64,000 nt of DNA from positions 66,226-130,225 of the forward strand of contig CAIWTN010000090.1 of NCBI GenBank assembly GCA_903915625.1. The letters run 5' to 3'. The translations under genes were made by a program, and so were the position numbers. Below, one piece after another: positions 1 to 64,000 of the stretch; position 1 is the stretch's first letter; each line of letters begins with the position of its first letter. The notes under the pieces were generated by a model. It was not told the origin of the DNA and searched no databases. It was given only the letters and a program-made list of their open reading frames with translations. Source of the stretch: an uncultured Pseudomonadota bacterium (lineage in GTDB: Bacteria > Bdellovibrionota_B > Oligoflexia > Oligoflexales > CAIYRB01).

Positions 1-45
1 CTGGCTTATCACTATCACTGACTGGCGCTCGGGGCGGGTATCAAA

Positions 46-1140
46 ATGAAGTGCTTTTGCCGTTTCTTTATTTCGACGATTCTACTTTCGGCGCTGATTA
101 TTGAGCCTCGAGCCAATGCGGCGACTATCAATGCTATTAGTAGCAAAAAGGGCATGGTCTCGCTCAAGACCTCTGCCGACGAGAGCTTCAAAGCTAAAGA
201 CAAAGTGTGTATTTTTGCAAAAAATCAAGAAAAGCTCGCTTGTGGCAGCGTCTTAAAAGTTAAAGATGATTCCAAAATGATAATGAAAGTCGCTGATCCA
301 CAAGAGTTGGCCAAGCTAAAAAAGGGATCTAGCGTTACGCTAAAAGTAGGCTCGTCCGCTGGATCCGATGACTCGCCCACCGACAGTTCCGCCAAGATAA
401 CCACCACCAAATCTAAACGCTCACCATTTCGGCTCGCTATTGGCTGGGATTCATCCCTTTTGCCCTTCTCATATAATCAAATTTCCTATTTACCCCCTGA
501 ATCAACTCCTCCTACCACTTTGTGGCAGTCGACCAAAGTGGTGTCGGCTGGATTAACCCCACCACCTTACCTAGGGATTGCCGCAGACATCGGCATTCCC
601 ATTGGAGCGCGAGGTGTTTCGCTAGGGCTTCGTTACCAGGTTTTTCAAACCAGCCTTGTCCAGTCAAACTACGATCCGACAACCTTCGAACCTTACGTCA
701 GCACGGAGGTTAAGGCGAAGGCCATCGGTTTCTGGGCCGATTTTCTCGCCTATCGCAAGCAACTATCACAAAGATTCGCACTCAACGTTCTAAGCGGCAT
801 AGACTTTGATTCGGTCGCCGTTAGCGTTGCCGCGACCAAGCTAACAGATGGCCCTCCGGAAACATCTTCGCCCATTGTTACAGCTGAAGGTAAACTAAGT
901 ATTATTTCGCTGCGAGCCGGAGCACGAGCGGACATTAAATTGTTTTCTGTCGTTGGAGTTTCACTTGGCGCGACCGCTTTAATTCCCTTAGTCGCCCCGA
1001 CAAACTCTCTGACAGCGAATTTCTCTGATGGAGAGGGTAGGGACCTGGAAGATCCTATCATTGATCTTAAAACATCTTTGGGTTTACAAAAGAAGTCCTT
1101 CGGCTTCGAGGCTTTGGTAAATACTTACGTCAGCTTTTAA
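46..1140 (+). CDS. Hypothetical secreted protein, possibly an outer-membrane beta-barrel
   Basis: ATG start. N-terminal signal peptide (MKCFCRFFISTILLSALIIEPRANA|AT). Alternating hydrophobic pattern in the C-terminal two thirds, and a terminal aromatic residue (..NTYVSF) as in OMP beta-signals. No family recognised. Confidence 0.6.
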   Translation: MKCFCRFFISTILLSALIIEPRANAATINAISSKKGMVSLKTSADESFKAKDKVCIFAKNQEKLACGSVLKVKDDSKMIMKVADPQELAKLKKGSSVTLKVGSSAGSDDSPTDSSAKITTTKSKRSPFRLAIGWDSSLLPFSYNQISYLPPESTPPTTLWQSTKVVSAGLTPPPYLGIAADIGIPIGARGVSLGLRYQVFQTSLVQSNYDPTTFEPYVSTEVKAKAIGFWADFLAYRKQLSQRFALNVLSGIDFDSVAVSVAATKLTDGPPETSSPIVTAEGKLSIISLRAGARADIKLFSVVGVSLGATALIPLVAPTNSLTANFSDGEGRDLEDPIIDLKTSLGLQKKSFGFEALVNTYVSF

Positions 1141-1633
1141 CAGCGCCGAGACAAGAAATACCTATCGGTACATTCGCGTAGCCGATCCGGCTCATCGCGA
1201 ACCCAAGAACAATTGAACAGCCACAGTCGCAGTGGTCGGCACGCTTTCGTTCCTTGAGCTCACCCGAATTAACTTCGGCATGTTTGCAGCTCCGAAAATT
1301 TCGCAGTGACCAGTACAATTCAAACCGATTTCGGTTTAAACTTTAGAACATCGGCATCATTTTTTGGGAATTACCAAAGAGACCAGCCTGGCTTTTCGCC
1401 TGAAGGGCGTCGGTGGTGGTTTGCAGTAGTCCCAGATAATGATTCTGCAATTCAAGAATTTACCAAGAAATTCCAGAGCGCTGTCATTGGCAATTTGGCA
1501 TTTTGCAAAATAAGCTAATTATTAGACTTTGGACCAAACGGTACAAACTAAGCGGTACAAAACGGAGTCCCTGATTTCACTCAATTGAGCAAAGAATGCA
1601 CAAAAAAGCGTAGGAAGGAACCCGCTGCACAAA

Positions 1634-2761
1634 TCATGACCCACGCAATTGATCCACAGGGTATGGAAAAGCTGTGGATAGAACTGTGGAATTGTCCATT
1701 AAGCTGGCTAAACTATTGGCAAAAAGATGCCCGAGCTGTAATCCGTTCTTATAGAACCCAAGGGCCAACCAAAGACGCTGCGACGGAAAACCGGGAAAAA
1801 AAACCGAGCCAATTCCTGGCATACGATTTTTAAATCGCCCCCGAACCCCCCAAAGAGTGCGGTAGCTATCGAAATTGATGAATTTTTGCGCATCTTGACG
1901 TAGGAAGGTTGCCGTTTCAGGGCACGGGGTGCATTTTGAAAGATCAGATTGGCGTCGAGAGCTGGAACCAGCACGCAGTATACCGTCGTGAACGACGTAA
2001 TTCATTTTTCCGACTTTCAGATTCAACGAATCGACGTCAGAAAGCTGAGCAACCAAAGTTTCACCCTCAACCGGCTCCTGAAATATGCCAGGAATGCCGG
2101 AATTAACCAGGATCTGATTACTAAAAATTCCGGCCGCCAAAACCACCTCAGAAACTCGAAGACCATGCCCAGCAAGCCTTAGCTCGAGACCACCGTCAAC
2201 TTGGGGGACCACCGCATCAACCAAATCATCCCGAAAAAGCGTACCTTGCCGCCGAAGCAAGGCCTCTAGCGCCTCCAAACATTGCTCGGGGTCGAACCAA
2301 AGATCGCGGTAATAGTGATAAGCCCCAAGCGACTGGGACGTAAATTGCTCGTGCCGTGGAAAGTGTGCCTTTAACCATTGCTGCTCAACGACTTTAGCGT
2401 CGCGACAGCCTGTGAATTGCCTGTGGAAAACTCGCTCGCGAACGTAGCGATACTCTCCGACATGAGTAAACGGCTCGAAAGCACCCACAAAACTTCGCGC
2501 TATAGGTCGCTCAGACTGCCGCTCTACCTTATCTAACCAGGCCTCAAGGCCTCTGTGAGCGGTAATCTTTAAAGCAAAAAAGGGGTTTTGCGCTGAAATA
2601 TTCCCCTTTAGGTTAGAGGTGCCCACTGCAGCTCGGCTTGCTGTGCCGTGCAGGGCTTGGGGGCCAATCACTGTCACCCGCCAACCTTGCTCAACAAGGG
2701 CCTGTGCCACGCACAGACCAATGATGCCGCGACCGATAACAGCTACCTCGCGCCTATTCAT
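1634..2761 (-). CDS. FAD-dependent oxidoreductase (DAO / glycine oxidase-like family)
   Basis: N-terminal Rossmann dinucleotide motif VAVIGRGIIGLCVA (GxGxxG). About 375 aa, the typical DAO-family length. ATG at 2761. Confidence 0.75.
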   Translation of the reverse strand: MNRREVAVIGRGIIGLCVAQALVEQGWRVTVIGPQALHGTASRAAVGTSNLKGNISAQNPFFALKITAHRGLEAWLDKVERQSERPIARSFVGAFEPFTHVGEYRYVRERVFHRQFTGCRDAKVVEQQWLKAHFPRHEQFTSQSLGAYHYYRDLWFDPEQCLEALEALLRRQGTLFRDDLVDAVVPQVDGGLELRLAGHGLRVSEVVLAAGIFSNQILVNSGIPGIFQEPVEGETLVAQLSDVDSLNLKVGKMNYVVHDGILRAGSSSRRQSDLSKCTPCPETATFLRQDAQKFINFDSYRTLWGVRGRFKNRMPGIGSVFFPGFPSQRLWLALGFYKNGLQLGHLFANSLASLMDNSTVLSTAFPYPVDQLRGS

Positions 2762-2801
2762 AGCGTGTTCACGATATTAAAAGTCCTGAGAATACAGGGT
2801 T

Positions 2802-3860
2802 TTACGAGTTGCGGGCGAGTTCCGAAAAGACCTCTCGCCGCATCTGAGCAATCCCAGGCTGGTTGCGCCCACTGATTACCCGATTGGTGAGCAACATGGC
2901 ATAATCCTGAGTCTCAGGCCAGAGCCAAAAACCCACGCCGGTAAAGCCCCAATGCCCGATCGCAGCGCCTGCACCGAACGGACTAGAACTGGGATCAGCG
3001 CCCTGTCTCCAGCCCTGCAAACTGGCATTTGGCGGTTCAGATACCGGCAATAACCTCGCCGTGGCATTCGCGCTCAAGAGCGTTTTCCCTACTTGAGATG
3101 CCGCTAGCGCGCGCAAAAATCTAGCGATCGCGGCGCCAGTGCCGAAAACCCCAGCATGACCAGCGACTCCGCCTAGACTCGCACAGTTTTCATCGTGAAC
3201 TTCGCCGCAAAGCACGCGCTGCCTAATAGAACAAAACCCCGTTGGCACTATTCGCGACGAATTAAATTTATTGCCGATAAACCCTAGGTCAAGATCTGAT
3301 AGCAGCAACTCACTACGCAAAAAATCTTCAAACAATTTATCTAGGTCTTGATCATAAATTTTCTCTAAAACAAAGCCCAAAAGAATAAATCCAACGTCGC
3401 TATAAACATCGCCTTGTTTTTTATTGATCGCTGAAGCTGTTCGATTAAGAACATCGAAAATATGTTGTGAGCGAAAAAACGGGTCGGCAAGTTCCGCCGA
3501 TTTTTTCACACCTAAATTGCAAATCCAAAAATTACGCCATGCTGGTAATCCTGATTTGTGCGCGAGTAAATCCGAAATTTTAAGATAATTCAAACGATCA
3601 TCTAAACCTGACACACGCCCTTCCAACCAATCACCGACCGTCCCCTCGATAGGCAAACCGCGACGAATAACTGCCGCGAAAACTAGGGGAGTGGTAACTA
3701 GGGCTTTAGTCAGACTCGCCAAATCAAAAACATCTCTGCTCTCTGGTAGATGAGCATACTCAACTACTGGATCCTGATTACTGATAGATCCGCGCGCACA
3801 ATAGGCGTGAGTGTAGAGTTTATTTTGCAAATGGAGCTGAAAAATAGACGCTAAACTCAT
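2802..3860 (-). CDS. Serine hydrolase, beta-lactamase / class C PBP-like family
   Basis: SxxK motif (DLASLTKAL), a YSD/YxN-like motif (VYSDVGF) and an HWG (KTG-equivalent) box in GHWGFTG. 352 aa. Confidence 0.75.
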   Translation of the reverse strand: MSLASIFQLHLQNKLYTHAYCARGSISNQDPVVEYAHLPESRDVFDLASLTKALVTTPLVFAAVIRRGLPIEGTVGDWLEGRVSGLDDRLNYLKISDLLAHKSGLPAWRNFWICNLGVKKSAELADPFFRSQHIFDVLNRTASAINKKQGDVYSDVGFILLGFVLEKIYDQDLDKLFEDFLRSELLLSDLDLGFIGNKFNSSRIVPTGFCSIRQRVLCGEVHDENCASLGGVAGHAGVFGTGAAIARFLRALAASQVGKTLLSANATARLLPVSEPPNASLQGWRQGADPSSSPFGAGAAIGHWGFTGVGFWLWPETQDYAMLLTNRVISGRNQPGIAQMRREVFSELARNS

Positions 3861-3867
3861 AGCTCTG

Positions 3868-5316
3868 TTACTCCCGACGCTGCGCTAATTTCTCGGTAAG
3901 TATGCTATTAACTAAGGCTGGATTCATTTTTCCATGACTTAGCTTCATCACTTGTCCTACGAAGAAACCAAATATCTTTTCTTTACCAGACAAAAACTGG
4001 CGCAGTTGTTCTGGATTTGCATCAATTACTTGATCTATTAGCGCTGTGATCGAAGACTGATCAGTAACTTGAGTGAGACCCAATCGATCAACAATATCTT
4101 TTGCTGATTCGCCATTTTTTAGCATTTCCTCGAAAACAGTTTTGGCGATCTTACTAGAAATGACATCGTCGCCTAGAAGTTTGAGAAGGCCCGCTAAGTG
4201 AGCCGCATCTATATTTGGCTTTGTAAGGTCCCATTTTAGTTCAGTGGCTACTGGCAAGAATTCGCCGATTACCCAATTTGCTACAATTTTTGCCGCCACC
4301 TTGCCATCGACCATTGAATTTACAGATTCAAAGTACGCTGCCAAATCCCTGTCAGAGGTCAGCAATGTCGCCGAAGAATCGGGGATTGAATAAGTCTCGA
4401 TAAAGCGCGCGGCCATTGCCTGCGGCAATTCGGGCAATTCTTTACTGATTTTCTCAATACGATCTGCCGAAAGACATAACGGAGGTAGATCGGGGTCAGG
4501 CATATAACGATAATCGTGGCTTTCTTCCTTAGCGCGCATAGGCGCCGTACGACCTGAGTCTGCATCGAAGAGAAGAGTGTGCTGCACTATTTGCCCACCT
4601 TGCTCAAGAATATCGCCCTGCCTCTGAATTTCGTAGTTGATCGCTCGCTCAACGTTTCTAAATGAATTTAGGTTTTTAATTTCGCAACGTGTACCGAGCT
4701 TGGTTGTTCCCTTTAAACGCAATGAAACATTCGCATCACAACGAAAAGAACCCTCTTCAAGATTGCCATCGCTAATACCCAGGTGACGCACAAGAGATCT
4801 CAAGCTACGTAGATAATCCGCCGCCGCTACTGCTGAGGTGATCTCTGGCTGACTAACAATTTCTACAAGTGGCATACCTGCACGATTATAGTCGCAGTAA
4901 CTCGCATCACTTCCATGCAGATTTTTACCCGCGTCCTCTTCTAAATGAATACGAGTTAATCTTACTCGCGTATTTTGATCCACCGTGATCTCACCACCTT
5001 CACAATACGGTTGATCGTACTGAGTAATCTGATACCCCTTGGGTAAATCTGGATAAAAATACTGCTTTCTCGAGAAAATACTGCGCGTATTTAATTTAGC
5101 TCCGACAGCTAAAGCCAGCCTTACGGCGTAATCGACTGCAAGCGTATTAATGACCGGAAGTGTGCCGGGCATGCCCAAACACACCGGACATACCTGATGA
5201 TTAGCCGCAACGCCAAATGTAGTGGCGCACGAGCAAAATAGCTTAGACCTAGTAGCCAACTGGCAGTGCACTTCAAGGCCAATGATCGGTTCAAATTGCA
5301 CTGGATCTCCTCTCAA
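3868..5316 (-). CDS. gatB: Asp/Glu-tRNA(Asn/Gln) amidotransferase subunit B
   Basis: The N-terminus (EPIIGLEVHCQL..KLFC) and the C-terminal YqeY-like domain are typical of GatB. 4-nt overlap with gatA. Confidence 0.95.
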   Translation of the reverse strand: MRGDPVQFEPIIGLEVHCQLATRSKLFCSCATTFGVAANHQVCPVCLGMPGTLPVINTLAVDYAVRLALAVGAKLNTRSIFSRKQYFYPDLPKGYQITQYDQPYCEGGEITVDQNTRVRLTRIHLEEDAGKNLHGSDASYCDYNRAGMPLVEIVSQPEITSAVAAADYLRSLRSLVRHLGISDGNLEEGSFRCDANVSLRLKGTTKLGTRCEIKNLNSFRNVERAINYEIQRQGDILEQGGQIVQHTLLFDADSGRTAPMRAKEESHDYRYMPDPDLPPLCLSADRIEKISKELPELPQAMAARFIETYSIPDSSATLLTSDRDLAAYFESVNSMVDGKVAAKIVANWVIGEFLPVATELKWDLTKPNIDAAHLAGLLKLLGDDVISSKIAKTVFEEMLKNGESAKDIVDRLGLTQVTDQSSITALIDQVIDANPEQLRQFLSGKEKIFGFFVGQVMKLSHGKMNPALVNSILTEKLAQRRE

Positions 5317-6794
5317 AACTTCGGGATGCGGCTGCCAATATGATTCGCTGTCTGCTCATAGGCTAGAGCGCCCTTAAGCAGAGCCTCTTCGCCGAGCGGT
5401 GGCCCAATCAACTGCATGCCGATCGGTAAGCCCTTTTCATCCCAACCGCATGGCACTGATAATGCCGGTAAACCAGCAAGATTTACTGCAAGTGTACAAA
5501 TGTCGCTTAAATACATAGCCAAGGGATCATCGATCTTTTCACCAAGCCGAAAGGCTGTCGTTGGCGAAGTCGGAGAGATTAGCCAATCCACATTAGCGAA
5601 GGCACGAGTAAACTCATTTGAGATTAGATGTCTGGCGGCTGTTGCTTTTGCATAGTAGGCATCGTAGTAGCCCGCAGACAGTGCAAATGTTCCAAGCATG
5701 ATGCGTTGCTTAACTTCCGTTCCGAACCCATGACTCCTGGTTTTCTGATACACGTCACGCAATGTGGCCCCGGCCTCTTCTTGCCTTTGGCCGTAGCGGA
5801 TACCGTCAAAGCGGGCAAGATTTGCCGATGCCTCAGCGGTGGCGATGAGATAGTAGGCCGAAATACTGTATTTTAGGGAAGGAAGACTTACTTCTTTGAT
5901 TTCCGCGCCGAGATCTTTGTAAAGGTCGACAGCCTTACTCAGGGCCTGCCGCGTAGATTCGTCAAGACCTGCGCTGAAAAACTCCTTAACGATACCTATG
6001 CGCTTACCTTTTAGATTGGTATCCGGGGAACCTACACCGTTACGTGTCTGAAATGGAGGTATCGCGCGACTTGTGCTGTCCCGTTGGTCATGTCCAGAGA
6101 TCACGTCAAACAGTAAAGCCGTATCTGCGACCGTGCGCGCGAATGGGCCTATCTGATCCAAGGATGATCCATAGGCGATTAAACCGTAGCGACTGACGGT
6201 GCCATAAGTGGGCTTGAGACCATAAATACCGCAAAATGCTGCCGGTTGACGAATCGACCCCCCTGTATCTGACCCAAGAGCAACTGGCGCTAAATCGGCA
6301 GCCACCGCTGCAGCAGAGCCACCTGAAGAACCACCCGGTACATAGTCGACGTTCCAGGGATTACGCACTGGACCATATGCCGAGTTTTCACTCGTACTGC
6401 CCATGGCAAACTCATCACAATTCGTTTTTCCGAATATGAGAGCTCCAGCAGCGACAAGCCGCTCAACCACATGGGCATCAAAGGGAGGGCGGAAATTTTC
6501 GAGCATCTTTGAAGCGCAGGTTGTTGGCACACTGCGCGTGCAGATGTTGTCCTTAATCAGGACTGGAACTCCCGCTAGCGGCAACTTCAGACCAGATTTT
6601 AACTTGGACTCTTGATCTTTAACTTGGTCTGCAATGTTAGATGCGTTCCAATAAAGATGCGTGTTTAGCTTGCTGGCATAAGCCTCGGTCCGCTGCACAT
6701 AGAAATCAGCTACTTCACGGATGCTGATATCCCCAGCATGGACACGCTGGCTGATTTCCGCAGCCGACAGCGAAAACGGCCGTAAATCGGACAC
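5313..6794 (-). CDS. gatA: Glutamyl-tRNA(Gln) amidotransferase subunit A
   Basis: Amidase signature region GGSSGGSAAAVAA..GSDTGGSIRQPA. 493 aa. Lies between gatC and gatB. Confidence 0.95.
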   Translation of the reverse strand: MSDLRPFSLSAAEISQRVHAGDISIREVADFYVQRTEAYASKLNTHLYWNASNIADQVKDQESKLKSGLKLPLAGVPVLIKDNICTRSVPTTCASKMLENFRPPFDAHVVERLVAAGALIFGKTNCDEFAMGSTSENSAYGPVRNPWNVDYVPGGSSGGSAAAVAADLAPVALGSDTGGSIRQPAAFCGIYGLKPTYGTVSRYGLIAYGSSLDQIGPFARTVADTALLFDVISGHDQRDSTSRAIPPFQTRNGVGSPDTNLKGKRIGIVKEFFSAGLDESTRQALSKAVDLYKDLGAEIKEVSLPSLKYSISAYYLIATAEASANLARFDGIRYGQRQEEAGATLRDVYQKTRSHGFGTEVKQRIMLGTFALSAGYYDAYYAKATAARHLISNEFTRAFANVDWLISPTSPTTAFRLGEKIDDPLAMYLSDICTLAVNLAGLPALSVPCGWDEKGLPIGMQLIGPPLGEEALLKGALAYEQTANHIGSRIPKF

Positions 6795-6806
6795 TTTTGT
6801 AGCCCC

Positions 6807-7130
6807 CTAGTCAATGATCCGCGGTACTTGAAAGGTAGTACCAGAGGTCTTAGCAGCATTGACTAGGGCAACTTCAGGGTCAAGCGAAGGCTGCGTCTGA
6901 TCCGGCCTTTCTTGCGGCTGTAGAGCAAAAGCTAGGGTAGTGGGGTCTGATTCCCCCTCATCTTGGCGAGGAATACTTGCCAACTCCCCAACGTAGTCCA
7001 AAATCCGCGACAGATGACGCTGGTAGTAACTAACCTCTTCGTCAGTAAGGACCAGATTTGCCAATCCAGCAACTTTCCTCACCGTGGACGAATCAATCGA
7101 ATCAGCTCTACCAGCAGCATCACCCGACAC
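6807..7130 (-). CDS. gatC: Asp/Glu-tRNA amidotransferase subunit C
   Basis: Small ORF directly upstream of gatA. GatC-like core (VRKVAGLANLVLTDEEV..YQRHLSRILDYV). Confidence 0.85.
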   Translation of the reverse strand: MSGDAAGRADSIDSSTVRKVAGLANLVLTDEEVSYYQRHLSRILDYVGELASIPRQDEGESDPTTLAFALQPQERPDQTQPSLDPEVALVNAAKTSGTTFQVPRIID

Positions 7131-7133
7131 GTA

Positions 7134-9644
7134 TTAAACCTCTTCGCCTTCTAATTTTTGTACCTTACAGAGGCTAATGACCTTCTCACCGGTTTCGACC
7201 GCCATCAGGCGGACGCCTTGGGTCAACCGGCCGATAACACCAACCTCGTTGACATTAAACCGAGTGATCTTCCCAGACGACGTCATCACCATGAGGTCGT
7301 CATTTTCATCGACCTGAAGGATGCCAACGACCGGACCATTACGCTCAGTCACCTTGATGGTGAAGATCCCCTTACCACCGCGAGACTGTGTGCGATATTC
7401 CTCGAGCGGTGTGCGCTTACCGTACCCACCTTCGCAGACCGATAAAATCGTGAAATTACCGCGGATCACTTCCATGCCGATGACACGATCAGGCTCATTA
7501 GGCAGGCTGCTGGACGGAGTTTCCTCGATGGCACCCTCAACCCCAGCTTCAGGCACTTCACCCTCGCCAAAGCGAATCCCGGTAACACCTCGAGAAGCTC
7601 GACCTGTGGGACGAATCTCCTCCTCATTGAAGCGGATCGCTTTACCCCAACGAGTAGCGATCAGAATCTCGTTATCTCCGTTGGTGATGGCGCAACTTAC
7701 CAGCGAATCACCTTCGTCCAGCTTCAGTGCAATAATTCCTGAAGACCGAACGTTGGAATATGCCATGAGGTCGGTCTTCTTGACGAAGCCACCCGCTGTC
7801 ACCGAAACGATGTAGTGACCCTCTTTGAACTCTTTAACCGGCAGTACCGAGACGATTTTTTCACCCTCGGTCAATTTGCAAAGACTTGCAAAATGTTTAC
7901 CCCTAGAGCGGAGCGGTAACTCCGGCAACTGGTAGACCTTGATTTCAAAAACTCGACCGACGTTTGAGAAGCAAAGTAGAGTTTGGTGATTACTCGTCAT
8001 GAAGACGCTGCTTACGACATCTTCTTCGCGAGTCAGCATTCCGGCTTTGCCCTTGCCACCACGACGCTGCGCACGAATATCCTCGAGCGGAGTGCGCTTA
8101 ACGTAACCCGTGTGAGAAATCGTCACTGCGACTTCTTCATCAGCAACGAGGCTTTCCATGGTGAACTCATCAGCAGCAGATGCGATGATTTCAGTGCGGC
8201 GACCGTCACCGTGGGTTTCTCGTAAGAACTTGAGTTCGTCCCGAATCAGTCCGGTAACGCGCTCTGGCTTTTCCAAAATATCCTTAAGATCCGCAATCAC
8301 TGCGAGCACTTCTTTGTACTCGGCAATGATCTTATCACGCTCCAAGCCTGTCAGGCGCGCCAAACGCATCTCGAGAATGGCCTTCGTCTGGATATCCGAA
8401 AGACCAAATTTTGCAGTCAGTTCTGCTGCGGCCAACCCTGGGTCGCGCGATTTTCTGATAATCGCTACAACTTCGTCAATACTTTCAACTGCGATCTTCA
8501 AACCAGCGAGGATATGTCCACGCTCTTCGGATTTACGTAGCTCGTAAGCCGTACGCCTGAGGATGACCTCGCGACGATGCTGATAGAACACCTCCAATAA
8601 CTGCTTCAGATTGAGAATCCGTGGTGCACCGTTAACCAGTGCCACGACATTCACCCCGAAGGATGTCTGCATCGGTGTTAATTTGTAGAGATTGTTAAGG
8701 ATGATATCGGCGTTTTCGCCTTTTTTCAGGTCAATGACGACCCGAATACCGTCCTTATTAGACTCATCCCTAATATCTGAGAGGCCTTCGATCTTCTTGG
8801 CATGCACTAGTTCGGCAATCTTCTCAATCAAGCGCGATTTGTTAACTTGATATGGAATTTCCGAAATAACGATACGTTCTCGGCCTTGTTTCCCGGTGTC
8901 TTCAACAGAGGTCCGAGCCCGCATGATGACCGAGCCGTGACCGGTGAGATAAGCTGAGCGAATTCCCGCAACGCCATAAATAAGTCCAGCAGTTGGGAAA
9001 TCTGGACCTTTAACGTAATCCATTAAGCGATCAATCGAAATTTTTGGATCTTCGATGAGTGCTTCTAAAGCTTGTACGACTTCAAGAACATTATGTGGTG
9101 GAATATTGGTAGCCATACCTACAGCAATGCCGCTTGCACCGTTGATTAAAAGCTGAGGCAAGCGTGACGGCATGACAACTGGCTCTAATTCCTTGCCGTC
9201 ATAGTTCGGCACGAAATTGACCGTTTCCTTGTCAATGTCAGCGATCAACAGGTCTGCAATCTTCTCAAGTCTCGCCTCGGTATAACGCATCGCGGCAGCA
9301 CTATCGCCGTCGATGGATCCGAAGTTACCTTGTCCGTCCACCAGCGGGTAGCGCAGACTAAAGTCTTGAGCCAGGCGCACCATAGCTTCGTAGACCGAAG
9401 AGTCACCATGAGGGTGAAAGCGGCCTAAGACGTCCCCGACGATACGGGCACACTTAAGATACGGGCGATTATGAAAATTGCGCAGCTGATACATGGCGTA
9501 CAAGATCCGGCGCTGCACCGGCTTCAAGCCGTCTCTCGCGTCCGGCAGAGCACGCGAGACAATGACGCTCATCGAGTAGTCGAGGAATGACGAGCGCATT
9601 TCCTCTTCGATTTTGATCGGAATTACATGCTTAATCTGGTCCAT
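7134..9644 (-). CDS. gyrA: DNA gyrase subunit A
   Basis: 836 aa. The N-terminal region contains [24 protein letters not shown] and the AAAMRYTE active-site Tyr motif. C-terminal beta-pinwheel repeats. Confidence 0.97.
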
Positions 9645-9654
9645 GCGTGCTTCC

Positions 9655-13345
<3,691 letters not shown>

Positions 13346-13369
13346 GGTGCTTTCCATGTCTCCCAAGCC

Positions 13370-13440
13370 AGGGGGTATTATTGTCTTTTAATTAAATTCT
13401 ATTTTTACTTAATCAGTAGTCGTAGTAGTTCCGATATTTA
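13370..13440. other. AT-rich tract, candidate DNA unwinding element of oriC
   Basis: A visibly AT-rich stretch (ttgtcttttaattaaattctatttttacttaatcag..) lying immediately between the dnaN start and the DnaA-box cluster. Confidence 0.4.
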
Positions 13441-13443
13441 ATC

Positions 13444-13644
13444 TGGGGATAAACATGTAACTACAAGTACTTATTGAATAATTCGTGTATTTCGCCTGTT
13501 CATTGACGGTGGATAAATCAGTGGGCAAAATGGGGAGCAAATTGGGGATAAATCCACCCCCCCCAATTATCCACTTTTTACCCACAAGCAATCCCCGCAT
13601 GTTTTCAACCTGTTCTGAACAACTTACCCACAGGGTTACCCCCA
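13444..13644. promoter_or_regulatory. DnaA-box cluster (candidate oriC) in the dnaA-dnaN intergenic region
   Basis: Seven 9-mers within 2 mismatches of TTATCCACA. Reverse orientation: 13444-13452 and 13543-13551 (TTATCCCCA), 13508-13516 (TTATCCACC). Forward orientation: 13567-13575 (TTATCCACT), 13578-13586 and 13624-13632 (TTACCCACA), 13636-13644 (TTACCCCCA). Confidence 0.65.
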
Positions 13645-13653
13645 GGGAGCATT

Positions 13654-15165
13654 CTATTGAAGCTGTTCTAACTGCCGTTCTAATGTTTCGACGTGAGCCT
13701 TAAGATCCAGATCTCTGTCTAAGGTCTCTTCGATTTTTTTAACATTATGCATCACCGTAGTGTGGTCTTTGCCGCCGAATTTGTCGCCAATATCTGGGTA
13801 TGATGCATTGGTTAACTTGCGCGACAGGTACATAGCTATCTGCCTTGGTAAAGCGAATGCACGCTGACGCCGCTTAGATTTCAAATCTGCTATTTTGACC
13901 TTGAAATGTTCCGCGACGATCTTCTGTACGGCCTCAATCGTTAGCCTTCGGGGGGCTTCACCCAGCACGTCTCGAAACGTTCTGATGGCCAGATCCATCG
14001 TGATTTCTTCGCCTTGAAGAGCGGCGAAGGCATTGATTCTGTGGAGAGCACCTTCTAATTCTCTTACGTTTCGTTTCGCATGCTTGGCAATATACTCAGC
14101 AACATCAGGACGAAGTCGGATCTTAAGTTTATCGGCCTTGCTGTAAAGAATCGCAATCCTGTGCTCAACGCTAGGTGATTGGATGTCGGCTATCAGACCC
14201 CATTGAAAGCGATTGCGCAGTCGATCCTCGATATCCGGAATATCTTTCGGGAACATGTCCGAAGTGATGACAATCTGTTTTTTCGCAGCATAAAGAGTAT
14301 TGAAGGTATGAAAGAACTCTTCTTGGGTAGCTTTCTTACCAGAAATGAACTGGATATCATCGACCAAGAATACATCGCAATTACGGTATTTTTTTCGAAA
14401 GTCCCACATCTTAGCGAAACGCAAGCAGTAGATCATTTCATTCATGAAACGTTCACTTGCAATATAAGTAACAACCGCATTGGGATTGTTTTTCAGGACT
14501 AAATTACCGACGGCATGTAGGAGGTGAGTCTTACCTAGACCGGTACAGCCGTAAATGAAAAGGGGATTATAGGCCTTACCTGGATTTTCCGCGGCACTTA
14601 AGCAGGTTGCCACCGCAAATTGGTTGGAATCGCCTTTAATGAACGTGTCAAAAGTATAATTAGGGTTTAGGTGTCCCTCGGTCGATAACGAGCGAGAGAA
14701 TGCCTGCTTGGCTTCACCAGGCTCACCTATGGAATCGTAGGCCCCGATCTCCGGACCGAAATCACCACTAGTGTCGCCAGAAAAACTGATGTTGCTGCTT
14801 TGAACACCACTAGTACTTGACTGAGTAAACTCGGAGGGTAATCCGCCTTCGACTTCCACATTAATTTGCACATGATCGAGGCCAAGAGCATCTTTGCAGT
14901 GCTCTAGTTGGTACAGATACTCGTTCTGGAACCCCTGATAAAACACCATGTTTGGTAGAGTAATGGCGATATCGCCCGAACTGAGTAGTCGGCCTTGTAT
15001 CGGCTCGATCCAGCTCATAAAGGCATCTTCGTCGAGGATGTCCCGTAATTTTTGTTTGATGGCCATCCATGGGTTGTCGGTCGACCCACTAGTCCTTCCG
15101 CCACTCGAGGATGGTGCGGCGAAATCTTCAGCGGGAAACAGCGTTTGCATACCTGACTTATCCAT
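13654..15165 (-). CDS. dnaA: Chromosomal replication initiator protein DnaA
   Basis: AAA+ Walker A (GCTGLGKTHLLHA), sensor motifs and the C-terminal DNA-binding domain (DIGDKFGGKDHTTVMH). The longest ORF begins at a TTG (15261). I prefer the ATG at 15165 (MDKSGMQT..), which sits ahead of the conserved domain I (..AFMSWIEPI). The start remains uncertain. Confidence 0.92.
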   Translation of the reverse strand: MDKSGMQTLFPAEDFAAPSSSGGRTSGSTDNPWMAIKQKLRDILDEDAFMSWIEPIQGRLLSSGDIAITLPNMVFYQGFQNEYLYQLEHCKDALGLDHVQINVEVEGGLPSEFTQSSTSGVQSSNISFSGDTSGDFGPEIGAYDSIGEPGEAKQAFSRSLSTEGHLNPNYTFDTFIKGDSNQFAVATCLSAAENPGKAYNPLFIYGCTGLGKTHLLHAVGNLVLKNNPNAVVTYIASERFMNEMIYCLRFAKMWDFRKKYRNCDVFLVDDIQFISGKKATQEEFFHTFNTLYAAKKQIVITSDMFPKDIPDIEDRLRNRFQWGLIADIQSPSVEHRIAILYSKADKLKIRLRPDVAEYIAKHAKRNVRELEGALHRINAFAALQGEEITMDLAIRTFRDVLGEAPRRLTIEAVQKIVAEHFKVKIADLKSKRRQRAFALPRQIAMYLSRKLTNASYPDIGDKFGGKDHTTVMHNVKKIEETLDRDLDLKAHVETLERQLEQLQ

Positions 15166-15331
15166 AGGCTTCGAAAATGACGTTTGAGAAATGGCAGCTT
15201 TCCCAATTTTCAATGGTGCAAAACAGCACCGGAAGCTACCATAGGCCCACCTTTGCAGCAAGTTTTTTATTTTGTTATTTTCTTCGTAAAGTTAGTGGGT
15301 TACGTGAAATCTGCGACCGACATTTTCATAG

Positions 15332-15340
15332 TTACCCACA
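15332..15340 (+). promoter_or_regulatory. Isolated DnaA box (TTACCCACA) in the dnaA / atpZ divergent intergenic region
   Basis: An exact copy of the box variant found twice in the dnaA-dnaN cluster. Plausible autoregulatory site. Confidence 0.4.
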
Positions 15341-15370
15341 AGGAGCCGCAGGGCAGAAAAGAGATCTTCG

Positions 15371-15628
15371 GTGCCAAATCTTGGTAGAGCATTCAGCTAC
15401 TTAATCGCGGCCCAGGTTCAGGCCGTCAGCTTGATATTTCTTGCATATTGGGCTGGTGATTGGCTCAACAAAAACCACCCAATCGGTTTCAATTGGTACG
15501 TAGTTACTTTCACCATCGGCGTCTTGGGAGTTGCGCAAACCTTCTACGTAGTGATACGCGCAGCGATGATCCAGGGCAAGCAGCAGCCCGAAAAGACTGA
15601 CGACACGAAATCCGGCTCTGACGCATGA
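15371..15628 (+). CDS. AtpZ/AtpI-family small membrane protein (putative F0F1-ATPase accessory subunit)
   Basis: 85 aa with two TM helices. The motif LAYWAGDWLNK resembles the G-x-W-L-D core of the ATPase_gene1 family. GTG start. Sits at the head of the atpI-atpB-atpE block. Confidence 0.55.
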   Translation: MPNLGRAFSYLIAAQVQAVSLIFLAYWAGDWLNKNHPIGFNWYVVTFTIGVLGVAQTFYVVIRAAMIQGKQQPEKTDDTKSGSDA

Positions 15629-16023
15629 ACTCAACCATCCATAGATTGATAATTTTAGCCACGATTTCGTTGGCGGTGATCACTGTCTTGCCGCTGCCCA
15701 AAAACGCATCAACAGCGCTCGTTGCCGGTGAGTTTTTGTTCGCAGGAAATTCGGCGCTTTTGTTTTTTATAGCGCGGAAGATTTTTAACACTAATGTCAG
15801 TAATGTAGGTAATCGCCGTAGCGGAGTCTTTTTTCTCCTAGCGATTGCGCTTAAAGTTTTCGGTCTCGGACTCGGTATCTACATAGGTTTAGTGGTTTGG
15901 CGTCTGCCGGTAATATATTTTGTCAGCGGAGCCGTTGCTGGTCTGATTGTCCTTGTGCTTGCTGTTATGATTGGCCCCACCCACGGTGATAAAAAGGTGG
16001 AAGAAGTTTCGCACGCAGAGTAA
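15625..16023 (+). CDS. Putative ATP synthase protein I (membrane protein)
   Basis: 132 aa with four predicted TM segments. 4-nt overlap with the preceding ORF. Immediately upstream of atpB. Assigned by position and topology only. Confidence 0.45.
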   Translation: MNSTIHRLIILATISLAVITVLPLPKNASTALVAGEFLFAGNSALLFFIARKIFNTNVSNVGNRRSGVFFLLAIALKVFGLGLGIYIGLVVWRLPVIYFVSGAVAGLIVLVLAVMIGPTHGDKKVEEVSHAE

Positions 16024-16154
16024 CCTGCGCGGCGGATTGTATCCGTGAGAGAGTAAACTTTTTACTACCAAAGGATCTGGATCTAGGTTAGTAGATCAGT
16101 CCGTTTGACGATAGTGCCACTCTCTTCCTGTTCCTCGTGGAGCGCTGAGTAACC

Positions 16155-16946
16155 TTGAAGAATATAACTTTAAAACGATTGTGTGCTTTCGGTTTGCTCG
16201 GAGTAGCGGGACCTGCTTTAGGTGCTGAAGGTGGTGGCGCAGGCGTCGCGAACTTCATCAACTACTACGAAATTCTCTTGCACAGCCTGCATATTAGTCA
16301 CGTGTGGGAGCCTACCCTAGGGGGGCTTCTGTGCCTTCTTGTAATTGTACTTTGCGGATTGTACTACCGAGCCTCGGTAAATAAGTCGGGTGACGAGGTA
16401 GCTCCTTCGGAGAAGTTTTCCCTTCGTTTTTTAATCGAAGAGATGCTCGAGTTCGTAGTTGGGATAGCGAAGGACAATACCCAAGAGCAGTACCGGAACT
16501 TTTTCCCGTTTCTTGCGGCTCTTTTTGTTTACATCGTCGTGTGCAATTTATCGGGCCTGATTCCAGGTTTTCCTCCGCCTACAGAAACTATGGATAACAA
16601 TGTAGCGGTTGGTATCTGCACCTTTTTAGTTTACAACTATGCAGGGATTAAAGAGCACGGCACAGCTTATATTAAGCATTTTCTCGGCCCAGTGGTTTTT
16701 ATTGCTCCTTTGTTCTTTTGTATCGAATTAGTAAGTCACTTTTCACGCCCATTATCGCTAGGTCTTAGATTGACTGGCAACATTTATGGTGACCATACTT
16801 TGCTTGGCGTGTTTACTAGTTTGAGTTACTTAGTATTTCCAGCTTTATTGATGTTCTTTGGATTGATAGTAGCGATAGTTCAAAGCGTCGTGTTTACATT
16901 GTTATCTGGAATTTATATTTCAATGGCGATTTCTCACGACCATTGA
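16155..16946 (+). CDS. atpB: F0F1 ATP synthase subunit a
   Basis: Polytopic protein with the conserved Arg region (SRPLSLGLRLTGNIYGDHTLL). 263 aa. TTG start in the track. Confidence 0.9.
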   Translation: MKNITLKRLCAFGLLGVAGPALGAEGGGAGVANFINYYEILLHSLHISHVWEPTLGGLLCLLVIVLCGLYYRASVNKSGDEVAPSEKFSLRFLIEEMLEFVVGIAKDNTQEQYRNFFPFLAALFVYIVVCNLSGLIPGFPPPTETMDNNVAVGICTFLVYNYAGIKEHGTAYIKHFLGPVVFIAPLFFCIELVSHFSRPLSLGLRLTGNIYGDHTLLGVFTSLSYLVFPALLMFFGLIVAIVQSVVFTLLSGIYISMAISHDH

Positions 16947-17001
16947 TTGTTCATAAATTGGTGCGCCGTTCTAGGCACTTTTGAGAGTGGGGTAAGGGTT
17001 C

Positions 17002-17319
17002 ATGAAAGGTTTCTTCAGTAGAGCAGCGATGGCATTCGGTGGTTTGTTCTTAAGCTCTTTGGCGTTTGCCCAGGAAGCGGCGGCGTCGGCATCAGCTGGT
17101 AACAGCTGGGTTCCAATTGGTGCGGGTCTGACAATGGCCGTTGCATCCTTTGGTGCTGCAACTGCACAAGGGCGCACCGCAACTGCCGCTCTTGAAGGCA
17201 TTGCCCGCAACCCAAATGCGAAAGACGCTTTGTTCCAACCGTTCATTCTCGGTCTCGTGTTCATGGAATTCCAAGCTTTGCTCGGTTTCGTGATCGCGAT
17301 CATCTGGACGTTCAAGTGA
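17002..17319 (+). CDS. atpE: F0F1 ATP synthase subunit c
   Basis: Hairpin proteolipid: GLTMAVASFGAATAQG .. ARNP loop .. LGLVFMEFQAL with the essential carboxylate. Confidence 0.9.
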   Translation: MKGFFSRAAMAFGGLFLSSLAFAQEAAASASAGNSWVPIGAGLTMAVASFGAATAQGRTATAALEGIARNPNAKDALFQPFILGLVFMEFQALLGFVIAIIWTFK

Positions 17320-17352
17320 GATTTTCTCTCTAGTTCGCCAGTGACAGACAGA

Positions 17353-17392
17353 AGCGGCATCAACTTAAGTGTTTGATGCCGCTGTTTTTTTT
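17353..17392 (+). terminator. Rho-independent terminator after atpE
   Basis: Stem AGCGGCATCAA (17353-17363) pairs with TTGATGCCGCT (17373-17383). A T8 run follows at 17385-17392. Confidence 0.8.
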
Positions 17393-17398
17393 GGATTT

Positions 17399-17414
17399 TG
17401 TTCCACGTGGAACA
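17399..17414. promoter_or_regulatory. parS: parS centromere site 1 (TGTTCCACGTGGAACA)
   Basis: Perfect 16-bp palindrome. Differs from the consensus TGTTNCACGTGAAACA at one position. Confidence 0.85.
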
Positions 17415-17975
17415 ATCTTTAGTCGCGGGGCGTTTTTAGAAAACTCTACGCCGAGGCGTCCCTGTAAAAGTTCGGAAATGCCTATTGACCCGCCTTTCTC
17501 TTGGCCGGCGTGGCCGTCTCTTACCCTTCTAGCGTCACGGTCTAGGTGCCGGGACCTTGGCGTGTTTTTCAGCATTGGTGTCGAGTTTGCAGTAGCCCTA
17601 ACAGAAATAGGAGCTCGTAGGTGCCCATTTGCGTGTCAAGACCTGCTGGTCGGTCCCGTGAATGAGGCGGCTAGGTAAGATCTACCGGCGCATAAGGGTG
17701 GCGGCACTGCTCATGACGGGCTGAAGGCTGAGGCAGTCTCTCCGGGCACCCAAGACGCTCCGTAATCGGTCATCATTCTCTTCAACTTGCGCTGTCCGCA
17801 TGCTTCAAGCTTATAGGAACATCGGTCCTCTTGGTCGTTTCGCTGCGGACACGGCCGGCTGAGGCGGTCTCAATTCTAACGGGCAAGTTGGCGGGTTCTA
17901 GGCAGTGGGCAGTCTAGGTCAATCATCAGTGATAGGAGATGAGGCTTCGCGGTTATGAAATCGGCTTAGGGCGAG

Positions 17976-17991
17976 AGAATTATATAATTCT
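17976..17991. repeat. Perfect 16-bp palindrome AGAATTATATAATTCT, function unknown
   Basis: Read directly. An AT-only island inside GC-normal non-coding DNA. It contains TATAAT on both strands. Confidence 0.9.
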
Positions 17992-18131
17992 GTGCGGCAC
18001 GGCCGTCTTTCGCCTAGTTGGATTCCGCTATTTCCTTGTTTTGGAGGCGGTGTTCGCTGCTTCGACGTAACGGTGGTTTACAAATGGGGTTCCGCGGGTC
18101 GATGTGCGTTGGAAGTTTCGTGACGCCTCGA

Positions 18132-18147
18132 TGTTCCACGTGGAACA
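18132..18147. promoter_or_regulatory. parS: parS centromere site 2 (TGTTCCACGTGGAACA)
   Basis: Identical to site 1. Confidence 0.85.
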
Positions 18148-18735
18148 AATCCTAGGTAGGTGTATTTTGACCGGAAAAACTGGAGGTTAGGGTGATCTTC
18201 TCGCCCTTGGCAGACAGATTCTTGGCCGAGTGAATCATAGAGTCCCATAGTAGAAGCTGTTTGCTAGGCTAGGCTGGAGTCGTAGGTTGATTTCTATTCG
18301 TTCAAGACCGCAATAGCGCTAGCGCGTGGTGAGATGTGTGGTGTGGTCAGGATTCTTTCGTGTCCGAAACAGGATCTAGGATTCCGTCTGTGGCGGGCAA
18401 CTTCGAACGATTGCAAATAGGCTGGCTTTCCGCGCGATGCTCCTCTGAAAGTTTTTTCGGGGGAGTGAGGTCGATCTATTTCGCTTCGCTGCCACATCGG
18501 TAGCCTCTGCGCAGCGAAACGTGGCCTTTGACTCATTAAGCGCTCGATTGCGCTGTGGCGAGGTTGTTCGTTGTCGGTGTGGGTTGGGGCGGCACTCTAG
18601 CTGGCCTCGGCCCCCAAGAGTGGGGGAGCGACTCGTCGAATATCCGGTGACTATCGCCTTAAGTCTAAGTTGCCTGCAATGCAATAATTGCCGTAACATA
18701 TTGGTATTATTGATATAAATGGCAAATATTTAATG

Positions 18736-18751
18736 TGTTCCACGTGGAACA
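18736..18751. promoter_or_regulatory. parS: parS centromere site 3 (TGTTCCACGTGGAACA)
   Basis: Identical to sites 1 and 2. Confidence 0.85.
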
Positions 18752-18870
18752 TCCCAGCCAGAAAATCTGCCAGGATCAGTTTATCTTAGAAAAAATCTCA
18801 ATTACATGCGCAAAAGTCAGTAAATTCGACCTTAAGATTACTTGAGATGCCCCAAAGTAACTTATTCGGA

Positions 18871-19010
18871 TCAAAAAAAGAATTTTGCCCCAAAAAAAAC
18901 GTTTTTTGTGTCAAAAAAAGGTTTTTACAGAGAAAAGACAATTTTTTTTTAAAAAAAGAACTTTTTCGCTCTTGGAAGAGCTTTTTTTGCATAAAAATTA
19001 AGTTTTTTTG
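18871..19010. repeat. Phased A-tract/T-tract quasi-palindromes (A7-8 N1-4 T4-6 units)
   Basis: A-runs begin at 18873, 18892, 18913 and 18951, each followed by a T-run (for example CAAAAAAAACGTTTTTTG). There is also a T9A7 junction at 18942-18957 and T7 runs at 18982 and 19003. Confidence 0.8.
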
Positions 19011-19046
19011 TAAATACCCGTACTAATGAGATTTTTCATAGCAAAT

Positions 19047-19062
19047 TGTTCCACGTGAAACA
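19047..19062. promoter_or_regulatory. parS: parS centromere site 4 (TGTTCCACGTGAAACA)
   Basis: Exact match to the consensus TGTTNCACGTGAAACA. Confidence 0.9.
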
Positions 19063-19098
19063 AAAATAAAAACAAAATAATTTTGTTTATAGCCATAA

Positions 19099-19114
19099 TG
19101 TTCCACGTGAAACA
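19099..19114. promoter_or_regulatory. parS: parS centromere site 5 (TGTTCCACGTGAAACA)
   Basis: Exact match to the consensus, 52 bp from site 4 and about 100 bp upstream of parA. Confidence 0.9.
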
Positions 19115-19144
19115 ATTTGAGGTGCAGCAAGGCGCGTTAAGCTC

Positions 19145-19173
19145 TTCTCAAAGGGCAAGCCCATTGCTATAGT
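19145..19173 (+). promoter_or_regulatory. Candidate sigma-70 promoter for parAB (TTCTCA-17 nt-TATAGT)
   Basis: Hexamers at 19145-19150 and 19168-19173 with a 17-nt spacer, 45 nt upstream of the parA ATG. A GGAGA RBS precedes the ATG. Pattern match only. Confidence 0.3.
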
Positions 19174-19217
19174 CGGCCCCTTGTCCCTCCAATTGTGTTC
19201 GCAGCGGAGACAGTCCA

Positions 19218-20051
19218 ATGGCCCGTGTAATAGCGGTTTCCAACCAAAAGGGAGGCGTGGGGAAAACCACTTCTGCCATAAATATCGCAGCTTGTCTGGC
19301 GGCGGCCGAAAAGCGGGTCCTTGTAATTGACTTGGACCCTCAGGCGAACGCGGGGAGTGGGCTTGGTATATATCGAGGCGACTTCGACACCAGCATGTAT
19401 AACGTTCTGGTTGAAGAGGTACCCATCACGACGGCAATACTACATACCGAACTAAAGTGCCTCGACCTGGCCCCATCAGTTCAGGATTTAGTCGGTGCCG
19501 AGGTTGAGTTGGTGTCGGCTATAGGGCGTGAGGCTCGTCTCAAGGAGGCTCTCGAGCCGGTCCAAAAGCTTTACGACTTTATTATTATCGACTGTCCTCC
19601 GGCCCTCGGAATATTGACAGTAAATGCTCTGACTGCAGCCGACGCGGTGCTGATTCCCCTGCAGTGTGAGTACTACGCAATGGAGGGGCTGTCTCAGCTC
19701 ATCAAAACCATCTCGTTGATCAAAAAGAGGCTGAATCCAGGATTGGAGCGGGAAGGTATTTTATTGACCATGTACGATCGTCGTAACAACTTGTCGCATC
19801 AAGTCGAGCAGGATATCAGGGCTCATTTTGGCGACGAAGTATTTCCGGTGGTGATTCCCCGCAATGTAAAGCTGTCCGAAGCCCCTTCCCACGGCAAACC
19901 AGTGATTCTATACGACATCAACAGCACCGGCGCAGTGGCTTATATGGAGACCGCGCGGCTGCTGATTAGGCGCAACCAGGCTAGGATTGCGGGGCGCCAG
20001 CGGGCAGAAAAAGGATCGCAGACTAAGCAGAGACCGTCCGACCATCAGTGA
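19218..20051 (+). CDS. parA: Chromosome partitioning ATPase ParA (Soj)
   Basis: Deviant Walker A (VSNQKGGVGKTTSAINIA). ParA-family motifs throughout. 277 aa. Confidence 0.95.
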   Translation: MARVIAVSNQKGGVGKTTSAINIAACLAAAEKRVLVIDLDPQANAGSGLGIYRGDFDTSMYNVLVEEVPITTAILHTELKCLDLAPSVQDLVGAEVELVSAIGREARLKEALEPVQKLYDFIIIDCPPALGILTVNALTAADAVLIPLQCEYYAMEGLSQLIKTISLIKKRLNPGLEREGILLTMYDRRNNLSHQVEQDIRAHFGDEVFPVVIPRNVKLSEAPSHGKPVILYDINSTGAVAYMETARLLIRRNQARIAGRQRAEKGSQTKQRPSDHQ

Positions 20052-20058
20052 GGAAGTG

Positions 20059-21000
20059 ATGACTATACGTGATAAAGCAGCGCCGCCTAGACGAGGTGCC
20101 TTAGGCAAGGGTATCTCGTCACTGCTTGGTGATATAGACGGAGAGGGCAAAGAGGCTGAATCTGCGGCCGCCAAGGTGGCTGAAGCCCACGCAAAGCGAC
20201 GACTAGAAGCTGAAGTCATCAAGCTTGACGTGAATGAAATTGACCCTAATCCGCGTCAACCACGCAAGCTATTCGATGATAAGGCGCTGAGAGAACTGTC
20301 CGAGAGCCTCAAGATAGACGGCGTCCTTCAGCCCATCGTAGTGACTCAGTCGGATCGATCCGGACGTTATTATGTGGTCGCCGGCGAACGACGCCTTAGG
20401 GCCTCTAAGCTCGCTGGTCTTCCTACTGTTCCGGCGATCGTGCGCGAGGGCGCAGCGAATGACCTTTTGCGCCTAGCCCTCATCGAAAACATTCAGCGTG
20501 CCGATCTCAACGTCCTTGAAGAGGCCGAAGCCTACGCCGCTTTGATCAAGGATTACGGACTGACGCAAGAACAGTGCGCAGATAAAGTTGGGAAAGAGCG
20601 ATCCACGGTAGCGAATTCACTCCGGATGCTTAGCTTACCCAAGGAGCTTCAGGACGATATTGTGACCGCCCGACTAACGATGGGCCACGGGCGCGCGATA
20701 CTGTCGCTTGACGACAAGAAGTTGATGCTTCGTTGTCGTGACATAGTCATAAAAAAATCGCTAAGCGTCCGGCAAACCGAACAACTTTGCAAAACTATTA
20801 AGGCCCCGGTCAAGAATGACGGCAAGTCTTCTGCGATAAAGGATGAGGCAGACCTTCAGTACATCACCGAAAGTCTTCGCACTTATCTTCACACCAAAGT
20901 CAGAGTCGCCGGTAGCACTAGTCGAGGCAAAATAGAAATTTCGTATTTCTCAGCGGCAGAGCTCGAGCGACTTTTAAAAGTTATGGGACATCGCTTTTAA
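20059..21000 (+). CDS. parB: Chromosome partitioning protein ParB (Spo0J)
   Basis: N-terminal GLGKGISSLLG, the ParB box with the CTPase motif (VVAGERRLRASKLAG), and an HTH (TQEQCADKVGKERSTVANSLRML). The start is set at the ATG at 20059, preceded by AGGAAG. The ORF-track start at 19987 would overlap parA. Confidence 0.93.
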   Translation: MTIRDKAAPPRRGALGKGISSLLGDIDGEGKEAESAAAKVAEAHAKRRLEAEVIKLDVNEIDPNPRQPRKLFDDKALRELSESLKIDGVLQPIVVTQSDRSGRYYVVAGERRLRASKLAGLPTVPAIVREGAANDLLRLALIENIQRADLNVLEEAEAYAALIKDYGLTQEQCADKVGKERSTVANSLRMLSLPKELQDDIVTARLTMGHGRAILSLDDKKLMLRCRDIVIKKSLSVRQTEQLCKTIKAPVKNDGKSSAIKDEADLQYITESLRTYLHTKVRVAGSTSRGKIEISYFSAAELERLLKVMGHRF

Positions 21001-21140
21001 AATCAGTCGCAACTCCGGCGCCAAAAATTTAATTATCTAAACAGCGTAAATCGGCTTGTTCGTTTGGCAAAAGTGCGTTAATCAGGGTCGCCCAAGCTGT
21101 TTGCCTTATTTTTCGTTTGCATTGCTCGCAGGTGACATCC

Positions 21141-21572
21141 ATGGCTACGCTAAATCTTATACCTAACCCCATGGTCCTAGGCGCTCAGATAGGCGTGTTC
21201 TATTTAAATTTCATTGCTGTAAAGAAATTATTCGTCCAACCATATTTGTCAGTGCGTGATCGCCGCCAGGCGCTAACCTTCGGCAGCCAGGACGAGGCGA
21301 CTAAGGCCTTAGCCCGCTGTGATCGCATAAGTAAGGACATCGAGTCCCGATATATTGCTTCGGCTACTGAGGCTAAGGCTGATCGCGAACAATTGCGAGA
21401 ACAAGCTCAAATTGCCAGGCAGACACTACTTAGCGCTGCTGAAAAGGACGCTAAGGCTGAAATAGCCAATGTGGAAAAGCAGATTCGCGAAGATCTGGCT
21501 ACGGAGAAAGAAAAGATACCTGGCGTAATCAAGTCTTTGTCGGATGAAGTTTATAAGCTCGCCCTGATCTGA
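21141..21572 (+). CDS. F0F1 ATP synthase subunit b-prime (b-like)
   Basis: A single N-terminal TM helix followed by a long charged coiled coil. Directly precedes a second b-type subunit. ATG at 21141 is preferred over the track start at 21117. Confidence 0.65.
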   Translation: MATLNLIPNPMVLGAQIGVFYLNFIAVKKLFVQPYLSVRDRRQALTFGSQDEATKALARCDRISKDIESRYIASATEAKADREQLREQAQIARQTLLSAAEKDAKAEIANVEKQIREDLATEKEKIPGVIKSLSDEVYKLALI

Positions 21573-21588
21573 TCGGAGATATCTGGAT

Positions 21589-22092
21589 ATGGAAGATCAT
21601 TTTGATATGTTGATGGGAGTTATTCTTCCATACGCGAATTTTGCAATCTTTTTGGGATTGGCGATTTATTTTTTCCGCAAGCCAGCTGCAGCTGCCGCGA
21701 AAAAGCGTCGCGAGCAGTACAGTAAGCTAGTCGCCGAGGCTACGGCTGCTCGAGATGCCGCCGTTGCTAAGCTTGATGAATTAAAAAAGAGGGAAGAGTC
21801 GCTTGCCGATGAATTAGCGAGTATAAAGGCAGCCTCGCACGAGAGCGCAGAGCAAGAGGCTTTCAAAATCGTCGCGGATGCAGAGCGGCTCGCTAGCCAC
21901 CTGCGGGCCGAAGCGGGGCGGATCGCGGCTGCGGAAGTGGCAAAGGCCCGTGCGGAACTGCGCAAAGAGATCGTCGACACTGTCACTGCCAGTGTGAAAG
22001 AAAAACTAGTGCGCGAATTAAGCGTAGATACGCAGTTGGTTTTGGCTCGCAAAAAGATAGATGAATTGAAGCACGTCGGCGCGGATAGCTGA
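21589..22092 (+). CDS. atpF: F0F1 ATP synthase subunit b
   Basis: An N-terminal TM helix plus an Ala/Glu/Lys/Arg-rich helix. Lies before atpH. Confidence 0.8.
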   Translation: MEDHFDMLMGVILPYANFAIFLGLAIYFFRKPAAAAAKKRREQYSKLVAEATAARDAAVAKLDELKKREESLADELASIKAASHESAEQEAFKIVADAERLASHLRAEAGRIAAAEVAKARAELRKEIVDTVTASVKEKLVRELSVDTQLVLARKKIDELKHVGADS

Positions 22093-22099
22093 GGTTTAC

Positions 22100-22645
22100 A
22101 TGTCACGGATTGCTAAACGGTATGCACAGGCTCTGTTGAAATTAACAGCAGGGGACCTTGGTAAAGCGAAAAACTACCGCGATAGTTTGAATGAATTGAA
22201 GGCGCTTTTTGGCCTCAATGAGGCGGCTAAGGTTCTTTATAGCCCCGTTATGCCGAACGACCTAAAAAAGAGTCTGCTGTCATACGGGCTAAAGGCGGCT
22301 AATGCTGGGGACGAGCTTAGCCAGATGGTCAACACCGTGGTCGATGCCGGGCGCGTTAGTTTGTTGCCGCAGGTTATCGACGTATTCGCCAAGCTGATCG
22401 ATGAGGCGGAGGGAAAAGTGCATGCGGAAGTTACCTCCGCTGTTTCGCTGCCGTCGGAAGATACTAAACAGATTGCAACCGCGCTAAGTCACTTGCTCGG
22501 CAAAAACGCAGAGATTACGCAGCTAGTCGATAGCTCGCTACTCGGGGGATTTGTCGTAAAAGTCGGTGATTATGTGGTCGACTTAAGCTTGAAAACCAAG
22601 CTTGAAGGTCTGGCCAACGCCGCGGTCCAAGATACTTTTCGTTAA
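22100..22645 (+). CDS. atpH: F0F1 ATP synthase subunit delta (OSCP)
   Basis: 181 aa. Starts with IAKRYAQAL.. as in OSCP. The C-terminal LGGFVVKVGDYVVDLSLKTKL motif is present. Confidence 0.88.
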   Translation: MSRIAKRYAQALLKLTAGDLGKAKNYRDSLNELKALFGLNEAAKVLYSPVMPNDLKKSLLSYGLKAANAGDELSQMVNTVVDAGRVSLLPQVIDVFAKLIDEAEGKVHAEVTSAVSLPSEDTKQIATALSHLLGKNAEITQLVDSSLLGGFVVKVGDYVVDLSLKTKLEGLANAAVQDTFR

Positions 22646-22657
22646 GGGAAGGCCGTC

Positions 22658-24169
22658 ATGAGCACAGAGAAGATCCGAGTAGAAGAAGTCAGCCGAATCA
22701 TCAGTGAGCGAATCAAGAACTACGGGCAAACCGCAGAGCTTCAGGAAACAGGCACCGTGCTCACTGTCGGCGACGGCATTGCGCGCGCCTATGGTCTTGA
22801 AGGCGCTATGGCAGGCGAGCTGGTTCAGTTTGAAAACGGAACCCGCGGCGTAGTTTTGAACCTCGAAGAAGACAATGTCGGTATCGCCATTTTCGGAAAC
22901 GTAAAAGGGATCGCAGAGGGCCAGGTCGTCAAGCGGCTCAAAGAGATTAATTCGGTGCCAGTAGGCGACGCGCTTTTGGGTCGCGTGGTAAATGCACTGG
23001 GCGAGCCAATCGACGGCCAAGGACCAGTTAACACGACTGAGACAGGTATTGTCGAAGTTAAGGCTCCCGGAATCATCGACCGTAAGTCGGTGCACGAGCC
23101 TCTGCAAACCGGTATTAAAGCAATTGATGCCATGACACCTATTGGTCGTGGTCAACGGGAATTGATCATTGGCGACCGGCAAACCGGCAAGACGACGATT
23201 TGCGTTGATACGATCATCAATCAAAAGGGCAAGGACGTAATCTGTATTTACGTTGCGATCGGCCAAAAGGCCTCGACCGTAGCCCAGGTCGTTGAGAAGC
23301 TGAAGCGTTTTGGCGCGATGGATTACACAATCGTGGTGGCCGCTACTGCGATTGACCCGGCACCGATGCAGTTCGTCGCACCATATTCGGGCTGTCGAAT
23401 GGCTGAGTACTTCCTGCATAAGGGCAAGCATGCGGTCATTTTCTACGATGACCTTTCGAAGCAAGCTGCTGCTTATCGTGAGTTATCGTTGTTGCTCCGC
23501 CGTCCTCCGGGTCGGGAAGCGTACCCAGGCGACGTATTTTACGTGCATAGTCGCTTGCTCGAGCGCGCTTGCAAGTTAAATGACAAGCTGGGCGCGGGTT
23601 CCATCACGGCATTCCCGGTGGTAGAAACACAAGCGGGTGATATCTCCGCCTATATTCCAACGAACGTGATTTCGATCACCGACGGGCAGATCTTCCTGGA
23701 AAGTGATCTTTTCTTCTCAGGTATCCGTCCAGCGATTAATGCCGGCCTTTCCGTGTCGCGGGTAGGCGGAGCAGCGCAGGTCCCTGGCATGAAGAAGGTC
23801 GCCGGATCGCTGCGCCTCGAATTGGCTCAATTTCGCGAATTAGCCGCATTTTCTCAATTCGGTTCCGACCTTGACCAGTCCACTCAAAGGACCCTCAAGC
23901 GCGGTGAGCGCCTCGTGGAGATCCTTAAGCAGGGTCAATACGCGCCAATGCAAGTTGGTCTTCAGATCGCCTCAATTTTTGCGGTGACCAAGGGCTACTT
24001 GGACAAGCGTGATGTTTCGCAGGTAGGGGAGTGGGAAAAAGGCATGCACGAATATCTGCTTGCACGTTACCCACAAGTAGCTGAGAAGCTCGAAAAGCGC
24101 GCCAAACTGGAAGATGTCCAAGCCGACTTGGTTAAGGCCATTGAAGAATTCGACAAGGGATTCAAGTAA
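22658..24169 (+). CDS. atpA: F0F1 ATP synthase subunit alpha
   Basis: Walker A GDRQTGKT. Highly conserved alpha-subunit sequence throughout. Confidence 0.98.
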
Positions 24170-25050
24170 TGCCAAGTTTAAAGGATATTCGCCGCCGCAT
24201 CGGCAGCGTGAAAAACACGCAGAAAATTACGCGCGCAATGAAATTAGTTGCCGCCGCGAAGTTCGCGCGTGCTAACGCAGCCGTCGTGGCCGCTAGGCCT
24301 TACGGCGCAGCCTTTCAGGCAATGGTTGAGCGTCTGGTGGCGGCAGCGGGTGGGAGTGTACCATCACCGCTCCTGAACGAACGCGAAGAGCATAAGATTT
24401 TGCTAGTGCTTCTTTCGACTGATCGTGGTTTTTGCGGTGGCTTGAATTCGAATTTGTTTAAGCAGGCCGTACAGTTTATCAATGCAAAAAGGCGTGACGG
24501 CGTTCAAGTAGACCTGATGCCTTGGGGACGCAGAGCTCGTCAATTTAGCGCAAAGTTGAGCTACGAAGTTCAAGACCCGCGGGAAAAAGTTCTTGATAAA
24601 CCGAGTTATGGTCTAGCCAAGGAATTGGCGGCGGACTTAGTACATCGCTTTGAACACGAGGGTTACGATCGGGTTTATCTGGGATTTGTCGAGTTTAAGT
24701 CGGCAATGTCGCAGGTTCCGAAATTTGCCCAGGTGTTGCCGGTAGGAAAGAGCCACTCCGGAAGGTCTCACAAAGAGCCGGAAATCGCTTTTGGGCCCGA
24801 TATTTTGGTAGAGCCGTCTATTCAAGAAGTACTCGAACAGGTTTTAAAGAGAGAAGTGGCTGGATTGATCTTCCGCGCCATGTTGGAGGGCGCAGCGTCC
24901 GAACACGGGGCTAGGATGACGGCAATGGATTCGGCAACAAACAATGCCAATGAAGTGCTGCGTCGGATGAAGATTCAATATAACCGCGCCCGGCAAGCAG
25001 CAATTACTAAAGAACTTATTGAAATCACCAGCGGCGCCCAGGCCCTGTGA
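24169..25050 (+). CDS. atpG: F0F1 ATP synthase subunit gamma
   Basis: N-terminal LKDIRRRIGSVKNTQKITRAMKLVAAAK and C-terminal ITKELIEI..GA. Confidence 0.95.
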   Translation: MPSLKDIRRRIGSVKNTQKITRAMKLVAAAKFARANAAVVAARPYGAAFQAMVERLVAAAGGSVPSPLLNEREEHKILLVLLSTDRGFCGGLNSNLFKQAVQFINAKRRDGVQVDLMPWGRRARQFSAKLSYEVQDPREKVLDKPSYGLAKELAADLVHRFEHEGYDRVYLGFVEFKSAMSQVPKFAQVLPVGKSHSGRSHKEPEIAFGPDILVEPSIQEVLEQVLKREVAGLIFRAMLEGAASEHGARMTAMDSATNNANEVLRRMKIQYNRARQAAITKELIEITSGAQAL

Positions 25051-25054
25051 GTGA

Positions 25055-26485
<1,431 letters not shown>

Positions 26486-26503
26486 TGCGAGAGGCTTCGG
26501 CCC

Positions 26504-26911
26504 ATGGCTGAACTACATGTGAGTATCTTGACCCCCGCTAAAGTAGCGGGGACGTTTTCGGCTGAGCAGGTCCAAGTACCAGGGATCGATGGTTATTTGG
26601 GGGTTCTGCCAGGACATACCCAGTTAATCTCGGAACTAGGCGTTGGTGAACTCTTGGTTCATACCCGGCAGGGTATCGAGAGTTACTTCGTGTCCGGTGG
26701 TTACCTCGACGTAGGCGAGGGCAATCACGTTACGATTCTTGTAGATATTGCCGAAAAGCCAGTGGATATCAAAGTCGACAGAGCTAAGGACGCTCGTCAG
26801 CGTGCGTTGTCTAGGCTTGATGATAAGAGCGGCGTGGACGTGTTGCGGGCTCAGGCTGCGCTGCGTCGGGCTGAACAGCGGCTTGTAGTCGCTGCGCGGC
26901 TCAGTAAGTGA
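26504..26911 (+). CDS. atpC: F0F1 ATP synthase subunit epsilon
   Basis: 135 aa with a beta-sandwich plus helical hairpin. Lies directly after atpD. Confidence 0.9.
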   Translation: MAELHVSILTPAKVAGTFSAEQVQVPGIDGYLGVLPGHTQLISELGVGELLVHTRQGIESYFVSGGYLDVGEGNHVTILVDIAEKPVDIKVDRAKDARQRALSRLDDKSGVDVLRAQAALRRAEQRLVVAARLSK

Positions 26912-28029
26912 AAGCTGAGTGGGGCCTTTATTGGGACGGCTACGGTTTAGACGCTCCCAATTCTGGTGTTTTTGTTCACGCAGCAAACTTAGCCGCAGAA
27001 TTAATTGGGTTGGGAGTCAGGCCGGTGTTGGTTGGGAAACCAGCAGCATTGGCCAATTTCCCTTTGCTAGAGGGTATAGCTCCTACTGCAGGAGCGCTAA
27101 GTAGATTCTTGCCGGATAATAAAATTTCGTGGTGTGCGGATGTTGCGCGCGCGATCTCCAAAAGGACGAGTCGCGGGCGCGCTCCGTTTATTATCCATGG
27201 TTTGAGTAATTTTAATGTGCCCGCTGGAACACTGGCAAGGTGCCGGCGGGTGTTGACGATACACGATTTGATACCATTGTTGGCTCCCGACCAAGTTTCA
27301 AAAGCTTTAGTTTGGCAGCTTAAATACTTACTGCCGCGAGCCGTGGCTGCAGCCGATCGAGTAGTTTGTGTGTCAGATTGGACTTATCAAACTTTAGTGA
27401 GTTTTATTCCCGAGGCTGCAGCGAAGGCTAGGGTGATCTCGAATGGTGTTTTCCGTCAATCCGCGTTTCCGAGTCGGACGGCAGAACGGCAGCGGAACCA
27501 GTCGATAGACTTATTATTCGTAGCCCGTTTCGAGCCTTATAAAGGCCATCATTGGTTGTTAAAATGGTTGAAGGAATCCGCCCTGCCACTGAAGTTAACT
27601 TTGATTACGGACGTTGGGGGGGAAGAGTTCTGGAATCGATATGGCTCTCAGTTGATCGCCAAGGGATCTGTCATTTTAAAGCGGAGTGTTTTTGGCGACG
27701 CACTTAGAGCGGCTTACGAGGCGGCCGATGTTTATGTAAGCCCCTCTCGTTTCGAAGGCTTTTGCTTACCCGCAGTTGAGGCACTAAGTGCCGGAATACC
27801 TGTTGTTTATCGTCCAGGTAGCGGGATTGACGAGGTGGCTGGTCTGAGCGTTGGCGTACCTGTTGATGATGCTAATTCGGTTCTAAGTTGGGACAAAGCA
27901 GTCGAAGAGGCGCTTGATCGCTCGCAGCGGGAGGATTTTCCTAAAATGCTAGCCGATCACCTCTCTTCACTTCCGACCTGGAAAGATGCGGCCATTCAGC
28001 TTTTGTCTCTGTATAATGAGTTAGTCTAA
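26908..28029 (+). CDS. Glycosyltransferase, GT-B fold (family 4-like)
   Basis: C-terminal EX7E-type motif (SRFEGFCLPAVEALSAGIPVV). The GTG start overlaps the atpC stop (GTGA). The start is uncertain. Confidence 0.75.
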   Translation: MKAEWGLYWDGYGLDAPNSGVFVHAANLAAELIGLGVRPVLVGKPAALANFPLLEGIAPTAGALSRFLPDNKISWCADVARAISKRTSRGRAPFIIHGLSNFNVPAGTLARCRRVLTIHDLIPLLAPDQVSKALVWQLKYLLPRAVAAADRVVCVSDWTYQTLVSFIPEAAAKARVISNGVFRQSAFPSRTAERQRNQSIDLLFVARFEPYKGHHWLLKWLKESALPLKLTLITDVGGEEFWNRYGSQLIAKGSVILKRSVFGDALRAAYEAADVYVSPSRFEGFCLPAVEALSAGIPVVYRPGSGIDEVAGLSVGVPVDDANSVLSWDKAVEEALDRSQREDFPKMLADHLSSLPTWKDAAIQLLSLYNELV

Positions 28030-28059
28030 TCGACTAACTTATTATCTAGGAGCAGCGCT

Positions 28060-28992
28060 GTGGAACAAGCCGCCGTCATGGTTACAGGGGGCTCTGGTTT
28101 TATCGGGTCGCAACTCGTTCGTCGGTTGACCGAGCTCCACCGAACGGTAGTGGCGATTTATCGGCGTAAATTGCCGGAATCGCTAGATCGTGTTTATCCC
28201 GTATGCACTGATTTGAGCTCACCAGAATTGATGGCTGCGCCACTCCGTGGCGTCGGAACGGTCGTGCACTTGGCGTGGGAGGGAGGGTTTGCCGGGTCGT
28301 TACCAAATGGTACAGATGAAAAAGCACTATCCGCTCCAAGCGACAGCTCGAACCTGAAGATGCTTGGGAATCTGATCGCTGCGATGGAACGAGCCGGCAC
28401 TAAAAGAATTTTGTTACTAAGTGCCATTGGTGCGAGCAAAGAGGCTGCGAGCCCTTTTTTGCGCGAAAAATATGCGGCAGAATCACTTGTAATCAACTCT
28501 AAAATTTCTGAGCGAATCATCATTCGAACAGCGGTTGCTTGGGGTGGGCAGCAGTCTAACGACCGCTTCTTGCGATCAATTCTCAGGGTGCTGCGCTATC
28601 CGATTTATCCAGTGCCGCAAAGGCACGGAAATATTTCCCCGATTCATGTTAATGATCTGGCAACAATTTTGGCGTCTGCCTGCAAGATCAAATTAAACGA
28701 GCCTGTTGCCGTTCTCGAAGTGCATGGTCGCGAAAGTTACCAGATTCCCGAGATTCTGCGAATAGTCGCAGATCGGCTGACAAAGGGCACTCGCATACCC
28801 TTGGGTGGCTTTCTGGGGCGGTCACTACTGCCGCTGTTAGAAAGAGATCGACGCACCAACACAGACACGCCCAAATTACAGCATGTTCTTGGGCTGGGGG
28901 GGTATGCCGACACAGGTTTGGCTTTATCTAACCCGCTGAATGCTGTCATTCCCAGGGAGCTAGTGGCCTTTCGCGACGGGATATTTAAGTAG
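28060..28992 (+). CDS. NAD-dependent epimerase/dehydratase (extended SDR family)
   Basis: N-terminal Rossmann motif VTGGSGFIGSQLV. 310 aa. Confidence 0.78.
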   Translation: MEQAAVMVTGGSGFIGSQLVRRLTELHRTVVAIYRRKLPESLDRVYPVCTDLSSPELMAAPLRGVGTVVHLAWEGGFAGSLPNGTDEKALSAPSDSSNLKMLGNLIAAMERAGTKRILLLSAIGASKEAASPFLREKYAAESLVINSKISERIIIRTAVAWGGQQSNDRFLRSILRVLRYPIYPVPQRHGNISPIHVNDLATILASACKIKLNEPVAVLEVHGRESYQIPEILRIVADRLTKGTRIPLGGFLGRSLLPLLERDRRTNTDTPKLQHVLGLGGYADTGLALSNPLNAVIPRELVAFRDGIFK

Positions 28993-29026
28993 ATTCAGCC
29001 GGGGGGCGGGCCGCGGAGGTCGCCCT

Positions 29027-29056
29027 GCCCAGGCTATGCTACAGCACAGCCTGGGC
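29027..29056. terminator. GC-rich hairpin between convergent genes (possible bidirectional terminator)
   Basis: GCCCAGGCT (29027-29035) pairs with AGCCTGGGC (29048-29056). No clear U-tract. Confidence 0.35.
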
Positions 29057-29065
29057 TGCGATTGG

Positions 29066-30883
29066 TCAGTCGAGCGGTAGGTCGCGCATGCCGTGGCGTA
29101 AAAATGCGGGAACTTCTAGGTTGTCGGTTTCGCCCATTCTTTGTGGGGTACGCATGCGTTCGGCAAGCTCAAGGGACTCGTCAATCTTTTTGTCGATCTC
29201 GGCGACAGCATCGATGCCATCAGATCCGAACGAACTAACTTCAGCAACAGCTCCTTTGACTGCACCGGGACGATAATCGATTGCGTCCATCGATTGAACT
29301 ACGGTTTGATCTAATACCTCGCCGAGGTAGTTTGGCGCGTTGCTAAGAGAGACGTCTGATTCCAACGATTCAAGAGAGTCAGTGTTTAAGACTTCATGAT
29401 TTGTGACGACGATCTCGGGATTAAAGTGTGTCGAATAGCTATTGCTCGACAGAAAGAATTCGTCCTCTATCTGACCAGCGAAGCCCGGATCCGCAGCGTC
29501 TGCCGAGTGCTCCTGGGAGATTTCCGTTTCTGCAGCCGCACTTTGTAGGCTCGGGACCTCAGCCAAATCAAATGTCCATGCAGCTAGTTGACGAGCTTCG
29601 TCAGTGGCCGTCAGTCCAAGAGACAGACTAGGGATTTCTTGTTCCGAGGATTCCGATGGATGTGCATCTACCTGATGAATTGGAGCATGTGGTGAAAATT
29701 TGGGTTCTAGCTCGATATTTATGTCGGATTTCAGTAATTCGCTTGGCGTCACAACAACTGGGGCTGTGGTGATGTTCTCACTTGTTACTATCACGGGGTC
29801 ATTTGTCTGCGATTTAGTGTCTAGTCCAGATGTCGATGTCGTAAGTCGCGATCCGAACGGCGATTGAACTGGCTGAGGCTTTGGAATATTGACATTGCTA
29901 ATATCTGTCTCTTCTTTGTCGACAGGGAACCCTGTGGCTATTACGGTGACGCGCATCTGACCGCCTAAGGTCTCATCAATGACAGCACCAAAGATAATGT
30001 TGGCGTCTTCGTGTGCAGCATCTTGAACTATAGAGCAAGCCTCGTTCACCTCCATCAAGGTGACTTCAGAGCCGGCAGTAATGTTTATTAAGATACCAGT
30101 CGCGCCTTCGATATCGATGTCTTCCAGAAGTGGCGACGAGATGGCCATCTTTGCTGCCTCTGCTGCCCTTTGATCTCCAGTCGCCGCACCGATCCCCATG
30201 AGAGCTTGTCCCATGCAAGACATAACCGTCTTCACATCGGCAAAGTCAACGTTCACGCGGCCAGGTATGTTTATGATATCGCTGATGCCACGCACCGCAT
30301 TTACTAGAACGTCATCAGCCATCTTAAATGCATCGATCATGCTGAGCGAAGGTGAGGCAACTTGCAAAAGGCGCTGGTTAGGAATTGTAATCAGTGTATC
30401 AACGCATTCGCGCAGGCGGGAAATGCCAATTTCGGCGTGCTTGCGCCTACGTTTACCTTCAAATCCAAACGGCTTAGTAACCACAGCTACAGTTAAGGCA
30501 CCAAGCTCGCGGGCAATTTGTGCCACGACGGCCGCACCACCGGTGCCTGTGCCTCCGCCCATGCCTGCGGTGATAAACACCATGTCCGCACCAGCGAGAG
30601 CCTGCTGGATTTCGTAGCGATCTTCAAGGGCAGCATCGCGGCCGACATCGGGATCGGCACCAGCCCCTAATCCGCGGGTTAACTCACGGCCGACCTGTAG
30701 CTTTTGCTCAGCTAGAGAGAAGCGTAAAGCCTGCACGTCAGTATTGGCGGTGATGAAGTCGACCCCCTCGAGGCCACTTCGAATCATGGTGTTGACGGCG
30801 TTGCCTCCACCGCCACCTACACCGATGACTTTGATTTTCGCACCGGGCGGAGTGATGAAATTAGGATCGAAGCTCATGGGCAC
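29066..30883 (-). CDS. ftsZ: Cell division protein FtsZ, with an unusually long C-terminal linker
   Basis: Tubulin signature GGGTGTG. The core ends near residue 320 (VTVIATGF). An acidic, low-complexity linker of about 270 aa follows, then the conserved C-terminal peptide (LEVPAFLRH). Confidence 0.96.
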
Positions 30884-31044
30884 TTCTCCCTCACAGCAAA
30901 GCCTGTGTCGTTCACAGGAACACGGATGAGATTATCGATGATGGCGTAATATGAATTATAGGAACCACGCCTGAAAACTGTCAAATATTTGACAGATTTT
31001 TCCCAGTCCTCAAGTTCCTGAGGAGTCTGGCGCATGAAGTTGAA

Positions 31045-32289
31045 TCAGCTGAGTTCGCGTAGCCAATTGACAAATTGCCCCAAATAGCGATTCGTCCAAG
31101 TATTCCTCTTCGTCTTAGCTAACTCTTCGACGCGCCCCAATTCGAGATTGAGTAGACCGATGGCTGTGGCAAATTTAGTGGGATGAATGACGGCATTGTT
31201 TGACGAGGAGGTCTGTAACCCAGCTTCCTGTCCACCGCCAAGTACAGGCCGTGCCCGCGCAACCGGAACGCTCAGACGCGACGAGAAATACTCGGTGATG
31301 CCCTTTACGTCAGCACCGCCACCTGTTAACAGAATCCCAGCTCCTAAGCAGCCTTTATACGGCTGAAGCTCACCAGCTAAAAGGGCGCATAGCTCATGAA
31401 CTCGTGGACCTAGAACGGGCGTGGTTTGCTCCGCACTAATTGTCCTTTTTTCACCCTTAATGTTGATAACTTCCATCGAGTCGCCCGGCCTAGGTCTGAT
31501 GCCAAAGCGCAGTTTAACCGCTTCGGCAGTTTCTGCCGGCAGACTAAGTCCGATGGCGATATCGTTTGTCATTAACTTGCCTGCAACGTTCACGGTGAAA
31601 GCTGCTGCTGGCCTTCCGCCTTTAAAAACGATCCCGTCCGTAGTACCGCCACCAATGTCAGCAAGCGCAACCCCAAGTTGCTTGTAGGAATCAGGCACCG
31701 TTACGGAAGCGGAAGCGAAGGGCTCTGAATATAACCTAACAACCTGCAAGCCACATTCATTGCAAACGTCGACGACGTCTTTCATATAGAGCTTGTCGGC
31801 ATCAATCAGGAAGTATTCTGCAGTCAAAATCTTGCCGCGAAATCCCACAGGGTCGTCAATAGACTCGCGAGTATCGATGCGATAACTTATCGGTATCGTA
31901 TGCAGTAATTCACGCCCCTCGGTCGGAGCCTGGAGCTCTGCTTGCTCCATAAGAGCGCGCATATCCTGCACAGTGACAACTTCGCCAGCTATCGGGCGAC
32001 TTACTGAGACGATTCGGCTAGCCAGATGACTTCCGGCAATCCCAACTACTACCCGAGTGATGTCGGTGTCGAAATGGCTTTCTCCAAGTTCGAGAAGCTG
32101 ACGTAGAGCTGACTTTGCTTGCTCCACGTTAGCCAGCATACCGCGACGCATTCCTTCGGCAGGAACACATAGAGTCTCGACCATGTGACCATCAAGGCTC
32201 GGCGTTTCTCGTAACATCGCCAGGCAAAATTTGGTCGTCCCAAAGTCAAGGCTGAATAAACCCTTAAGATACTTCGCCTTGGGCTGCAT
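31045..32289 (-). CDS. ftsA: Cell division protein FtsA
   Basis: Actin/Hsp70-fold motifs (LDFGTTKF, DIGGGTTD). C-terminal amphipathic tail. Lies between ftsQ and ftsZ. Confidence 0.92.
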   Translation of the reverse strand: MQPKAKYLKGLFSLDFGTTKFCLAMLRETPSLDGHMVETLCVPAEGMRRGMLANVEQAKSALRQLLELGESHFDTDITRVVVGIAGSHLASRIVSVSRPIAGEVVTVQDMRALMEQAELQAPTEGRELLHTIPISYRIDTRESIDDPVGFRGKILTAEYFLIDADKLYMKDVVDVCNECGLQVVRLYSEPFASASVTVPDSYKQLGVALADIGGGTTDGIVFKGGRPAAAFTVNVAGKLMTNDIAIGLSLPAETAEAVKLRFGIRPRPGDSMEVINIKGEKRTISAEQTTPVLGPRVHELCALLAGELQPYKGCLGAGILLTGGGADVKGITEYFSSRLSVPVARARPVLGGGQEAGLQTSSSNNAVIHPTKFATAIGLLNLELGRVEELAKTKRNTWTNRYLGQFVNWLRELS

Positions 32290-32339
32290 GATGAACCTGC
32301 GTGAAAAGAGGACTGCAAAAGTAGCTAGTTCTCTAATCG

Positions 32340-33215
32340 TTACATTTTCTTCAGTTTTACGAAAGCCTTGCCTTGATAGTCGAGCTCGATTCGCTGTGCC
32401 TGTTCCTGGCGAAGTGCTAATTTATCAAGAATTCCCTTAAGTTTATCAAGCTTTTCGACAAAAGGGGCTCGGCCTAATGCAACTTCTGTTTTGGTTGCGC
32501 CAAGCTCGCAGACAAACCCGCGGAACTTTTGCAATTGCAAATGCTCAAGAACGAGCTCCTTTTTTCGTGCGTCCTGCAACAGCGTTATTGCCTCGCGCAG
32601 CAGCACTTTAGTATTGGAATCAACGTTAACAGTTAAGTCCTCTCCGAGTTCCACGGGCAATTTTTCTTCAAACACACCGCTTAGTACAGGACCAGGACAA
32701 ACCTCTCCTGCGCTTTGATCGACTTGACCGTAGATTTCTCCCATGGTCGAGACCAGCCTCAACTTATCAGACTCGACGCAGAAGACCGGCTCCCGCTTGG
32801 TTAAGCTGATAATCACGTTAAATGGCGCGATTTTTGTCACCCTAACGTCGGCATAGGAACCTAATTTTTGAATCGCCTTGGCGGCCTTTTCGAGGTCTTC
32901 GTGCGAGCCTTGACCGAGCAAGTGTCGTGTCGTGTTTAATAGATCCGACCTCGCCTGATCGGAAATAGAAGTATGTTCGCTAAGTTTAAGCACTAGGTCC
33001 CAGGAGTTGGGATCAATGACTCGGCCACTTTTTACAGCTAAATTCGAGCGCTGAAACCGATTTTTACCATATATAAAAGCGCCCCCGGTTGCGACTGTGC
33101 ATAACAAAGCTATGCCGATCATACGAGTTTTTAAAGAGCGCCCGCGGCTCTTCTGATTTCTGGGCTTCTGCCGTGTTAACACCGATTCCCGACGACCTTT
33201 GCGACCTTTACTCAT
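32340..33215 (-). CDS. ftsQ: Cell division protein FtsQ (POTRA-domain, bitopic)
   Basis: Basic N-terminus, a single TM helix (IGIALLCTVATGGAFIY) and a periplasmic POTRA/FtsQ-like domain. The start is set at the ATG at 33215, which forms an ATGA overlap with the murC stop. The track's extension to 33338 lies inside murC. Confidence 0.75.
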   Translation of the reverse strand: MSKGRKGRRESVLTRQKPRNQKSRGRSLKTRMIGIALLCTVATGGAFIYGKNRFQRSNLAVKSGRVIDPNSWDLVLKLSEHTSISDQARSDLLNTTRHLLGQGSHEDLEKAAKAIQKLGSYADVRVTKIAPFNVIISLTKREPVFCVESDKLRLVSTMGEIYGQVDQSAGEVCPGPVLSGVFEEKLPVELGEDLTVNVDSNTKVLLREAITLLQDARKKELVLEHLQLQKFRGFVCELGATKTEVALGRAPFVEKLDKLKGILDKLALRQEQAQRIELDYQGKAFVKLKKM

Positions 33216-34585
33216 GCTAAAGTTTCCTTTAGTAGCTGTGCGACGCGCCATACATCTCCGGCACCAACTGTCAGTACAACAGAGGGTTCGTCGAGCCTTT
33301 GCAATATAGAGTCTACTGCATCTTCGAGCCGCTCGCATGGAACAGCTTCAAGGTCCATGCGGATTTCGAGGTCATCGGCCAATTTGGTGGGGGAAAAGTC
33401 GAGGGTAGTTGATTCTCCTGCACTATAAACAGGAACGACGTATACATAGTCGGCGCCGTCGAGAGCTCCTAGCATTTCATAGTACATCGTTTCCAAACGA
33501 GAGAATCGATGGGCCTGATAAACAACATGTAGTTTGTGGTTGGGCCAAGTTTCCCTGAGGGTCTTCACGCCAGCAGCAATCTTGCCAGGATTATGCGCGT
33601 AGTCATCAAAAATTGTGATTTTCTTGTTGCTGAAAATTCGGTCCATGCGGCGCTTAACCCCGCGAAACTCCGCAAGGCTCTCGGCAGCTGTTTTGACATT
33701 GAGTTCTAGAGCCCGAGCAACTGCTAATGCACATAGTGCATTTTGCACATTATGTCGGCCCATTGTTGGGACAGTGCACTTAAGCATGTCTCTTTCGACA
33801 ATCGCCGTGAAATGAGTCCTGCCGTCGTGACAACTGTAATCACGCGCGCGCACTTCGCTGCCTAGAAAGAAACCATACGTTAGTCGTTGACCAAGATATT
33901 TTTGGCCAACCTCGCGACTAAGGGGGTGGTCCCAGCCAATGACCGCGGTGCCATCAGGATCAATGTTATTAACATAAGTTTGGAAGGCTTCCGTCATGGA
34001 CTGTTCGGTCTTAAAAAAGTCCATGTGGTCACATTCCACATTAGTTAATACGCCAATATATGGTCGGTAGTTTAAGAATGAACCGTCAGATTCATCAGCT
34101 TCGGCAACGAACAACTCACTGTTGCCCACCTTAACAGAGCTTTGATAGCGCAGCATCTCGCCGCCCGTTGCAGACCACGGCGCACACCCAAGATCATCGA
34201 GCATATGTGTAATCATGGCCGACGTGGTCGATTTGCCGTGCGTCCCGGCGACTGTTATCGCTTTTTTATCGCGCATCAAATGAGCGAGAAACTCACTGCG
34301 ATGCAGTGTTAATCTGCCAAAATTCCTTGCGCCCATTAACTCGACATTGTCCGCGGCGATTGCCGACGAATAAACAATGGTTTTGGCATTATGCGCACCG
34401 TCAAAGGTGTGCTGAGTGGAAATTTTAATGCCCAAATTTGCTAGGCGAGTTAGTGCCGGCGACGATTTAACGTCGCTGCCCTGAACCTTGTGGCCTGAAA
34501 TCAGCGCCAATTCCGCAAGGCCGGCCATTCCCGAGCCACCAATACCGATGAAATGAATCGGGTCCTCAATCGTGTCCCCCAGCAT
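33212..34585 (-). CDS. murC: UDP-N-acetylmuramate--L-alanine ligase
   Basis: N-terminal IHFIGIGGSGMAGLAE and the Mur ligase P-loop GTHGKSTT. Confidence 0.94.
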   Translation of the reverse strand: MLGDTIEDPIHFIGIGGSGMAGLAELALISGHKVQGSDVKSSPALTRLANLGIKISTQHTFDGAHNAKTIVYSSAIAADNVELMGARNFGRLTLHRSEFLAHLMRDKKAITVAGTHGKSTTSAMITHMLDDLGCAPWSATGGEMLRYQSSVKVGNSELFVAEADESDGSFLNYRPYIGVLTNVECDHMDFFKTEQSMTEAFQTYVNNIDPDGTAVIGWDHPLSREVGQKYLGQRLTYGFFLGSEVRARDYSCHDGRTHFTAIVERDMLKCTVPTMGRHNVQNALCALAVARALELNVKTAAESLAEFRGVKRRMDRIFSNKKITIFDDYAHNPGKIAAGVKTLRETWPNHKLHVVYQAHRFSRLETMYYEMLGALDGADYVYVVPVYSAGESTTLDFSPTKLADDLEIRMDLEAVPCERLEDAVDSILQRLDEPSVVLTVGAGDVWRVAQLLKETLA

Positions 34586-35720
34586 GTGCTACATCAACCT
34601 CCGCTGTGCTTGATAAACCACCAGCTAGCTTGGTCAAGATAGCGGAAATCAGCAAGAATACCAGTAGTGAACTGTTGCCGCTGGAGACAAAGGGTAAGGT
34701 CATTCCCTTCGTTGGTAGCAGGCCCATACAGACACCGATATTTATACATGCCTGGATAGCAATGGTGAGCGTCAGGCCAAAGGCGAGGAATCGACGGTGC
34801 GAGGTTGGTTGCCCCTGCGCTATCTGAAAGCCTAAAAAACTCAAATAAACAAACGCCGCACACACCAGTAAAACACCCAAAAGCCCGCTTTCTTCGCCAA
34901 TTACAGCTAAGATGAAGTCTGTATGAGCCTCGGGTAGGAAAAATAGCTTTTGTTTCGACTCGCCCAGACCAACTCCAAAAAGCCCGCCATTTTGAAAGGC
35001 GACAAAGCTCTGAATGATTTGAAACCCACTTCCCTTGACCTGCGACCATGGATCCAGAAAGCTCATCACGCGCGCCATGCGATAGGGCTCGAGAATGACT
35101 GCTATGCCGATGCCGCCGACGAAGCCAGAGAGCGCCGTTAAGACAAATTTTCTGGTGACTCCTGCAGCGAACAGCATGGAGAATGTGACGGCAAATAGGA
35201 GCACGGGTGTTCCTAGGTCGCGTTGTAATAGTAAGAGCCCAGCAATTACTGCGAAGATTAAAATATTCGGTAATACGCCACTAAAAAAATTATGAATATC
35301 GTTACTTTGGCGACTTAAATTTCGAGCTAAAAACATAACGAGTGCAAGCTTCGTTAGCTCGGATGGCTGGCCTCCGATAAAGGGGATGTTTAGCCAGCGC
35401 GAAGCACCACCGATTTTTACATACATGCCGGGTATAAAAATCAATGAAAGCACTAATAGCGTGAAGCCTAGTAGAGGAAGTGTGGAACCCTCAATCCATC
35501 GCCAAGGAAGCCACTGAATTAGGGCGAATGCTATGAAACCTACGACCGTGGCACCCACTTGCTTACGCAGAAATAAGAACTCATCACCAAACTGTTGCTG
35601 GCCCTTAAGCGAGGAGGCTGCGTATATCGCGATTAAACCCATGACCGTCAGGAGCAGAACGACCAACATGACTCGTTGCTGCTGCCAATTAAATCGAGGG
35701 TTGGCGCTGATCGTAGACAT
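34566..35720 (-). CDS. ftsW: SEDS-family peptidoglycan glycosyltransferase FtsW
   Basis: About 10 TM helices. SEDS motifs (QPSELTK, LPEAHTDFI). The start is set at the ATG at 35720 (MSTISANPRF..) with AAAGGA upstream. The track's extension overlaps murD. Confidence 0.9.
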   Translation of the reverse strand: MSTISANPRFNWQQQRVMLVVLLLTVMGLIAIYAASSLKGQQQFGDEFLFLRKQVGATVVGFIAFALIQWLPWRWIEGSTLPLLGFTLLVLSLIFIPGMYVKIGGASRWLNIPFIGGQPSELTKLALVMFLARNLSRQSNDIHNFFSGVLPNILIFAVIAGLLLLQRDLGTPVLLFAVTFSMLFAAGVTRKFVLTALSGFVGGIGIAVILEPYRMARVMSFLDPWSQVKGSGFQIIQSFVAFQNGGLFGVGLGESKQKLFFLPEAHTDFILAVIGEESGLLGVLLVCAAFVYLSFLGFQIAQGQPTSHRRFLAFGLTLTIAIQACINIGVCMGLLPTKGMTLPFVSSGNSSLLVFLLISAILTKLAGGLSSTAEVDVAHAGGHD

Positions 35721-35742
35721 GGCTTTATCCTTTGGCTGAAGC

Positions 35743-37020
35743 TTAGGGATCAAGTAGGGGATGCATAGAAGTCTGGAATACCTCGCCTCGATGCTCATAG
35801 TTTGAAAATTCATCAAAGCTAGCGCAGCCGGGAGAGAATAGTATGGGTGCGGCCTCTTTTTTTATTATGCCAGCGATTTGATCAAGTGCGATCCTTAGAT
35901 TCGGAAATTCGTGCACCCGCACACTTTCTTTGAGGTCGCGCGCGATCTCCGGCCCGGAGGCTCCAAAGGTGACAATGGCTGCAATTTTCTCTTTTTGTTT
36001 TAAAATAGGCAAATAGGACTCACCCTTGCCTTGTCCGCCCATCATCAATACGACTGGCCGATCTTGACCCTGTAATGCCACTAGTGTGGATTCGACATTA
36101 GTAGACTTGCTATCATTAATTACGGGCAAATTATTAATCCGACCGATCGTTTCACATCTGTGACGAAGCCCAACGAAACCGTTGAGTAAAAGCGCTATGT
36201 CTCGAGCGTCAGATCTCAAAGCGTGAGCAACAGCGCTGATTGCAAATCCAGCATTAAGCCTGTTATGTGGCTCGGTGATTGATTTAGGCGCAAGCGACTG
36301 CAAATAATCCGTATCTGAAATTAAGCGGGTATTCTTTTCGTCTATACCCAGTCCATAGGCCTTAGCCTCCATCAGAATGTTCTGAGGAACTATAGCTAGG
36401 CTGTCCTCGGGCATATCCTCGAACACCCGCCATTTTGCCTTTATGTAGCCTTCCAGGGAACCGTGCCGGGCCAGGTGATCGTGAGAAAAACTTGTGAAAA
36501 TTGCGATCTTAGGCTTAACCGATGCGGACTGTTCCAGCTGGTACGAGGAAAGCTCCAGAATCAGGTGTGGCGCAAGTTTGCCCTCAGCTAGCATCTGAGT
36601 GGGCGGCTCGCCGAAATTTCCCCCTAAAGCGGCGTCAGCACCAAGCTTGCGCAACAGATGATCGATCATCGCGCATGTAGTGCTTTTGCCATTAGTGCCG
36701 GTGACTGCGAATAGAACTCCAGAATATTCGCGCATTGCTAAATCGATTTCCGTCATGACCGGAATGTTTCTGAGCTTCGCTTCCACCAGAAGTGGGTGCG
36801 ACACGGGAATCCCGGGAGAAACGACAATTTGACTGATTCCGTCCAGGTGCTCTGATTTGTGCCCGCCGTCGAATAAGTCAGCACCGATAATTTCAAATTT
36901 CTCGATCTTTGCCTTCGGGAGAGAAGTACCCTCACTAATTCGAACGTCTATATTCCTTGAGCGCAGTAGTCTTGCGGCACCAAGTCCAGAAACACCCGCA
37001 CCAATGATCAACCATCTCAT
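35743..37020 (-). CDS. murD: UDP-N-acetylmuramoylalanine--D-glutamate ligase
   Basis: N-terminal Rossmann motif IIGAGVSGLGAARLL and P-loop GTNGKSTT. ATGA overlap with the murF stop. Confidence 0.93.
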   Translation of the reverse strand: MRWLIIGAGVSGLGAARLLRSRNIDVRISEGTSLPKAKIEKFEIIGADLFDGGHKSEHLDGISQIVVSPGIPVSHPLLVEAKLRNIPVMTEIDLAMREYSGVLFAVTGTNGKSTTCAMIDHLLRKLGADAALGGNFGEPPTQMLAEGKLAPHLILELSSYQLEQSASVKPKIAIFTSFSHDHLARHGSLEGYIKAKWRVFEDMPEDSLAIVPQNILMEAKAYGLGIDEKNTRLISDTDYLQSLAPKSITEPHNRLNAGFAISAVAHALRSDARDIALLLNGFVGLRHRCETIGRINNLPVINDSKSTNVESTLVALQGQDRPVVLMMGGQGKGESYLPILKQKEKIAAIVTFGASGPEIARDLKESVRVHEFPNLRIALDQIAGIIKKEAAPILFSPGCASFDEFSNYEHRGEVFQTSMHPLLDP

Positions 37021-38426
37021 GATGGCACCGCGGTCAAAGTGTCAAGCAATTTGCTTAATTTCACGCTGTTCGAACCCTTTGCATAGAGGACTTGTCCGAT
37101 TGACTTGTAGTCAATAGCAGCATTGATTAACTCGTTAACGGAGTCGAAACATCTGGTTTTGGACGGCGGAAAACCAGCTGCACATGATGCTTCAGCGATT
37201 TGCTTCGCCTCAGCGCCGACCGTAATAAGTAGCGCAGGATTTATTGTCGGTACCGAATTCTTGCCAATGTCTTTGTGGGCATCTGGGCTAGCCTCACCTA
37301 GCTCAAGCATGTCGCCAAGAATTAGAATTAAGCCACTGGCGGGATATGCACGAGCGACGGTCTTCAAGCCGACTGCCATACTCTCAGGATTGGCGTTGTA
37401 AGTGTCGTCAATGATTGTCAGACCCTTGGACTTTAGAAGATAATAGCGCCCCTTAACGCCGCGAAAACCATTCAGACCGGTTGTAATTGACTCGGGTTTG
37501 ACTCCTGCCGCTAAGGCTAGCGCAGCAGCGGCGGCTACGTTGATCGGAAATACTTCGTGAGCGATTCCGAGGTTAATTGTCAGCTCTTCTCCGCTTGGGA
37601 TTCGCAGACGAACAACCATCCCACCGTCGACACTCCATTCGCTGCCGATCAGGCGCACATCAGACTCCGCCGCCTTACCGAAGCTAATGGTTTTTTTCCC
37701 AGTTTTAATTGCATTTTCAAAGATTCTAGAATCGTCCCGGAAGGCAACTTGAACGGCATGAGGCGGACTATTTCTGAAGATTTCCAATTTAGTGGCAAGT
37801 AAGTTTTCGACTGATCCAAAAATACCGAGGTGGGCAGTGCCAACATTGATAAGGCCGACAATATCGGGAGACGCCATTTCGCACAGAAACTTTATGTTTC
37901 CGTGGTTGCGTGCGCCAAACTCAAGAGCTGCATATCTTAGATCTGGACTAAGTTGTTGGAGGCTCTTTGGTACACCGACTTCATTATTGAAGCTGGCATG
38001 AGTAGCAAACGTTGGTCCATCAGCACGTAATATGGCTCCGAGCATTTCCTTTGTCGTGGTTTTGCCCGCAGATCCTGTCAAGGCTATGAGGCGCAATGAT
38101 TTCAGTTTTTTGCGCCATCCAGCTGCGGCTAACTGAAATGCAAGCAGTGTGTTTGTAACTGCAAAACCCTTGTCGAGTATGTCCTCTGGTATGGTGCTGG
38201 TGCGAGAGGTGTCATAAAAAAAACCAGCTCCGCCTTTTTTCATAGCCTCCGCAATAAATTGATGGCCGTCAAAGTTGTTGCCATCAATAGGAATAAACCA
38301 TTGACCGGGCTGAATAGATCTTGAGTCGGTCGAGAGCTCTAAGAGTTCAGGGGCCCGTGCGATTGGTGTTGACGCTGCGCGGGCAACGGATCCGAGCCAT
38401 TCTTTGTAATCAAGCCATGTCAGCAT
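37017..38426 (-). CDS. murF: UDP-N-acetylmuramoyl-tripeptide--D-alanyl-D-alanine ligase
   Basis: Mur ligase P-loop GSAGKTTTKEM. MurF-type N-terminal domain. Lies after murE. Confidence 0.93.
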   Translation of the reverse strand: MLTWLDYKEWLGSVARAASTPIARAPELLELSTDSRSIQPGQWFIPIDGNNFDGHQFIAEAMKKGGAGFFYDTSRTSTIPEDILDKGFAVTNTLLAFQLAAAGWRKKLKSLRLIALTGSAGKTTTKEMLGAILRADGPTFATHASFNNEVGVPKSLQQLSPDLRYAALEFGARNHGNIKFLCEMASPDIVGLINVGTAHLGIFGSVENLLATKLEIFRNSPPHAVQVAFRDDSRIFENAIKTGKKTISFGKAAESDVRLIGSEWSVDGGMVVRLRIPSGEELTINLGIAHEVFPINVAAAAALALAAGVKPESITTGLNGFRGVKGRYYLLKSKGLTIIDDTYNANPESMAVGLKTVARAYPASGLILILGDMLELGEASPDAHKDIGKNSVPTINPALLITVGAEAKQIAEASCAAGFPPSKTRCFDSVNELINAAIDYKSIGQVLYAKGSNSVKLSKLLDTLTAVPS

Positions 38427-39976
38427 TTTATGTTGCTTTCATTAGTTCCGTAGAGTTTCAGAGCAGCTTTAGCCACGAGGCGGTCGTCGAAAGGAACAGT
38501 TTTATGGGCAAAAATTTGCGAGGTTTCGTGTCCCTTACCAGCAATGAGAATTAAGTCCTCGACCTTAGCGCCTCTTATAGCCTCAGCAATAGCCTTGCCT
38601 CGATCAACTTCCAGTGTAACTTTGTCGCGTTGGCGACAACCGGTGGCTATTTCATTGAGTATAGCTAGGGGGCTTTCACCGCGAGGATTATCTGAGGTGA
38701 TAATAACCTTATCAGCCAGTCGTTCAGCTATCTCGCCCATCAATGGCCGCTTGCCGCGGTCCCTCTCCCCGCCACAGCCAAAAATGACGACTAACTTGGC
38801 TCGGCAGAGTGGTCTAAGGACTTTGAGCGTCTTTTCAAGAGCATCTGGGGTGTGTGCGTAATCGACTATGACGGCGGGCGCGTTGGATTCGAACACTTGT
38901 TCTAATCGACCCGGAACTGGTGCCAAGTTAGTCCAGTAGTTCTTATCTAACCAGCAACCAGCTGCAGCCGAGGCAAGTAAGACCGCTGCTGCAAAGTTTT
39001 CAACAGCATGTGTAGAAAAGTAGGGGACTTCGCCGGTAGTGACATGATTTTCGTAGCTTAAGCCCAGGTGGGTGCCTTTGAAACTAGAGCCTATGCTATC
39101 TACGACGAGCTCGTTAATGTGAGCACCCTCTGCACGCTTGCTGCGATCGTTTAAACGGTAAACCACCTTGGTGCCAGGTAAGTTTTTTAGCTCCAAGTTG
39201 CGAGGCAGAGATCCGGCGAATCCTAGTACGGCGTCAGGCTGGACGTGCTGGGTAAACAGGTTCCATTTGGTATTCCAATAAGCATCGAGTGTAGGATGAA
39301 AATCCAAATGATCACGCGAAAAACTTGTAAATACGGCCCCACTAAAATGAATTGGAGCCAACTTGCCTTGTGCTAGTGCATGCGACGAGGCTTCCAGGGC
39401 CACGGCCTTGAAACCGTTTTCGACTGCTAAAGCGAGCATGCCGTAAAGCACATCGGGATCGGGAGTTGTGTGATTAGTTGGTAGTTTGATATCTCCAAAA
39501 AAAGCACCCAAGGTCCCAATAGTCACGGTTTTTACGCCGGCCGCACGAAGCAGCTCACCCGTCATCCAGACTGTGCTTGTCTTGCCATTTGTTCCCGTAG
39601 CAGCCAACAAAATGAGATGCTCCTGGGGGTTTCCGAAGGCTGCAGCAGCAAGGTGAGCCCAGGCTACCCGCGTATCGTTTACCTGGATCCACGGCACCGC
39701 ATCGGCATTGACGAAGGTATTGTTTGGAGGCTCTTCGAGTATTAAAAGTCCAGCGCCCTTGATGATGGCTTCGCCCAGATGCTCATGGCCGTCTGATTTT
39801 TGGCCTTTAATAGCCAGGAAGATATCGCCTTTCGCGACTGACCGCGAGTCAGTCCGTAGGCCCACGCGCTCATTGGACAGACGCTGTTTTTTGTAATCTG
39901 AAACCAAATTCTTGCCTAGCAGCACAGAAAGCGCCGCATCGGCAGAGATTTCACATTTTTTTAGAGTTAGATCCAT
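38420..39976 (-). CDS. murE: UDP-N-acetylmuramoyl-L-alanyl-D-glutamate--2,6-diaminopimelate ligase
   Basis: P-loop GTNGKTST and a DNPR motif (ITSDNPRGE) typical of the meso-DAP-adding MurE. Confidence 0.93.
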   Translation of the reverse strand: MDLTLKKCEISADAALSVLLGKNLVSDYKKQRLSNERVGLRTDSRSVAKGDIFLAIKGQKSDGHEHLGEAIIKGAGLLILEEPPNNTFVNADAVPWIQVNDTRVAWAHLAAAAFGNPQEHLILLAATGTNGKTSTVWMTGELLRAAGVKTVTIGTLGAFFGDIKLPTNHTTPDPDVLYGMLALAVENGFKAVALEASSHALAQGKLAPIHFSGAVFTSFSRDHLDFHPTLDAYWNTKWNLFTQHVQPDAVLGFAGSLPRNLELKNLPGTKVVYRLNDRSKRAEGAHINELVVDSIGSSFKGTHLGLSYENHVTTGEVPYFSTHAVENFAAAVLLASAAAGCWLDKNYWTNLAPVPGRLEQVFESNAPAVIVDYAHTPDALEKTLKVLRPLCRAKLVVIFGCGGERDRGKRPLMGEIAERLADKVIITSDNPRGESPLAILNEIATGCRQRDKVTLEVDRGKAIAEAIRGAKVEDLILIAGKGHETSQIFAHKTVPFDDRLVAKAALKLYGTNESNIKC

Positions 39977-41786
39977 GGTGTTCAGTTTTTGCCAGCGGTG
40001 GTGTTGGCGTCTTTACAGCCGGGTCGGGTAAGTCAGGGGCTACGTTTAAGTACCGCAAACTTCGCTCTACAATGTGGGCGAAGATAGGACCAGCCACCTC
40101 GCCTCCATAATAGAGTTTTCCACCCGGTTCGTCGATCATGACATAGACGACCAAATGTGGGTCCTCTACGGGCGAGAATCCGACAAAACTGGAGATGTAC
40201 TTACCCTTCGCGTAGCCTTTTACGCCTGGCTCGACTTTTTGGGCGGTTCCGGTTTTACCAGCAGTGCTGTAACTCACTGCTTTAGCTTTTTTGCCCGTAC
40301 CATGCGCATCAGTGACAACTCGCTGTAAAAGTCCCCGCATCGTTCTTGCCGTTGCCGGTGATACTACGTCCCGAACTACTTTTGTCGTTGCACTGTTCAC
40401 CAGCAGTCCATCAGACGAAATGATTCGTTCGACTAGGGCGGGCTTCATAAGGTGTCCGCCATTGGCCAGAGCTCCCATGCCCTGCACAAGCTCCAGGCCA
40501 GTTACCGCAAAACCGTGGCCAAAGGAAACATTGGCGAAGCGCACTTGAGCCCACTTATGGAAGTCCGTGATGTACCCTGAAGATTCGCCAGGAAAGCCAA
40601 GGAGACTGTTTTTACCGGCAAAGCCGAATCCGGTAAGCGCGTTGTAAGTCGACTCGCGACCCATTTCATTTGCGATTTTATAGGTGCAAATATTGCTAGA
40701 GCGGATCAGGGTTTCGGCCGTTGTGAGTTTATCCGCTCCGTGGGTGTCGTGAATGGTGTGGTTGCCGATTTTGAGGGATCCGGACTCGCAGTTATGTTCC
40801 TCGTCGGGATGCGTGCTCTTATTTTCAATTGCCTGTGCGATGATGAATGGTTTTATGACGGAACCGGGTTCAAAAGTGTCGAGAAAAGCATTGTTTCGCG
40901 CCTGAATCATTTTTACGTGGCGACTATTGTTCGGGTCAAACGAAGGATAGTTAGCGACTGCTAGAATGCGCCCGGTGTGCGGATCCGAGACTATCGCAAA
41001 GCCACGAAGAGCCGCGGAATTCTTCACGCCGATGGCGAGCTCCTCCTCCGCAATTTCCTGGATTACGCTGTCGATTGTCAGAAGAATACTATTGCCTGTA
41101 CGTTCAGGGGCGGCTCCAACTGCTTCGTTTACGATAAAATTACCTCGGGCATCTTTGCTCGCCATGACCTTGACGCCTTTGCCGCGCAAGTCACGATCAA
41201 ATTGGCGCTCGAGACCAGATAGTCCGCTGTTGTCTAGTCCGGTGAACCCTAGTATTTGGGCCGCAGCGCTGCCCGAAGGATAGTATCGCGCGGGTTCGTT
41301 GATTTCGACCAAACCAACTAGTCCAAGATTCATCGCGGCATCAGCAATTCGCTGGTCTAATTGACGAGCCACCCAAGCGAAGTAACTTTTCTTTGTCGTC
41401 AATCGACGAAGCTTTTGCGGCGAGATTTTTAGTATTCGAGCGAGCTGGCTAAGTTCCCCAGCACTCGGATGGAATACTCGTGGATTAACCGCCAAGGAAG
41501 GCCTTTTAACACTGATTGCGAGTGGCTCTCCGCGATGGTCGAAGATGTTTCCGCGGCTTGGTGCAAGGGTGACTTCTTGTTGATATTGATTGTCAGCAAG
41601 ATGCTGGAGGGAGTCTCCCTGAGACGGAAAAATATGCAAGATAACGGCCCGTACAGCAATCAGTCCGAATAAACAAAGTAGAATCCACTGGATTAAATGT
41701 GCTCTGTCGCTTCGAAACTCTCCAGCTTGAGTTCGAGCTGAGCGACCAAAAATGAGTAGATGGATTTTTTTTAGCAAGCGACTCAC
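39951..41786 (-). CDS. ftsI: Peptidoglycan D,D-transpeptidase FtsI (class B PBP)
   Basis: N-terminal TM anchor and PBP dimerisation domain. Transpeptidase motifs SVIKP (SxxK), SSN and KTGT. Confidence 0.9.
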   Translation of the reverse strand: MSRLLKKIHLLIFGRSARTQAGEFRSDRAHLIQWILLCLFGLIAVRAVILHIFPSQGDSLQHLADNQYQQEVTLAPSRGNIFDHRGEPLAISVKRPSLAVNPRVFHPSAGELSQLARILKISPQKLRRLTTKKSYFAWVARQLDQRIADAAMNLGLVGLVEINEPARYYPSGSAAAQILGFTGLDNSGLSGLERQFDRDLRGKGVKVMASKDARGNFIVNEAVGAAPERTGNSILLTIDSVIQEIAEEELAIGVKNSAALRGFAIVSDPHTGRILAVANYPSFDPNNSRHVKMIQARNNAFLDTFEPGSVIKPFIIAQAIENKSTHPDEEHNCESGSLKIGNHTIHDTHGADKLTTAETLIRSSNICTYKIANEMGRESTYNALTGFGFAGKNSLLGFPGESSGYITDFHKWAQVRFANVSFGHGFAVTGLELVQGMGALANGGHLMKPALVERIISSDGLLVNSATTKVVRDVVSPATARTMRGLLQRVVTDAHGTGKKAKAVSYSTAGKTGTAQKVEPGVKGYAKGKYISSFVGFSPVEDPHLVVYVMIDEPGGKLYYGGEVAGPIFAHIVERSLRYLNVAPDLPDPAVKTPTPPLAKTEHHGSNSKKM

Positions 41787-42064
41787 TTAAGAGCAAAAGT
41801 CCCTTCGGCAGAGCCTTTGGGGGAGTTGACCTGAATAATTCGCTGCAAATGCTTCTGAGTTGTTATCTTGGCGAGTTGCATTTTTAGTACATTTCTCGAT
41901 TCTATTAATCTCGCCTCAGCCGCCTTCAGATGGCCAATTTCGTATCCGATCATAGTAGTCTGCACGCGGAGATGAATCCGAAGCATCACTAGAGTCATTA
42001 AGATTAGGCTGAATACAGCCAAGACAGTTGTGGCCGTCAGCGGTATTACGTTCCTCTGATTCAT
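41783..42064 (-). CDS. ftsL: Cell division protein FtsL
   Basis: 93 aa, a single TM helix followed by a coiled-coil segment. Lies between rsmH and ftsI with a 4-nt overlap. Assigned mainly by position. Confidence 0.65.
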   Translation of the reverse strand: MNQRNVIPLTATTVLAVFSLILMTLVMLRIHLRVQTTMIGYEIGHLKAAEARLIESRNVLKMQLAKITTQKHLQRIIQVNSPKGSAEGTFALK

Positions 42065-42101
42065 TAGCTGTCCTTAAGTTTAATCATAGCTAGAAAATAA
42101 A

Positions 42102-43073
42102 TCAAAGCTTGGCGAGAACTCGCATCTTAGCGCTACGTGCACGGGGGTTAAGGTCGATCTCGGCTTGGGTGGGAACAGCAGGGAATGGCTTGATTATATC
42201 AGCTTTCGCGGCAATTAACCGGTCGATAGAGGACGCGACGATGGGGAGGTCGCGAGGAATACTCTCTCTTTTGTTCTTTCCTGTGTAATCGACAAACTTT
42301 TGTTTCACAATCCTGTCCTCGAGAGAGTGAAAACTGATAATCACCAGGCGTCCACCAGGTTTTAGGGCTGCAAAAGCGCTGTCCAAAAGAGCCTTTAGCT
42401 CTCCTAGTTCGTCGTTAACGGCGATGCGCAAAGCTTGAAAAACTCTGGTGGCCGGATGCTTGCGACTAACGGTGGGATATGCAGCCGCCGCCTTAACAAG
42501 ATCGGCGAGTTGCCGCGTCGTCACGATAGGAGTGGTTTCCCTAACCTGCAAGATGCGGCGAGCAATCTGTTTTGCCTTTGGCTCCTCGCCGTATTCTCGG
42601 AATATTCGTATCAGAGTCTCTTCGTCCTCCTCGGCAATTAGATCCGCTGCAGTACGTTCGCCACTCTGATCCATTCTCATATCAAGCGGCCCGTCGTCCT
42701 GAAAAGAAAAGCCGCGCTCAGAGTCATCTAAGTGCATACTCGAGACACCAATATCTGCGCAAATCGCTTGAACTTTTCCTTCTATATTGTGTCGTTTGAC
42801 AATCTCGTCTAGGGCAGAAAAAGGAGCCATCTCTAGCTTTAGGGTGCCAGTGGCTAAGTGTTGTTCGAGGCGGCTACTAGCGATCTTCAGCGCAGCTTTG
42901 TCTCGGTCAACACCGATCACTTGGCCGCCTTCCCTTACCTTTCCAAGAATTCTTTCCGTGTGCCCGCCAGCACCGACAGTGCAGTCGATAGCGATGTCGC
43001 CAGGCTTCAGATTCATTGCCTCTACGAGCTCTGTTAGAAGTACGGTCTGATGCAATTGGGTAGGATTTTTCAC
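42102..43073 (-). CDS. rsmH: 16S rRNA (cytosine1402-N4)-methyltransferase
   Basis: HxPVLL-type N-terminus (HQTVLLTE), the SAM-binding motif DCTVGAGGH, and FHSLEDRIVK. Confidence 0.94.
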   Translation of the reverse strand: MKNPTQLHQTVLLTELVEAMNLKPGDIAIDCTVGAGGHTERILGKVREGGQVIGVDRDKAALKIASSRLEQHLATGTLKLEMAPFSALDEIVKRHNIEGKVQAICADIGVSSMHLDDSERGFSFQDDGPLDMRMDQSGERTAADLIAEEDEETLIRIFREYGEEPKAKQIARRILQVRETTPIVTTRQLADLVKAAAAYPTVSRKHPATRVFQALRIAVNDELGELKALLDSAFAALKPGGRLVIISFHSLEDRIVKQKFVDYTGKNKRESIPRDLPIVASSIDRLIAAKADIIKPFPAVPTQAEIDLNPRARSAKMRVLAKL

Positions 43074-43522
43074 AGCGGAATTCCAAATTCTGAGAGTGCG
43101 GCACTGATTGACCTGGCTTGGTCGGCCATTTCGTTAAAACATGTATGCCATCGTTCCGCGGCCCATATTTCAATTTTATCTAGTTGTCCGATTACGACAC
43201 AGTCTTTTTGCAGATTAACGTCGCGCCTTAGGTCCATAGGTACCAGTATGCGACCAGCTTTGTCGATTGGACATTCCTGGGCACAACCGATGAAAAGTCT
43301 TTTAAAAGCGGTCACACGTGCATCAAACTGGGGCAGCTTAGCCAAATTTTCGACCTTTTTTTGCCATTCCGGGATCGAGTAAGCAGCTAAACATCTGTCT
43401 GCAATGGTTAAAATAACCGACGCATCGTCTAAGTCGTCGCCACTTAAAAGGCGCCTGAAGGCGGCCGGCAGAGCCAAGCGACCTTTCTCATCAATGGTGT
43501 GTTCAAATTTGCCTTGGAACAA
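43070..43522 (-). CDS. mraZ: Transcriptional regulator MraZ
   Basis: Two SpoVT/AbrB-like repeats, each with the DxKGRxxxP motif (IDEKGRLALP, IDKAGRILVP). The start is inferred at the TTG at 43522, giving MFQGKFEHTIDEKGR (150 aa, the canonical length) with a GGGAG RBS 6 nt upstream. An ATG at 43561 is an alternative. The track start at 43612 overlaps the MraZ-box operator. Confidence 0.85.
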   Translation of the reverse strand: MFQGKFEHTIDEKGRLALPAAFRRLLSGDDLDDASVILTIADRCLAAYSIPEWQKKVENLAKLPQFDARVTAFKRLFIGCAQECPIDKAGRILVPMDLRRDVNLQKDCVVIGQLDKIEIWAAERWHTCFNEMADQARSISAALSEFGIPL

Positions 43523-43597
43523 GGCGAGCTCCCGGTCGGGAAAAGCACAAGATTGAGGCATTGGTGGCAGGTTAGACAAGTAAGAGTGGTGTGTGAC

Positions 43598-43622
43598 CCC
43601 ACATTCTCCCACTTACTCCCAC
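43598..43622 (-). promoter_or_regulatory. MraZ operator: three GTGGG direct repeats with 10-bp periodicity
   Basis: The minus strand reads GTGGGAGTAA GTGGGAGAAT GTGGGG. On the plus strand this is CCCAC at 43598, 43608 and 43618. It matches the (G)TGGGN x3 arrangement with 5-nt spacers known for the E. coli dcw promoter. Confidence 0.65.
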
Positions 43623-43626
43623 TTAT

Positions 43627-44463
43627 TTAGAATAACTTGCGCGAAAACTGCCCGTCAATCACCGACCCGGAGGAGCGCCTGTCAGAAGTAGCCAGAGATA
43701 AAATTAAAGTTACGACAAGGATGACTGCACTAATTGAGCTAGAGCAGCCGGTTAAATAAGTAAAAAGGAGTAGAGTCGGCAAAATTAGAAGCGGCATCAT
43801 GAATGGGCGCAGCATCCGAATCCAGACAGCGCTCCAACCGATTAGCATGCAAGTAAGAGTTGCCGTAATTAAGATTCGCGAAGTGTGCATGCCGGCAAAA
43901 GAATGTAACCATGTCCGGAAGTCATTGATTTTTGCTAACCCACAAATAGTAACTGCGATTGCGCTGATGGTGAGTATACCCAAGCCGATTTGGCGGAGCT
44001 TTCGACTGGCAACATGAGGCGTTTTATGTCCAGCCCACGGGGCTTTGTCAGCGAGGAAAATTATTATTAATTGCGATGTGACAAATACAAATACAGATCG
44101 TTCGTAAAGGCTGTATCCGTGCAGCATACTGTGCAGAATGGTGAACGAAAGCGCCCCCAGAGCCGATATGTTTGCGACCCGGGTCAGAAATAAAGACCCC
44201 AGGAAAAAGAGGAAGTAGAGTTCTACTGATTTAAAGGGAAGTCGCACAGATTTTAAAATTGTTGATTCTAGCGGAATATTAGCCAAATTGATCGCAATTG
44301 CAGCGAAGTATCCAAGTATTCCAATGACGGGCAACCACTTACCCCAGTTATTCACGGCCCGTGCGTGATGGGCTCGGGCGGAGGGAGTTGTCGTGCCGAA
44401 TACAGCAATTAGAAGGATTAGCAGCATTGCTAACAAAAGAATCAGCAGACTATTCATGGGCAA
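43627..44463 (-). CDS. Hypothetical polytopic inner-membrane protein
   Basis: 278 aa, about 8 hydrophobic segments, ATG start. No family recognised. It ends 4 nt before the MraZ boxes. Confidence 0.6.
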   Translation of the reverse strand: MPMNSLLILLLAMLLILLIAVFGTTTPSARAHHARAVNNWGKWLPVIGILGYFAAIAINLANIPLESTILKSVRLPFKSVELYFLFFLGSLFLTRVANISALGALSFTILHSMLHGYSLYERSVFVFVTSQLIIIFLADKAPWAGHKTPHVASRKLRQIGLGILTISAIAVTICGLAKINDFRTWLHSFAGMHTSRILITATLTCMLIGWSAVWIRMLRPFMMPLLILPTLLLFTYLTGCSSSISAVILVVTLILSLATSDRRSSGSVIDGQFSRKLF

Positions 44464-44815
44464 CTTCCGTCGAAATCAGCGTCCTAAACCACAAGAACAT
44501 TGAGCAAGATCCGTGCCGAGGCGACTAATCACAAAAACTCAATAATGTTTATGTGTTGTGCGCCTGCATAGGCAGTAATTCTGTCGAGGGTATAAACAGC
44601 TTAAGCACTATTAATGAGCCGCTTCGCATTCAGCTGTGTAAGCGTACGAGCGGCATAATTAGCTTTGAACAGGCATTAAAGCGCACAGCTCCGTCGGAAA
44701 ACATTGCCCCTTGCGGGCTTGGGGGATTCGGTCTGTAATAAATCTAAAGCCATTACGATTTTCTGCCGAGGCAGGGTTCGTAAGGAAGTGCGAAAACTTT
44801 TTTGGAGGATCGAGA

Positions 44816-45946
44816 ATGAAAGTGTTCAGGAGGCGCTGGCTTGGCGCTTCTGTCCTAGCACTGGCATTCAGTTTTGGAAGCGTCGGGTGTTCCGGCGACC
44901 AGGAGACTGAAGAGCCAGTGAACGGGGCAGAGAACCAGGCGGCAGATGAAAACGCAGGCGGTGACAACACAGCCAGCGAAGACGGAACCGAGGGTGGCGG
45001 CGGTAATACCGCCGTCGAGGATGGCGCAGCCGCAGCAGATGCTGGAGCTACTGATCCAGCAGCTGGTGCAACCGCTGACGCAGCCGGCACAGGCGCCGGA
45101 GAAAACGATTTACAGGACATCATCACGGAGATGAATGGCCAACAACCAGCGGGTGAAAACACCGCAGCAGATTCCGGCGCAGCAGCGGCGCCAGCAGAAG
45201 CCTCCGCTTCTGCTGAAGCGGGTACCGCAGCAGCACCAGTGGCAGCAATGGCCTCGGCTTCTGCAGCCGCACCAGCGAATGCAGCAGCACCAGCAGCACC
45301 TGCGTCAGATAAAGCTGAAGGCTCTACTGCAGCAGCGCTTCCTCAACAACCGGGTGGCACCCCAGCTTCGGCAGGTTTGCCTGAGATTGGGTCTAAAATG
45401 GCCTACATCGTTGAGAAAGGTGACACTCTTGCCAAGATTTCCCAGAAGATCTTCGGTTCACCGAAACACTGGCAGGAAATGGCGACTCTGAGTGGACTTA
45501 CCAACCCTAAACGTATTTACCCAGGCGACGTAGTCTATTACACCCTCGACGACAGCGCAGTTGCGTTTGCGAAAGCTTATGACGCGGTACAGCGCGCCGA
45601 AGAACAAGTTAAACCAGGCGATACGCTCGCTTCCATTTCTAAACGTGTTTATGGCGAAAGCTCCGGCTGGCGTTCCATTTGGCGCCACAATGACAATATC
45701 GAAAACCCTGACGTAGTCCAATCCGGTTCAACCGTCTTCTATGTTCCTAAGGGAGCAGTTCAAGCAGCAATGCTAAAAGTTAAAATTGAAAACGTAAAAA
45801 TCGCTAAACTCAACCACCCAACCGTCAAGAAGTTAGTAGTTAAATCCCATGTCAAGACTTACAGCGGCGCGAAAGCTGCAACCGTTGGCAAAAACCTCGT
45901 AACAAAAACGAATTTCGTCGGTAAAATCAACGCGCAACGCGTATAA
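44816..45946 (+). CDS. LysM-domain lipoprotein with an Ala/Glu/Gly-rich low-complexity region
   Basis: ATG at 44816 with a GGAGGA RBS. Lipoprotein signal peptide ending in the lipobox SVG|C. Two LysM repeats (YIVEKGDTLAKISQKIFG.. and VKPGDTLASISKRVYG..). The track's upstream extension is discarded. Confidence 0.8.
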   Translation: MKVFRRRWLGASVLALAFSFGSVGCSGDQETEEPVNGAENQAADENAGGDNTASEDGTEGGGGNTAVEDGAAAADAGATDPAAGATADAAGTGAGENDLQDIITEMNGQQPAGENTAADSGAAAAPAEASASAEAGTAAAPVAAMASASAAAPANAAAPAAPASDKAEGSTAAALPQQPGGTPASAGLPEIGSKMAYIVEKGDTLAKISQKIFGSPKHWQEMATLSGLTNPKRIYPGDVVYYTLDDSAVAFAKAYDAVQRAEEQVKPGDTLASISKRVYGESSGWRSIWRHNDNIENPDVVQSGSTVFYVPKGAVQAAMLKVKIENVKIAKLNHPTVKKLVVKSHVKTYSGAKAATVGKNLVTKTNFVGKINAQRV

Positions 45947-46276
45947 AATGCAATTAACTATAATCGGAAGTCGTAAGACTTCGTGGTGTGATAAATCATC
46001 AGAGCGCGACTTGAGGCAAGACGTTTTCTGCGTGCAGGTCTGATGTAGGTTTCAGTTAAGAACCCGAATCTCGTATCAAGAAAGACGAGTCGACGGTTTA
46101 GAAACCAAACTAAGCGGTAGTGAAGCTGAAAGATTAGCTATCTCTGTCAAACTAAAGAACTCAGCGATGATCAAGGCCAGCATCATCAAGAGATCGAATG
46201 ATTTGCAAACAGACTAGGCAAATTTTACAGCCCCGTCCGCTTACTCCCCAACTGTGACAAGTAAGTCCTCTTATAC

Positions 46277-47257
46277 TTAGACGGATAGTTGGTGTCTAAT
46301 CTTCGGCCCAACGATCATCTGATGTATAACCTCACCCGGCGCTACGCATGCGCCCGGCAACAAGACTGATTCGCTTATCAGAGCGTTTGCGGAAATGCTG
46401 CAGTTGGATTCAACGACCACTGCCGGACCGATCGTAGCTGTCGCATCGACGGCGCTCCAAGAGTCGATGAAAACTCCATCTGACGTCAGGGTTGTAGTCC
46501 GGCCATTGAGCGCGCGGCAGGCCTTGATCCCCAGAGCTTCTACGAGGGCCGGGCGCTTAAGTAATTGGTGTATCGCGGCCCAATAGGTCTCGGGCGTCCC
46601 TAGGTCAAACCAGTAGCCATCGTGAATGGACGCACAGATCGTCATTCCGCGCTGTAGAGCTGGAAGGTAGCCTTTCGAAATAATGTCAAAAGCGCCATTT
46701 TCCGGCAATAATTTGAGAAATTCTGGAGATAGAATTTGAACACAGGCAAAATTTCCGGCCTGCGAACCATTGTTTACTGGGATTTTGCTGATACTGTTGA
46801 TCGCACCATTTTGGTGAAAAACGGAGCTTTCTCCGGGAATCACGGAGGGTAAAAGAGCCATTGTAGCAACCGCTTTGCGGTGGAGATGGGTCTCGATTAG
46901 ATTTTGAATATTTACGGTCGAAACTACGTCGCCATTGATGACAATCAGACTATCGTCGCCAATCCAGGGGAGCAGCGGATTGAGGGCGCCACCCGTCCCT
47001 AGTATTTCTGGCTCGTACGACAACTTAATATTGAGAGAATGGCGATTTTCGCCGACAAAAGTGGCGATTTGTTCAGGGAAATAATGCGAGTTGATCGCAA
47101 TATCGTTCACTCCGGACGCACCGAGTCGCCATAATGCTAGCTCCAGAGGTGTGGCACCAAAAAAAGGTACCAGCGGCTTAGCATAATGGTTGGTAAGTGG
47201 CCTAAGGCGAGTGCCGAAGCCCGCTGCTAATACTAGACCCTTAAAATTAGCGTGCAT
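46277..47257 (-). CDS. Sugar-phosphate nucleotidyltransferase with a C-terminal left-handed beta-helix-like extension
   Basis: N-terminal signature LVLAAGFGTRLRPLTNHYAKPLVPF (GxGTRLxPLT..KP). 326 aa. Confidence 0.8.
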   Translation of the reverse strand: MHANFKGLVLAAGFGTRLRPLTNHYAKPLVPFFGATPLELALWRLGASGVNDIAINSHYFPEQIATFVGENRHSLNIKLSYEPEILGTGGALNPLLPWIGDDSLIVINGDVVSTVNIQNLIETHLHRKAVATMALLPSVIPGESSVFHQNGAINSISKIPVNNGSQAGNFACVQILSPEFLKLLPENGAFDIISKGYLPALQRGMTICASIHDGYWFDLGTPETYWAAIHQLLKRPALVEALGIKACRALNGRTTTLTSDGVFIDSWSAVDATATIGPAVVVESNCSISANALISESVLLPGACVAPGEVIHQMIVGPKIRHQLSV

Positions 47258-47258
47258 A

Positions 47259-48338
47259 TTACCGCTGATCCAGTTGACGGCGCATCCGTCGGATTAAGGT
47301 ATCAGATATGAGGGGCCAGCGCTCATCCTGTAGGTTTTGCGCTTCTAGAGTGGCTAGTGCAGGTTCGACGTACTTGAGATAATTGTTCCGTTTTTTATCT
47401 AAAGTCAGATATCCGAAGCTGCCTATCGCTTTTAATTGCCTCTGTAGCAACATAGGGCGCCATAGAGCGTCTACTTCAGCATGGATTTTCTCGCCCAGCT
47501 GTTCCCTGATTATGGTGAGACCACTTTTCATCAGTTGGGTGCGAAATGCGGCATCAAAAGGCACATAGGAATCGAAGCACAGAGACACTAGGTCATAAGA
47601 TGCCGGCCCAAGGCGAGCATCTTGGAAGTCAATTACGGCCAGGGTGGCGTCCTTCACCATGACATTGCGGGAATGGAAATCGCGATGAACAAAATAATAG
47701 GAATTAGCCGCGAGTGTTTCGCTAATAAGTTTGACTTCCAAATCAAACTGAGCGCGCTCACTGGTTGAAAAATCAATTCCAGCAATTGGAGCGGCATATT
47801 TCTGGATGAAGAAATTTAATTCCCACGCAAATCGATCAGCATCGAACGCACGATGACACCAAACCGCATTTTGTGTCGCAGGGATCGCTAGGAATTTGGC
47901 TATGACTTCCATGCATTTTTTGTAGATTGAGTGCAGTTCCTGAGTGCCTTGATTCTCAATCATGGCAAACACAAGTCCCTCAAGCATCTGGTTACCATAG
48001 TCTTCTATGATGAGCGCCGCATGATCCGGCATGGTCGCGATCACTCTGGGCACGAAAATGCCTCTGTCGGCGAGCAAAGAAGCTATTTTAATCCAGTCAT
48101 AGCCGCCTGAGCGCAATGCTACGGCATCGCTTCCAGAGAGCTGCATCAGCACGAGTGGATTCTCGAGTTTAGTGGAGTGAATTCTATAATAACATCTGTC
48201 AGAGCCGTCTCCTGCTAACCAGGCGATAGTGACTTCCGGAACATTTAATGTCTTCGCCACCAGTTCAGCAGCGGGTGGGGTAAGAATATTTGCGTGGGGT
48301 TTAGATGGTGACGAAGTCAAGTTCTGGCCCAATCCCAA
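47259..48338 (-). CDS. APH-fold phosphotransferase (AmgK-like sugar kinase candidate)
   Basis: Catalytic loop HRDFHSRNVMV (HxDxxxxN), the metal-binding motif IDFQDARLG, and an N-terminal GDGSDRCYYRI nucleotide-loop region. The stop is 1 nt from the start of the NTP-transferase. The start is uncertain: the track start is a TTG that overlaps the upstream gene by 38 nt. Confidence 0.78.
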   Translation of the reverse strand: MGLGQNLTSSPSKPHANILTPPAAELVAKTLNVPEVTIAWLAGDGSDRCYYRIHSTKLENPLVLMQLSGSDAVALRSGGYDWIKIASLLADRGIFVPRVIATMPDHAALIIEDYGNQMLEGLVFAMIENQGTQELHSIYKKCMEVIAKFLAIPATQNAVWCHRAFDADRFAWELNFFIQKYAAPIAGIDFSTSERAQFDLEVKLISETLAANSYYFVHRDFHSRNVMVKDATLAVIDFQDARLGPASYDLVSLCFDSYVPFDAAFRTQLMKSGLTIIREQLGEKIHAEVDALWRPMLLQRQLKAIGSFGYLTLDKKRNNYLKYVEPALATLEAQNLQDERWPLISDTLIRRMRRQLDQR

Positions 48339-49230
48339 TATTTACGCTGTTATTTGTTGAGGTAAAAAGCTCGCCGTCCAATGTGTAGTCGAATGGATGC
48401 GGCATCTCGATCCGCAACTCTTCACAACAAAAACTTATTTTATCCTTACCTGGGCCGTCTTGTCGCCTTAGTAGAACTAAAGGTAGGCGCCAAGATTCAC
48501 GCGACGGTGTGGTGAAGCTTACGCATTGGAACTCTCTAGGGTGGCTTTCAAGCATATGAAAGAGTGGAATTCCCAAAGGCAACTTGAGTACGGTTGAGCA
48601 GAACACTGAGCAGGAGGTGTGGTCTATCGAGCGCCGTTTATCGGGGCGTAAATTTTGGCGCAGGTCTTGCACAATTTTATCGTGTAGCCGTCCTTTAAAA
48701 AGGCTTGAAAGCCACACAGCACAAACTAATAAAAATGCTCCAAATGCTCCTGATTTGCGCTTGTAGTATTCTTTTAGAAAGGCAGGAGCCATGCCGTTGG
48801 CGAAGAGAAAGCCGTGGTTTCCTTCGACGCATAATGTAGGTACCCGCCGGACCGGCATTGCCCGACCGCTTGAGTGCCATTCAACCAGGCGGTACAGAAT
48901 CTCCTCTGGGCTTCCCCTGATTCCTAAATTGTTAGCCAGAACGTTGATTGTTCCACCGCGCAATAGCGCGATCTGAGGTAGCGGTGTTTCGCCGTAAGCT
49001 GCTAAAAACGCAGTCAATGTTCGAGATATTGTGCCGTCTCCTCCATTGATAGCTAGGGTTGTGATGCCCTTGCTCTTAAAGTCTAGGGCGACTCGTTCTA
49101 AATCAGCAAGCGAGTTGGTAACCTCCAGCTGCCCTTGGGTGCCAAGTATAAAGCCCAAAAGCGCCGGTCGTTCAGGATTTCGCCTGTTCAACTTAGAGTG
49201 CGGATTTGTTATGATGCCGATCCCTGACAT
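48301..49230 (-). CDS. Diacylglycerol-kinase-fold (DAGK_cat / NAD-kinase-like) protein
   Basis: Signature INGGDGT followed by a GGT(I/L)N-type motif (LLRGGTINVLANNLG). ATG at 49230. Confidence 0.72.
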   Translation of the reverse strand: MSGIGIITNPHSKLNRRNPERPALLGFILGTQGQLEVTNSLADLERVALDFKSKGITTLAINGGDGTISRTLTAFLAAYGETPLPQIALLRGGTINVLANNLGIRGSPEEILYRLVEWHSSGRAMPVRRVPTLCVEGNHGFLFANGMAPAFLKEYYKRKSGAFGAFLLVCAVWLSSLFKGRLHDKIVQDLRQNLRPDKRRSIDHTSCSVFCSTVLKLPLGIPLFHMLESHPREFQCVSFTTPSRESWRLPLVLLRRQDGPGKDKISFCCEELRIEMPHPFDYTLDGELFTSTNNSVNIGIGPELDFVTI

Positions 49231-49267
49231 CTTTTGTCGCCTTTCGTTTGGAGAGGGGTCTAGGCCA

Positions 49268-50161
49268 GTGACGAAGCTCCCTGCGGTCCGATCGGGTGAA
49301 CGAGCGTTAGCTACCCTTTCACCGATTCAGCTGTATCTACAGCAGATTGCTAAATATCCATTACTCGAACCAGAAGAAGAGTACGAACTCGCGCGTCAGC
49401 AATTTGATGAGGGCGACGTCCGAGCAGCACATAGATTAGTCACGGCGAACTTGCGATTGGTAGTTAAGATAGCCAATGATTTCCGCCAAGCCCAGTTGAA
49501 TCTATTGGATTTGATTCAAGAAGGTAACTACGGCCTGATGCAGGCGGTCAAGCGGTTTAACCCATATAAGGGGGTTAAACTTTCAAGTTATGCTGCCTGG
49601 TGGATAAGAGCATACATTCTAAAATATATTATGGACAATAAAAGCCAGGTTAAAATTGGTACTACAGCCGATCAACGCAAGCTGTACTACAACTTAGAGC
49701 GCACCGCGCGTAAGTTGCTTCAGGAGTACGATCATGTGGACGCCAAAATGTTGGCGGAGCATTTAAACGTTCGTGAAAAAGACGTCGAAGAAATGCAGGC
49801 CAGATTGGCTGCGCCTGATCTTTCTCTAGATGCTCCATTATCCGGTGAGTCGGACTCAGTCACGCGTGGGCAATTGCTAGCATCAAGTGCGGAGAGCACC
49901 GAGGACGCGCTAGCGGATGACGAAGTTAGGCGCATTTTTGCTGATCATTTGGCAGACTTTAGAGAGACCCTGAAGGGCCGAGACCTAGAGGTGTTCGATG
50001 CCAGAATGATGGCGGAAGATCCCTTAACTCTCCAGGAAATCGGCGATCGTTACGGAGTCACTCGTGAGCGCGCTCGTCAAATTGAGTCCAGGATCATTCA
50101 GAAATTGCGCGAATTCGTCAGCAAAAAAGGCCTTTTAGACGCCGAAGTAGTGCGCGATTAA
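49268..50161 (+). CDS. rpoH: RNA polymerase sigma-32 factor RpoH
   Basis: Sigma-70 regions 2-4 (DLIQEGNYGLMQAVKRFNP) and an RpoH-box-like element (QRKLYYNLE; consensus QRKLFFNLR). The start is inferred at the GTG at 49268 with a GGAGAGGGG RBS. The longer track ORF from 49031 overlaps the divergent gene. Confidence 0.85.
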   Translation: MTKLPAVRSGERALATLSPIQLYLQQIAKYPLLEPEEEYELARQQFDEGDVRAAHRLVTANLRLVVKIANDFRQAQLNLLDLIQEGNYGLMQAVKRFNPYKGVKLSSYAAWWIRAYILKYIMDNKSQVKIGTTADQRKLYYNLERTARKLLQEYDHVDAKMLAEHLNVREKDVEEMQARLAAPDLSLDAPLSGESDSVTRGQLLASSAESTEDALADDEVRRIFADHLADFRETLKGRDLEVFDARMMAEDPLTLQEIGDRYGVTRERARQIESRIIQKLREFVSKKGLLDAEVVRD

Positions 50162-50168
50162 GGCTGAC

Positions 50169-52226
50169 CTAGCGGCGCGGTGCTCCAAGGCTCCCCCTCA
50201 GTGAGCTCAGCCGCTGAATCGTCTGTGCTTTTCTGTTACTTTCGGCGTTAACGCGCGCTTCGGCGCTGGCGGCTTGGTCTGATTTTACGAAACATTCGGG
50301 AGGAACTTCGTCGAGAAATCGCGATGGAGTTCGCGACTGTTTGCCCTGATAGCCGGCATTTCGGTCCAAGCAATAAGAAAGGAAAAGTTTGCTCTTAGCG
50401 CGCGTTAAGGCCACATAAAAAAGCCGCCTCTCCTCGCAAAGAGCCTGAGGATCAAGCAGGCTGTTCTTGTGGGGGAGTTGTTGTTCTTCTAGCCCAATAA
50501 CGAAGACCGCCGGAAACTCTAGGCCCTTCGCCGCGTGAACCGTCATGAGTGAGATTTGGCTTTGATTTTGGTTTTTATCTTCACGCCGGTCGTTGTCGAG
50601 CGACAGAGAATCTAAAAGATCCTGAATATTCACCGGACTGTCCTCGTCGGTACAGTCTCCAGCGAGTGTGCCAAACCATTTTGGCAGGCTTCTTAGGTTC
50701 GCGAGCTTCCGCTCACGCGAACCACCGTCTTCAGTTTTTAGTCTAATGTCCTGTTCCAGGCCCGTGGCTTTGATGATCGCTAGACCTAGTGCTTCAAAGT
50801 CATTTGGGGTTCTTTGTGGTAGGTGGCTGAGACTGTCGATGAGCTCGATGAAGCCACGAACAGCAGTCTCTGACTTGCCGCCATGACCAGCCATTTCGCG
50901 CATGACAGTAAATGGCGAGAGCTTTTGTTGCTTCGCCGCATCTTCTATGCGCTCTAATGTTTTAAGACCTATGCCTCGATGCGGCGTATTGATAACGCGC
51001 CACAGCGCCAATCGATCATCGTTATTTAGTACCAGGCGGAGGTAGCTAACGAGATCTTTGACTTCCTTTTTTTCAAAAAAGCTCTGACCGCCAAAGGTGC
51101 GGTAAGGTAGGCGCGCCTCGCGCAGGGCCAGTTCAATGGGTTTCGCCTGATTATTAGCTCGATAAAGCACTCCGATATCGCTCGCCTCCATACCGGCGCC
51201 CAAAAGACTCAGGCATTTTTCGGCCAATAAGTTGGCTTCGGCGGTCTCATCTTCGCAGGGACTAAGGACAATAGGCGCAGTTTCTTGCGAAGCACTCCAC
51301 AGCGTTTTGTCTTTTCGCTTGGTGTTATTGCGGATCACCGTGTTTGCCGCTCCAAGGATGACGTTGGAACACCGATAATTCTGCTCTAATTTGATGATTT
51401 TAGTGCCGGGAAAAAGGTTTTCGAATTGCTCAAGGACCTCATACATGGCCCCGCGCCAGCTATAAATGGATTGATCGTCGTCACCGACTACGCAGACTTC
51501 GTGTTTATCGCTTGCTAAGAGTTCTAGGACGGCCAATTGGGCGCTATTTGTGTCCTGGTACTCATCAACCATGAAATAGCGAAATTCTCGGCGGATACGC
51601 TCTCGCACCTCGGGATGTGAGCGCAGCAAAAGTACGGTTCGGTAAATACAGTCATCGAAATCAATGACGCGATTTAGTCGCAACTGCCTCTCGTATAGCT
51701 CAAAAACCTCGGCCAATACTGCGGTATCGGTATTAACCAGGGAATGACCTTGTCCTTGCCGCAGTTCGTCCGGCCCCAAAAGGTGGTTTTTCGCCACGCC
51801 GATCTGATAATGAAGGCGATCGGCTTGGTAGAGGCCGCCCCAATTTTTCTCTTCTAACCCTTTGCGCACGAGGTCGATCTGATCTGATGTGCCGGCTAGG
51901 CTGAAACCCGCAGTCAATCCAGCCTCAGCTGGAAAGCGCCGGAGGAGGCTTAGGCAGAAACTATGAAAGGTCCCGAGCCAAGCCTTGCGACCGCGGCTGC
52001 CGATCAGTTTACGCACTCTCTCGGACATTTCCTTGGCCGCTTTATTGGTAAATGATAACGCCACGATAGAGCTGGCCGGTATGCCGCAGTCGAGCATATA
52101 AGCCAGTCGGTAAGTGATAACTCGCGTCTTGCCCGTGCCAGCCCCAGCTAGAATCATGATCGGTCCGTCTACTGAGGTGACGGCATCCCGTTGTTCAGCG
52201 TTTAATTCATCGAGGTTGAGGCGCAT
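50169..52226 (-). CDS. ATP-dependent DNA helicase, UvrD/PcrA/Rep (SF1A) family
   Basis: Motifs Q and I (LNAEQRDAV..ILAGAGTGKTRV), DEYQDT, and later helicase motifs (VHAAKGLEF). The start is set at the ATG at 52226 (MRLNLDELN..). Confidence 0.9.
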   Translation of the reverse strand: MRLNLDELNAEQRDAVTSVDGPIMILAGAGTGKTRVITYRLAYMLDCGIPASSIVALSFTNKAAKEMSERVRKLIGSRGRKAWLGTFHSFCLSLLRRFPAEAGLTAGFSLAGTSDQIDLVRKGLEEKNWGGLYQADRLHYQIGVAKNHLLGPDELRQGQGHSLVNTDTAVLAEVFELYERQLRLNRVIDFDDCIYRTVLLLRSHPEVRERIRREFRYFMVDEYQDTNSAQLAVLELLASDKHEVCVVGDDDQSIYSWRGAMYEVLEQFENLFPGTKIIKLEQNYRCSNVILGAANTVIRNNTKRKDKTLWSASQETAPIVLSPCEDETAEANLLAEKCLSLLGAGMEASDIGVLYRANNQAKPIELALREARLPYRTFGGQSFFEKKEVKDLVSYLRLVLNNDDRLALWRVINTPHRGIGLKTLERIEDAAKQQKLSPFTVMREMAGHGGKSETAVRGFIELIDSLSHLPQRTPNDFEALGLAIIKATGLEQDIRLKTEDGGSRERKLANLRSLPKWFGTLAGDCTDEDSPVNIQDLLDSLSLDNDRREDKNQNQSQISLMTVHAAKGLEFPAVFVIGLEEQQLPHKNSLLDPQALCEERRLFYVALTRAKSKLFLSYCLDRNAGYQGKQSRTPSRFLDEVPPECFVKSDQAASAEARVNAESNRKAQTIQRLSSLRGSLGAPRR

Positions 52227-52333
52227 GGAAAATCTCAAAATAAAAGGGACTCGGCAAAAATCTAGAGGGCTTCTTGATCGTCTGACCTTATTCGGATAAG
52301 GTCGGCCCTTCCGTTGCACTAGGAGGAGTTACC

Positions 52334-52696
52334 GTGATTCAAGTTTTACTTAGCGCGACCACAGCCATGGCGCAAGCTGCTGAAGGTGCCGCCGCAAAAA
52401 GTCCGTCTTTGGTTGAAATACTACCTATGCCTCTTGGCTTCCTAGTGATCATGTATTTTATGATTATTCGCCCGCAACAAAAGAAGGCCAAAGAACAAGC
52501 CGACCTTCTTAATAATTTAAAAGCGGGCGACGAGGTAGTGACTTCAGGTGGAATCATTGGCAAGGTTCGCTCCGTTGCAGAATCGTTTGTAACATTGGAA
52601 GTGGCTAATAATACGGCCATTAAAGTGATGAAAAATAATGTCTCCGCTTTGACTAAGTCGCCAGTGGCCGCCATCAAAGAGACGGCCAAAGCTTAG
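52334..52696 (+). CDS. yajC: Preprotein translocase subunit YajC
   Basis: A single TM helix followed by IRPQQKKAKE..L..GDEVVTSGGIIGKV. GTG start with a GGAGGAG RBS. Confidence 0.88.
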   Translation: MIQVLLSATTAMAQAAEGAAAKSPSLVEILPMPLGFLVIMYFMIIRPQQKKAKEQADLLNNLKAGDEVVTSGGIIGKVRSVAESFVTLEVANNTAIKVMKNNVSALTKSPVAAIKETAKA

Positions 52697-52810
52697 CCGC
52701 TGCGATGTCACTGGTGTCTTCGGAGCCGTCGTGTCAGGGTGCGAGCGGTCTGCTATTATAAAGTAGGACCTCAGCACTCATCACTTTATTGCGCACGGGG
52801 GCCTAGCCTT

Positions 52811-53797
52811 ATGACCAGAGCGGTGGTCTACATTATTTTTAGTCTTATGATTCATTCTGTCGGGGCTTACGGCGCCGATAGCGTGCCGCATTTGCCTGAT
52901 GAATATGAGTCCACCAGTGGTTTGGGGTCAGCTATTAACAACGGCGGGGTCGGAGCCACTGACAGTTTCAGTGCGATCTCGGTTAATCCGGCTTTGATTA
53001 CAGGTCAAAAGACCTATATCACGAACGGGGTTTATCACTGGCCGACTGAAGGCAGAGATTATTACCAGGCCGGTGTTGTTGATTCAAAGACGTCATCCGT
53101 GGCCGCCGGCGTAAGCTACACGGGCTTTCTTGAGGACTTTAAGTACCAGGCTGATGACAACGGAAAAATGACCGGGGCATCCGCCTATGACTCCCCACTT
53201 AATAGACGAATTTCATTAGCCGTAGCTCAGGAGTTTGGCACGACCTCGGTCGGGATTGGGGGGACTTTTGTCGAGGGGCACCCAGTTTACGGCTCGCTTG
53301 AGCAAAAACGCGGTGAAAAGCGAATCACCGGGACTGGCTTGAACCTTGGCGTCGCCACTTTGCTTACTCCAGGGTGGTCACTCGGTGTTTCGGCGCAGAA
53401 CGTTTCAACCAAAAAAATCAAAGATTATGCACCTCGAACTTACCGCATGGGCACAACTTATCAATTTAGCCAGTTCTTTACCGGCTATGTTGATGTTCGC
53501 CAACGTGATCGCGTGGCACAGTTTGAGTCGCCTCTAGATTTAGATGCCCCAAGTTCAGACCGTTCCATGCAAACTCCAGAGCGGATGTTGATCGCTTCGG
53601 GGGCGATTCAAGTACAAGAGTATTTGAAAATTTTAGCATCTTATGGTGAATCCCTTAGTGATGATCGACGAGCGTTGGCTGCGGGTGCGGCGCTCACGAA
53701 TAAGAATTTCAGCCTTTCCTATTCCGTAGCTCGTCCTTACATGAAGCTAAGCACGGCTCACCAAGCACTTATGATTAGCTTCGAAATGGCGATGTAA
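52811..53797 (+). CDS. Hypothetical secreted protein (beta-rich, possibly outer-membrane)
   Basis: The ATG at 52811 gives the signal peptide MTRAVVYIIFSLMIHSVGAYGA|DS. Gly/Ser/Thr/Tyr-rich with an alternating pattern. No family recognised. The stop overlaps the start of the M16 peptidase. Confidence 0.6.
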   Translation: MTRAVVYIIFSLMIHSVGAYGADSVPHLPDEYESTSGLGSAINNGGVGATDSFSAISVNPALITGQKTYITNGVYHWPTEGRDYYQAGVVDSKTSSVAAGVSYTGFLEDFKYQADDNGKMTGASAYDSPLNRRISLAVAQEFGTTSVGIGGTFVEGHPVYGSLEQKRGEKRITGTGLNLGVATLLTPGWSLGVSAQNVSTKKIKDYAPRTYRMGTTYQFSQFFTGYVDVRQRDRVAQFESPLDLDAPSSDRSMQTPERMLIASGAIQVQEYLKILASYGESLSDDRRALAAGAALTNKNFSLSYSVARPYMKLSTAHQALMISFEMAM

Positions 53798-56427
53798 TGA
53801 TTCATGAATTTTTAGAAAATGGCGTCGAAGTTGTTCTAAAAGAAAACCGCTTTACCCCTGCGGTAGCCATCCAGATTTGGGTGGGAGTCGGTTCTATGCA
53901 TGAAAAGCCCGAGGAAAGAGGTATGGCTCACTTCCTCGAGCATATGCTGTTCAAGGGCACGGAAAAACGAGCCGTTGGGGAAATCGCTGCTACGGTTGAG
54001 GCGTGTGGTGGTGACATCAACGCTTATACGACTTTTGATCAGACCGTTTATCACCTGACCCTGGCTGCAGAGCACGCCCACCTCGGTGTCGATCTACTTT
54101 GCGATGCCTTCTCTTCAAGCCGACTCGAGCAGGTTGAGTTTCAGCGCGAGCGCGAGGTGATTTTAGAAGAAATCCGGCGCTCTAATGACAGTCCTGGGTC
54201 GATACTCGGTCGACGTGTGTTCGAACTCATGTTTGCGGGCTCAGAGGCTGGACGGCCCATCATTGGGTCTGAGGCAAGTGTCAGCGGCTTTTTGCGCGAT
54301 GATCTGGAGCAGTTTTACCAGAGGTGGTACACCCCACAAAACGTCACCGTTGTTGCCGTCGGCGACTTTGATGAATTGGAAATGCTGTCGCAGGTCAAAG
54401 CCACATTTGGTTGTATTGCGAAGAATTCGATGATGGCTCGGCAGAGCCTTCGTCTTCCGGAGCGCCCCGATAGCTGCTTGGATTGGCCGAGAGTCTCCAT
54501 TAAGCGCGGAGATTATCAGCAGCCTCGCCTTGCTGTGGTTTATCCTGCGCCTTCACTCGAAAATGCTGACAGTACCGCCTTAGACGTTGCCGCTTTTGCC
54601 CTAGGTGCTGGTGAAATGAGTCGACTCAATCAGCGCTTGCGAGACGACGAGGCTGTAGTTACGAATGCTAGTGCTTCTGTTTATTCGCCGTTATTTGGTG
54701 GATTGTTCGAGATAAGCGCACTCATGCCGCTCGAGTCGATCTTAAGTGCCACAGCGGCTATAGGGCGTGAAGTCGCCCGCCTAAGCGGCGCAGAGCCAGT
54801 GACCGGCGATGAGCTTAGTCGTGCTAGGGCCAACTTGAAGGCTGACAGAATTTATCAAGAAGAAACGGTAGATGGCCAGGCTCGTGCCCTTGGATTTGGC
54901 CTGCGTACAGCACAAAAGCTACTTTACGACGAAGTGTATACGGCGATGATCAATCACATGCCGGAGACAGCTGTGATTGGTGCGGTAAGGCGCTGGCTTC
55001 GGCCGGAGGATGCGGCCGTTGTCGTCTTGGTGCCAAATGACTTCGAGTTGACGGAAGCTGAGCTGCGCACATGCTTTCGTCGCGGTGTGTTGGCAGGAAA
55101 AAGTGAAGGCTCGGTGGCGATTTCGACGCCAGTGGCCAAATCACTTGGAGCGCGAGCCAAAGATACCGAGGTGATTGATCTCAGTGACGGCGTGCGTTTG
55201 ATTCATCGCAGAAATCCCAATGTCGATTTATTTACTTTGACAGCCGCAACCGAGGGTGGCCTTCGCGCTGAAACCGCTGTTAATGCAGGGATCTACAACG
55301 CCGTGTTCTCGATGCTGGGGATGGCCAGTGAGAGTCGCGATTATGTCTCCCTGGTTACGGAAGTCGAGGGTCTCGGAGCTAGTCTTGAGGGTTTTTCCGG
55401 CAAGGATTCGGCCGGCATTCATATGCAGTGCCTTACCGAGCAGACCGAAAGGATGTTGGAATTATTTCGAGAAGTATTTTTGACCCCAGCCTTCCCTGAA
55501 GCGCAGTGGATCTCGACTAAGCGCGAGATCGAGCAGGGTTTGCTGGCGCAGAACGACTCGCCGAGCAGCATCTGCATTCGGCGGTTCCAGGAGCAGCTAT
55601 ATGGGGACCACCCTTACCGGCACCCTATTTCAGGTACGGTGGATTCGGTACGGGGGTTTACCACAGAGTCGCTGAGTCAGGCATACCGTTCGTTAAGAGA
55701 CAGCGGTCCTTGGGTTTTTTCTGTGGCAGCGAACTTGCCAACGGCCAAAGTTGAGGCTCTGGTCCGCGGCGCATTAAAAGGATTTTCACCAGCGGCCAAA
55801 GGACGTGAATTTGCGTCTCAGCAATCGATAGGCCAAGGTCGATTCGGCAGCGTGCGCTTGGTAAAAGCGCGTGAACAAGTCCACATTGCGTTTGGTTTTA
55901 ATGGCCTTACCTGGGGCGATAGCGACAGGGCGGCCTTAGACGTGTTGACCACGGTGTTGGGCGGGCACGGCGGGCGTTTGTTTCGTGAACTTCGCGATAA
56001 GCAAAGCTTGGCCTACACCGTTAGTCCACTTGTGAGCTACGGATGCCATCCGGGGATCGTCGGTGCCTACATTGCTTGTGCACCAGAAAAAGGTCAGCGA
56101 GCACTGGCTTCTCTGCAGTCAGAGATTTATGAATTAACGGAGCACGCTCCATCCGATGCAGAAGTAGAGCGCGCCCGCAATTACATCATCGGCTCGCATG
56201 AGATGGGCCTGCAGAAAAGTGATGCTCAAACTAGCACCATGGCTTTAATGGAGCTTTATGGCTACGGGTATAACGACTTTATGACTTACCCTAAAACTAT
56301 CGCGAAAGTGACCGCAGCCGATGTACTGCGTGTTGCTCGTCGGTTATTTGTACCCGAGCGAGCGGTATCTGTGAGCGTCGGGCCTGAGGTGCAAAGCGAA
56401 GCTTTACCAAATGCTGTATTATGTTAA
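53797..56427 (+). CDS. Zinc metallopeptidase, M16 (pitrilysin/insulinase) family, fused two-unit form
   Basis: Inverted zinc motif HFLEHMLFKGT (HxxEH) near the N-terminus. At 876 aa it contains an active and an inactive M16 half fused in one polypeptide. Confidence 0.88.
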   Translation: MIHEFLENGVEVVLKENRFTPAVAIQIWVGVGSMHEKPEERGMAHFLEHMLFKGTEKRAVGEIAATVEACGGDINAYTTFDQTVYHLTLAAEHAHLGVDLLCDAFSSSRLEQVEFQREREVILEEIRRSNDSPGSILGRRVFELMFAGSEAGRPIIGSEASVSGFLRDDLEQFYQRWYTPQNVTVVAVGDFDELEMLSQVKATFGCIAKNSMMARQSLRLPERPDSCLDWPRVSIKRGDYQQPRLAVVYPAPSLENADSTALDVAAFALGAGEMSRLNQRLRDDEAVVTNASASVYSPLFGGLFEISALMPLESILSATAAIGREVARLSGAEPVTGDELSRARANLKADRIYQEETVDGQARALGFGLRTAQKLLYDEVYTAMINHMPETAVIGAVRRWLRPEDAAVVVLVPNDFELTEAELRTCFRRGVLAGKSEGSVAISTPVAKSLGARAKDTEVIDLSDGVRLIHRRNPNVDLFTLTAATEGGLRAETAVNAGIYNAVFSMLGMASESRDYVSLVTEVEGLGASLEGFSGKDSAGIHMQCLTEQTERMLELFREVFLTPAFPEAQWISTKREIEQGLLAQNDSPSSICIRRFQEQLYGDHPYRHPISGTVDSVRGFTTESLSQAYRSLRDSGPWVFSVAANLPTAKVEALVRGALKGFSPAAKGREFASQQSIGQGRFGSVRLVKAREQVHIAFGFNGLTWGDSDRAALDVLTTVLGGHGGRLFRELRDKQSLAYTVSPLVSYGCHPGIVGAYIACAPEKGQRALASLQSEIYELTEHAPSDAEVERARNYIIGSHEMGLQKSDAQTSTMALMELYGYGYNDFMTYPKTIAKVTAADVLRVARRLFVPERAVSVSVGPEVQSEALPNAVLC

Positions 56428-56478
56428 TCTGTGCGCGTTTCAAACTGGGCGACCGTATTAGCGGCGAGGGTTACAAAG

Positions 56479-57144
56479 ATGTCCTGGCTTAAGCAAATTA
56501 CAAATTCCTCCGTCGGAGCTAAGTCGATCGTGGCTTTAACAGGCCTTGCAATGGTGGGCTTTGTTGTCGGCCACTTGTCTGGCAACTTGTTGGTCTTCGG
56601 TGGTCCCGATGCCATCAACGGCTATGCCGCCTGGCTAAGGAGCAAGGGTGGGCTGCTTTGGGGCGCTCGTCTTGGGCTTATCGCGATTACAGGGCTTCAT
56701 ATTTACTTCACTATTCGCCTTAACTTGCTCAATAAGCAGGCGCGACCCATCGCTTATGCAAAGAAGAGCTATACGAAGGCATCGTTTGCTTCTCGCACCA
56801 TGGTCCTTAGCGGACTGTTGTCTCTAAGCTATATTTTGTTTCATTTGGCGCATTTTACCTTTCGTGTGACCAGTCCTGAGATTGCGGCATTAGGCCATAC
56901 GGACGTGTATCAGATGCTGATATTGTCATTCAATAGCCCACTTGTTGCTGGGACTTACATCGCTGCAATGGTCCTGCTTGGCCTCCATTTAAACCATGGT
57001 TTATCTAGCTTGTTTCAGACTCTAGGACTCAATCACTCTAAATATAATCCGATGATAAGAAGTATCGGCCCGGTTCTGGGATCTCTGTTAGCGGCAGGGT
57101 TTATGTCCATTCCGGTTTCGATCATGCTCGGCATCCTGAAGTAG
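56479..57144 (+). CDS. sdhC: Succinate dehydrogenase/fumarate reductase cytochrome b subunit (single-subunit, b558-type anchor)
   Basis: Five TM helices with conserved His residues. Immediately precedes sdhA and sdhB. ATG at 56479 with a GAGGG RBS. Confidence 0.8.
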
Positions 57145-57166
57145 CTTTTACAGCGAGGCGACGGCG

Positions 57167-59076
<1,910 letters not shown>

Positions 59077-59077
<1 letters not shown>

Positions 59078-59853
59078 TGAAGCTAAAGTTACATGTTTGG
59101 CGGCAAAAAAACGCTAAATCTGAAGGCCGGATGGTGACTTATGATGCTCCAGATGTAAGCACTCATATGTCGTTCCTCGAAATGCTCGACGTCGTCAATG
59201 AAGGCTTGATCGCTAAGGGCGAAGAGCCGATCGCGTTTGATCACGACTGTCGCGAGGGGATCTGCGGATCCTGTGCTCTAATGATCAACGGCGTCGCACA
59301 CGGGCCGCAGCGCGGCACGACAACGTGTCAATTGCATATGCGTCAATTTAAGGATGGCGACGAGGTTTTTATCGAGCCTTGGCGTGCCAAAGCATTTCCG
59401 ATTGTGAAAGATCTTGTGGTTGACCGCTCGGCCTTTGATCGGATAATCCAAGCTGGCGGGTATGTTTCGGTTAATACTGGCGGCGCACAAGATGCCAACA
59501 ATTTGCCGATATCTAAAGAAGCTGCCGATCAGGCAATGGACGCGGCACAGTGCATCGGTTGCGGAGCGTGTGTGGCCGCCTGTAAGAATGCTTCGGCCAT
59601 GCTGTTCACATCGGCCAAAATTTCTCATCTTGGCCTATTGCCGCAAGGGCAGCCGGAGCGGCAACGCCGGGCTCTGAATATGGTCCAGCAAATGGACAAA
59701 GAAGGGTTCGGTAACTGTACTAATCAGTTTGAGTGCGAAGCCGTATGCCCGAAGGAAATTAGCGTACAGTTTATCGCTCGTATGAATAAAGATTATCTTA
59801 ACGCCTCGGTCTGCGGTCCTGATCCAGGTAAAAAAGCAGGCGGTGAGGATTGA
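59077..59853 (+). CDS. sdhB: Succinate dehydrogenase/fumarate reductase iron-sulfur subunit
   Basis: Cys clusters [20 protein letters not shown] and [12 protein letters not shown]. Confidence 0.93.
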
Positions 59854-59868
59854 CGCGGAAGGTTGTGC

Positions 59869-60132
59869 ATGAGCTCCCCTGATTCTCCAAGCTGTTCTGA
59901 TTATGAAGTGATTGTGCGACTGAAGCCCGAAGTTCTCGATCCAGAAGCTCGCGCCATTCAAGAGACTTTGACCCGCATTGGTTTCGCGGGTGTTAAAGGA
60001 CTCCAGGTATCAAAGCGTTATGTTCTGAGCATAGAAGATCAGGGTGCAAATGCAGCTGGTCATGCTGAACAGATAGCGCGGGAGTACCTGGCGAATCCTG
60101 TTTCGGAAACCTTTCAAATTAGAAAGTTGTGA
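59869..60132 (+). CDS. purS: Phosphoribosylformylglycinamidine synthase subunit PurS
   Basis: A protein of about 87 aa with the PurS core (VIVRLKPEVLDPEARAIQETL). ATG at 59869 with a GGAAGG RBS. Precedes purQ and purL. Confidence 0.85.
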   Translation: MSSPDSPSCSDYEVIVRLKPEVLDPEARAIQETLTRIGFAGVKGLQVSKRYVLSIEDQGANAAGHAEQIAREYLANPVSETFQIRKL

Positions 60133-60136
60133 CGCG

Positions 60137-60853
60137 ATGAAAAGGTTCACAGCTGCAGGCGCGCCGAGGATTGGTCTGATTGATTTCCCGGGCTCGAACT
60201 GCGATCGCGATTGTAACGATGCGTTCGAGAGACATTTTGGCATCAAGCTGATCCCGGTGTGGCATACAGAGCATACGCTGCCACAAGTGGACGCTGTGCT
60301 TCTGCCCGGTGGTTTTAGCTACGGTGATTATCTTCGTAGCGGGGCACTAGCGGCTCATTCACCAATCATGGGTGCGGTTAAGTCGTTCGTGAGTAAAGGT
60401 GGTGCGGCCCTTGGTATTTGTAACGGCTTTCAGATTCTGACCGAATCGCATCTGCTTCCTGGCGCTTTGTTGCGTAATCGGAGTCGTCGCTTTATTTGTA
60501 AGTTTGTGAACTTGGCGGTCGGCTCTGGTAACAGTGTTTATCAAAAACAACTGGGACAAAGAGTTTTGCGACTTCCGATCGCACACGGCGAAGGCCGGTA
60601 TTACATCGATGGCGAGGGACTTCGCCGTCTGCATGACCAAGGGCAAGTCGCTTTTCGTTATGCAGATGCAAAAGGCCACGCCAATGATGAATCCAATCCT
60701 AACGGAGCCGTAGATAATATTGCCGGTATCGTCAGTGAAAATGGGCGAGTCATGGGGCTGATGCCGCATCCGGAACGTGCCACCGACCCGTTGCTGGGTG
60801 GTAGTGTGGATGGCCTTGCTGTGCTGGATACCTTTTTGTCTTCGTTTATGTGA
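60137..60853 (+). CDS. purQ: Phosphoribosylformylglycinamidine synthase glutaminase subunit PurQ
   Basis: Class I glutamine amidotransferase with the nucleophile elbow GICNGFQIL and the HPE triad element (MPHPER). Confidence 0.93.
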
Positions 60854-60869
60854 GGGGTCTGACCTTAAG

Positions 60870-63167
60870 ATGACTACTACTTTCAAATTGCCCGATACGG
60901 CGCAGATGACCCGCCCACCACAAATTGACGAAACGCCTGGTCCCGCTTTTACCGCGCTAATGCGCAAGCACAAGCTGACCGGCGAAGAATACGCCCGAGT
61001 TAAAGATATCCTTGGTCGCATCCCAACCATGGCAGAACTCGGCATCTTCTCGGCGATGTGGAGCGAGCACTGCAGCTACAAATCTTCTCGAGTGCATCTA
61101 AAGCGCTTTCCAACCGAAAGTCCTGATGTAGTGGTTGGTCCAGGTGAAAACGCTGGGGTTGTTAGATTGTCGGGTAAGTTGTGTCTCGCATTCAAGATGG
61201 AGAGTCATAACCACCCTAGTTACATCGAGCCATACCAAGGAGCAGCGACAGGCGTCGGTGGTATTCTTCGCGATGTCTTCTGCATGGGTGCGCGTCCAAT
61301 TGCAAATTTGAATGCACTGCGTTTTGGCTTACGCAGTCATCAAAGAACACCGCATTTGGTGGAAAACGTGGTTAAAGGAATCGGAGACTACGGCAATTGT
61401 GTTGGGGTTCCAACGGTGGCTGGCAATGTATCCTTTGACGCCTCATACAACGGCAATTGTCTGGTCAATGCGATGACAGTGGGCGTTATCCACGAAGACA
61501 GAATTTTTAAAGGCTATGCTACCGGCCAGGGTAACCTGGTCGTTTATTTAGGTTCAGCTACCGGTCGTGACGGCATTCACGGCGCGTCGATGGCTTCGGG
61601 ATCTTTCGCTACGAGTGAGAATAGCGAGCGGAGCACGGTACAAGTGGGCGATCCATTCACGGAGAAGCTGCTTCTTGAGGCGACACTCGACGTCTTAGAT
61701 AAAGGACTAGTAGTCGGTTTGCAGGATATGGGGGCGGCAGGTCTGACCTCGTCATCTTTCGAAATGGCCGGCAGAGCTGGCAATGGGCTGTACATGGATT
61801 TAGATCATGTACCGGTCAGAACAACGGCGATGACCGCCTATGAGTTGCTGCTCTCCGAATCGCAAGAGCGCATGCTAATGGTGATAGAGCCGCACAAGTG
61901 GGACGAGCTCCGGGCCGTGCTTGATAAGTGGCAATTAGCTTGTACCGTTATAGGTGTCGTTACTGACACAGGGCGGGTTCAGATCCATCATAAGGGTCTT
62001 TTGGAAGTAGACGTGCCGGTTGATCCGATGACCGATCTGGCGCCTAAGTATGAGCGACCGATGAGGCCGCGCGTGAAAGACGCAGCTGATCCGGAAGTGT
62101 TCAACCAGAAGGTTACTGCAGCTGCCTTAGTGCGTGGGCCGGAGGCTCTGTTGCTGGCAGCCTTGCGCGATACTGGCGATAAAGAGTCGATCTATAGTCA
62201 GTACGATCAGCATATTGGCACGCAAACCGTACATGGTCCGGATGTCCAGGGCGCAGCGGCACTTTGGGTGCGTTCGGAATGGGCGGATCCTAGCGAGCCA
62301 TATTTAGGCGTACTTACTGCGGCTACATGTAACGAGCGCTACAATCGTTTGGATGCCTATCTGGGAGGCGCCCATGCGGTGCTGAAAGCCGCTCGCACAA
62401 TAGCTGCAGCCGGTGGTCGGCCGTTGGCTATCACGGATTGTTTAAACTACGGCAATCCGGAAGTTCCTGAGGTCATGGCCGACTTTTCGGCTGGTGTAGA
62501 CGGCATTAGCCTAGCTTGTCGCGAACTGTCAGTGCCAGTCGTGAGCGGTAACGTTAGTCTTTACAACGAGACCGATGGCGAGAGCATTGCGCCGACTCCG
62601 ATGATCGGAATGGTAGGAAAGATCCAGGATGTGAGAAAAAGCCCTACTGCTGTCGTGAGCGAATCGGCTTCGCTGTACCTTTTATATCCCCTTAAGGTGG
62701 GCCCGCAGTTTGGTGGATCCTTGGCGGCAAAGCTATTAGACCAGTCACTTCATGCCGGACAGGCTCCTGAAATAAACTGGCATGCCGAGCGCGAAGGTAT
62801 GGATTTCTTGCGTTTAATTATCGGTAACGGCCAGGTTAGTGCGTGTCGTGATGTCGGAGATGGTGGCGTTATCACCACGGCAGCTAAAATGGTTGCCAAA
62901 TCCGGGCTCGGCCTTCAATTAGACCTCGCCTCTACCGAACTTGGCCGCTACTCGGATCTAGCGCAGTATTTTGGTGAAATCAGCGGCGCTTATCTCATCT
63001 GCTTTAACTCAGGCGACGAGTCTAAGGCCTTGCAATCAGCGGCAACTCTGCGGTACAACGCCGTCGTGAAGGTCGGCCAGGTTGTCGACTCGTCCAAGAT
63101 TAGTTGGGGGCCATGGTCCATGCCTCTTAAGGTATGCCATCACGCTTTCACTTCCGCTCTGAGTTAA
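60870..63167 (+). CDS. purL: Phosphoribosylformylglycinamidine synthase subunit PurL
   Basis: Conserved [18 protein letters not shown] and duplicated AIR-synthase-like domains. The start is set at the ATG at 60870 (MTTTFKLP..), just after the purQ stop. Confidence 0.95.
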
Positions 63168-63207
63168 GCACTCTCGTTTGCATAGGCCCAGAGCGACCGA
63201 GGCCAGC

Positions 63208-64000
63208 ATGAAGTCACTACGCGAAGAATGTGGAGTCGTTGGGGTTTTAGGCCACAGCGACGCCGCCAGTATGGTCTACTTGGGACTTTTTGCGCAGCAG
63301 CATCGTGGCCAAGAGGGTTGCGGTATCGTTTCTTTAGATCGAAGCGGCTCTGGTGCCGAGGCGACTAAATTTAATGTGCACAAGTCTTTTGGACTGGTCG
63401 CAGAAAGCTTTAATCCGGCTATTTTGTCGCGTCTTACTGGAGACGCAGCGATCGGGCACGTGCGTTATTCGACGCAGGGTGGTCAGACTATCCAAAACGT
63501 GCAACCGTTTCATTTCCGGACCTCGCTCGGACCACTTGCTATCGCCCATAATGGTAATTTGACGAATGCGACGGAAATCCGCGCTGATCTTGAACGGTCA
63601 GGGAGTATTTTCCAGAGCACCTCCGACACCGAAGTATTTGTGCATCTACTGGCTCGCGCAGAAGCGCAGTCGATTTTGCACCGCATTTTCGCGGTCATGA
63701 AGAAAGTGACCGGTGCTTACTCTATAGTAATCCAGGCAGAGGACAGATTATTTGCTGTCCGAGACTCGTTTGGGTTTCGGCCTTTAGTATTAGGTAAGCG
63801 CAACAACAGCTACATAGTCGCCAGCGAGACGTGCGCTTTAGACTTAATGGATGCTGAATTCCTGCGCGAAGTAGAGCCTGGCGAGGTGGTCGAGATTACC
63901 GTCGGTGGTCTCACTTCGCATTTTCCGCTACCTAAAAGAAAAACAGCTTTTTGTTCTTTCGAACCGATTTATTTTGCACGACCCGACAGTCAGATATTCG
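63208..64000 (+). CDS. purF: Amidophosphoribosyltransferase (5' part; continues beyond the window)
   Basis: My own translation from the ATG at 63208 gives MKSLREECGVVGVLGH..QQHRGQEGCGIV..IGHVRYSTQG..IAHNGNL. This is an N-terminal nucleophile Cys glutaminase domain typical of PurF. It is absent from the ORF track because there is no stop codon within the window. Confidence 0.9.
   Translation, partial: MKSLREECGVVGVLGHSDAASMVYLGLFAQQHRGQEGCGIVSLDRSGSGAEATKFNVHKSFGLVAESFNPAILSRLTGDAAIGHVRYSTQGGQTIQNVQPFHFRTSLGPLAIAHNGNLTNATEIRADLERSGSIFQSTSDTEVFVHLLARAEAQSILHRIFAVMKKVTGAYSIVIQAEDRLFAVRDSFGFRPLVLGKRNNSYIVASETCALDLMDAEFLREVEPGEVVEITVGGLTSHFPLPKRKTAFCSFEPIYFARPDSQIF

Follow-up and report, generated by a model that had tools for sequence, protein, structure and literature searches.

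The 64-kb stretch of DNA analyzed here (the window) belongs to an uncultured Oligoflexales/Bdellovibrionota-like bacterium and very probably includes its chromosomal centromere, with five exact parS sites grouped upstream of parAB in a gap of 1.9 kb that holds no genes and is bounded by the terminator of atpE on one side and the promoter of parA on the other. Clusters of parS near the origin are ordinary in kind, being well known from M. xanthus, P. aeruginosa and B. bacteriovorus. Less ordinary, to judge from comparison with relatives and from a structural model, are the unusual length and fast evolution of the non-coding gap, and an array of 20-bp repeats, predicted to be curved, that is kept in relatives.

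The parS sites and their genomic setting

To describe the array, we searched the window with the query TGTTNCACGTGNAACA, which gave five sites with 0 mismatches each, starting at 17399, 18132, 18736, 19047 and 19099. The first three carry the perfect palindrome TGTTCCACGTGGAACA and the last two carry TGTTCCACGTGAAACA; all five match the chromosomal parS consensus tGTTNCACGTGAAACa, a 16-bp inverted repeat, exactly. The exact search reproduces what the initial annotation had described: three palindromes and two sites of the consensus type at these positions, start-to-start spacings of 733, 604, 311 and 52 bp, and an array lying upstream of parAB. Its claim that the rest of the window holds no other parS-like site also stands, since no further match at ≤2 mismatches exists anywhere in the 64 kb; the chance level at this threshold, from 100 dinucleotide shuffles, is 0.08 matches on average with a maximum of 1. 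A 3-mismatch search of the window gives only two sites, both outside the tract. The spacers contain no decayed parS relics or half-sites, and half-parS heptamers occur in the tract only inside the five full sites. The features of the locus, in window coordinates, are:

13444-13632, unstranded: DnaA-box cluster in the dnaA-dnaN spacer, probable oriC; six near-consensus boxes within 190 bp
17350-17396, + strand: intrinsic terminator of atpB-atpE; GC-rich hairpin (GCGGCAUCAA...UUGAUGCCGC) followed by U8, ending 3 bp before parS1
17399-17414, unstranded: parS1, perfect palindrome; 100% conserved in the related loci L001 and L081
17415-18131, unstranded: spacer 1, 717 bp, GC ~55%, non-coding
18132-18147, unstranded: parS2, perfect palindrome; the conserved island spans 18119-18156
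18148-18735, unstranded: spacer 2, 588 bp, non-coding
18736-18751, unstranded: parS3, perfect palindrome; exact match, conserved in L001
18872-19010, unstranded: AT-rich A-tract/T-tract block, GC 25-33%; ~6-7 degenerate units of ~20 bp, A6-8-G-N1-3-T4-7-G(C)
19047-19062, + strand: parS4, TGTTCCACGTGAAACA; ~37 bp 3' of the A-tract block
19099-19114, + strand: parS5, TGTTCCACGTGAAACA; forms a promoter-proximal pair with parS4
19145-19173, + strand: putative sigma-70 promoter of parAB, TTCTCA-17 nt-TATAGT with an upstream TG; the -35 element is 30 bp 3' of parS5
19218-20051, + strand: parA, Soj-type ParA ATPase (Pfam AAA_31, 6.5e-69, plus CbiA)
20059-21000, + strand: parB, with a ParB_N CTPase-type domain containing the GERRLRA motif, HTH_ParB and ParB_C

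The gap that holds the sites is by far the largest gene-free gap of the window. At its upstream edge, the atpB-atpE terminator folds with -22.8 kcal/mol (z = -2.6); the segment is 95% identical in L001, and a similar hairpin with a T-run also lies 3' of atpE in L082, L083 and L161. At its downstream edge, the putative parAB promoter lies inside a 103-bp block that is 98% identical to L001, and its hexamers recur in L082 and L161.

The adjoining operon is a cognate one, combining a Soj-type ParA with a ParB that has a CTPase-type domain, an HTH and a C-terminal dimerization domain. The 313-residue ParB is of the chromosomal ParB/Spo0J type (TIGR00180, 4.3e-53; ParB_N, 3e-30; HTH_ParB, 1.8e-34; ParB_C, 1.9e-4), and the database protein P0001 is 100% identical to it at full coverage. 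We rejected an alternative parB start at TTG 19987: its product has no exact database match, while the product from ATG 20059 is P0001.

The tract is also close to the probable origin of replication. The genes dnaA (13654-15261, - strand) and dnaN lie 2-5 kb from it, the sign of the GC skew switches at ~12-14 kb of the window, and the probable oriC is ~3.8 kb from parS1, placing the tract as a whole at ~4-5.5 kb. Origin-proximal placement, as expected of chromosomal parS, is thus indicated by dnaA/dnaN, by the DnaA boxes and by the skew switch together. Because the probable oriC, marked by the box cluster and the skew switch, is only ~4 kb away, we interpret the tract as a chromosomal and not a plasmid-style centromere.

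Conservation of the sites and divergence of the spacers

The layout dnaA / atpB-atpE / parS / parAB recurs in Oligoflexales/Bdellovibrionota relatives. In 15 related loci, comprising every relative examined, the corresponding gap holds 2-7 parS sites, and the shared synteny reaches relatives at 50% ParB identity. Because synteny is common to all 15 down to this level of identity, the centromere locus is ancestral and vertically inherited. The initial annotation had raised the conservation of synteny and of the spacers in related genomes, and here the outcome is divided: gene order and parS sites are kept, but the sequence of the two long spacers (~62% identical to L001) and their lengths (altered by indels) are not.

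The contrast is clear against L001, a close relative whose ParB is 97% identical. All five parS sites are 100% identical between the two, while spacer 1 is 61.6% identical with an indel of ~155 bp, and spacer 2 is 62.8% identical with an indel of ~101 bp. By comparison, 4-fold degenerate sites of the flanking genes are 77.8% identical, and coding DNA is 90-97% identical. The sites are thus more conserved than their surroundings, whether these are taken as the spacers or as the 4-fold sites. L001 and L081 agree at 98.8-99.4% of positions in coding DNA and at 94-97% in the spacers. Substitutions relative to L001 are spread evenly over the three codon positions in the spacers (62/62/59 and 56/56/51), as against 7/5/64 in atpB. 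A Pfam search of nine small ORFs in the tract gave no match at E≤1, and neither Rfam families nor tRNAs were found there. With flat codon periodicity and indels of this size, these results uphold the view that the tract contains no credible ORF. Given the ~62% identity, the indels of 100-155 bp and the lack of codon periodicity, we conclude that the spacers are non-coding and their sequence is free to vary. Judged by these identities, strong purifying selection falls on the parS sites, not on the two long spacers. The array is in this respect one more well-resolved clustered origin-proximal chromosomal centromere, with comparative evidence that is unusually clean that only the 16-bp sites are constrained. 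Growth of the array by duplication of a parS-plus-spacer unit was rejected, as the spacers have no common repeats beyond parS.

Over larger distances, the gap retains a few elements. Comparison of the window with L082 (ParB 79% identical) leaves similarity only in the parS sites, the promoter block and the A-tract array. The spacing between parS4 and parS5, 52 bp here, is kept at ~47-56 bp in L001, L081, L082, L161, L162, L163 and L166. In all nine full-length loci of the subclade (65-100% ParB identity), the gap is gene-free and 0.76-1.9 kb long; over the wider clade its length ranges from 157 bp with two sites (L003) to the 1898 bp of the window. Because gap length varies so widely over the wider clade, a long platform is not required for function.

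The phased A-tract array

The AT-rich block between parS3 and parS4 has a regular repeat structure. TRF reports a period of 20 with the consensus CAAAAAAACGTTTTTTGCCC, the spacings of the repeat family are 19/21/19/19, and A6-8 and T4-7 tracts alternate ~10 bp apart inside units of 19-21 bp. In a wedge model with provisional parameters, this block is predicted to curve more strongly than any other DNA of the 64 kb: the ratio of end-to-end distance to contour length reaches its lowest value in the window here, 0.567 (z = -10.5). In the same model, with the same parameters, the curvature minimum falls inside the gap in eight of nine subclade loci, compared with five of 66 control loci (7.6 expected).

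Equivalent arrays are present in L082 (12.6 copies, 99% matching), L161 (6.9 copies), L163 and L083; the array is near-perfect in these relatives and degenerate in the window, and L167 has no detectable array. In four lineages the array lies ~25-47 bp from a parS site. The block of the window is 78% identical to L001, compared with 57-63% for the neighboring spacer DNA, and is thus conserved about as well as 4-fold sites (78%). A curved segment beside the upstream parS cluster of L004 was set aside as not comparable: it is a T-rich ORF for a membrane protein.

We consider this clade-specific array of predicted curvature, together with the persistently long gene-free spacers, a more useful lead than the parS cluster itself. 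If they have a function, the centromeres of bacterial chromosomes could contain architectural DNA modules in addition to parS, and the locus would offer a concrete sequence for probing the context-dependent control of ParB loading reported in Bdellovibrio-like bacteria.

Proposed mechanism, known systems and alternative readings

Known ParABS biology suggests how such a centromere would work. ParB dimers would bind CTP, clamp shut at each parS and slide to the flanking DNA; five loading points 52-733 bp apart would feed one continuous ParB-coated zone of ~2-3 kb. One partition complex would form per origin copy, to be segregated by ParA, and would probably also load SMC. No transcription unit has to run through the tract, with atpBE stopping 3 bp before parS1 and parAB reading away, so the clamps would meet few RNA-polymerase roadblocks. 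A non-coding tract with a terminator at one end and the parA promoter at the other agrees with a zone dedicated to ParB loading, and the initial annotation's idea of a purpose-built sliding platform would be compatible with the data. In this scheme we infer the occupancy of the tract by ParB, the range of spreading and the transcriptional silence. The parS4/parS5 pair lies 30-80 bp upstream of the -35 element, so that ParB would load beside its own promoter and might autoregulate parAB through these two sites. The A-tract array would be a second, clade-specific component, most likely architectural, that might fold the partition complex or, more speculatively, bind a nucleoid protein that gates the access of ParB.

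How does this locus compare with characterized centromeres? In most species with ParABS, several parS sites lie near oriC (PMC7022226). The premise of the initial annotation, that clustering is unusual, was too strong: multiple near-oriC sites are common (PMC7022226), M. xanthus has 22 in 3 kb (PMC3899335), B. bacteriovorus has two (PMC10547168), and every relative examined here has 2-7. In B. bacteriovorus the two sites lie upstream of parAB (bd3906/bd3905) near oriC, and the native DNA on the flanks of each parS (242-330 bp) prevents ParB from forming foci in attack-phase cells via an unidentified host-specific factor (Kaljevic et al. 2023, PMC10547168). Because native flanks have this effect, the DNA context around parS is known to matter in the Bdellovibrio lineage. 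The window resembles this system in belonging to the same broad lineage (Bdellovibrionota/Oligoflexia) and in having identical canonical parS copies upstream of parAB near oriC. It differs in having five sites instead of two, much longer spacers and a phased A-tract array, in the position of parABS (between atpE and atpF', as opposed to downstream of gidB-like genes), and in being known from sequence alone.

M. xanthus has 22-24 parS sites in ~3 kb, located ~4 kb upstream of parA (Iniesta 2014, PMC3899335; Harms et al. 2013, PMC3778016). Both loci concentrate many canonical parS copies densely within a short stretch dedicated to them, upstream of parAB and near the origin region. The M. xanthus cluster is denser, with ~1 parS per 140 bp as against 1 per 340 bp in the window, and is not directly beside the parA promoter. 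To our knowledge, no phased A-tract array accompanies it. According to PMC7022226 and Livny et al. 2007 as cited there, origin-proximal parS clusters also include parS1-4 of P. aeruginosa and the 10 sites of C. glutamicum, as well as those of C. crescentus and B. subtilis. In these model bacteria, parS serves for loading and spreading of ParB-CTP and for recruitment of SMC (PMC7022226). They share with the window the 16-bp consensus and the presence of several copies in the ori domain; however, many of their sites are inside genes and spread over 10-400 kb, whereas the sites detected in the window lie in one 1.7-kb non-coding stretch.

The initial annotation had likened the array to a plasmid-style centromere. 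Plasmids do carry iteron-type centromeres, such as parC of R1 and sopC of F. The dense intergenic layout of the window recalls this arrangement, as does its tandem, iteron-like 20-bp array, which resembles type Ib/II plasmid centromeres such as parH of TP228 (PMC3130281) in the helical phasing of repeats within a partition locus, being itself AT-rich and suspected of curvature. However, the repeats of plasmid centromeres are bound by an adjacent cognate protein, whereas in the window the ParB sites are separate parS palindromes, no cognate protein is evident that would bind the 20-bp units, and the locus was found to have no gene for an RHH or ParR-like centromere-binding protein. The setting is chromosomal as well: the tract lies between atpE and parAB, ~4 kb from dnaA/dnaN, with dnaN-dnaA, the probable oriC and the atp operon as its neighbors, and the context of dnaN, dnaA and atpBE/atpF'FHAGDC is conserved across the clade, the same synteny holding in 15 relatives. 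The sites fit the chromosomal consensus, ParB is of the chromosomal type, and blastn of the spacers against PLSDB (72,556 plasmids) gave no match. That the centromere was acquired horizontally, or is left over from a plasmid or mobile element that integrated, is thus almost certainly the wrong reading. It is highly improbable, too, that the AT-rich block is the DNA-unwinding element of a bipartite oriC and not part of the centromere: the block is repetitive, has the lowest GC of the region (25-33%) and lies ~5 kb from dnaA, but from 16597 to 21470 nothing resembles a DnaA box, while six boxes are clustered in the dnaA-dnaN spacer, and the atpB-atpE transcription unit separates the block from dnaA. 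Moreover, its 20-bp A-tract/T-tract unit is unlike 13-mer DUE or DnaA-trio patterns. An oriC or DUE inside the tract was accordingly rejected. It is very unlikely that an unannotated gene for a non-coding RNA or a small protein occupies the tract, with parS sites interspersed. The + strand of spacer 2 does fold mildly better than shuffled sequence (z = -2.1 to -3.2 in the window, L001 and L081), with the - strand at about -0.9, and in some relatives gene callers predict hypothetical ORFs of 81-159 aa within the gap. Yet RNAalifold gives spacer 2 no covariation support (term +0.4, many broken pairs), spacer 1 has no folding signal (z = 0.04), promoter prediction finds none in the spacers, and their identity is below the synonymous-site level, in addition to the lack of Rfam and Pfam matches and of codon periodicity.

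The alternative of most weight is that the spacers are decaying junk, left by an old pseudogene or insertion, and the array a neutral minisatellite, so that only parS and the promoter matter; this is quite possible, though on balance unlikely. Both long spacers have changed faster than 4-fold sites and differ by large indels, the gap measures anything between 157 and 1898 bp within the clade, and array units differ between lineages but are homogenized within arrays (98-99%), as replication slippage predicts; L167 lacks an array, and the array of the window is no more conserved than synonymous sites. On the other hand, useless DNA is normally deleted from bacterial genomes, and this gene-free gap is nonetheless kept at 0.76-1.9 kb in every full-length subclade locus, is the largest of the window, and contains the predicted curvature minimum far more often than control loci do, while the motif, period and predicted curvature of the array outlast all other spacer similarity. 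We also propose, tentatively and as a rather doubtful reading, that the centromere of this subclade is composite: parS sites with long, sequence-free and transcription-free spacers would be joined by the phased 20-bp array as a functional architectural or regulatory module, for example a curved scaffold that folds the ParB condensate or an array on which a nucleoid protein specific to the lineage docks and gates the access of ParB to parS. If the array docks such a gating protein, it would be a candidate, at the sequence level, for the "chromosomal context" factor by which ParB is kept from clustering in Bdellovibrio cells that do not replicate (PMC10547168).

As a separate observation, the A-tract array appears to break metagenome assemblies at the parS locus.

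parS sites and their setting

An exact search of the 64-kb window with the pattern TGTTNCACGTGNAACA returned exactly five matches, all with 0 mismatches, starting at 17399, 18132, 18736, 19047 and 19099 (parS1 to parS5; spacings 733, 604, 311 and 52 bp). Three of the five are the perfect palindrome TGTTCCACGTGGAACA and the other two are TGTTCCACGTGAAACA; the positions, sequences and spacings in the initial annotation were thus correct in every detail. Its further claim, that the remaining window has no other parS-like site, holds at ≤2 mismatches: the search that it had proposed, run on the 64-kb window, found only these five and no sixth, against a chance expectation from dinucleotide shuffles of mean 0.08 and maximum 1. 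Within the gene-free tract between atpE and parA, we found no parS-like sites with 3-4 mismatches, and no half-parS heptamers apart from those within the five full sites. The tract is framed by the following features:

13444-13632: DnaA-box cluster, six near-consensus boxes in the 287-bp dnaA-dnaN spacer
13654-15261, minus strand: dnaA (Pfam)
15371-15628: small ORF, weakly AtpZ-like
16155-16946: atpB (Pfam)
17002-17319: atpE (Pfam)
3' of atpE, ending at ~17396: strong hairpin with U8 run, 3 bp before parS1
18872-19010: AT-rich block, GC 25-33%, ~6-7 degenerate units of 19-21 bp
19145-19173: sigma-70-like promoter, TTCTCA-17-TATAGT with upstream TG, 30 bp downstream of parS5
19218-20051: parA (Pfam)
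19987-21000: parB ORF (Pfam), real start ATG 20059
21117-21572: weak AtpF/b'-like ORF
Downstream of this ORF: atpF, atpH, atpA
After atpA: atpG, atpD, atpC, assigned from ORF order alone

Read from ATG 20059, ParB has 313 aa, is 100% identical to the database protein P0001, and shows in translation GERRLRA, a motif of the N-terminal CTP-binding domain. No other gene-free stretch of the window comes near the 1898 bp of the atpE-parA gap. Within window 15371-28000, the parABS cassette sits in the middle of an F-type ATP synthase cluster, between atpE (subunit c) and the b'-like gene, adjoining dnaA. Because the DnaA-box cluster coincides with a sign change of GC skew at ~12-14 kb, the dnaA-dnaN spacer is probably oriC, ~3.8 kb from parS1. 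In B. bacteriovorus, oriC has been reported in a like setting.

The locus has canonical parS, maintained by selection, in non-coding DNA that runs from a terminator to the promoter of parAB, beside the probable oriC and its cognate parAB. In everything that can be judged from sequence it conforms to a chromosomal parS centromere, and it belongs to this known class. The initial interpretation stands in part: the centromere is a dedicated one, but it is neither plasmid-style nor unusual in its clustering per se. It does not qualify as a plasmid-type centromere, and no spacer similarity to plasmids was found. Several origin-proximal parS are the rule (PMC7022226), and M. xanthus, with 22 parS in 3 kb, has a dense dedicated cluster upstream of parA (PMC3899335) that resembles the five-site cluster here. 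B. bacteriovorus also has parS upstream of parAB, but two sites rather than five; there, short stretches of native flanking DNA (242-330 bp) keep ParB foci from forming in attack-phase cells via a host factor (PMC10547168).

By established ParABS biology (reviewed in PMC7022226 and PMC7333895; single-molecule work in PMC8299390), ParB-CTP clamps would load at every parS and slide outwards. Since the sites are only 52-733 bp apart, the five would produce a single contiguous ParB domain, the partition complex, which ParA would move and to which SMC would be recruited. Transcription of atpBE would stop at parS1 and that of parAB runs away from the tract, so RNA polymerase need not cross it; this would help clamps to accumulate. 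Since parS4 and parS5, a conserved pair, lie directly 5' of the -35 element, ParB loading may be coupled to parAB expression.

Synteny and constraint among relatives

Relatives gathered by ParB-based searches comprise L001 and L081, a near-identical pair from Lake Pavin (ParB identity 97%), a graded series at 65-82% (L161, L162, L163, L082, L083, L167, L164, L165, L166), and distant Oligoflexales/Bdellovibrionota MAGs at 50-56% (L002-L006, L085). The order dnaN-dnaA, (atpZ/I) atpB atpE, parS, parA parB atpF' atpF atpH is common to the whole set of relatives, including those with only 50% ParB identity, so that, on gene order, the placement of parABS inside a split atp operon beside oriC is ancestral and vertical. 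Every relative examined has 2-5 parS in the atpE-parA gap. The distant locus L004 has three there and, upstream of atpB at 6883-7158, another cluster with four copies of one parS sequence (TGTTTCACGTGAAACA); within the clade, then, both the number of parS and their location change.

The synteny comparison suggested in the initial annotation found gene order and parS kept, with varying spacer sequences and gap lengths of 160-1898 bp: 1653-1664 bp in L001 and L081, 1039-1074 bp in L161 and L082, 1882 bp in L083, 1672 bp in L164, 1646 bp in L165, 763 bp in L167, and 160-1083 bp in the distant group.

Table. Identity between the window and L001
Each of the five parS: 100%
103 bp from parS5 to the parA ATG: 98%
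Coding DNA: 90-97%
parS4-parS5 spacer: 92%
4-fold degenerate sites (pooled): 77.8%
Spacer 3 (parS3-parS4): 71%
Spacer 2 (parS2-parS3): 62.8%
Spacer 1 (parS1-parS2): 61.6%

Judged by these contrasts, the 16-bp parS sites, the proximal parS4/parS5 pair and the promoter region are strongly constrained, and sequence in the long spacers can change freely. L001 and L081 are 98.8-99.4% identical to each other in coding DNA and 94-97% in the spacers. The segment from parS5 to the parA start codon (19115-19217) exceeds adjacent coding DNA in its identity to L001; it holds the putative promoter and a ~40-nt leader, and may contain further regulatory sites.

Different spacers have no repeats in common beyond parS itself. 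The sole ≥18/20-conserved island of spacers 1-3 detached from any parS, at 17792-17813 (CTGTCCGCATGCTTCAAGCTTA), may be due to chance. Spacer GC at 17415-18700 (52-58%) is higher than the 50% mean of the window, which is unexpected in unconstrained bacterial DNA; this is not common to L082, L083 and L002, where the gaps are AT-richer than their own loci.

Coding and RNA content of the tract

The initial annotation saw no credible ORF in the tract, and our analysis bears this out: none of nine small tract ORFs has a Pfam match at E≤1, and substitutions relative to L001, which fall overwhelmingly at third codon positions in atpB (7/5/64), parA (3/2/41) and parB (9/6/57), are flat across positions in the spacers (62/62/59, 56/56/51, 32/29/24). 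Spacer indels amount to about 155 and 101 bp. The whole window contains no Rfam family at gathering score and no tRNAs.

For spacer 1, predicted folding matches that of shuffled sequence (z = 0.04). The + strand of spacer 2 folds modestly better than dinucleotide shuffles (z = -2.1 to -3.2 for window 18148-18735, L001 8189-8678 and L081 4182-4678; - strand, z about -0.9), a signal common to lineages only 63% identical there. A conserved structured RNA in spacer 2 is not supported, because in RNAalifold many pairs are broken and the covariation term is +0.4, which gives no covariation support.

A 20-bp array with predicted curvature

The remaining interest of the locus lies in its persistently long unconstrained spacers and in a clade-specific array of A-tracts and T-tracts, predicted to be curved, whose units in the window have the form A6-8-G-N1-3-T4-7-G(C). 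Counterparts in the relatives are:

L082, 4483-4733: 12.6 copies of the 20-bp unit GGAAAAAAGTGGTTTTTGCA, 99% matching
L161, 4669-4806: 6.9 copies of CGGATAAAAGTGGTTTTTGC, 98% matching
L163, 1-56: contig starts within a 20-bp array
L083, 4204-4383: about 7-8 copies of GCGAAAAAAAAGGCTAATTA
L164, 4238-4361: 51-bp repeat made up of the shared A5-N4-T5 motif

L165 has a weak trace only, and the L167 gap has no A-tract array. In a wedge model with approximate Bolshoy-type parameters, whose values are qualitative only, curvature over 126-bp segments peaks, for the whole 64-kb window, at 18975 (end-to-end/contour ratio 0.567, z = -10.5). The predicted locus-wide curvature minimum lies in the gap for 8 of the 9 subclade loci and for none of the 6 distant Oligoflexales ones; among 66 parAB loci of other phyla it does so in 5, against 7.6 expected by length alone.

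AT-rich arrays of 20-bp period are confined to these subclade gaps among 161 sequences (1.95 Mb) surveyed. They are positioned within parS clusters, usually ending 25-47 bp from a parS (window, L082, L161, L163), and in the gap the window and L082 remain similar only in parS, the promoter block and the array itself. If the array has a role, an architectural or protein-docking one would be most plausible, speculatively; that it is functional in this sense we consider rather unlikely. Some lineages have near-perfect units, whereas those of the window are degenerate. The array could instead be a neutral minisatellite maintained by slippage in dispensable DNA, a possibility that we regard as somewhat doubtful. 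In a limited literature search, no chromosomal parS cluster was described as containing phased A-tract arrays, which is not proof of novelty.

Three independent metagenome contigs end inside the gap, 230-370 bp upstream of parA (L162, 1-256; L163, 1-373; L166, 1-228). This pattern, with L163 stopping within a 20-bp array, suggests that short-read assemblies of the locus break on the repeat.

Follow-up and report, generated by a model that had tools for sequence, protein, structure and literature searches.

In ParABS systems, ParB-CTP clamps load at parS sites and then slide onto the adjoining DNA, and centromere regions with multiple sites near parAB are known from Caulobacter and Myxococcus. 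In the well-studied species ParB spreads over transcribed genes, and to our knowledge non-coding DNA is not a requirement for this spreading. In B. bacteriovorus two parS sites are present near parAB, rsmG-like and unknown genes lie upstream of parA, and the DNA flanking parS is reported to modulate the formation of the ParB complex (PMC10547168). The locus described here belongs to a stretch of 64,000 nucleotides from an uncultured Bdellovibrionota-related bacterium, which was analysed as a whole (the window), and it resembles the origin-proximal chromosomal parS clusters in several respects: its 16-bp palindromes fit the universal parS consensus, several of them are grouped in 1.7 kb immediately ahead of parAB, the cluster is located approximately 4 kb from DnaA boxes and the GC-skew minimum, and the sites are strictly conserved. 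It differs from the known clusters in that its five sites all fall in one gene-free gap of 1.9 kb, which interrupts the atp operon, and in that two of the intervals consist of 0.6-0.7 kb of GC-normal DNA without constraint. The window parAB is thereby found in an atp context, in contrast to the rsmG-parAB context of B. bacteriovorus (PMC10547168). With a probability that we put at roughly three in four, the segment between the first and third sites (17415-18735) is neutral, sequence-unconstrained spacer DNA between the parS sites of an origin-proximal, centromere-like cluster.

On the left of the gap, gyrB, dnaN and dnaA are encoded on the minus strand. Six DnaA boxes (at most one mismatch) are clustered within 190 bp (13444-13632) of the dnaN-dnaA intergenic region, with the cumulative GC-skew minimum beside them at 14013, and this spacer, about 4 kb to the left of the parS cluster, is the likely oriC. 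From the position of the boxes and of the skew minimum, the plus strand of the gap is the leading strand. A location of oriC in the gap itself was considered and rejected because the boxes cluster elsewhere, and none with up to one mismatch was found in 17415-18735.

The parS-parA-parB unit is contained inside a split ATP synthase operon (15371-26485), in the order atpI-like, atpB, atpE, parS cluster, parAB, atpF', atpF, atpH, atpA, atpG, atpD, atpC, and this arrangement is kept in every relative recovered. The operon starts with two small plus-strand ORFs (15371-16023), possibly atpI-like and without a Pfam match, followed by atpB (16155-16946, plus strand), atpE (17002-17319, plus strand) and an intrinsic terminator (17352-17392, plus strand), composed of a GC-rich hairpin and a T8 run, which closes the atpI-atpB-atpE unit. 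On the other side of the gap are parA (19218-20051, plus strand), encoding a protein of 277 aa with Pfam CbiA, AAA_31 and ParA matches, and parB (20059-21000, plus strand), the start of which was set from the ParB genes of relatives (313-314 aa); ParB_N and HTH_ParB domains are recorded in Pfam for its orthologues in these relatives. The flagged segment thus lies inside the 1.9 kb gene-free gap between the atpE terminator and parA. Open frames of 150 codons are missing from 17436-19172, the longest such region in the window, and the other apparent gaps of the window hold ordinary ORFs. The gene-free segment of about 1.3 kb that an earlier note on this DNA had described between parS sites is therefore real: it is bounded by parS1 and parS3, and includes a third perfect site.

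The sites parS1 (17399-17414, TGTTCCACGTGGAACA), parS2 (18132-18147, within the flagged segment) and parS3 (18736-18751) are perfect 16-bp palindromes, and parS4 (19047-19062) and parS5 (19099-19114) both read TGTTCCACGTGAAACA, with one mismatch to TGTTCCACGTGGAACA. All five are 16-bp inverted repeats that fit the parS consensus TGTTNCACGTGAAACA, and these three perfect and two one-mismatch sites compare with 0.01 expected by chance. They divide the segment into spacer 1 (17415-18131, 717 bp) and spacer 2 (18148-18735, 588 bp), both GC-normal, non-coding and unconstrained in sequence, and are followed by an AT-rich interval (18752-19046) between parS3 and parS4.

In order to compare this gap with its counterparts, we gathered relatives through a search for ParA homologues, the members of 90% identity clusters and look-ups of the encoding contigs. 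Four close lineages were distinguished, with ParA at least 97% identical to that of the window: A (the window, gap of 1898 bp), B (contigs L180-L186, 1661-1675 bp), C (L190-L192, 1857 bp) and D (L167, 1967 bp). The parS1-5 sites occur in the same order in all four, each identical at 15-16 of 16 positions, and the similarity of the flanks collapses immediately outside them. The start-to-start spacings are 733, 604, 311 and 52 bp in A, about 589, 513-527, 310 and 52 bp in B, 693, 603, 309 and 53 bp in C, and 825, 582, 309 and 52 bp in D. The gap presents what is expected of a ParABS centromere, that is, consensus repeats, an adjoining parA-parB operon, an origin-proximal position, and purifying selection on the sites relative to their flanks. 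Judged from conservation, its functional elements appear to be the 16-bp parS palindromes and the AT-rich region with the parA promoter.

Among the more distant relatives, the gap measures 1966 bp in L175, 1039 bp in L168, 763 bp in L177 and 659 bp in L178, and approximately 1672 bp in L179, where a run of 100 N falls within 5329-7000. The nearest species-level genome among the matches listed is a Bdellovibrionota MAG (L002, ParA 75%), with the same gene order as the window and a gap that shares only parS with it. In every relative the interval from atpE to parA includes 659 bp or more of non-coding DNA and 3-6 parS sites; in L177 and L178 these sites are 40-70 bp apart. In a rough tree of DnaA and ParA, gaps above 1.6 kb are found in A-D, L175 and L179, with L168 nested among them, and the shorter gaps belong to the L177/L178 clade and to L002. 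L175 and L179 are deep relatives, with saturation at fourfold sites. A survey of 38 other bacteria for ORF-free gaps ahead of parA was not counted as evidence, because the open-frame criterion is GC-biased.

A chimeric join or other assembly artefact would be a trivial explanation for such a segment, and many short metagenome contigs do break near the atpE terminator or shortly upstream of parA. Contigs L163-L166, L169-L174, L176, L187-L189 and L001 either end up to about 100 bp past the terminator or begin approximately 100-820 bp (most of them 100-390 bp) upstream of parA, a pattern that fits strain-level variation or poor coverage of the AT-rich part. Exact look-ups gave a similar picture, with five short contigs stopping near the terminator for AtpE, and only a 2 kb contig starting at 18872 for the window ParA. 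In addition, contig L162, which is 88% identical to the window across atpB-atpE, runs past the terminator into unrelated sequence, namely 538 bp of GC-normal DNA (1426-1963 of that contig) that lacks parS1 and has no match among the fetched sequences; this variant reflects either a chimeric join or a lineage in which the spacer was replaced. However, homologous gaps were found in independent assemblies from JGI, ENA, NCBI and Logan, and homologous spacers, 63-66% identical and accompanied by all five parS sites, are present on long contigs (L180-L186 and L190-L192, up to 236 kb) of independent samples, built with independent assemblers, so that an artefact is scarcely credible for the window itself.

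The segment does not code for protein. Its longest ORFs are those given in the earlier note (101 aa at 17373-17678 on the plus strand and 107 aa at 18376-18699 on the minus strand), and it is true that all its frames are closed, yet this is the level expected by chance, since the longest open stretch has 117 codons compared with 120.7 ± 27.6 in shuffled sequences. The segment has a period-3 signal of 0.55, compared with a median of 5.8 over the window, and the mismatches with relatives have a lag-3 autocorrelation of 0.01-0.09 in the spacers, against 0.22 in parA. Neither a protein-coding gene nor small ORFs are indicated within the segment, where we observed no codon periodicity and no concentration of substitutions at third bases.

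Could the segment descend from a gene? The earlier note had pointed out that mnmG and rsmG are missing upstream of parA and had proposed a decayed remnant of them. Indeed, the interval from atpE to parA contains neither gene, nor did either turn up among the ORFs tested in the 64 kb of the window, but no collinear or other protein similarity supports the proposed decay. Six-frame searches of the segment returned no match in Pfam (E ≤ 1), among 5.8 billion proteins (E ≤ 0.01) or in the PDB (E ≤ 1), which holds MnmG and RsmG structures, and the equivalent gap DNA of L167 and L175, searched as X-masked translations, gave no protein similarity either. Likewise, blastn against plasmid and phage collections found no match to the segment, and no terminal inverted or direct repeats were detected, the parS sites being the only repeats in it. 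A wider version of this idea is that the DNA is the ancient relic of a gene or several genes, mnmG/rsmG among the candidates, or of an old insertion, for instance a mobile element, now randomised beyond recognition. The additional 1.3 kb or so is missing from the L177/L178 clade and from L002, suggesting a past gain of DNA; in these three, parS1 is followed by a spacer of only about 360-630 bp, which is AT-rich in L002 and at its start in L178, and has 39-45% GC in L177. Furthermore, at the neutral rate measured below, a pseudogene that predates the divergence of A and D could no longer be detected. Against it stand the empty searches, the lack of terminal repeats other than parS, and the fact that the conserved neighbour of parA in this clade is atpE and not rsmG. 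We consider such an origin improbable, and it would account only for where the DNA came from, not for its present nature.

The base composition of the segment had also been taken as a sign of function. Its GC content is indeed not low (0.530 versus 0.502 in the rest of the window), but the argument fails, since the spacers have the GC content of fourfold-degenerate sites and are at substitutional equilibrium. The fourfold sites of the window genes have a GC content of 0.51-0.52, with T at 0.285 and A at about 0.20, and the spacers have 0.53, 0.277 and 0.193, respectively, while the substitutions on the window branch are balanced (45 AT>GC and 54 GC>AT). The seemingly normal GC content is thus the value at which unconstrained DNA of this genome comes to equilibrium, and the G/T excess of the spacers (G>C, T>A) fits the leading-strand skew next to oriC.

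The tetranucleotide CTAG is present in 12 copies in 17415-18735 (9.1 per kb, against 2.5 per kb elsewhere in the window), with an enrichment of 2.5-3.7 times in the spacers of the window, and CTAGG is mostly found on the plus strand of the segment. CTAG or CTAGG was considered as a binding motif and rejected, as it is not enriched in L167, L168 or most other lineages. No GC-containing k-mer is common to eight independent lineages, which share only A-tracts. The CTAG enrichment probably reflects relaxed avoidance in unconstrained DNA plus chance.

The rate of evolution was assessed with the fourfold-degenerate sites of dnaA, atpB and parA as the neutral yardstick, and with spacer identities (17415-18735) computed over ungapped alignment columns. 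Fourfold and spacer identities are 0.78 and 0.656 between A and B, 0.70 and 0.635 between A and C, and 0.70 and 0.631 between B and C, respectively. Within lineage B both are 0.975 (L180-L181), and between A and D, at a fourfold identity of 0.61, the spacers are no longer alignable. The spacers therefore appear to evolve at, or somewhat above, the synonymous rate. Hypervariable, faster-than-neutral spacers were considered as well, and rejected: in Jukes-Cantor terms the spacer distance exceeds that of the fourfold sites by a factor of only about 1.3-1.8, an excess that is expected for unconstrained DNA with alignment uncertainty.

Insertions and deletions are also frequent, with 61-311 gap columns in the alignments between lineages and indels of 90-150 bp; blocks of about 130 bp in spacer 1 and about 90 bp in spacer 2 are missing in B. 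In the comparison with D, BLAST finds only parS in the spacer region, and the global alignment of the spacers reaches a z of about 2.6 over shuffles (2.65 for spacer 1), compared with 14.8 for the AT-rich interval and 27 for the parA leader in the same test. No conserved island besides parS was found in the segment with a 40-nt sliding window over A, B and C. In spacer 2 of L180-L186 (alignment columns about 233-260), a 7-bp tandem repeat (CGGATCT) is present in 2-4 copies, and this number varies among lineage B contigs that are otherwise 97-100% identical.

In these properties the spacers are like ordinary bacterial intergenic DNA, with a rate close to synonymous, many indels, copy-number variation of microsatellite type, a random-like ORF content and motifs that are not shared across lineages. 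They are unlike it in being unusually long for a compact genome, in not being AT-rich, and in having a similar length in deep relatives.

A large structured RNA was another proposal of the earlier note. At gathering thresholds, Rfam gave no match across the whole window, and a permissive scan (E ≤ 5) of 17200-19300 yielded only noise, located in the AT-rich part. In single-sequence folding, spacer 1 has a z of +0.04 on the plus and -0.34 on the minus strand, and spacer 2 of -2.68 on the plus strand (3 of 100 shuffles) and -0.81 on the minus strand. RNAalifold was applied to the three-lineage alignment (A, B, C) in windows of 160 columns, with shuffled columns for comparison, and between the parS sites its z ranges from -2.3 to +2.0 on either strand, with the low covariation power of three alignable lineages; significant values are restricted to windows with a parS palindrome, the terminator or the inverted A/T tracts of the AT-rich part. 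The consensus fold of spacer 2 has -67 kcal/mol over 615 columns, compared with -214 kcal/mol for the single sequence. The stem TTCGCTGC..GCAGCGAA (18482-18519), singled out in the earlier note, does exist in the window but is broken in the relatives: in the lineage alignment it is paired in 50% of the cells, with no compensatory change, and seven of its eight pairs depart by unpaired cells only.

Transcription from the plus strand of one large RNA, or of several small ones, would suit the G+U-richness of that strand, the folding of spacer 2 and the 27 pairs with double changes reported by RNAalifold, an uncontrolled count in which the structure was derived from the same alignment. Contrary to it are the lack of an Rfam family, the chance-level folding of spacer 1, the alignment-level z values, the loss of consensus energy, and the divergence at or above the synonymous rate with indels of 90-150 bp. 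In addition, no promoter-like site was found inside the segment when 17200-19300 was scanned, terminator-like sites are at chance level in it, and the strong atpE terminator immediately upstream is conserved (93-100% in lineages B and C, 94% in D). The only points in common with the large RNAs of Rfam (OLE, GOLLD, HEARO and ROOL) are the size range and the absence of ORFs, whereas a covariance-model match, conserved blocks and a conserved structure are all lacking. The structured-RNA idea is effectively refuted, and we attach very little probability to any RNA gene in the segment.

The situation is different in the AT-rich interval between parS3 and parS4, which has 27-35% GC and a length fixed at 293-295 bp in lineages A-D. 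From about 18880 rightwards, pairwise identity is 0.57-0.93 and three-way identity 0.55-0.85, although conservation in the left part (about 18752-18880) does not exceed that of the spacers, with a three-way identity of 0.33-0.45 (about 18750-18860). A sigma-70-like promoter (19145-19173, plus strand), the sole promoter-like match in 17200-19300, is found upstream of parA, and the windows covering 19143-19202 are 100% identical across A, B and C. On the evidence of these alignments, the constrained non-coding part of the gap appears to be the AT-rich/A-tract block and not the flagged spacers.

An array of A-tracts with a period of roughly 20 bp, or two helical turns, extends over 18872-19010 and may represent intrinsic DNA bending or an array of binding sites. 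Similar 20-bp-period arrays recur in L175 (5966-6112, 6.4 copies at 99%) and in L167 (6655-6749).

As a whole, the observation made in the earlier note was confirmed, and its three hypotheses were only partly supported. The nucleoprotein scaffold comes closest to the evidence, in that a conserved five-site parS cluster is present, but the DNA between the sites has no detectable sequence constraint. In the mechanism that we propose, ParB-CTP clamps would load at the parS sites and slide over the neighbouring spacer DNA, with the spacers of 717 and 588 bp separating the first three of the five sites. The spacers encode no protein and no conserved RNA, and drift near-neutrally, their sequence turning over completely within a species-group. 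We infer both the loading and sliding of ParB at this locus and the absence of a sequence-independent role for the spacers.

Some observations speak against a purely neutral reading. Gaps of 1.66-1.97 kb persist in the four close lineages and in the deep L175 and L179, the plus strand of spacer 2 folds somewhat better than shuffled sequences, and CTAG is enriched in the window. Moreover, a tightly packed genome would not usually carry 1.3 kb of useless DNA. Bacterial genomes usually have a deletion bias, and the persistence of a long gap in spite of it is a hint of selection on its presence or length. The spacer may then be selected independently of its sequence, as long transcription-free DNA that makes the ParB partition complex larger or insulates it, for instance because clamps have space to slide between the strong terminator and the parA promoter. 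The gap lengths of A-D (1661-1967 bp), L175 and L179 (1966 and 1672 bp), maintained despite complete sequence turnover, argue for this possibility, together with the at least 659 bp of non-coding DNA and 3-6 parS sites in every relative, and the order of the five sites, kept with hundreds of bp within both parS1-2 and parS2-3. In B. bacteriovorus, the DNA flanking parS was also reported to control ParB complex formation (PMC10547168), and an effect of flanking-DNA context is conceivable at the window cluster by analogy.

Several points are contrary to selection on length. Spacer 1 measures 717, 572-574, 677 and 809 bp in A, B, C and D, and spacer 2 588, 497-511, 587 and 566 bp, respectively, and variation of about 20-40% among very close, near-identical lineages speaks against length being tightly constrained. 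The gap of L168 has only 1039 bp even though this contig is nested among long-gap lineages, those of L177 and L178 are as short as 763 and 659 bp, their parS sites being separated by 40-70 bp, no requirement of non-coding DNA for ParB spreading is known to us, and the sample comprises ten lineages. The pattern of gap lengths allows either selection for long silent DNA or repeated gain with a weak deletion bias, and we regard the former as a tentative possibility, on the unlikely side. A stronger form of it, in which the spacers are the bacterial counterpart of a 'regional' centromere, with length and silence under selection and sequence left free, seems to us doubtful; if true, it would explain the persistence of gaps above 1.6 kb past synonymous saturation in this Bdellovibrionota-related clade.

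These results carry a caution, as DNA that is GC-normal and ORF-free indicates by itself neither a hidden RNA nor a dead gene, and in this case the relatives reveal plain neutral drift around five conserved ParB sites. Neutral spacer DNA, the reading that we favour, also allows two quantities to be read cleanly from within an uncultured Bdellovibrionota-related lineage, namely the neutral rate and the base composition at equilibrium (about 50% GC with a leading-strand G/T skew). Of wider interest is the persistence of more than 1.6 kb of unconstrained DNA in a centromere-like region of a compact genome: if its length is selected, this bears on how the ParB partition complex is built, and if it is not, deletion bias must be weak at this locus.
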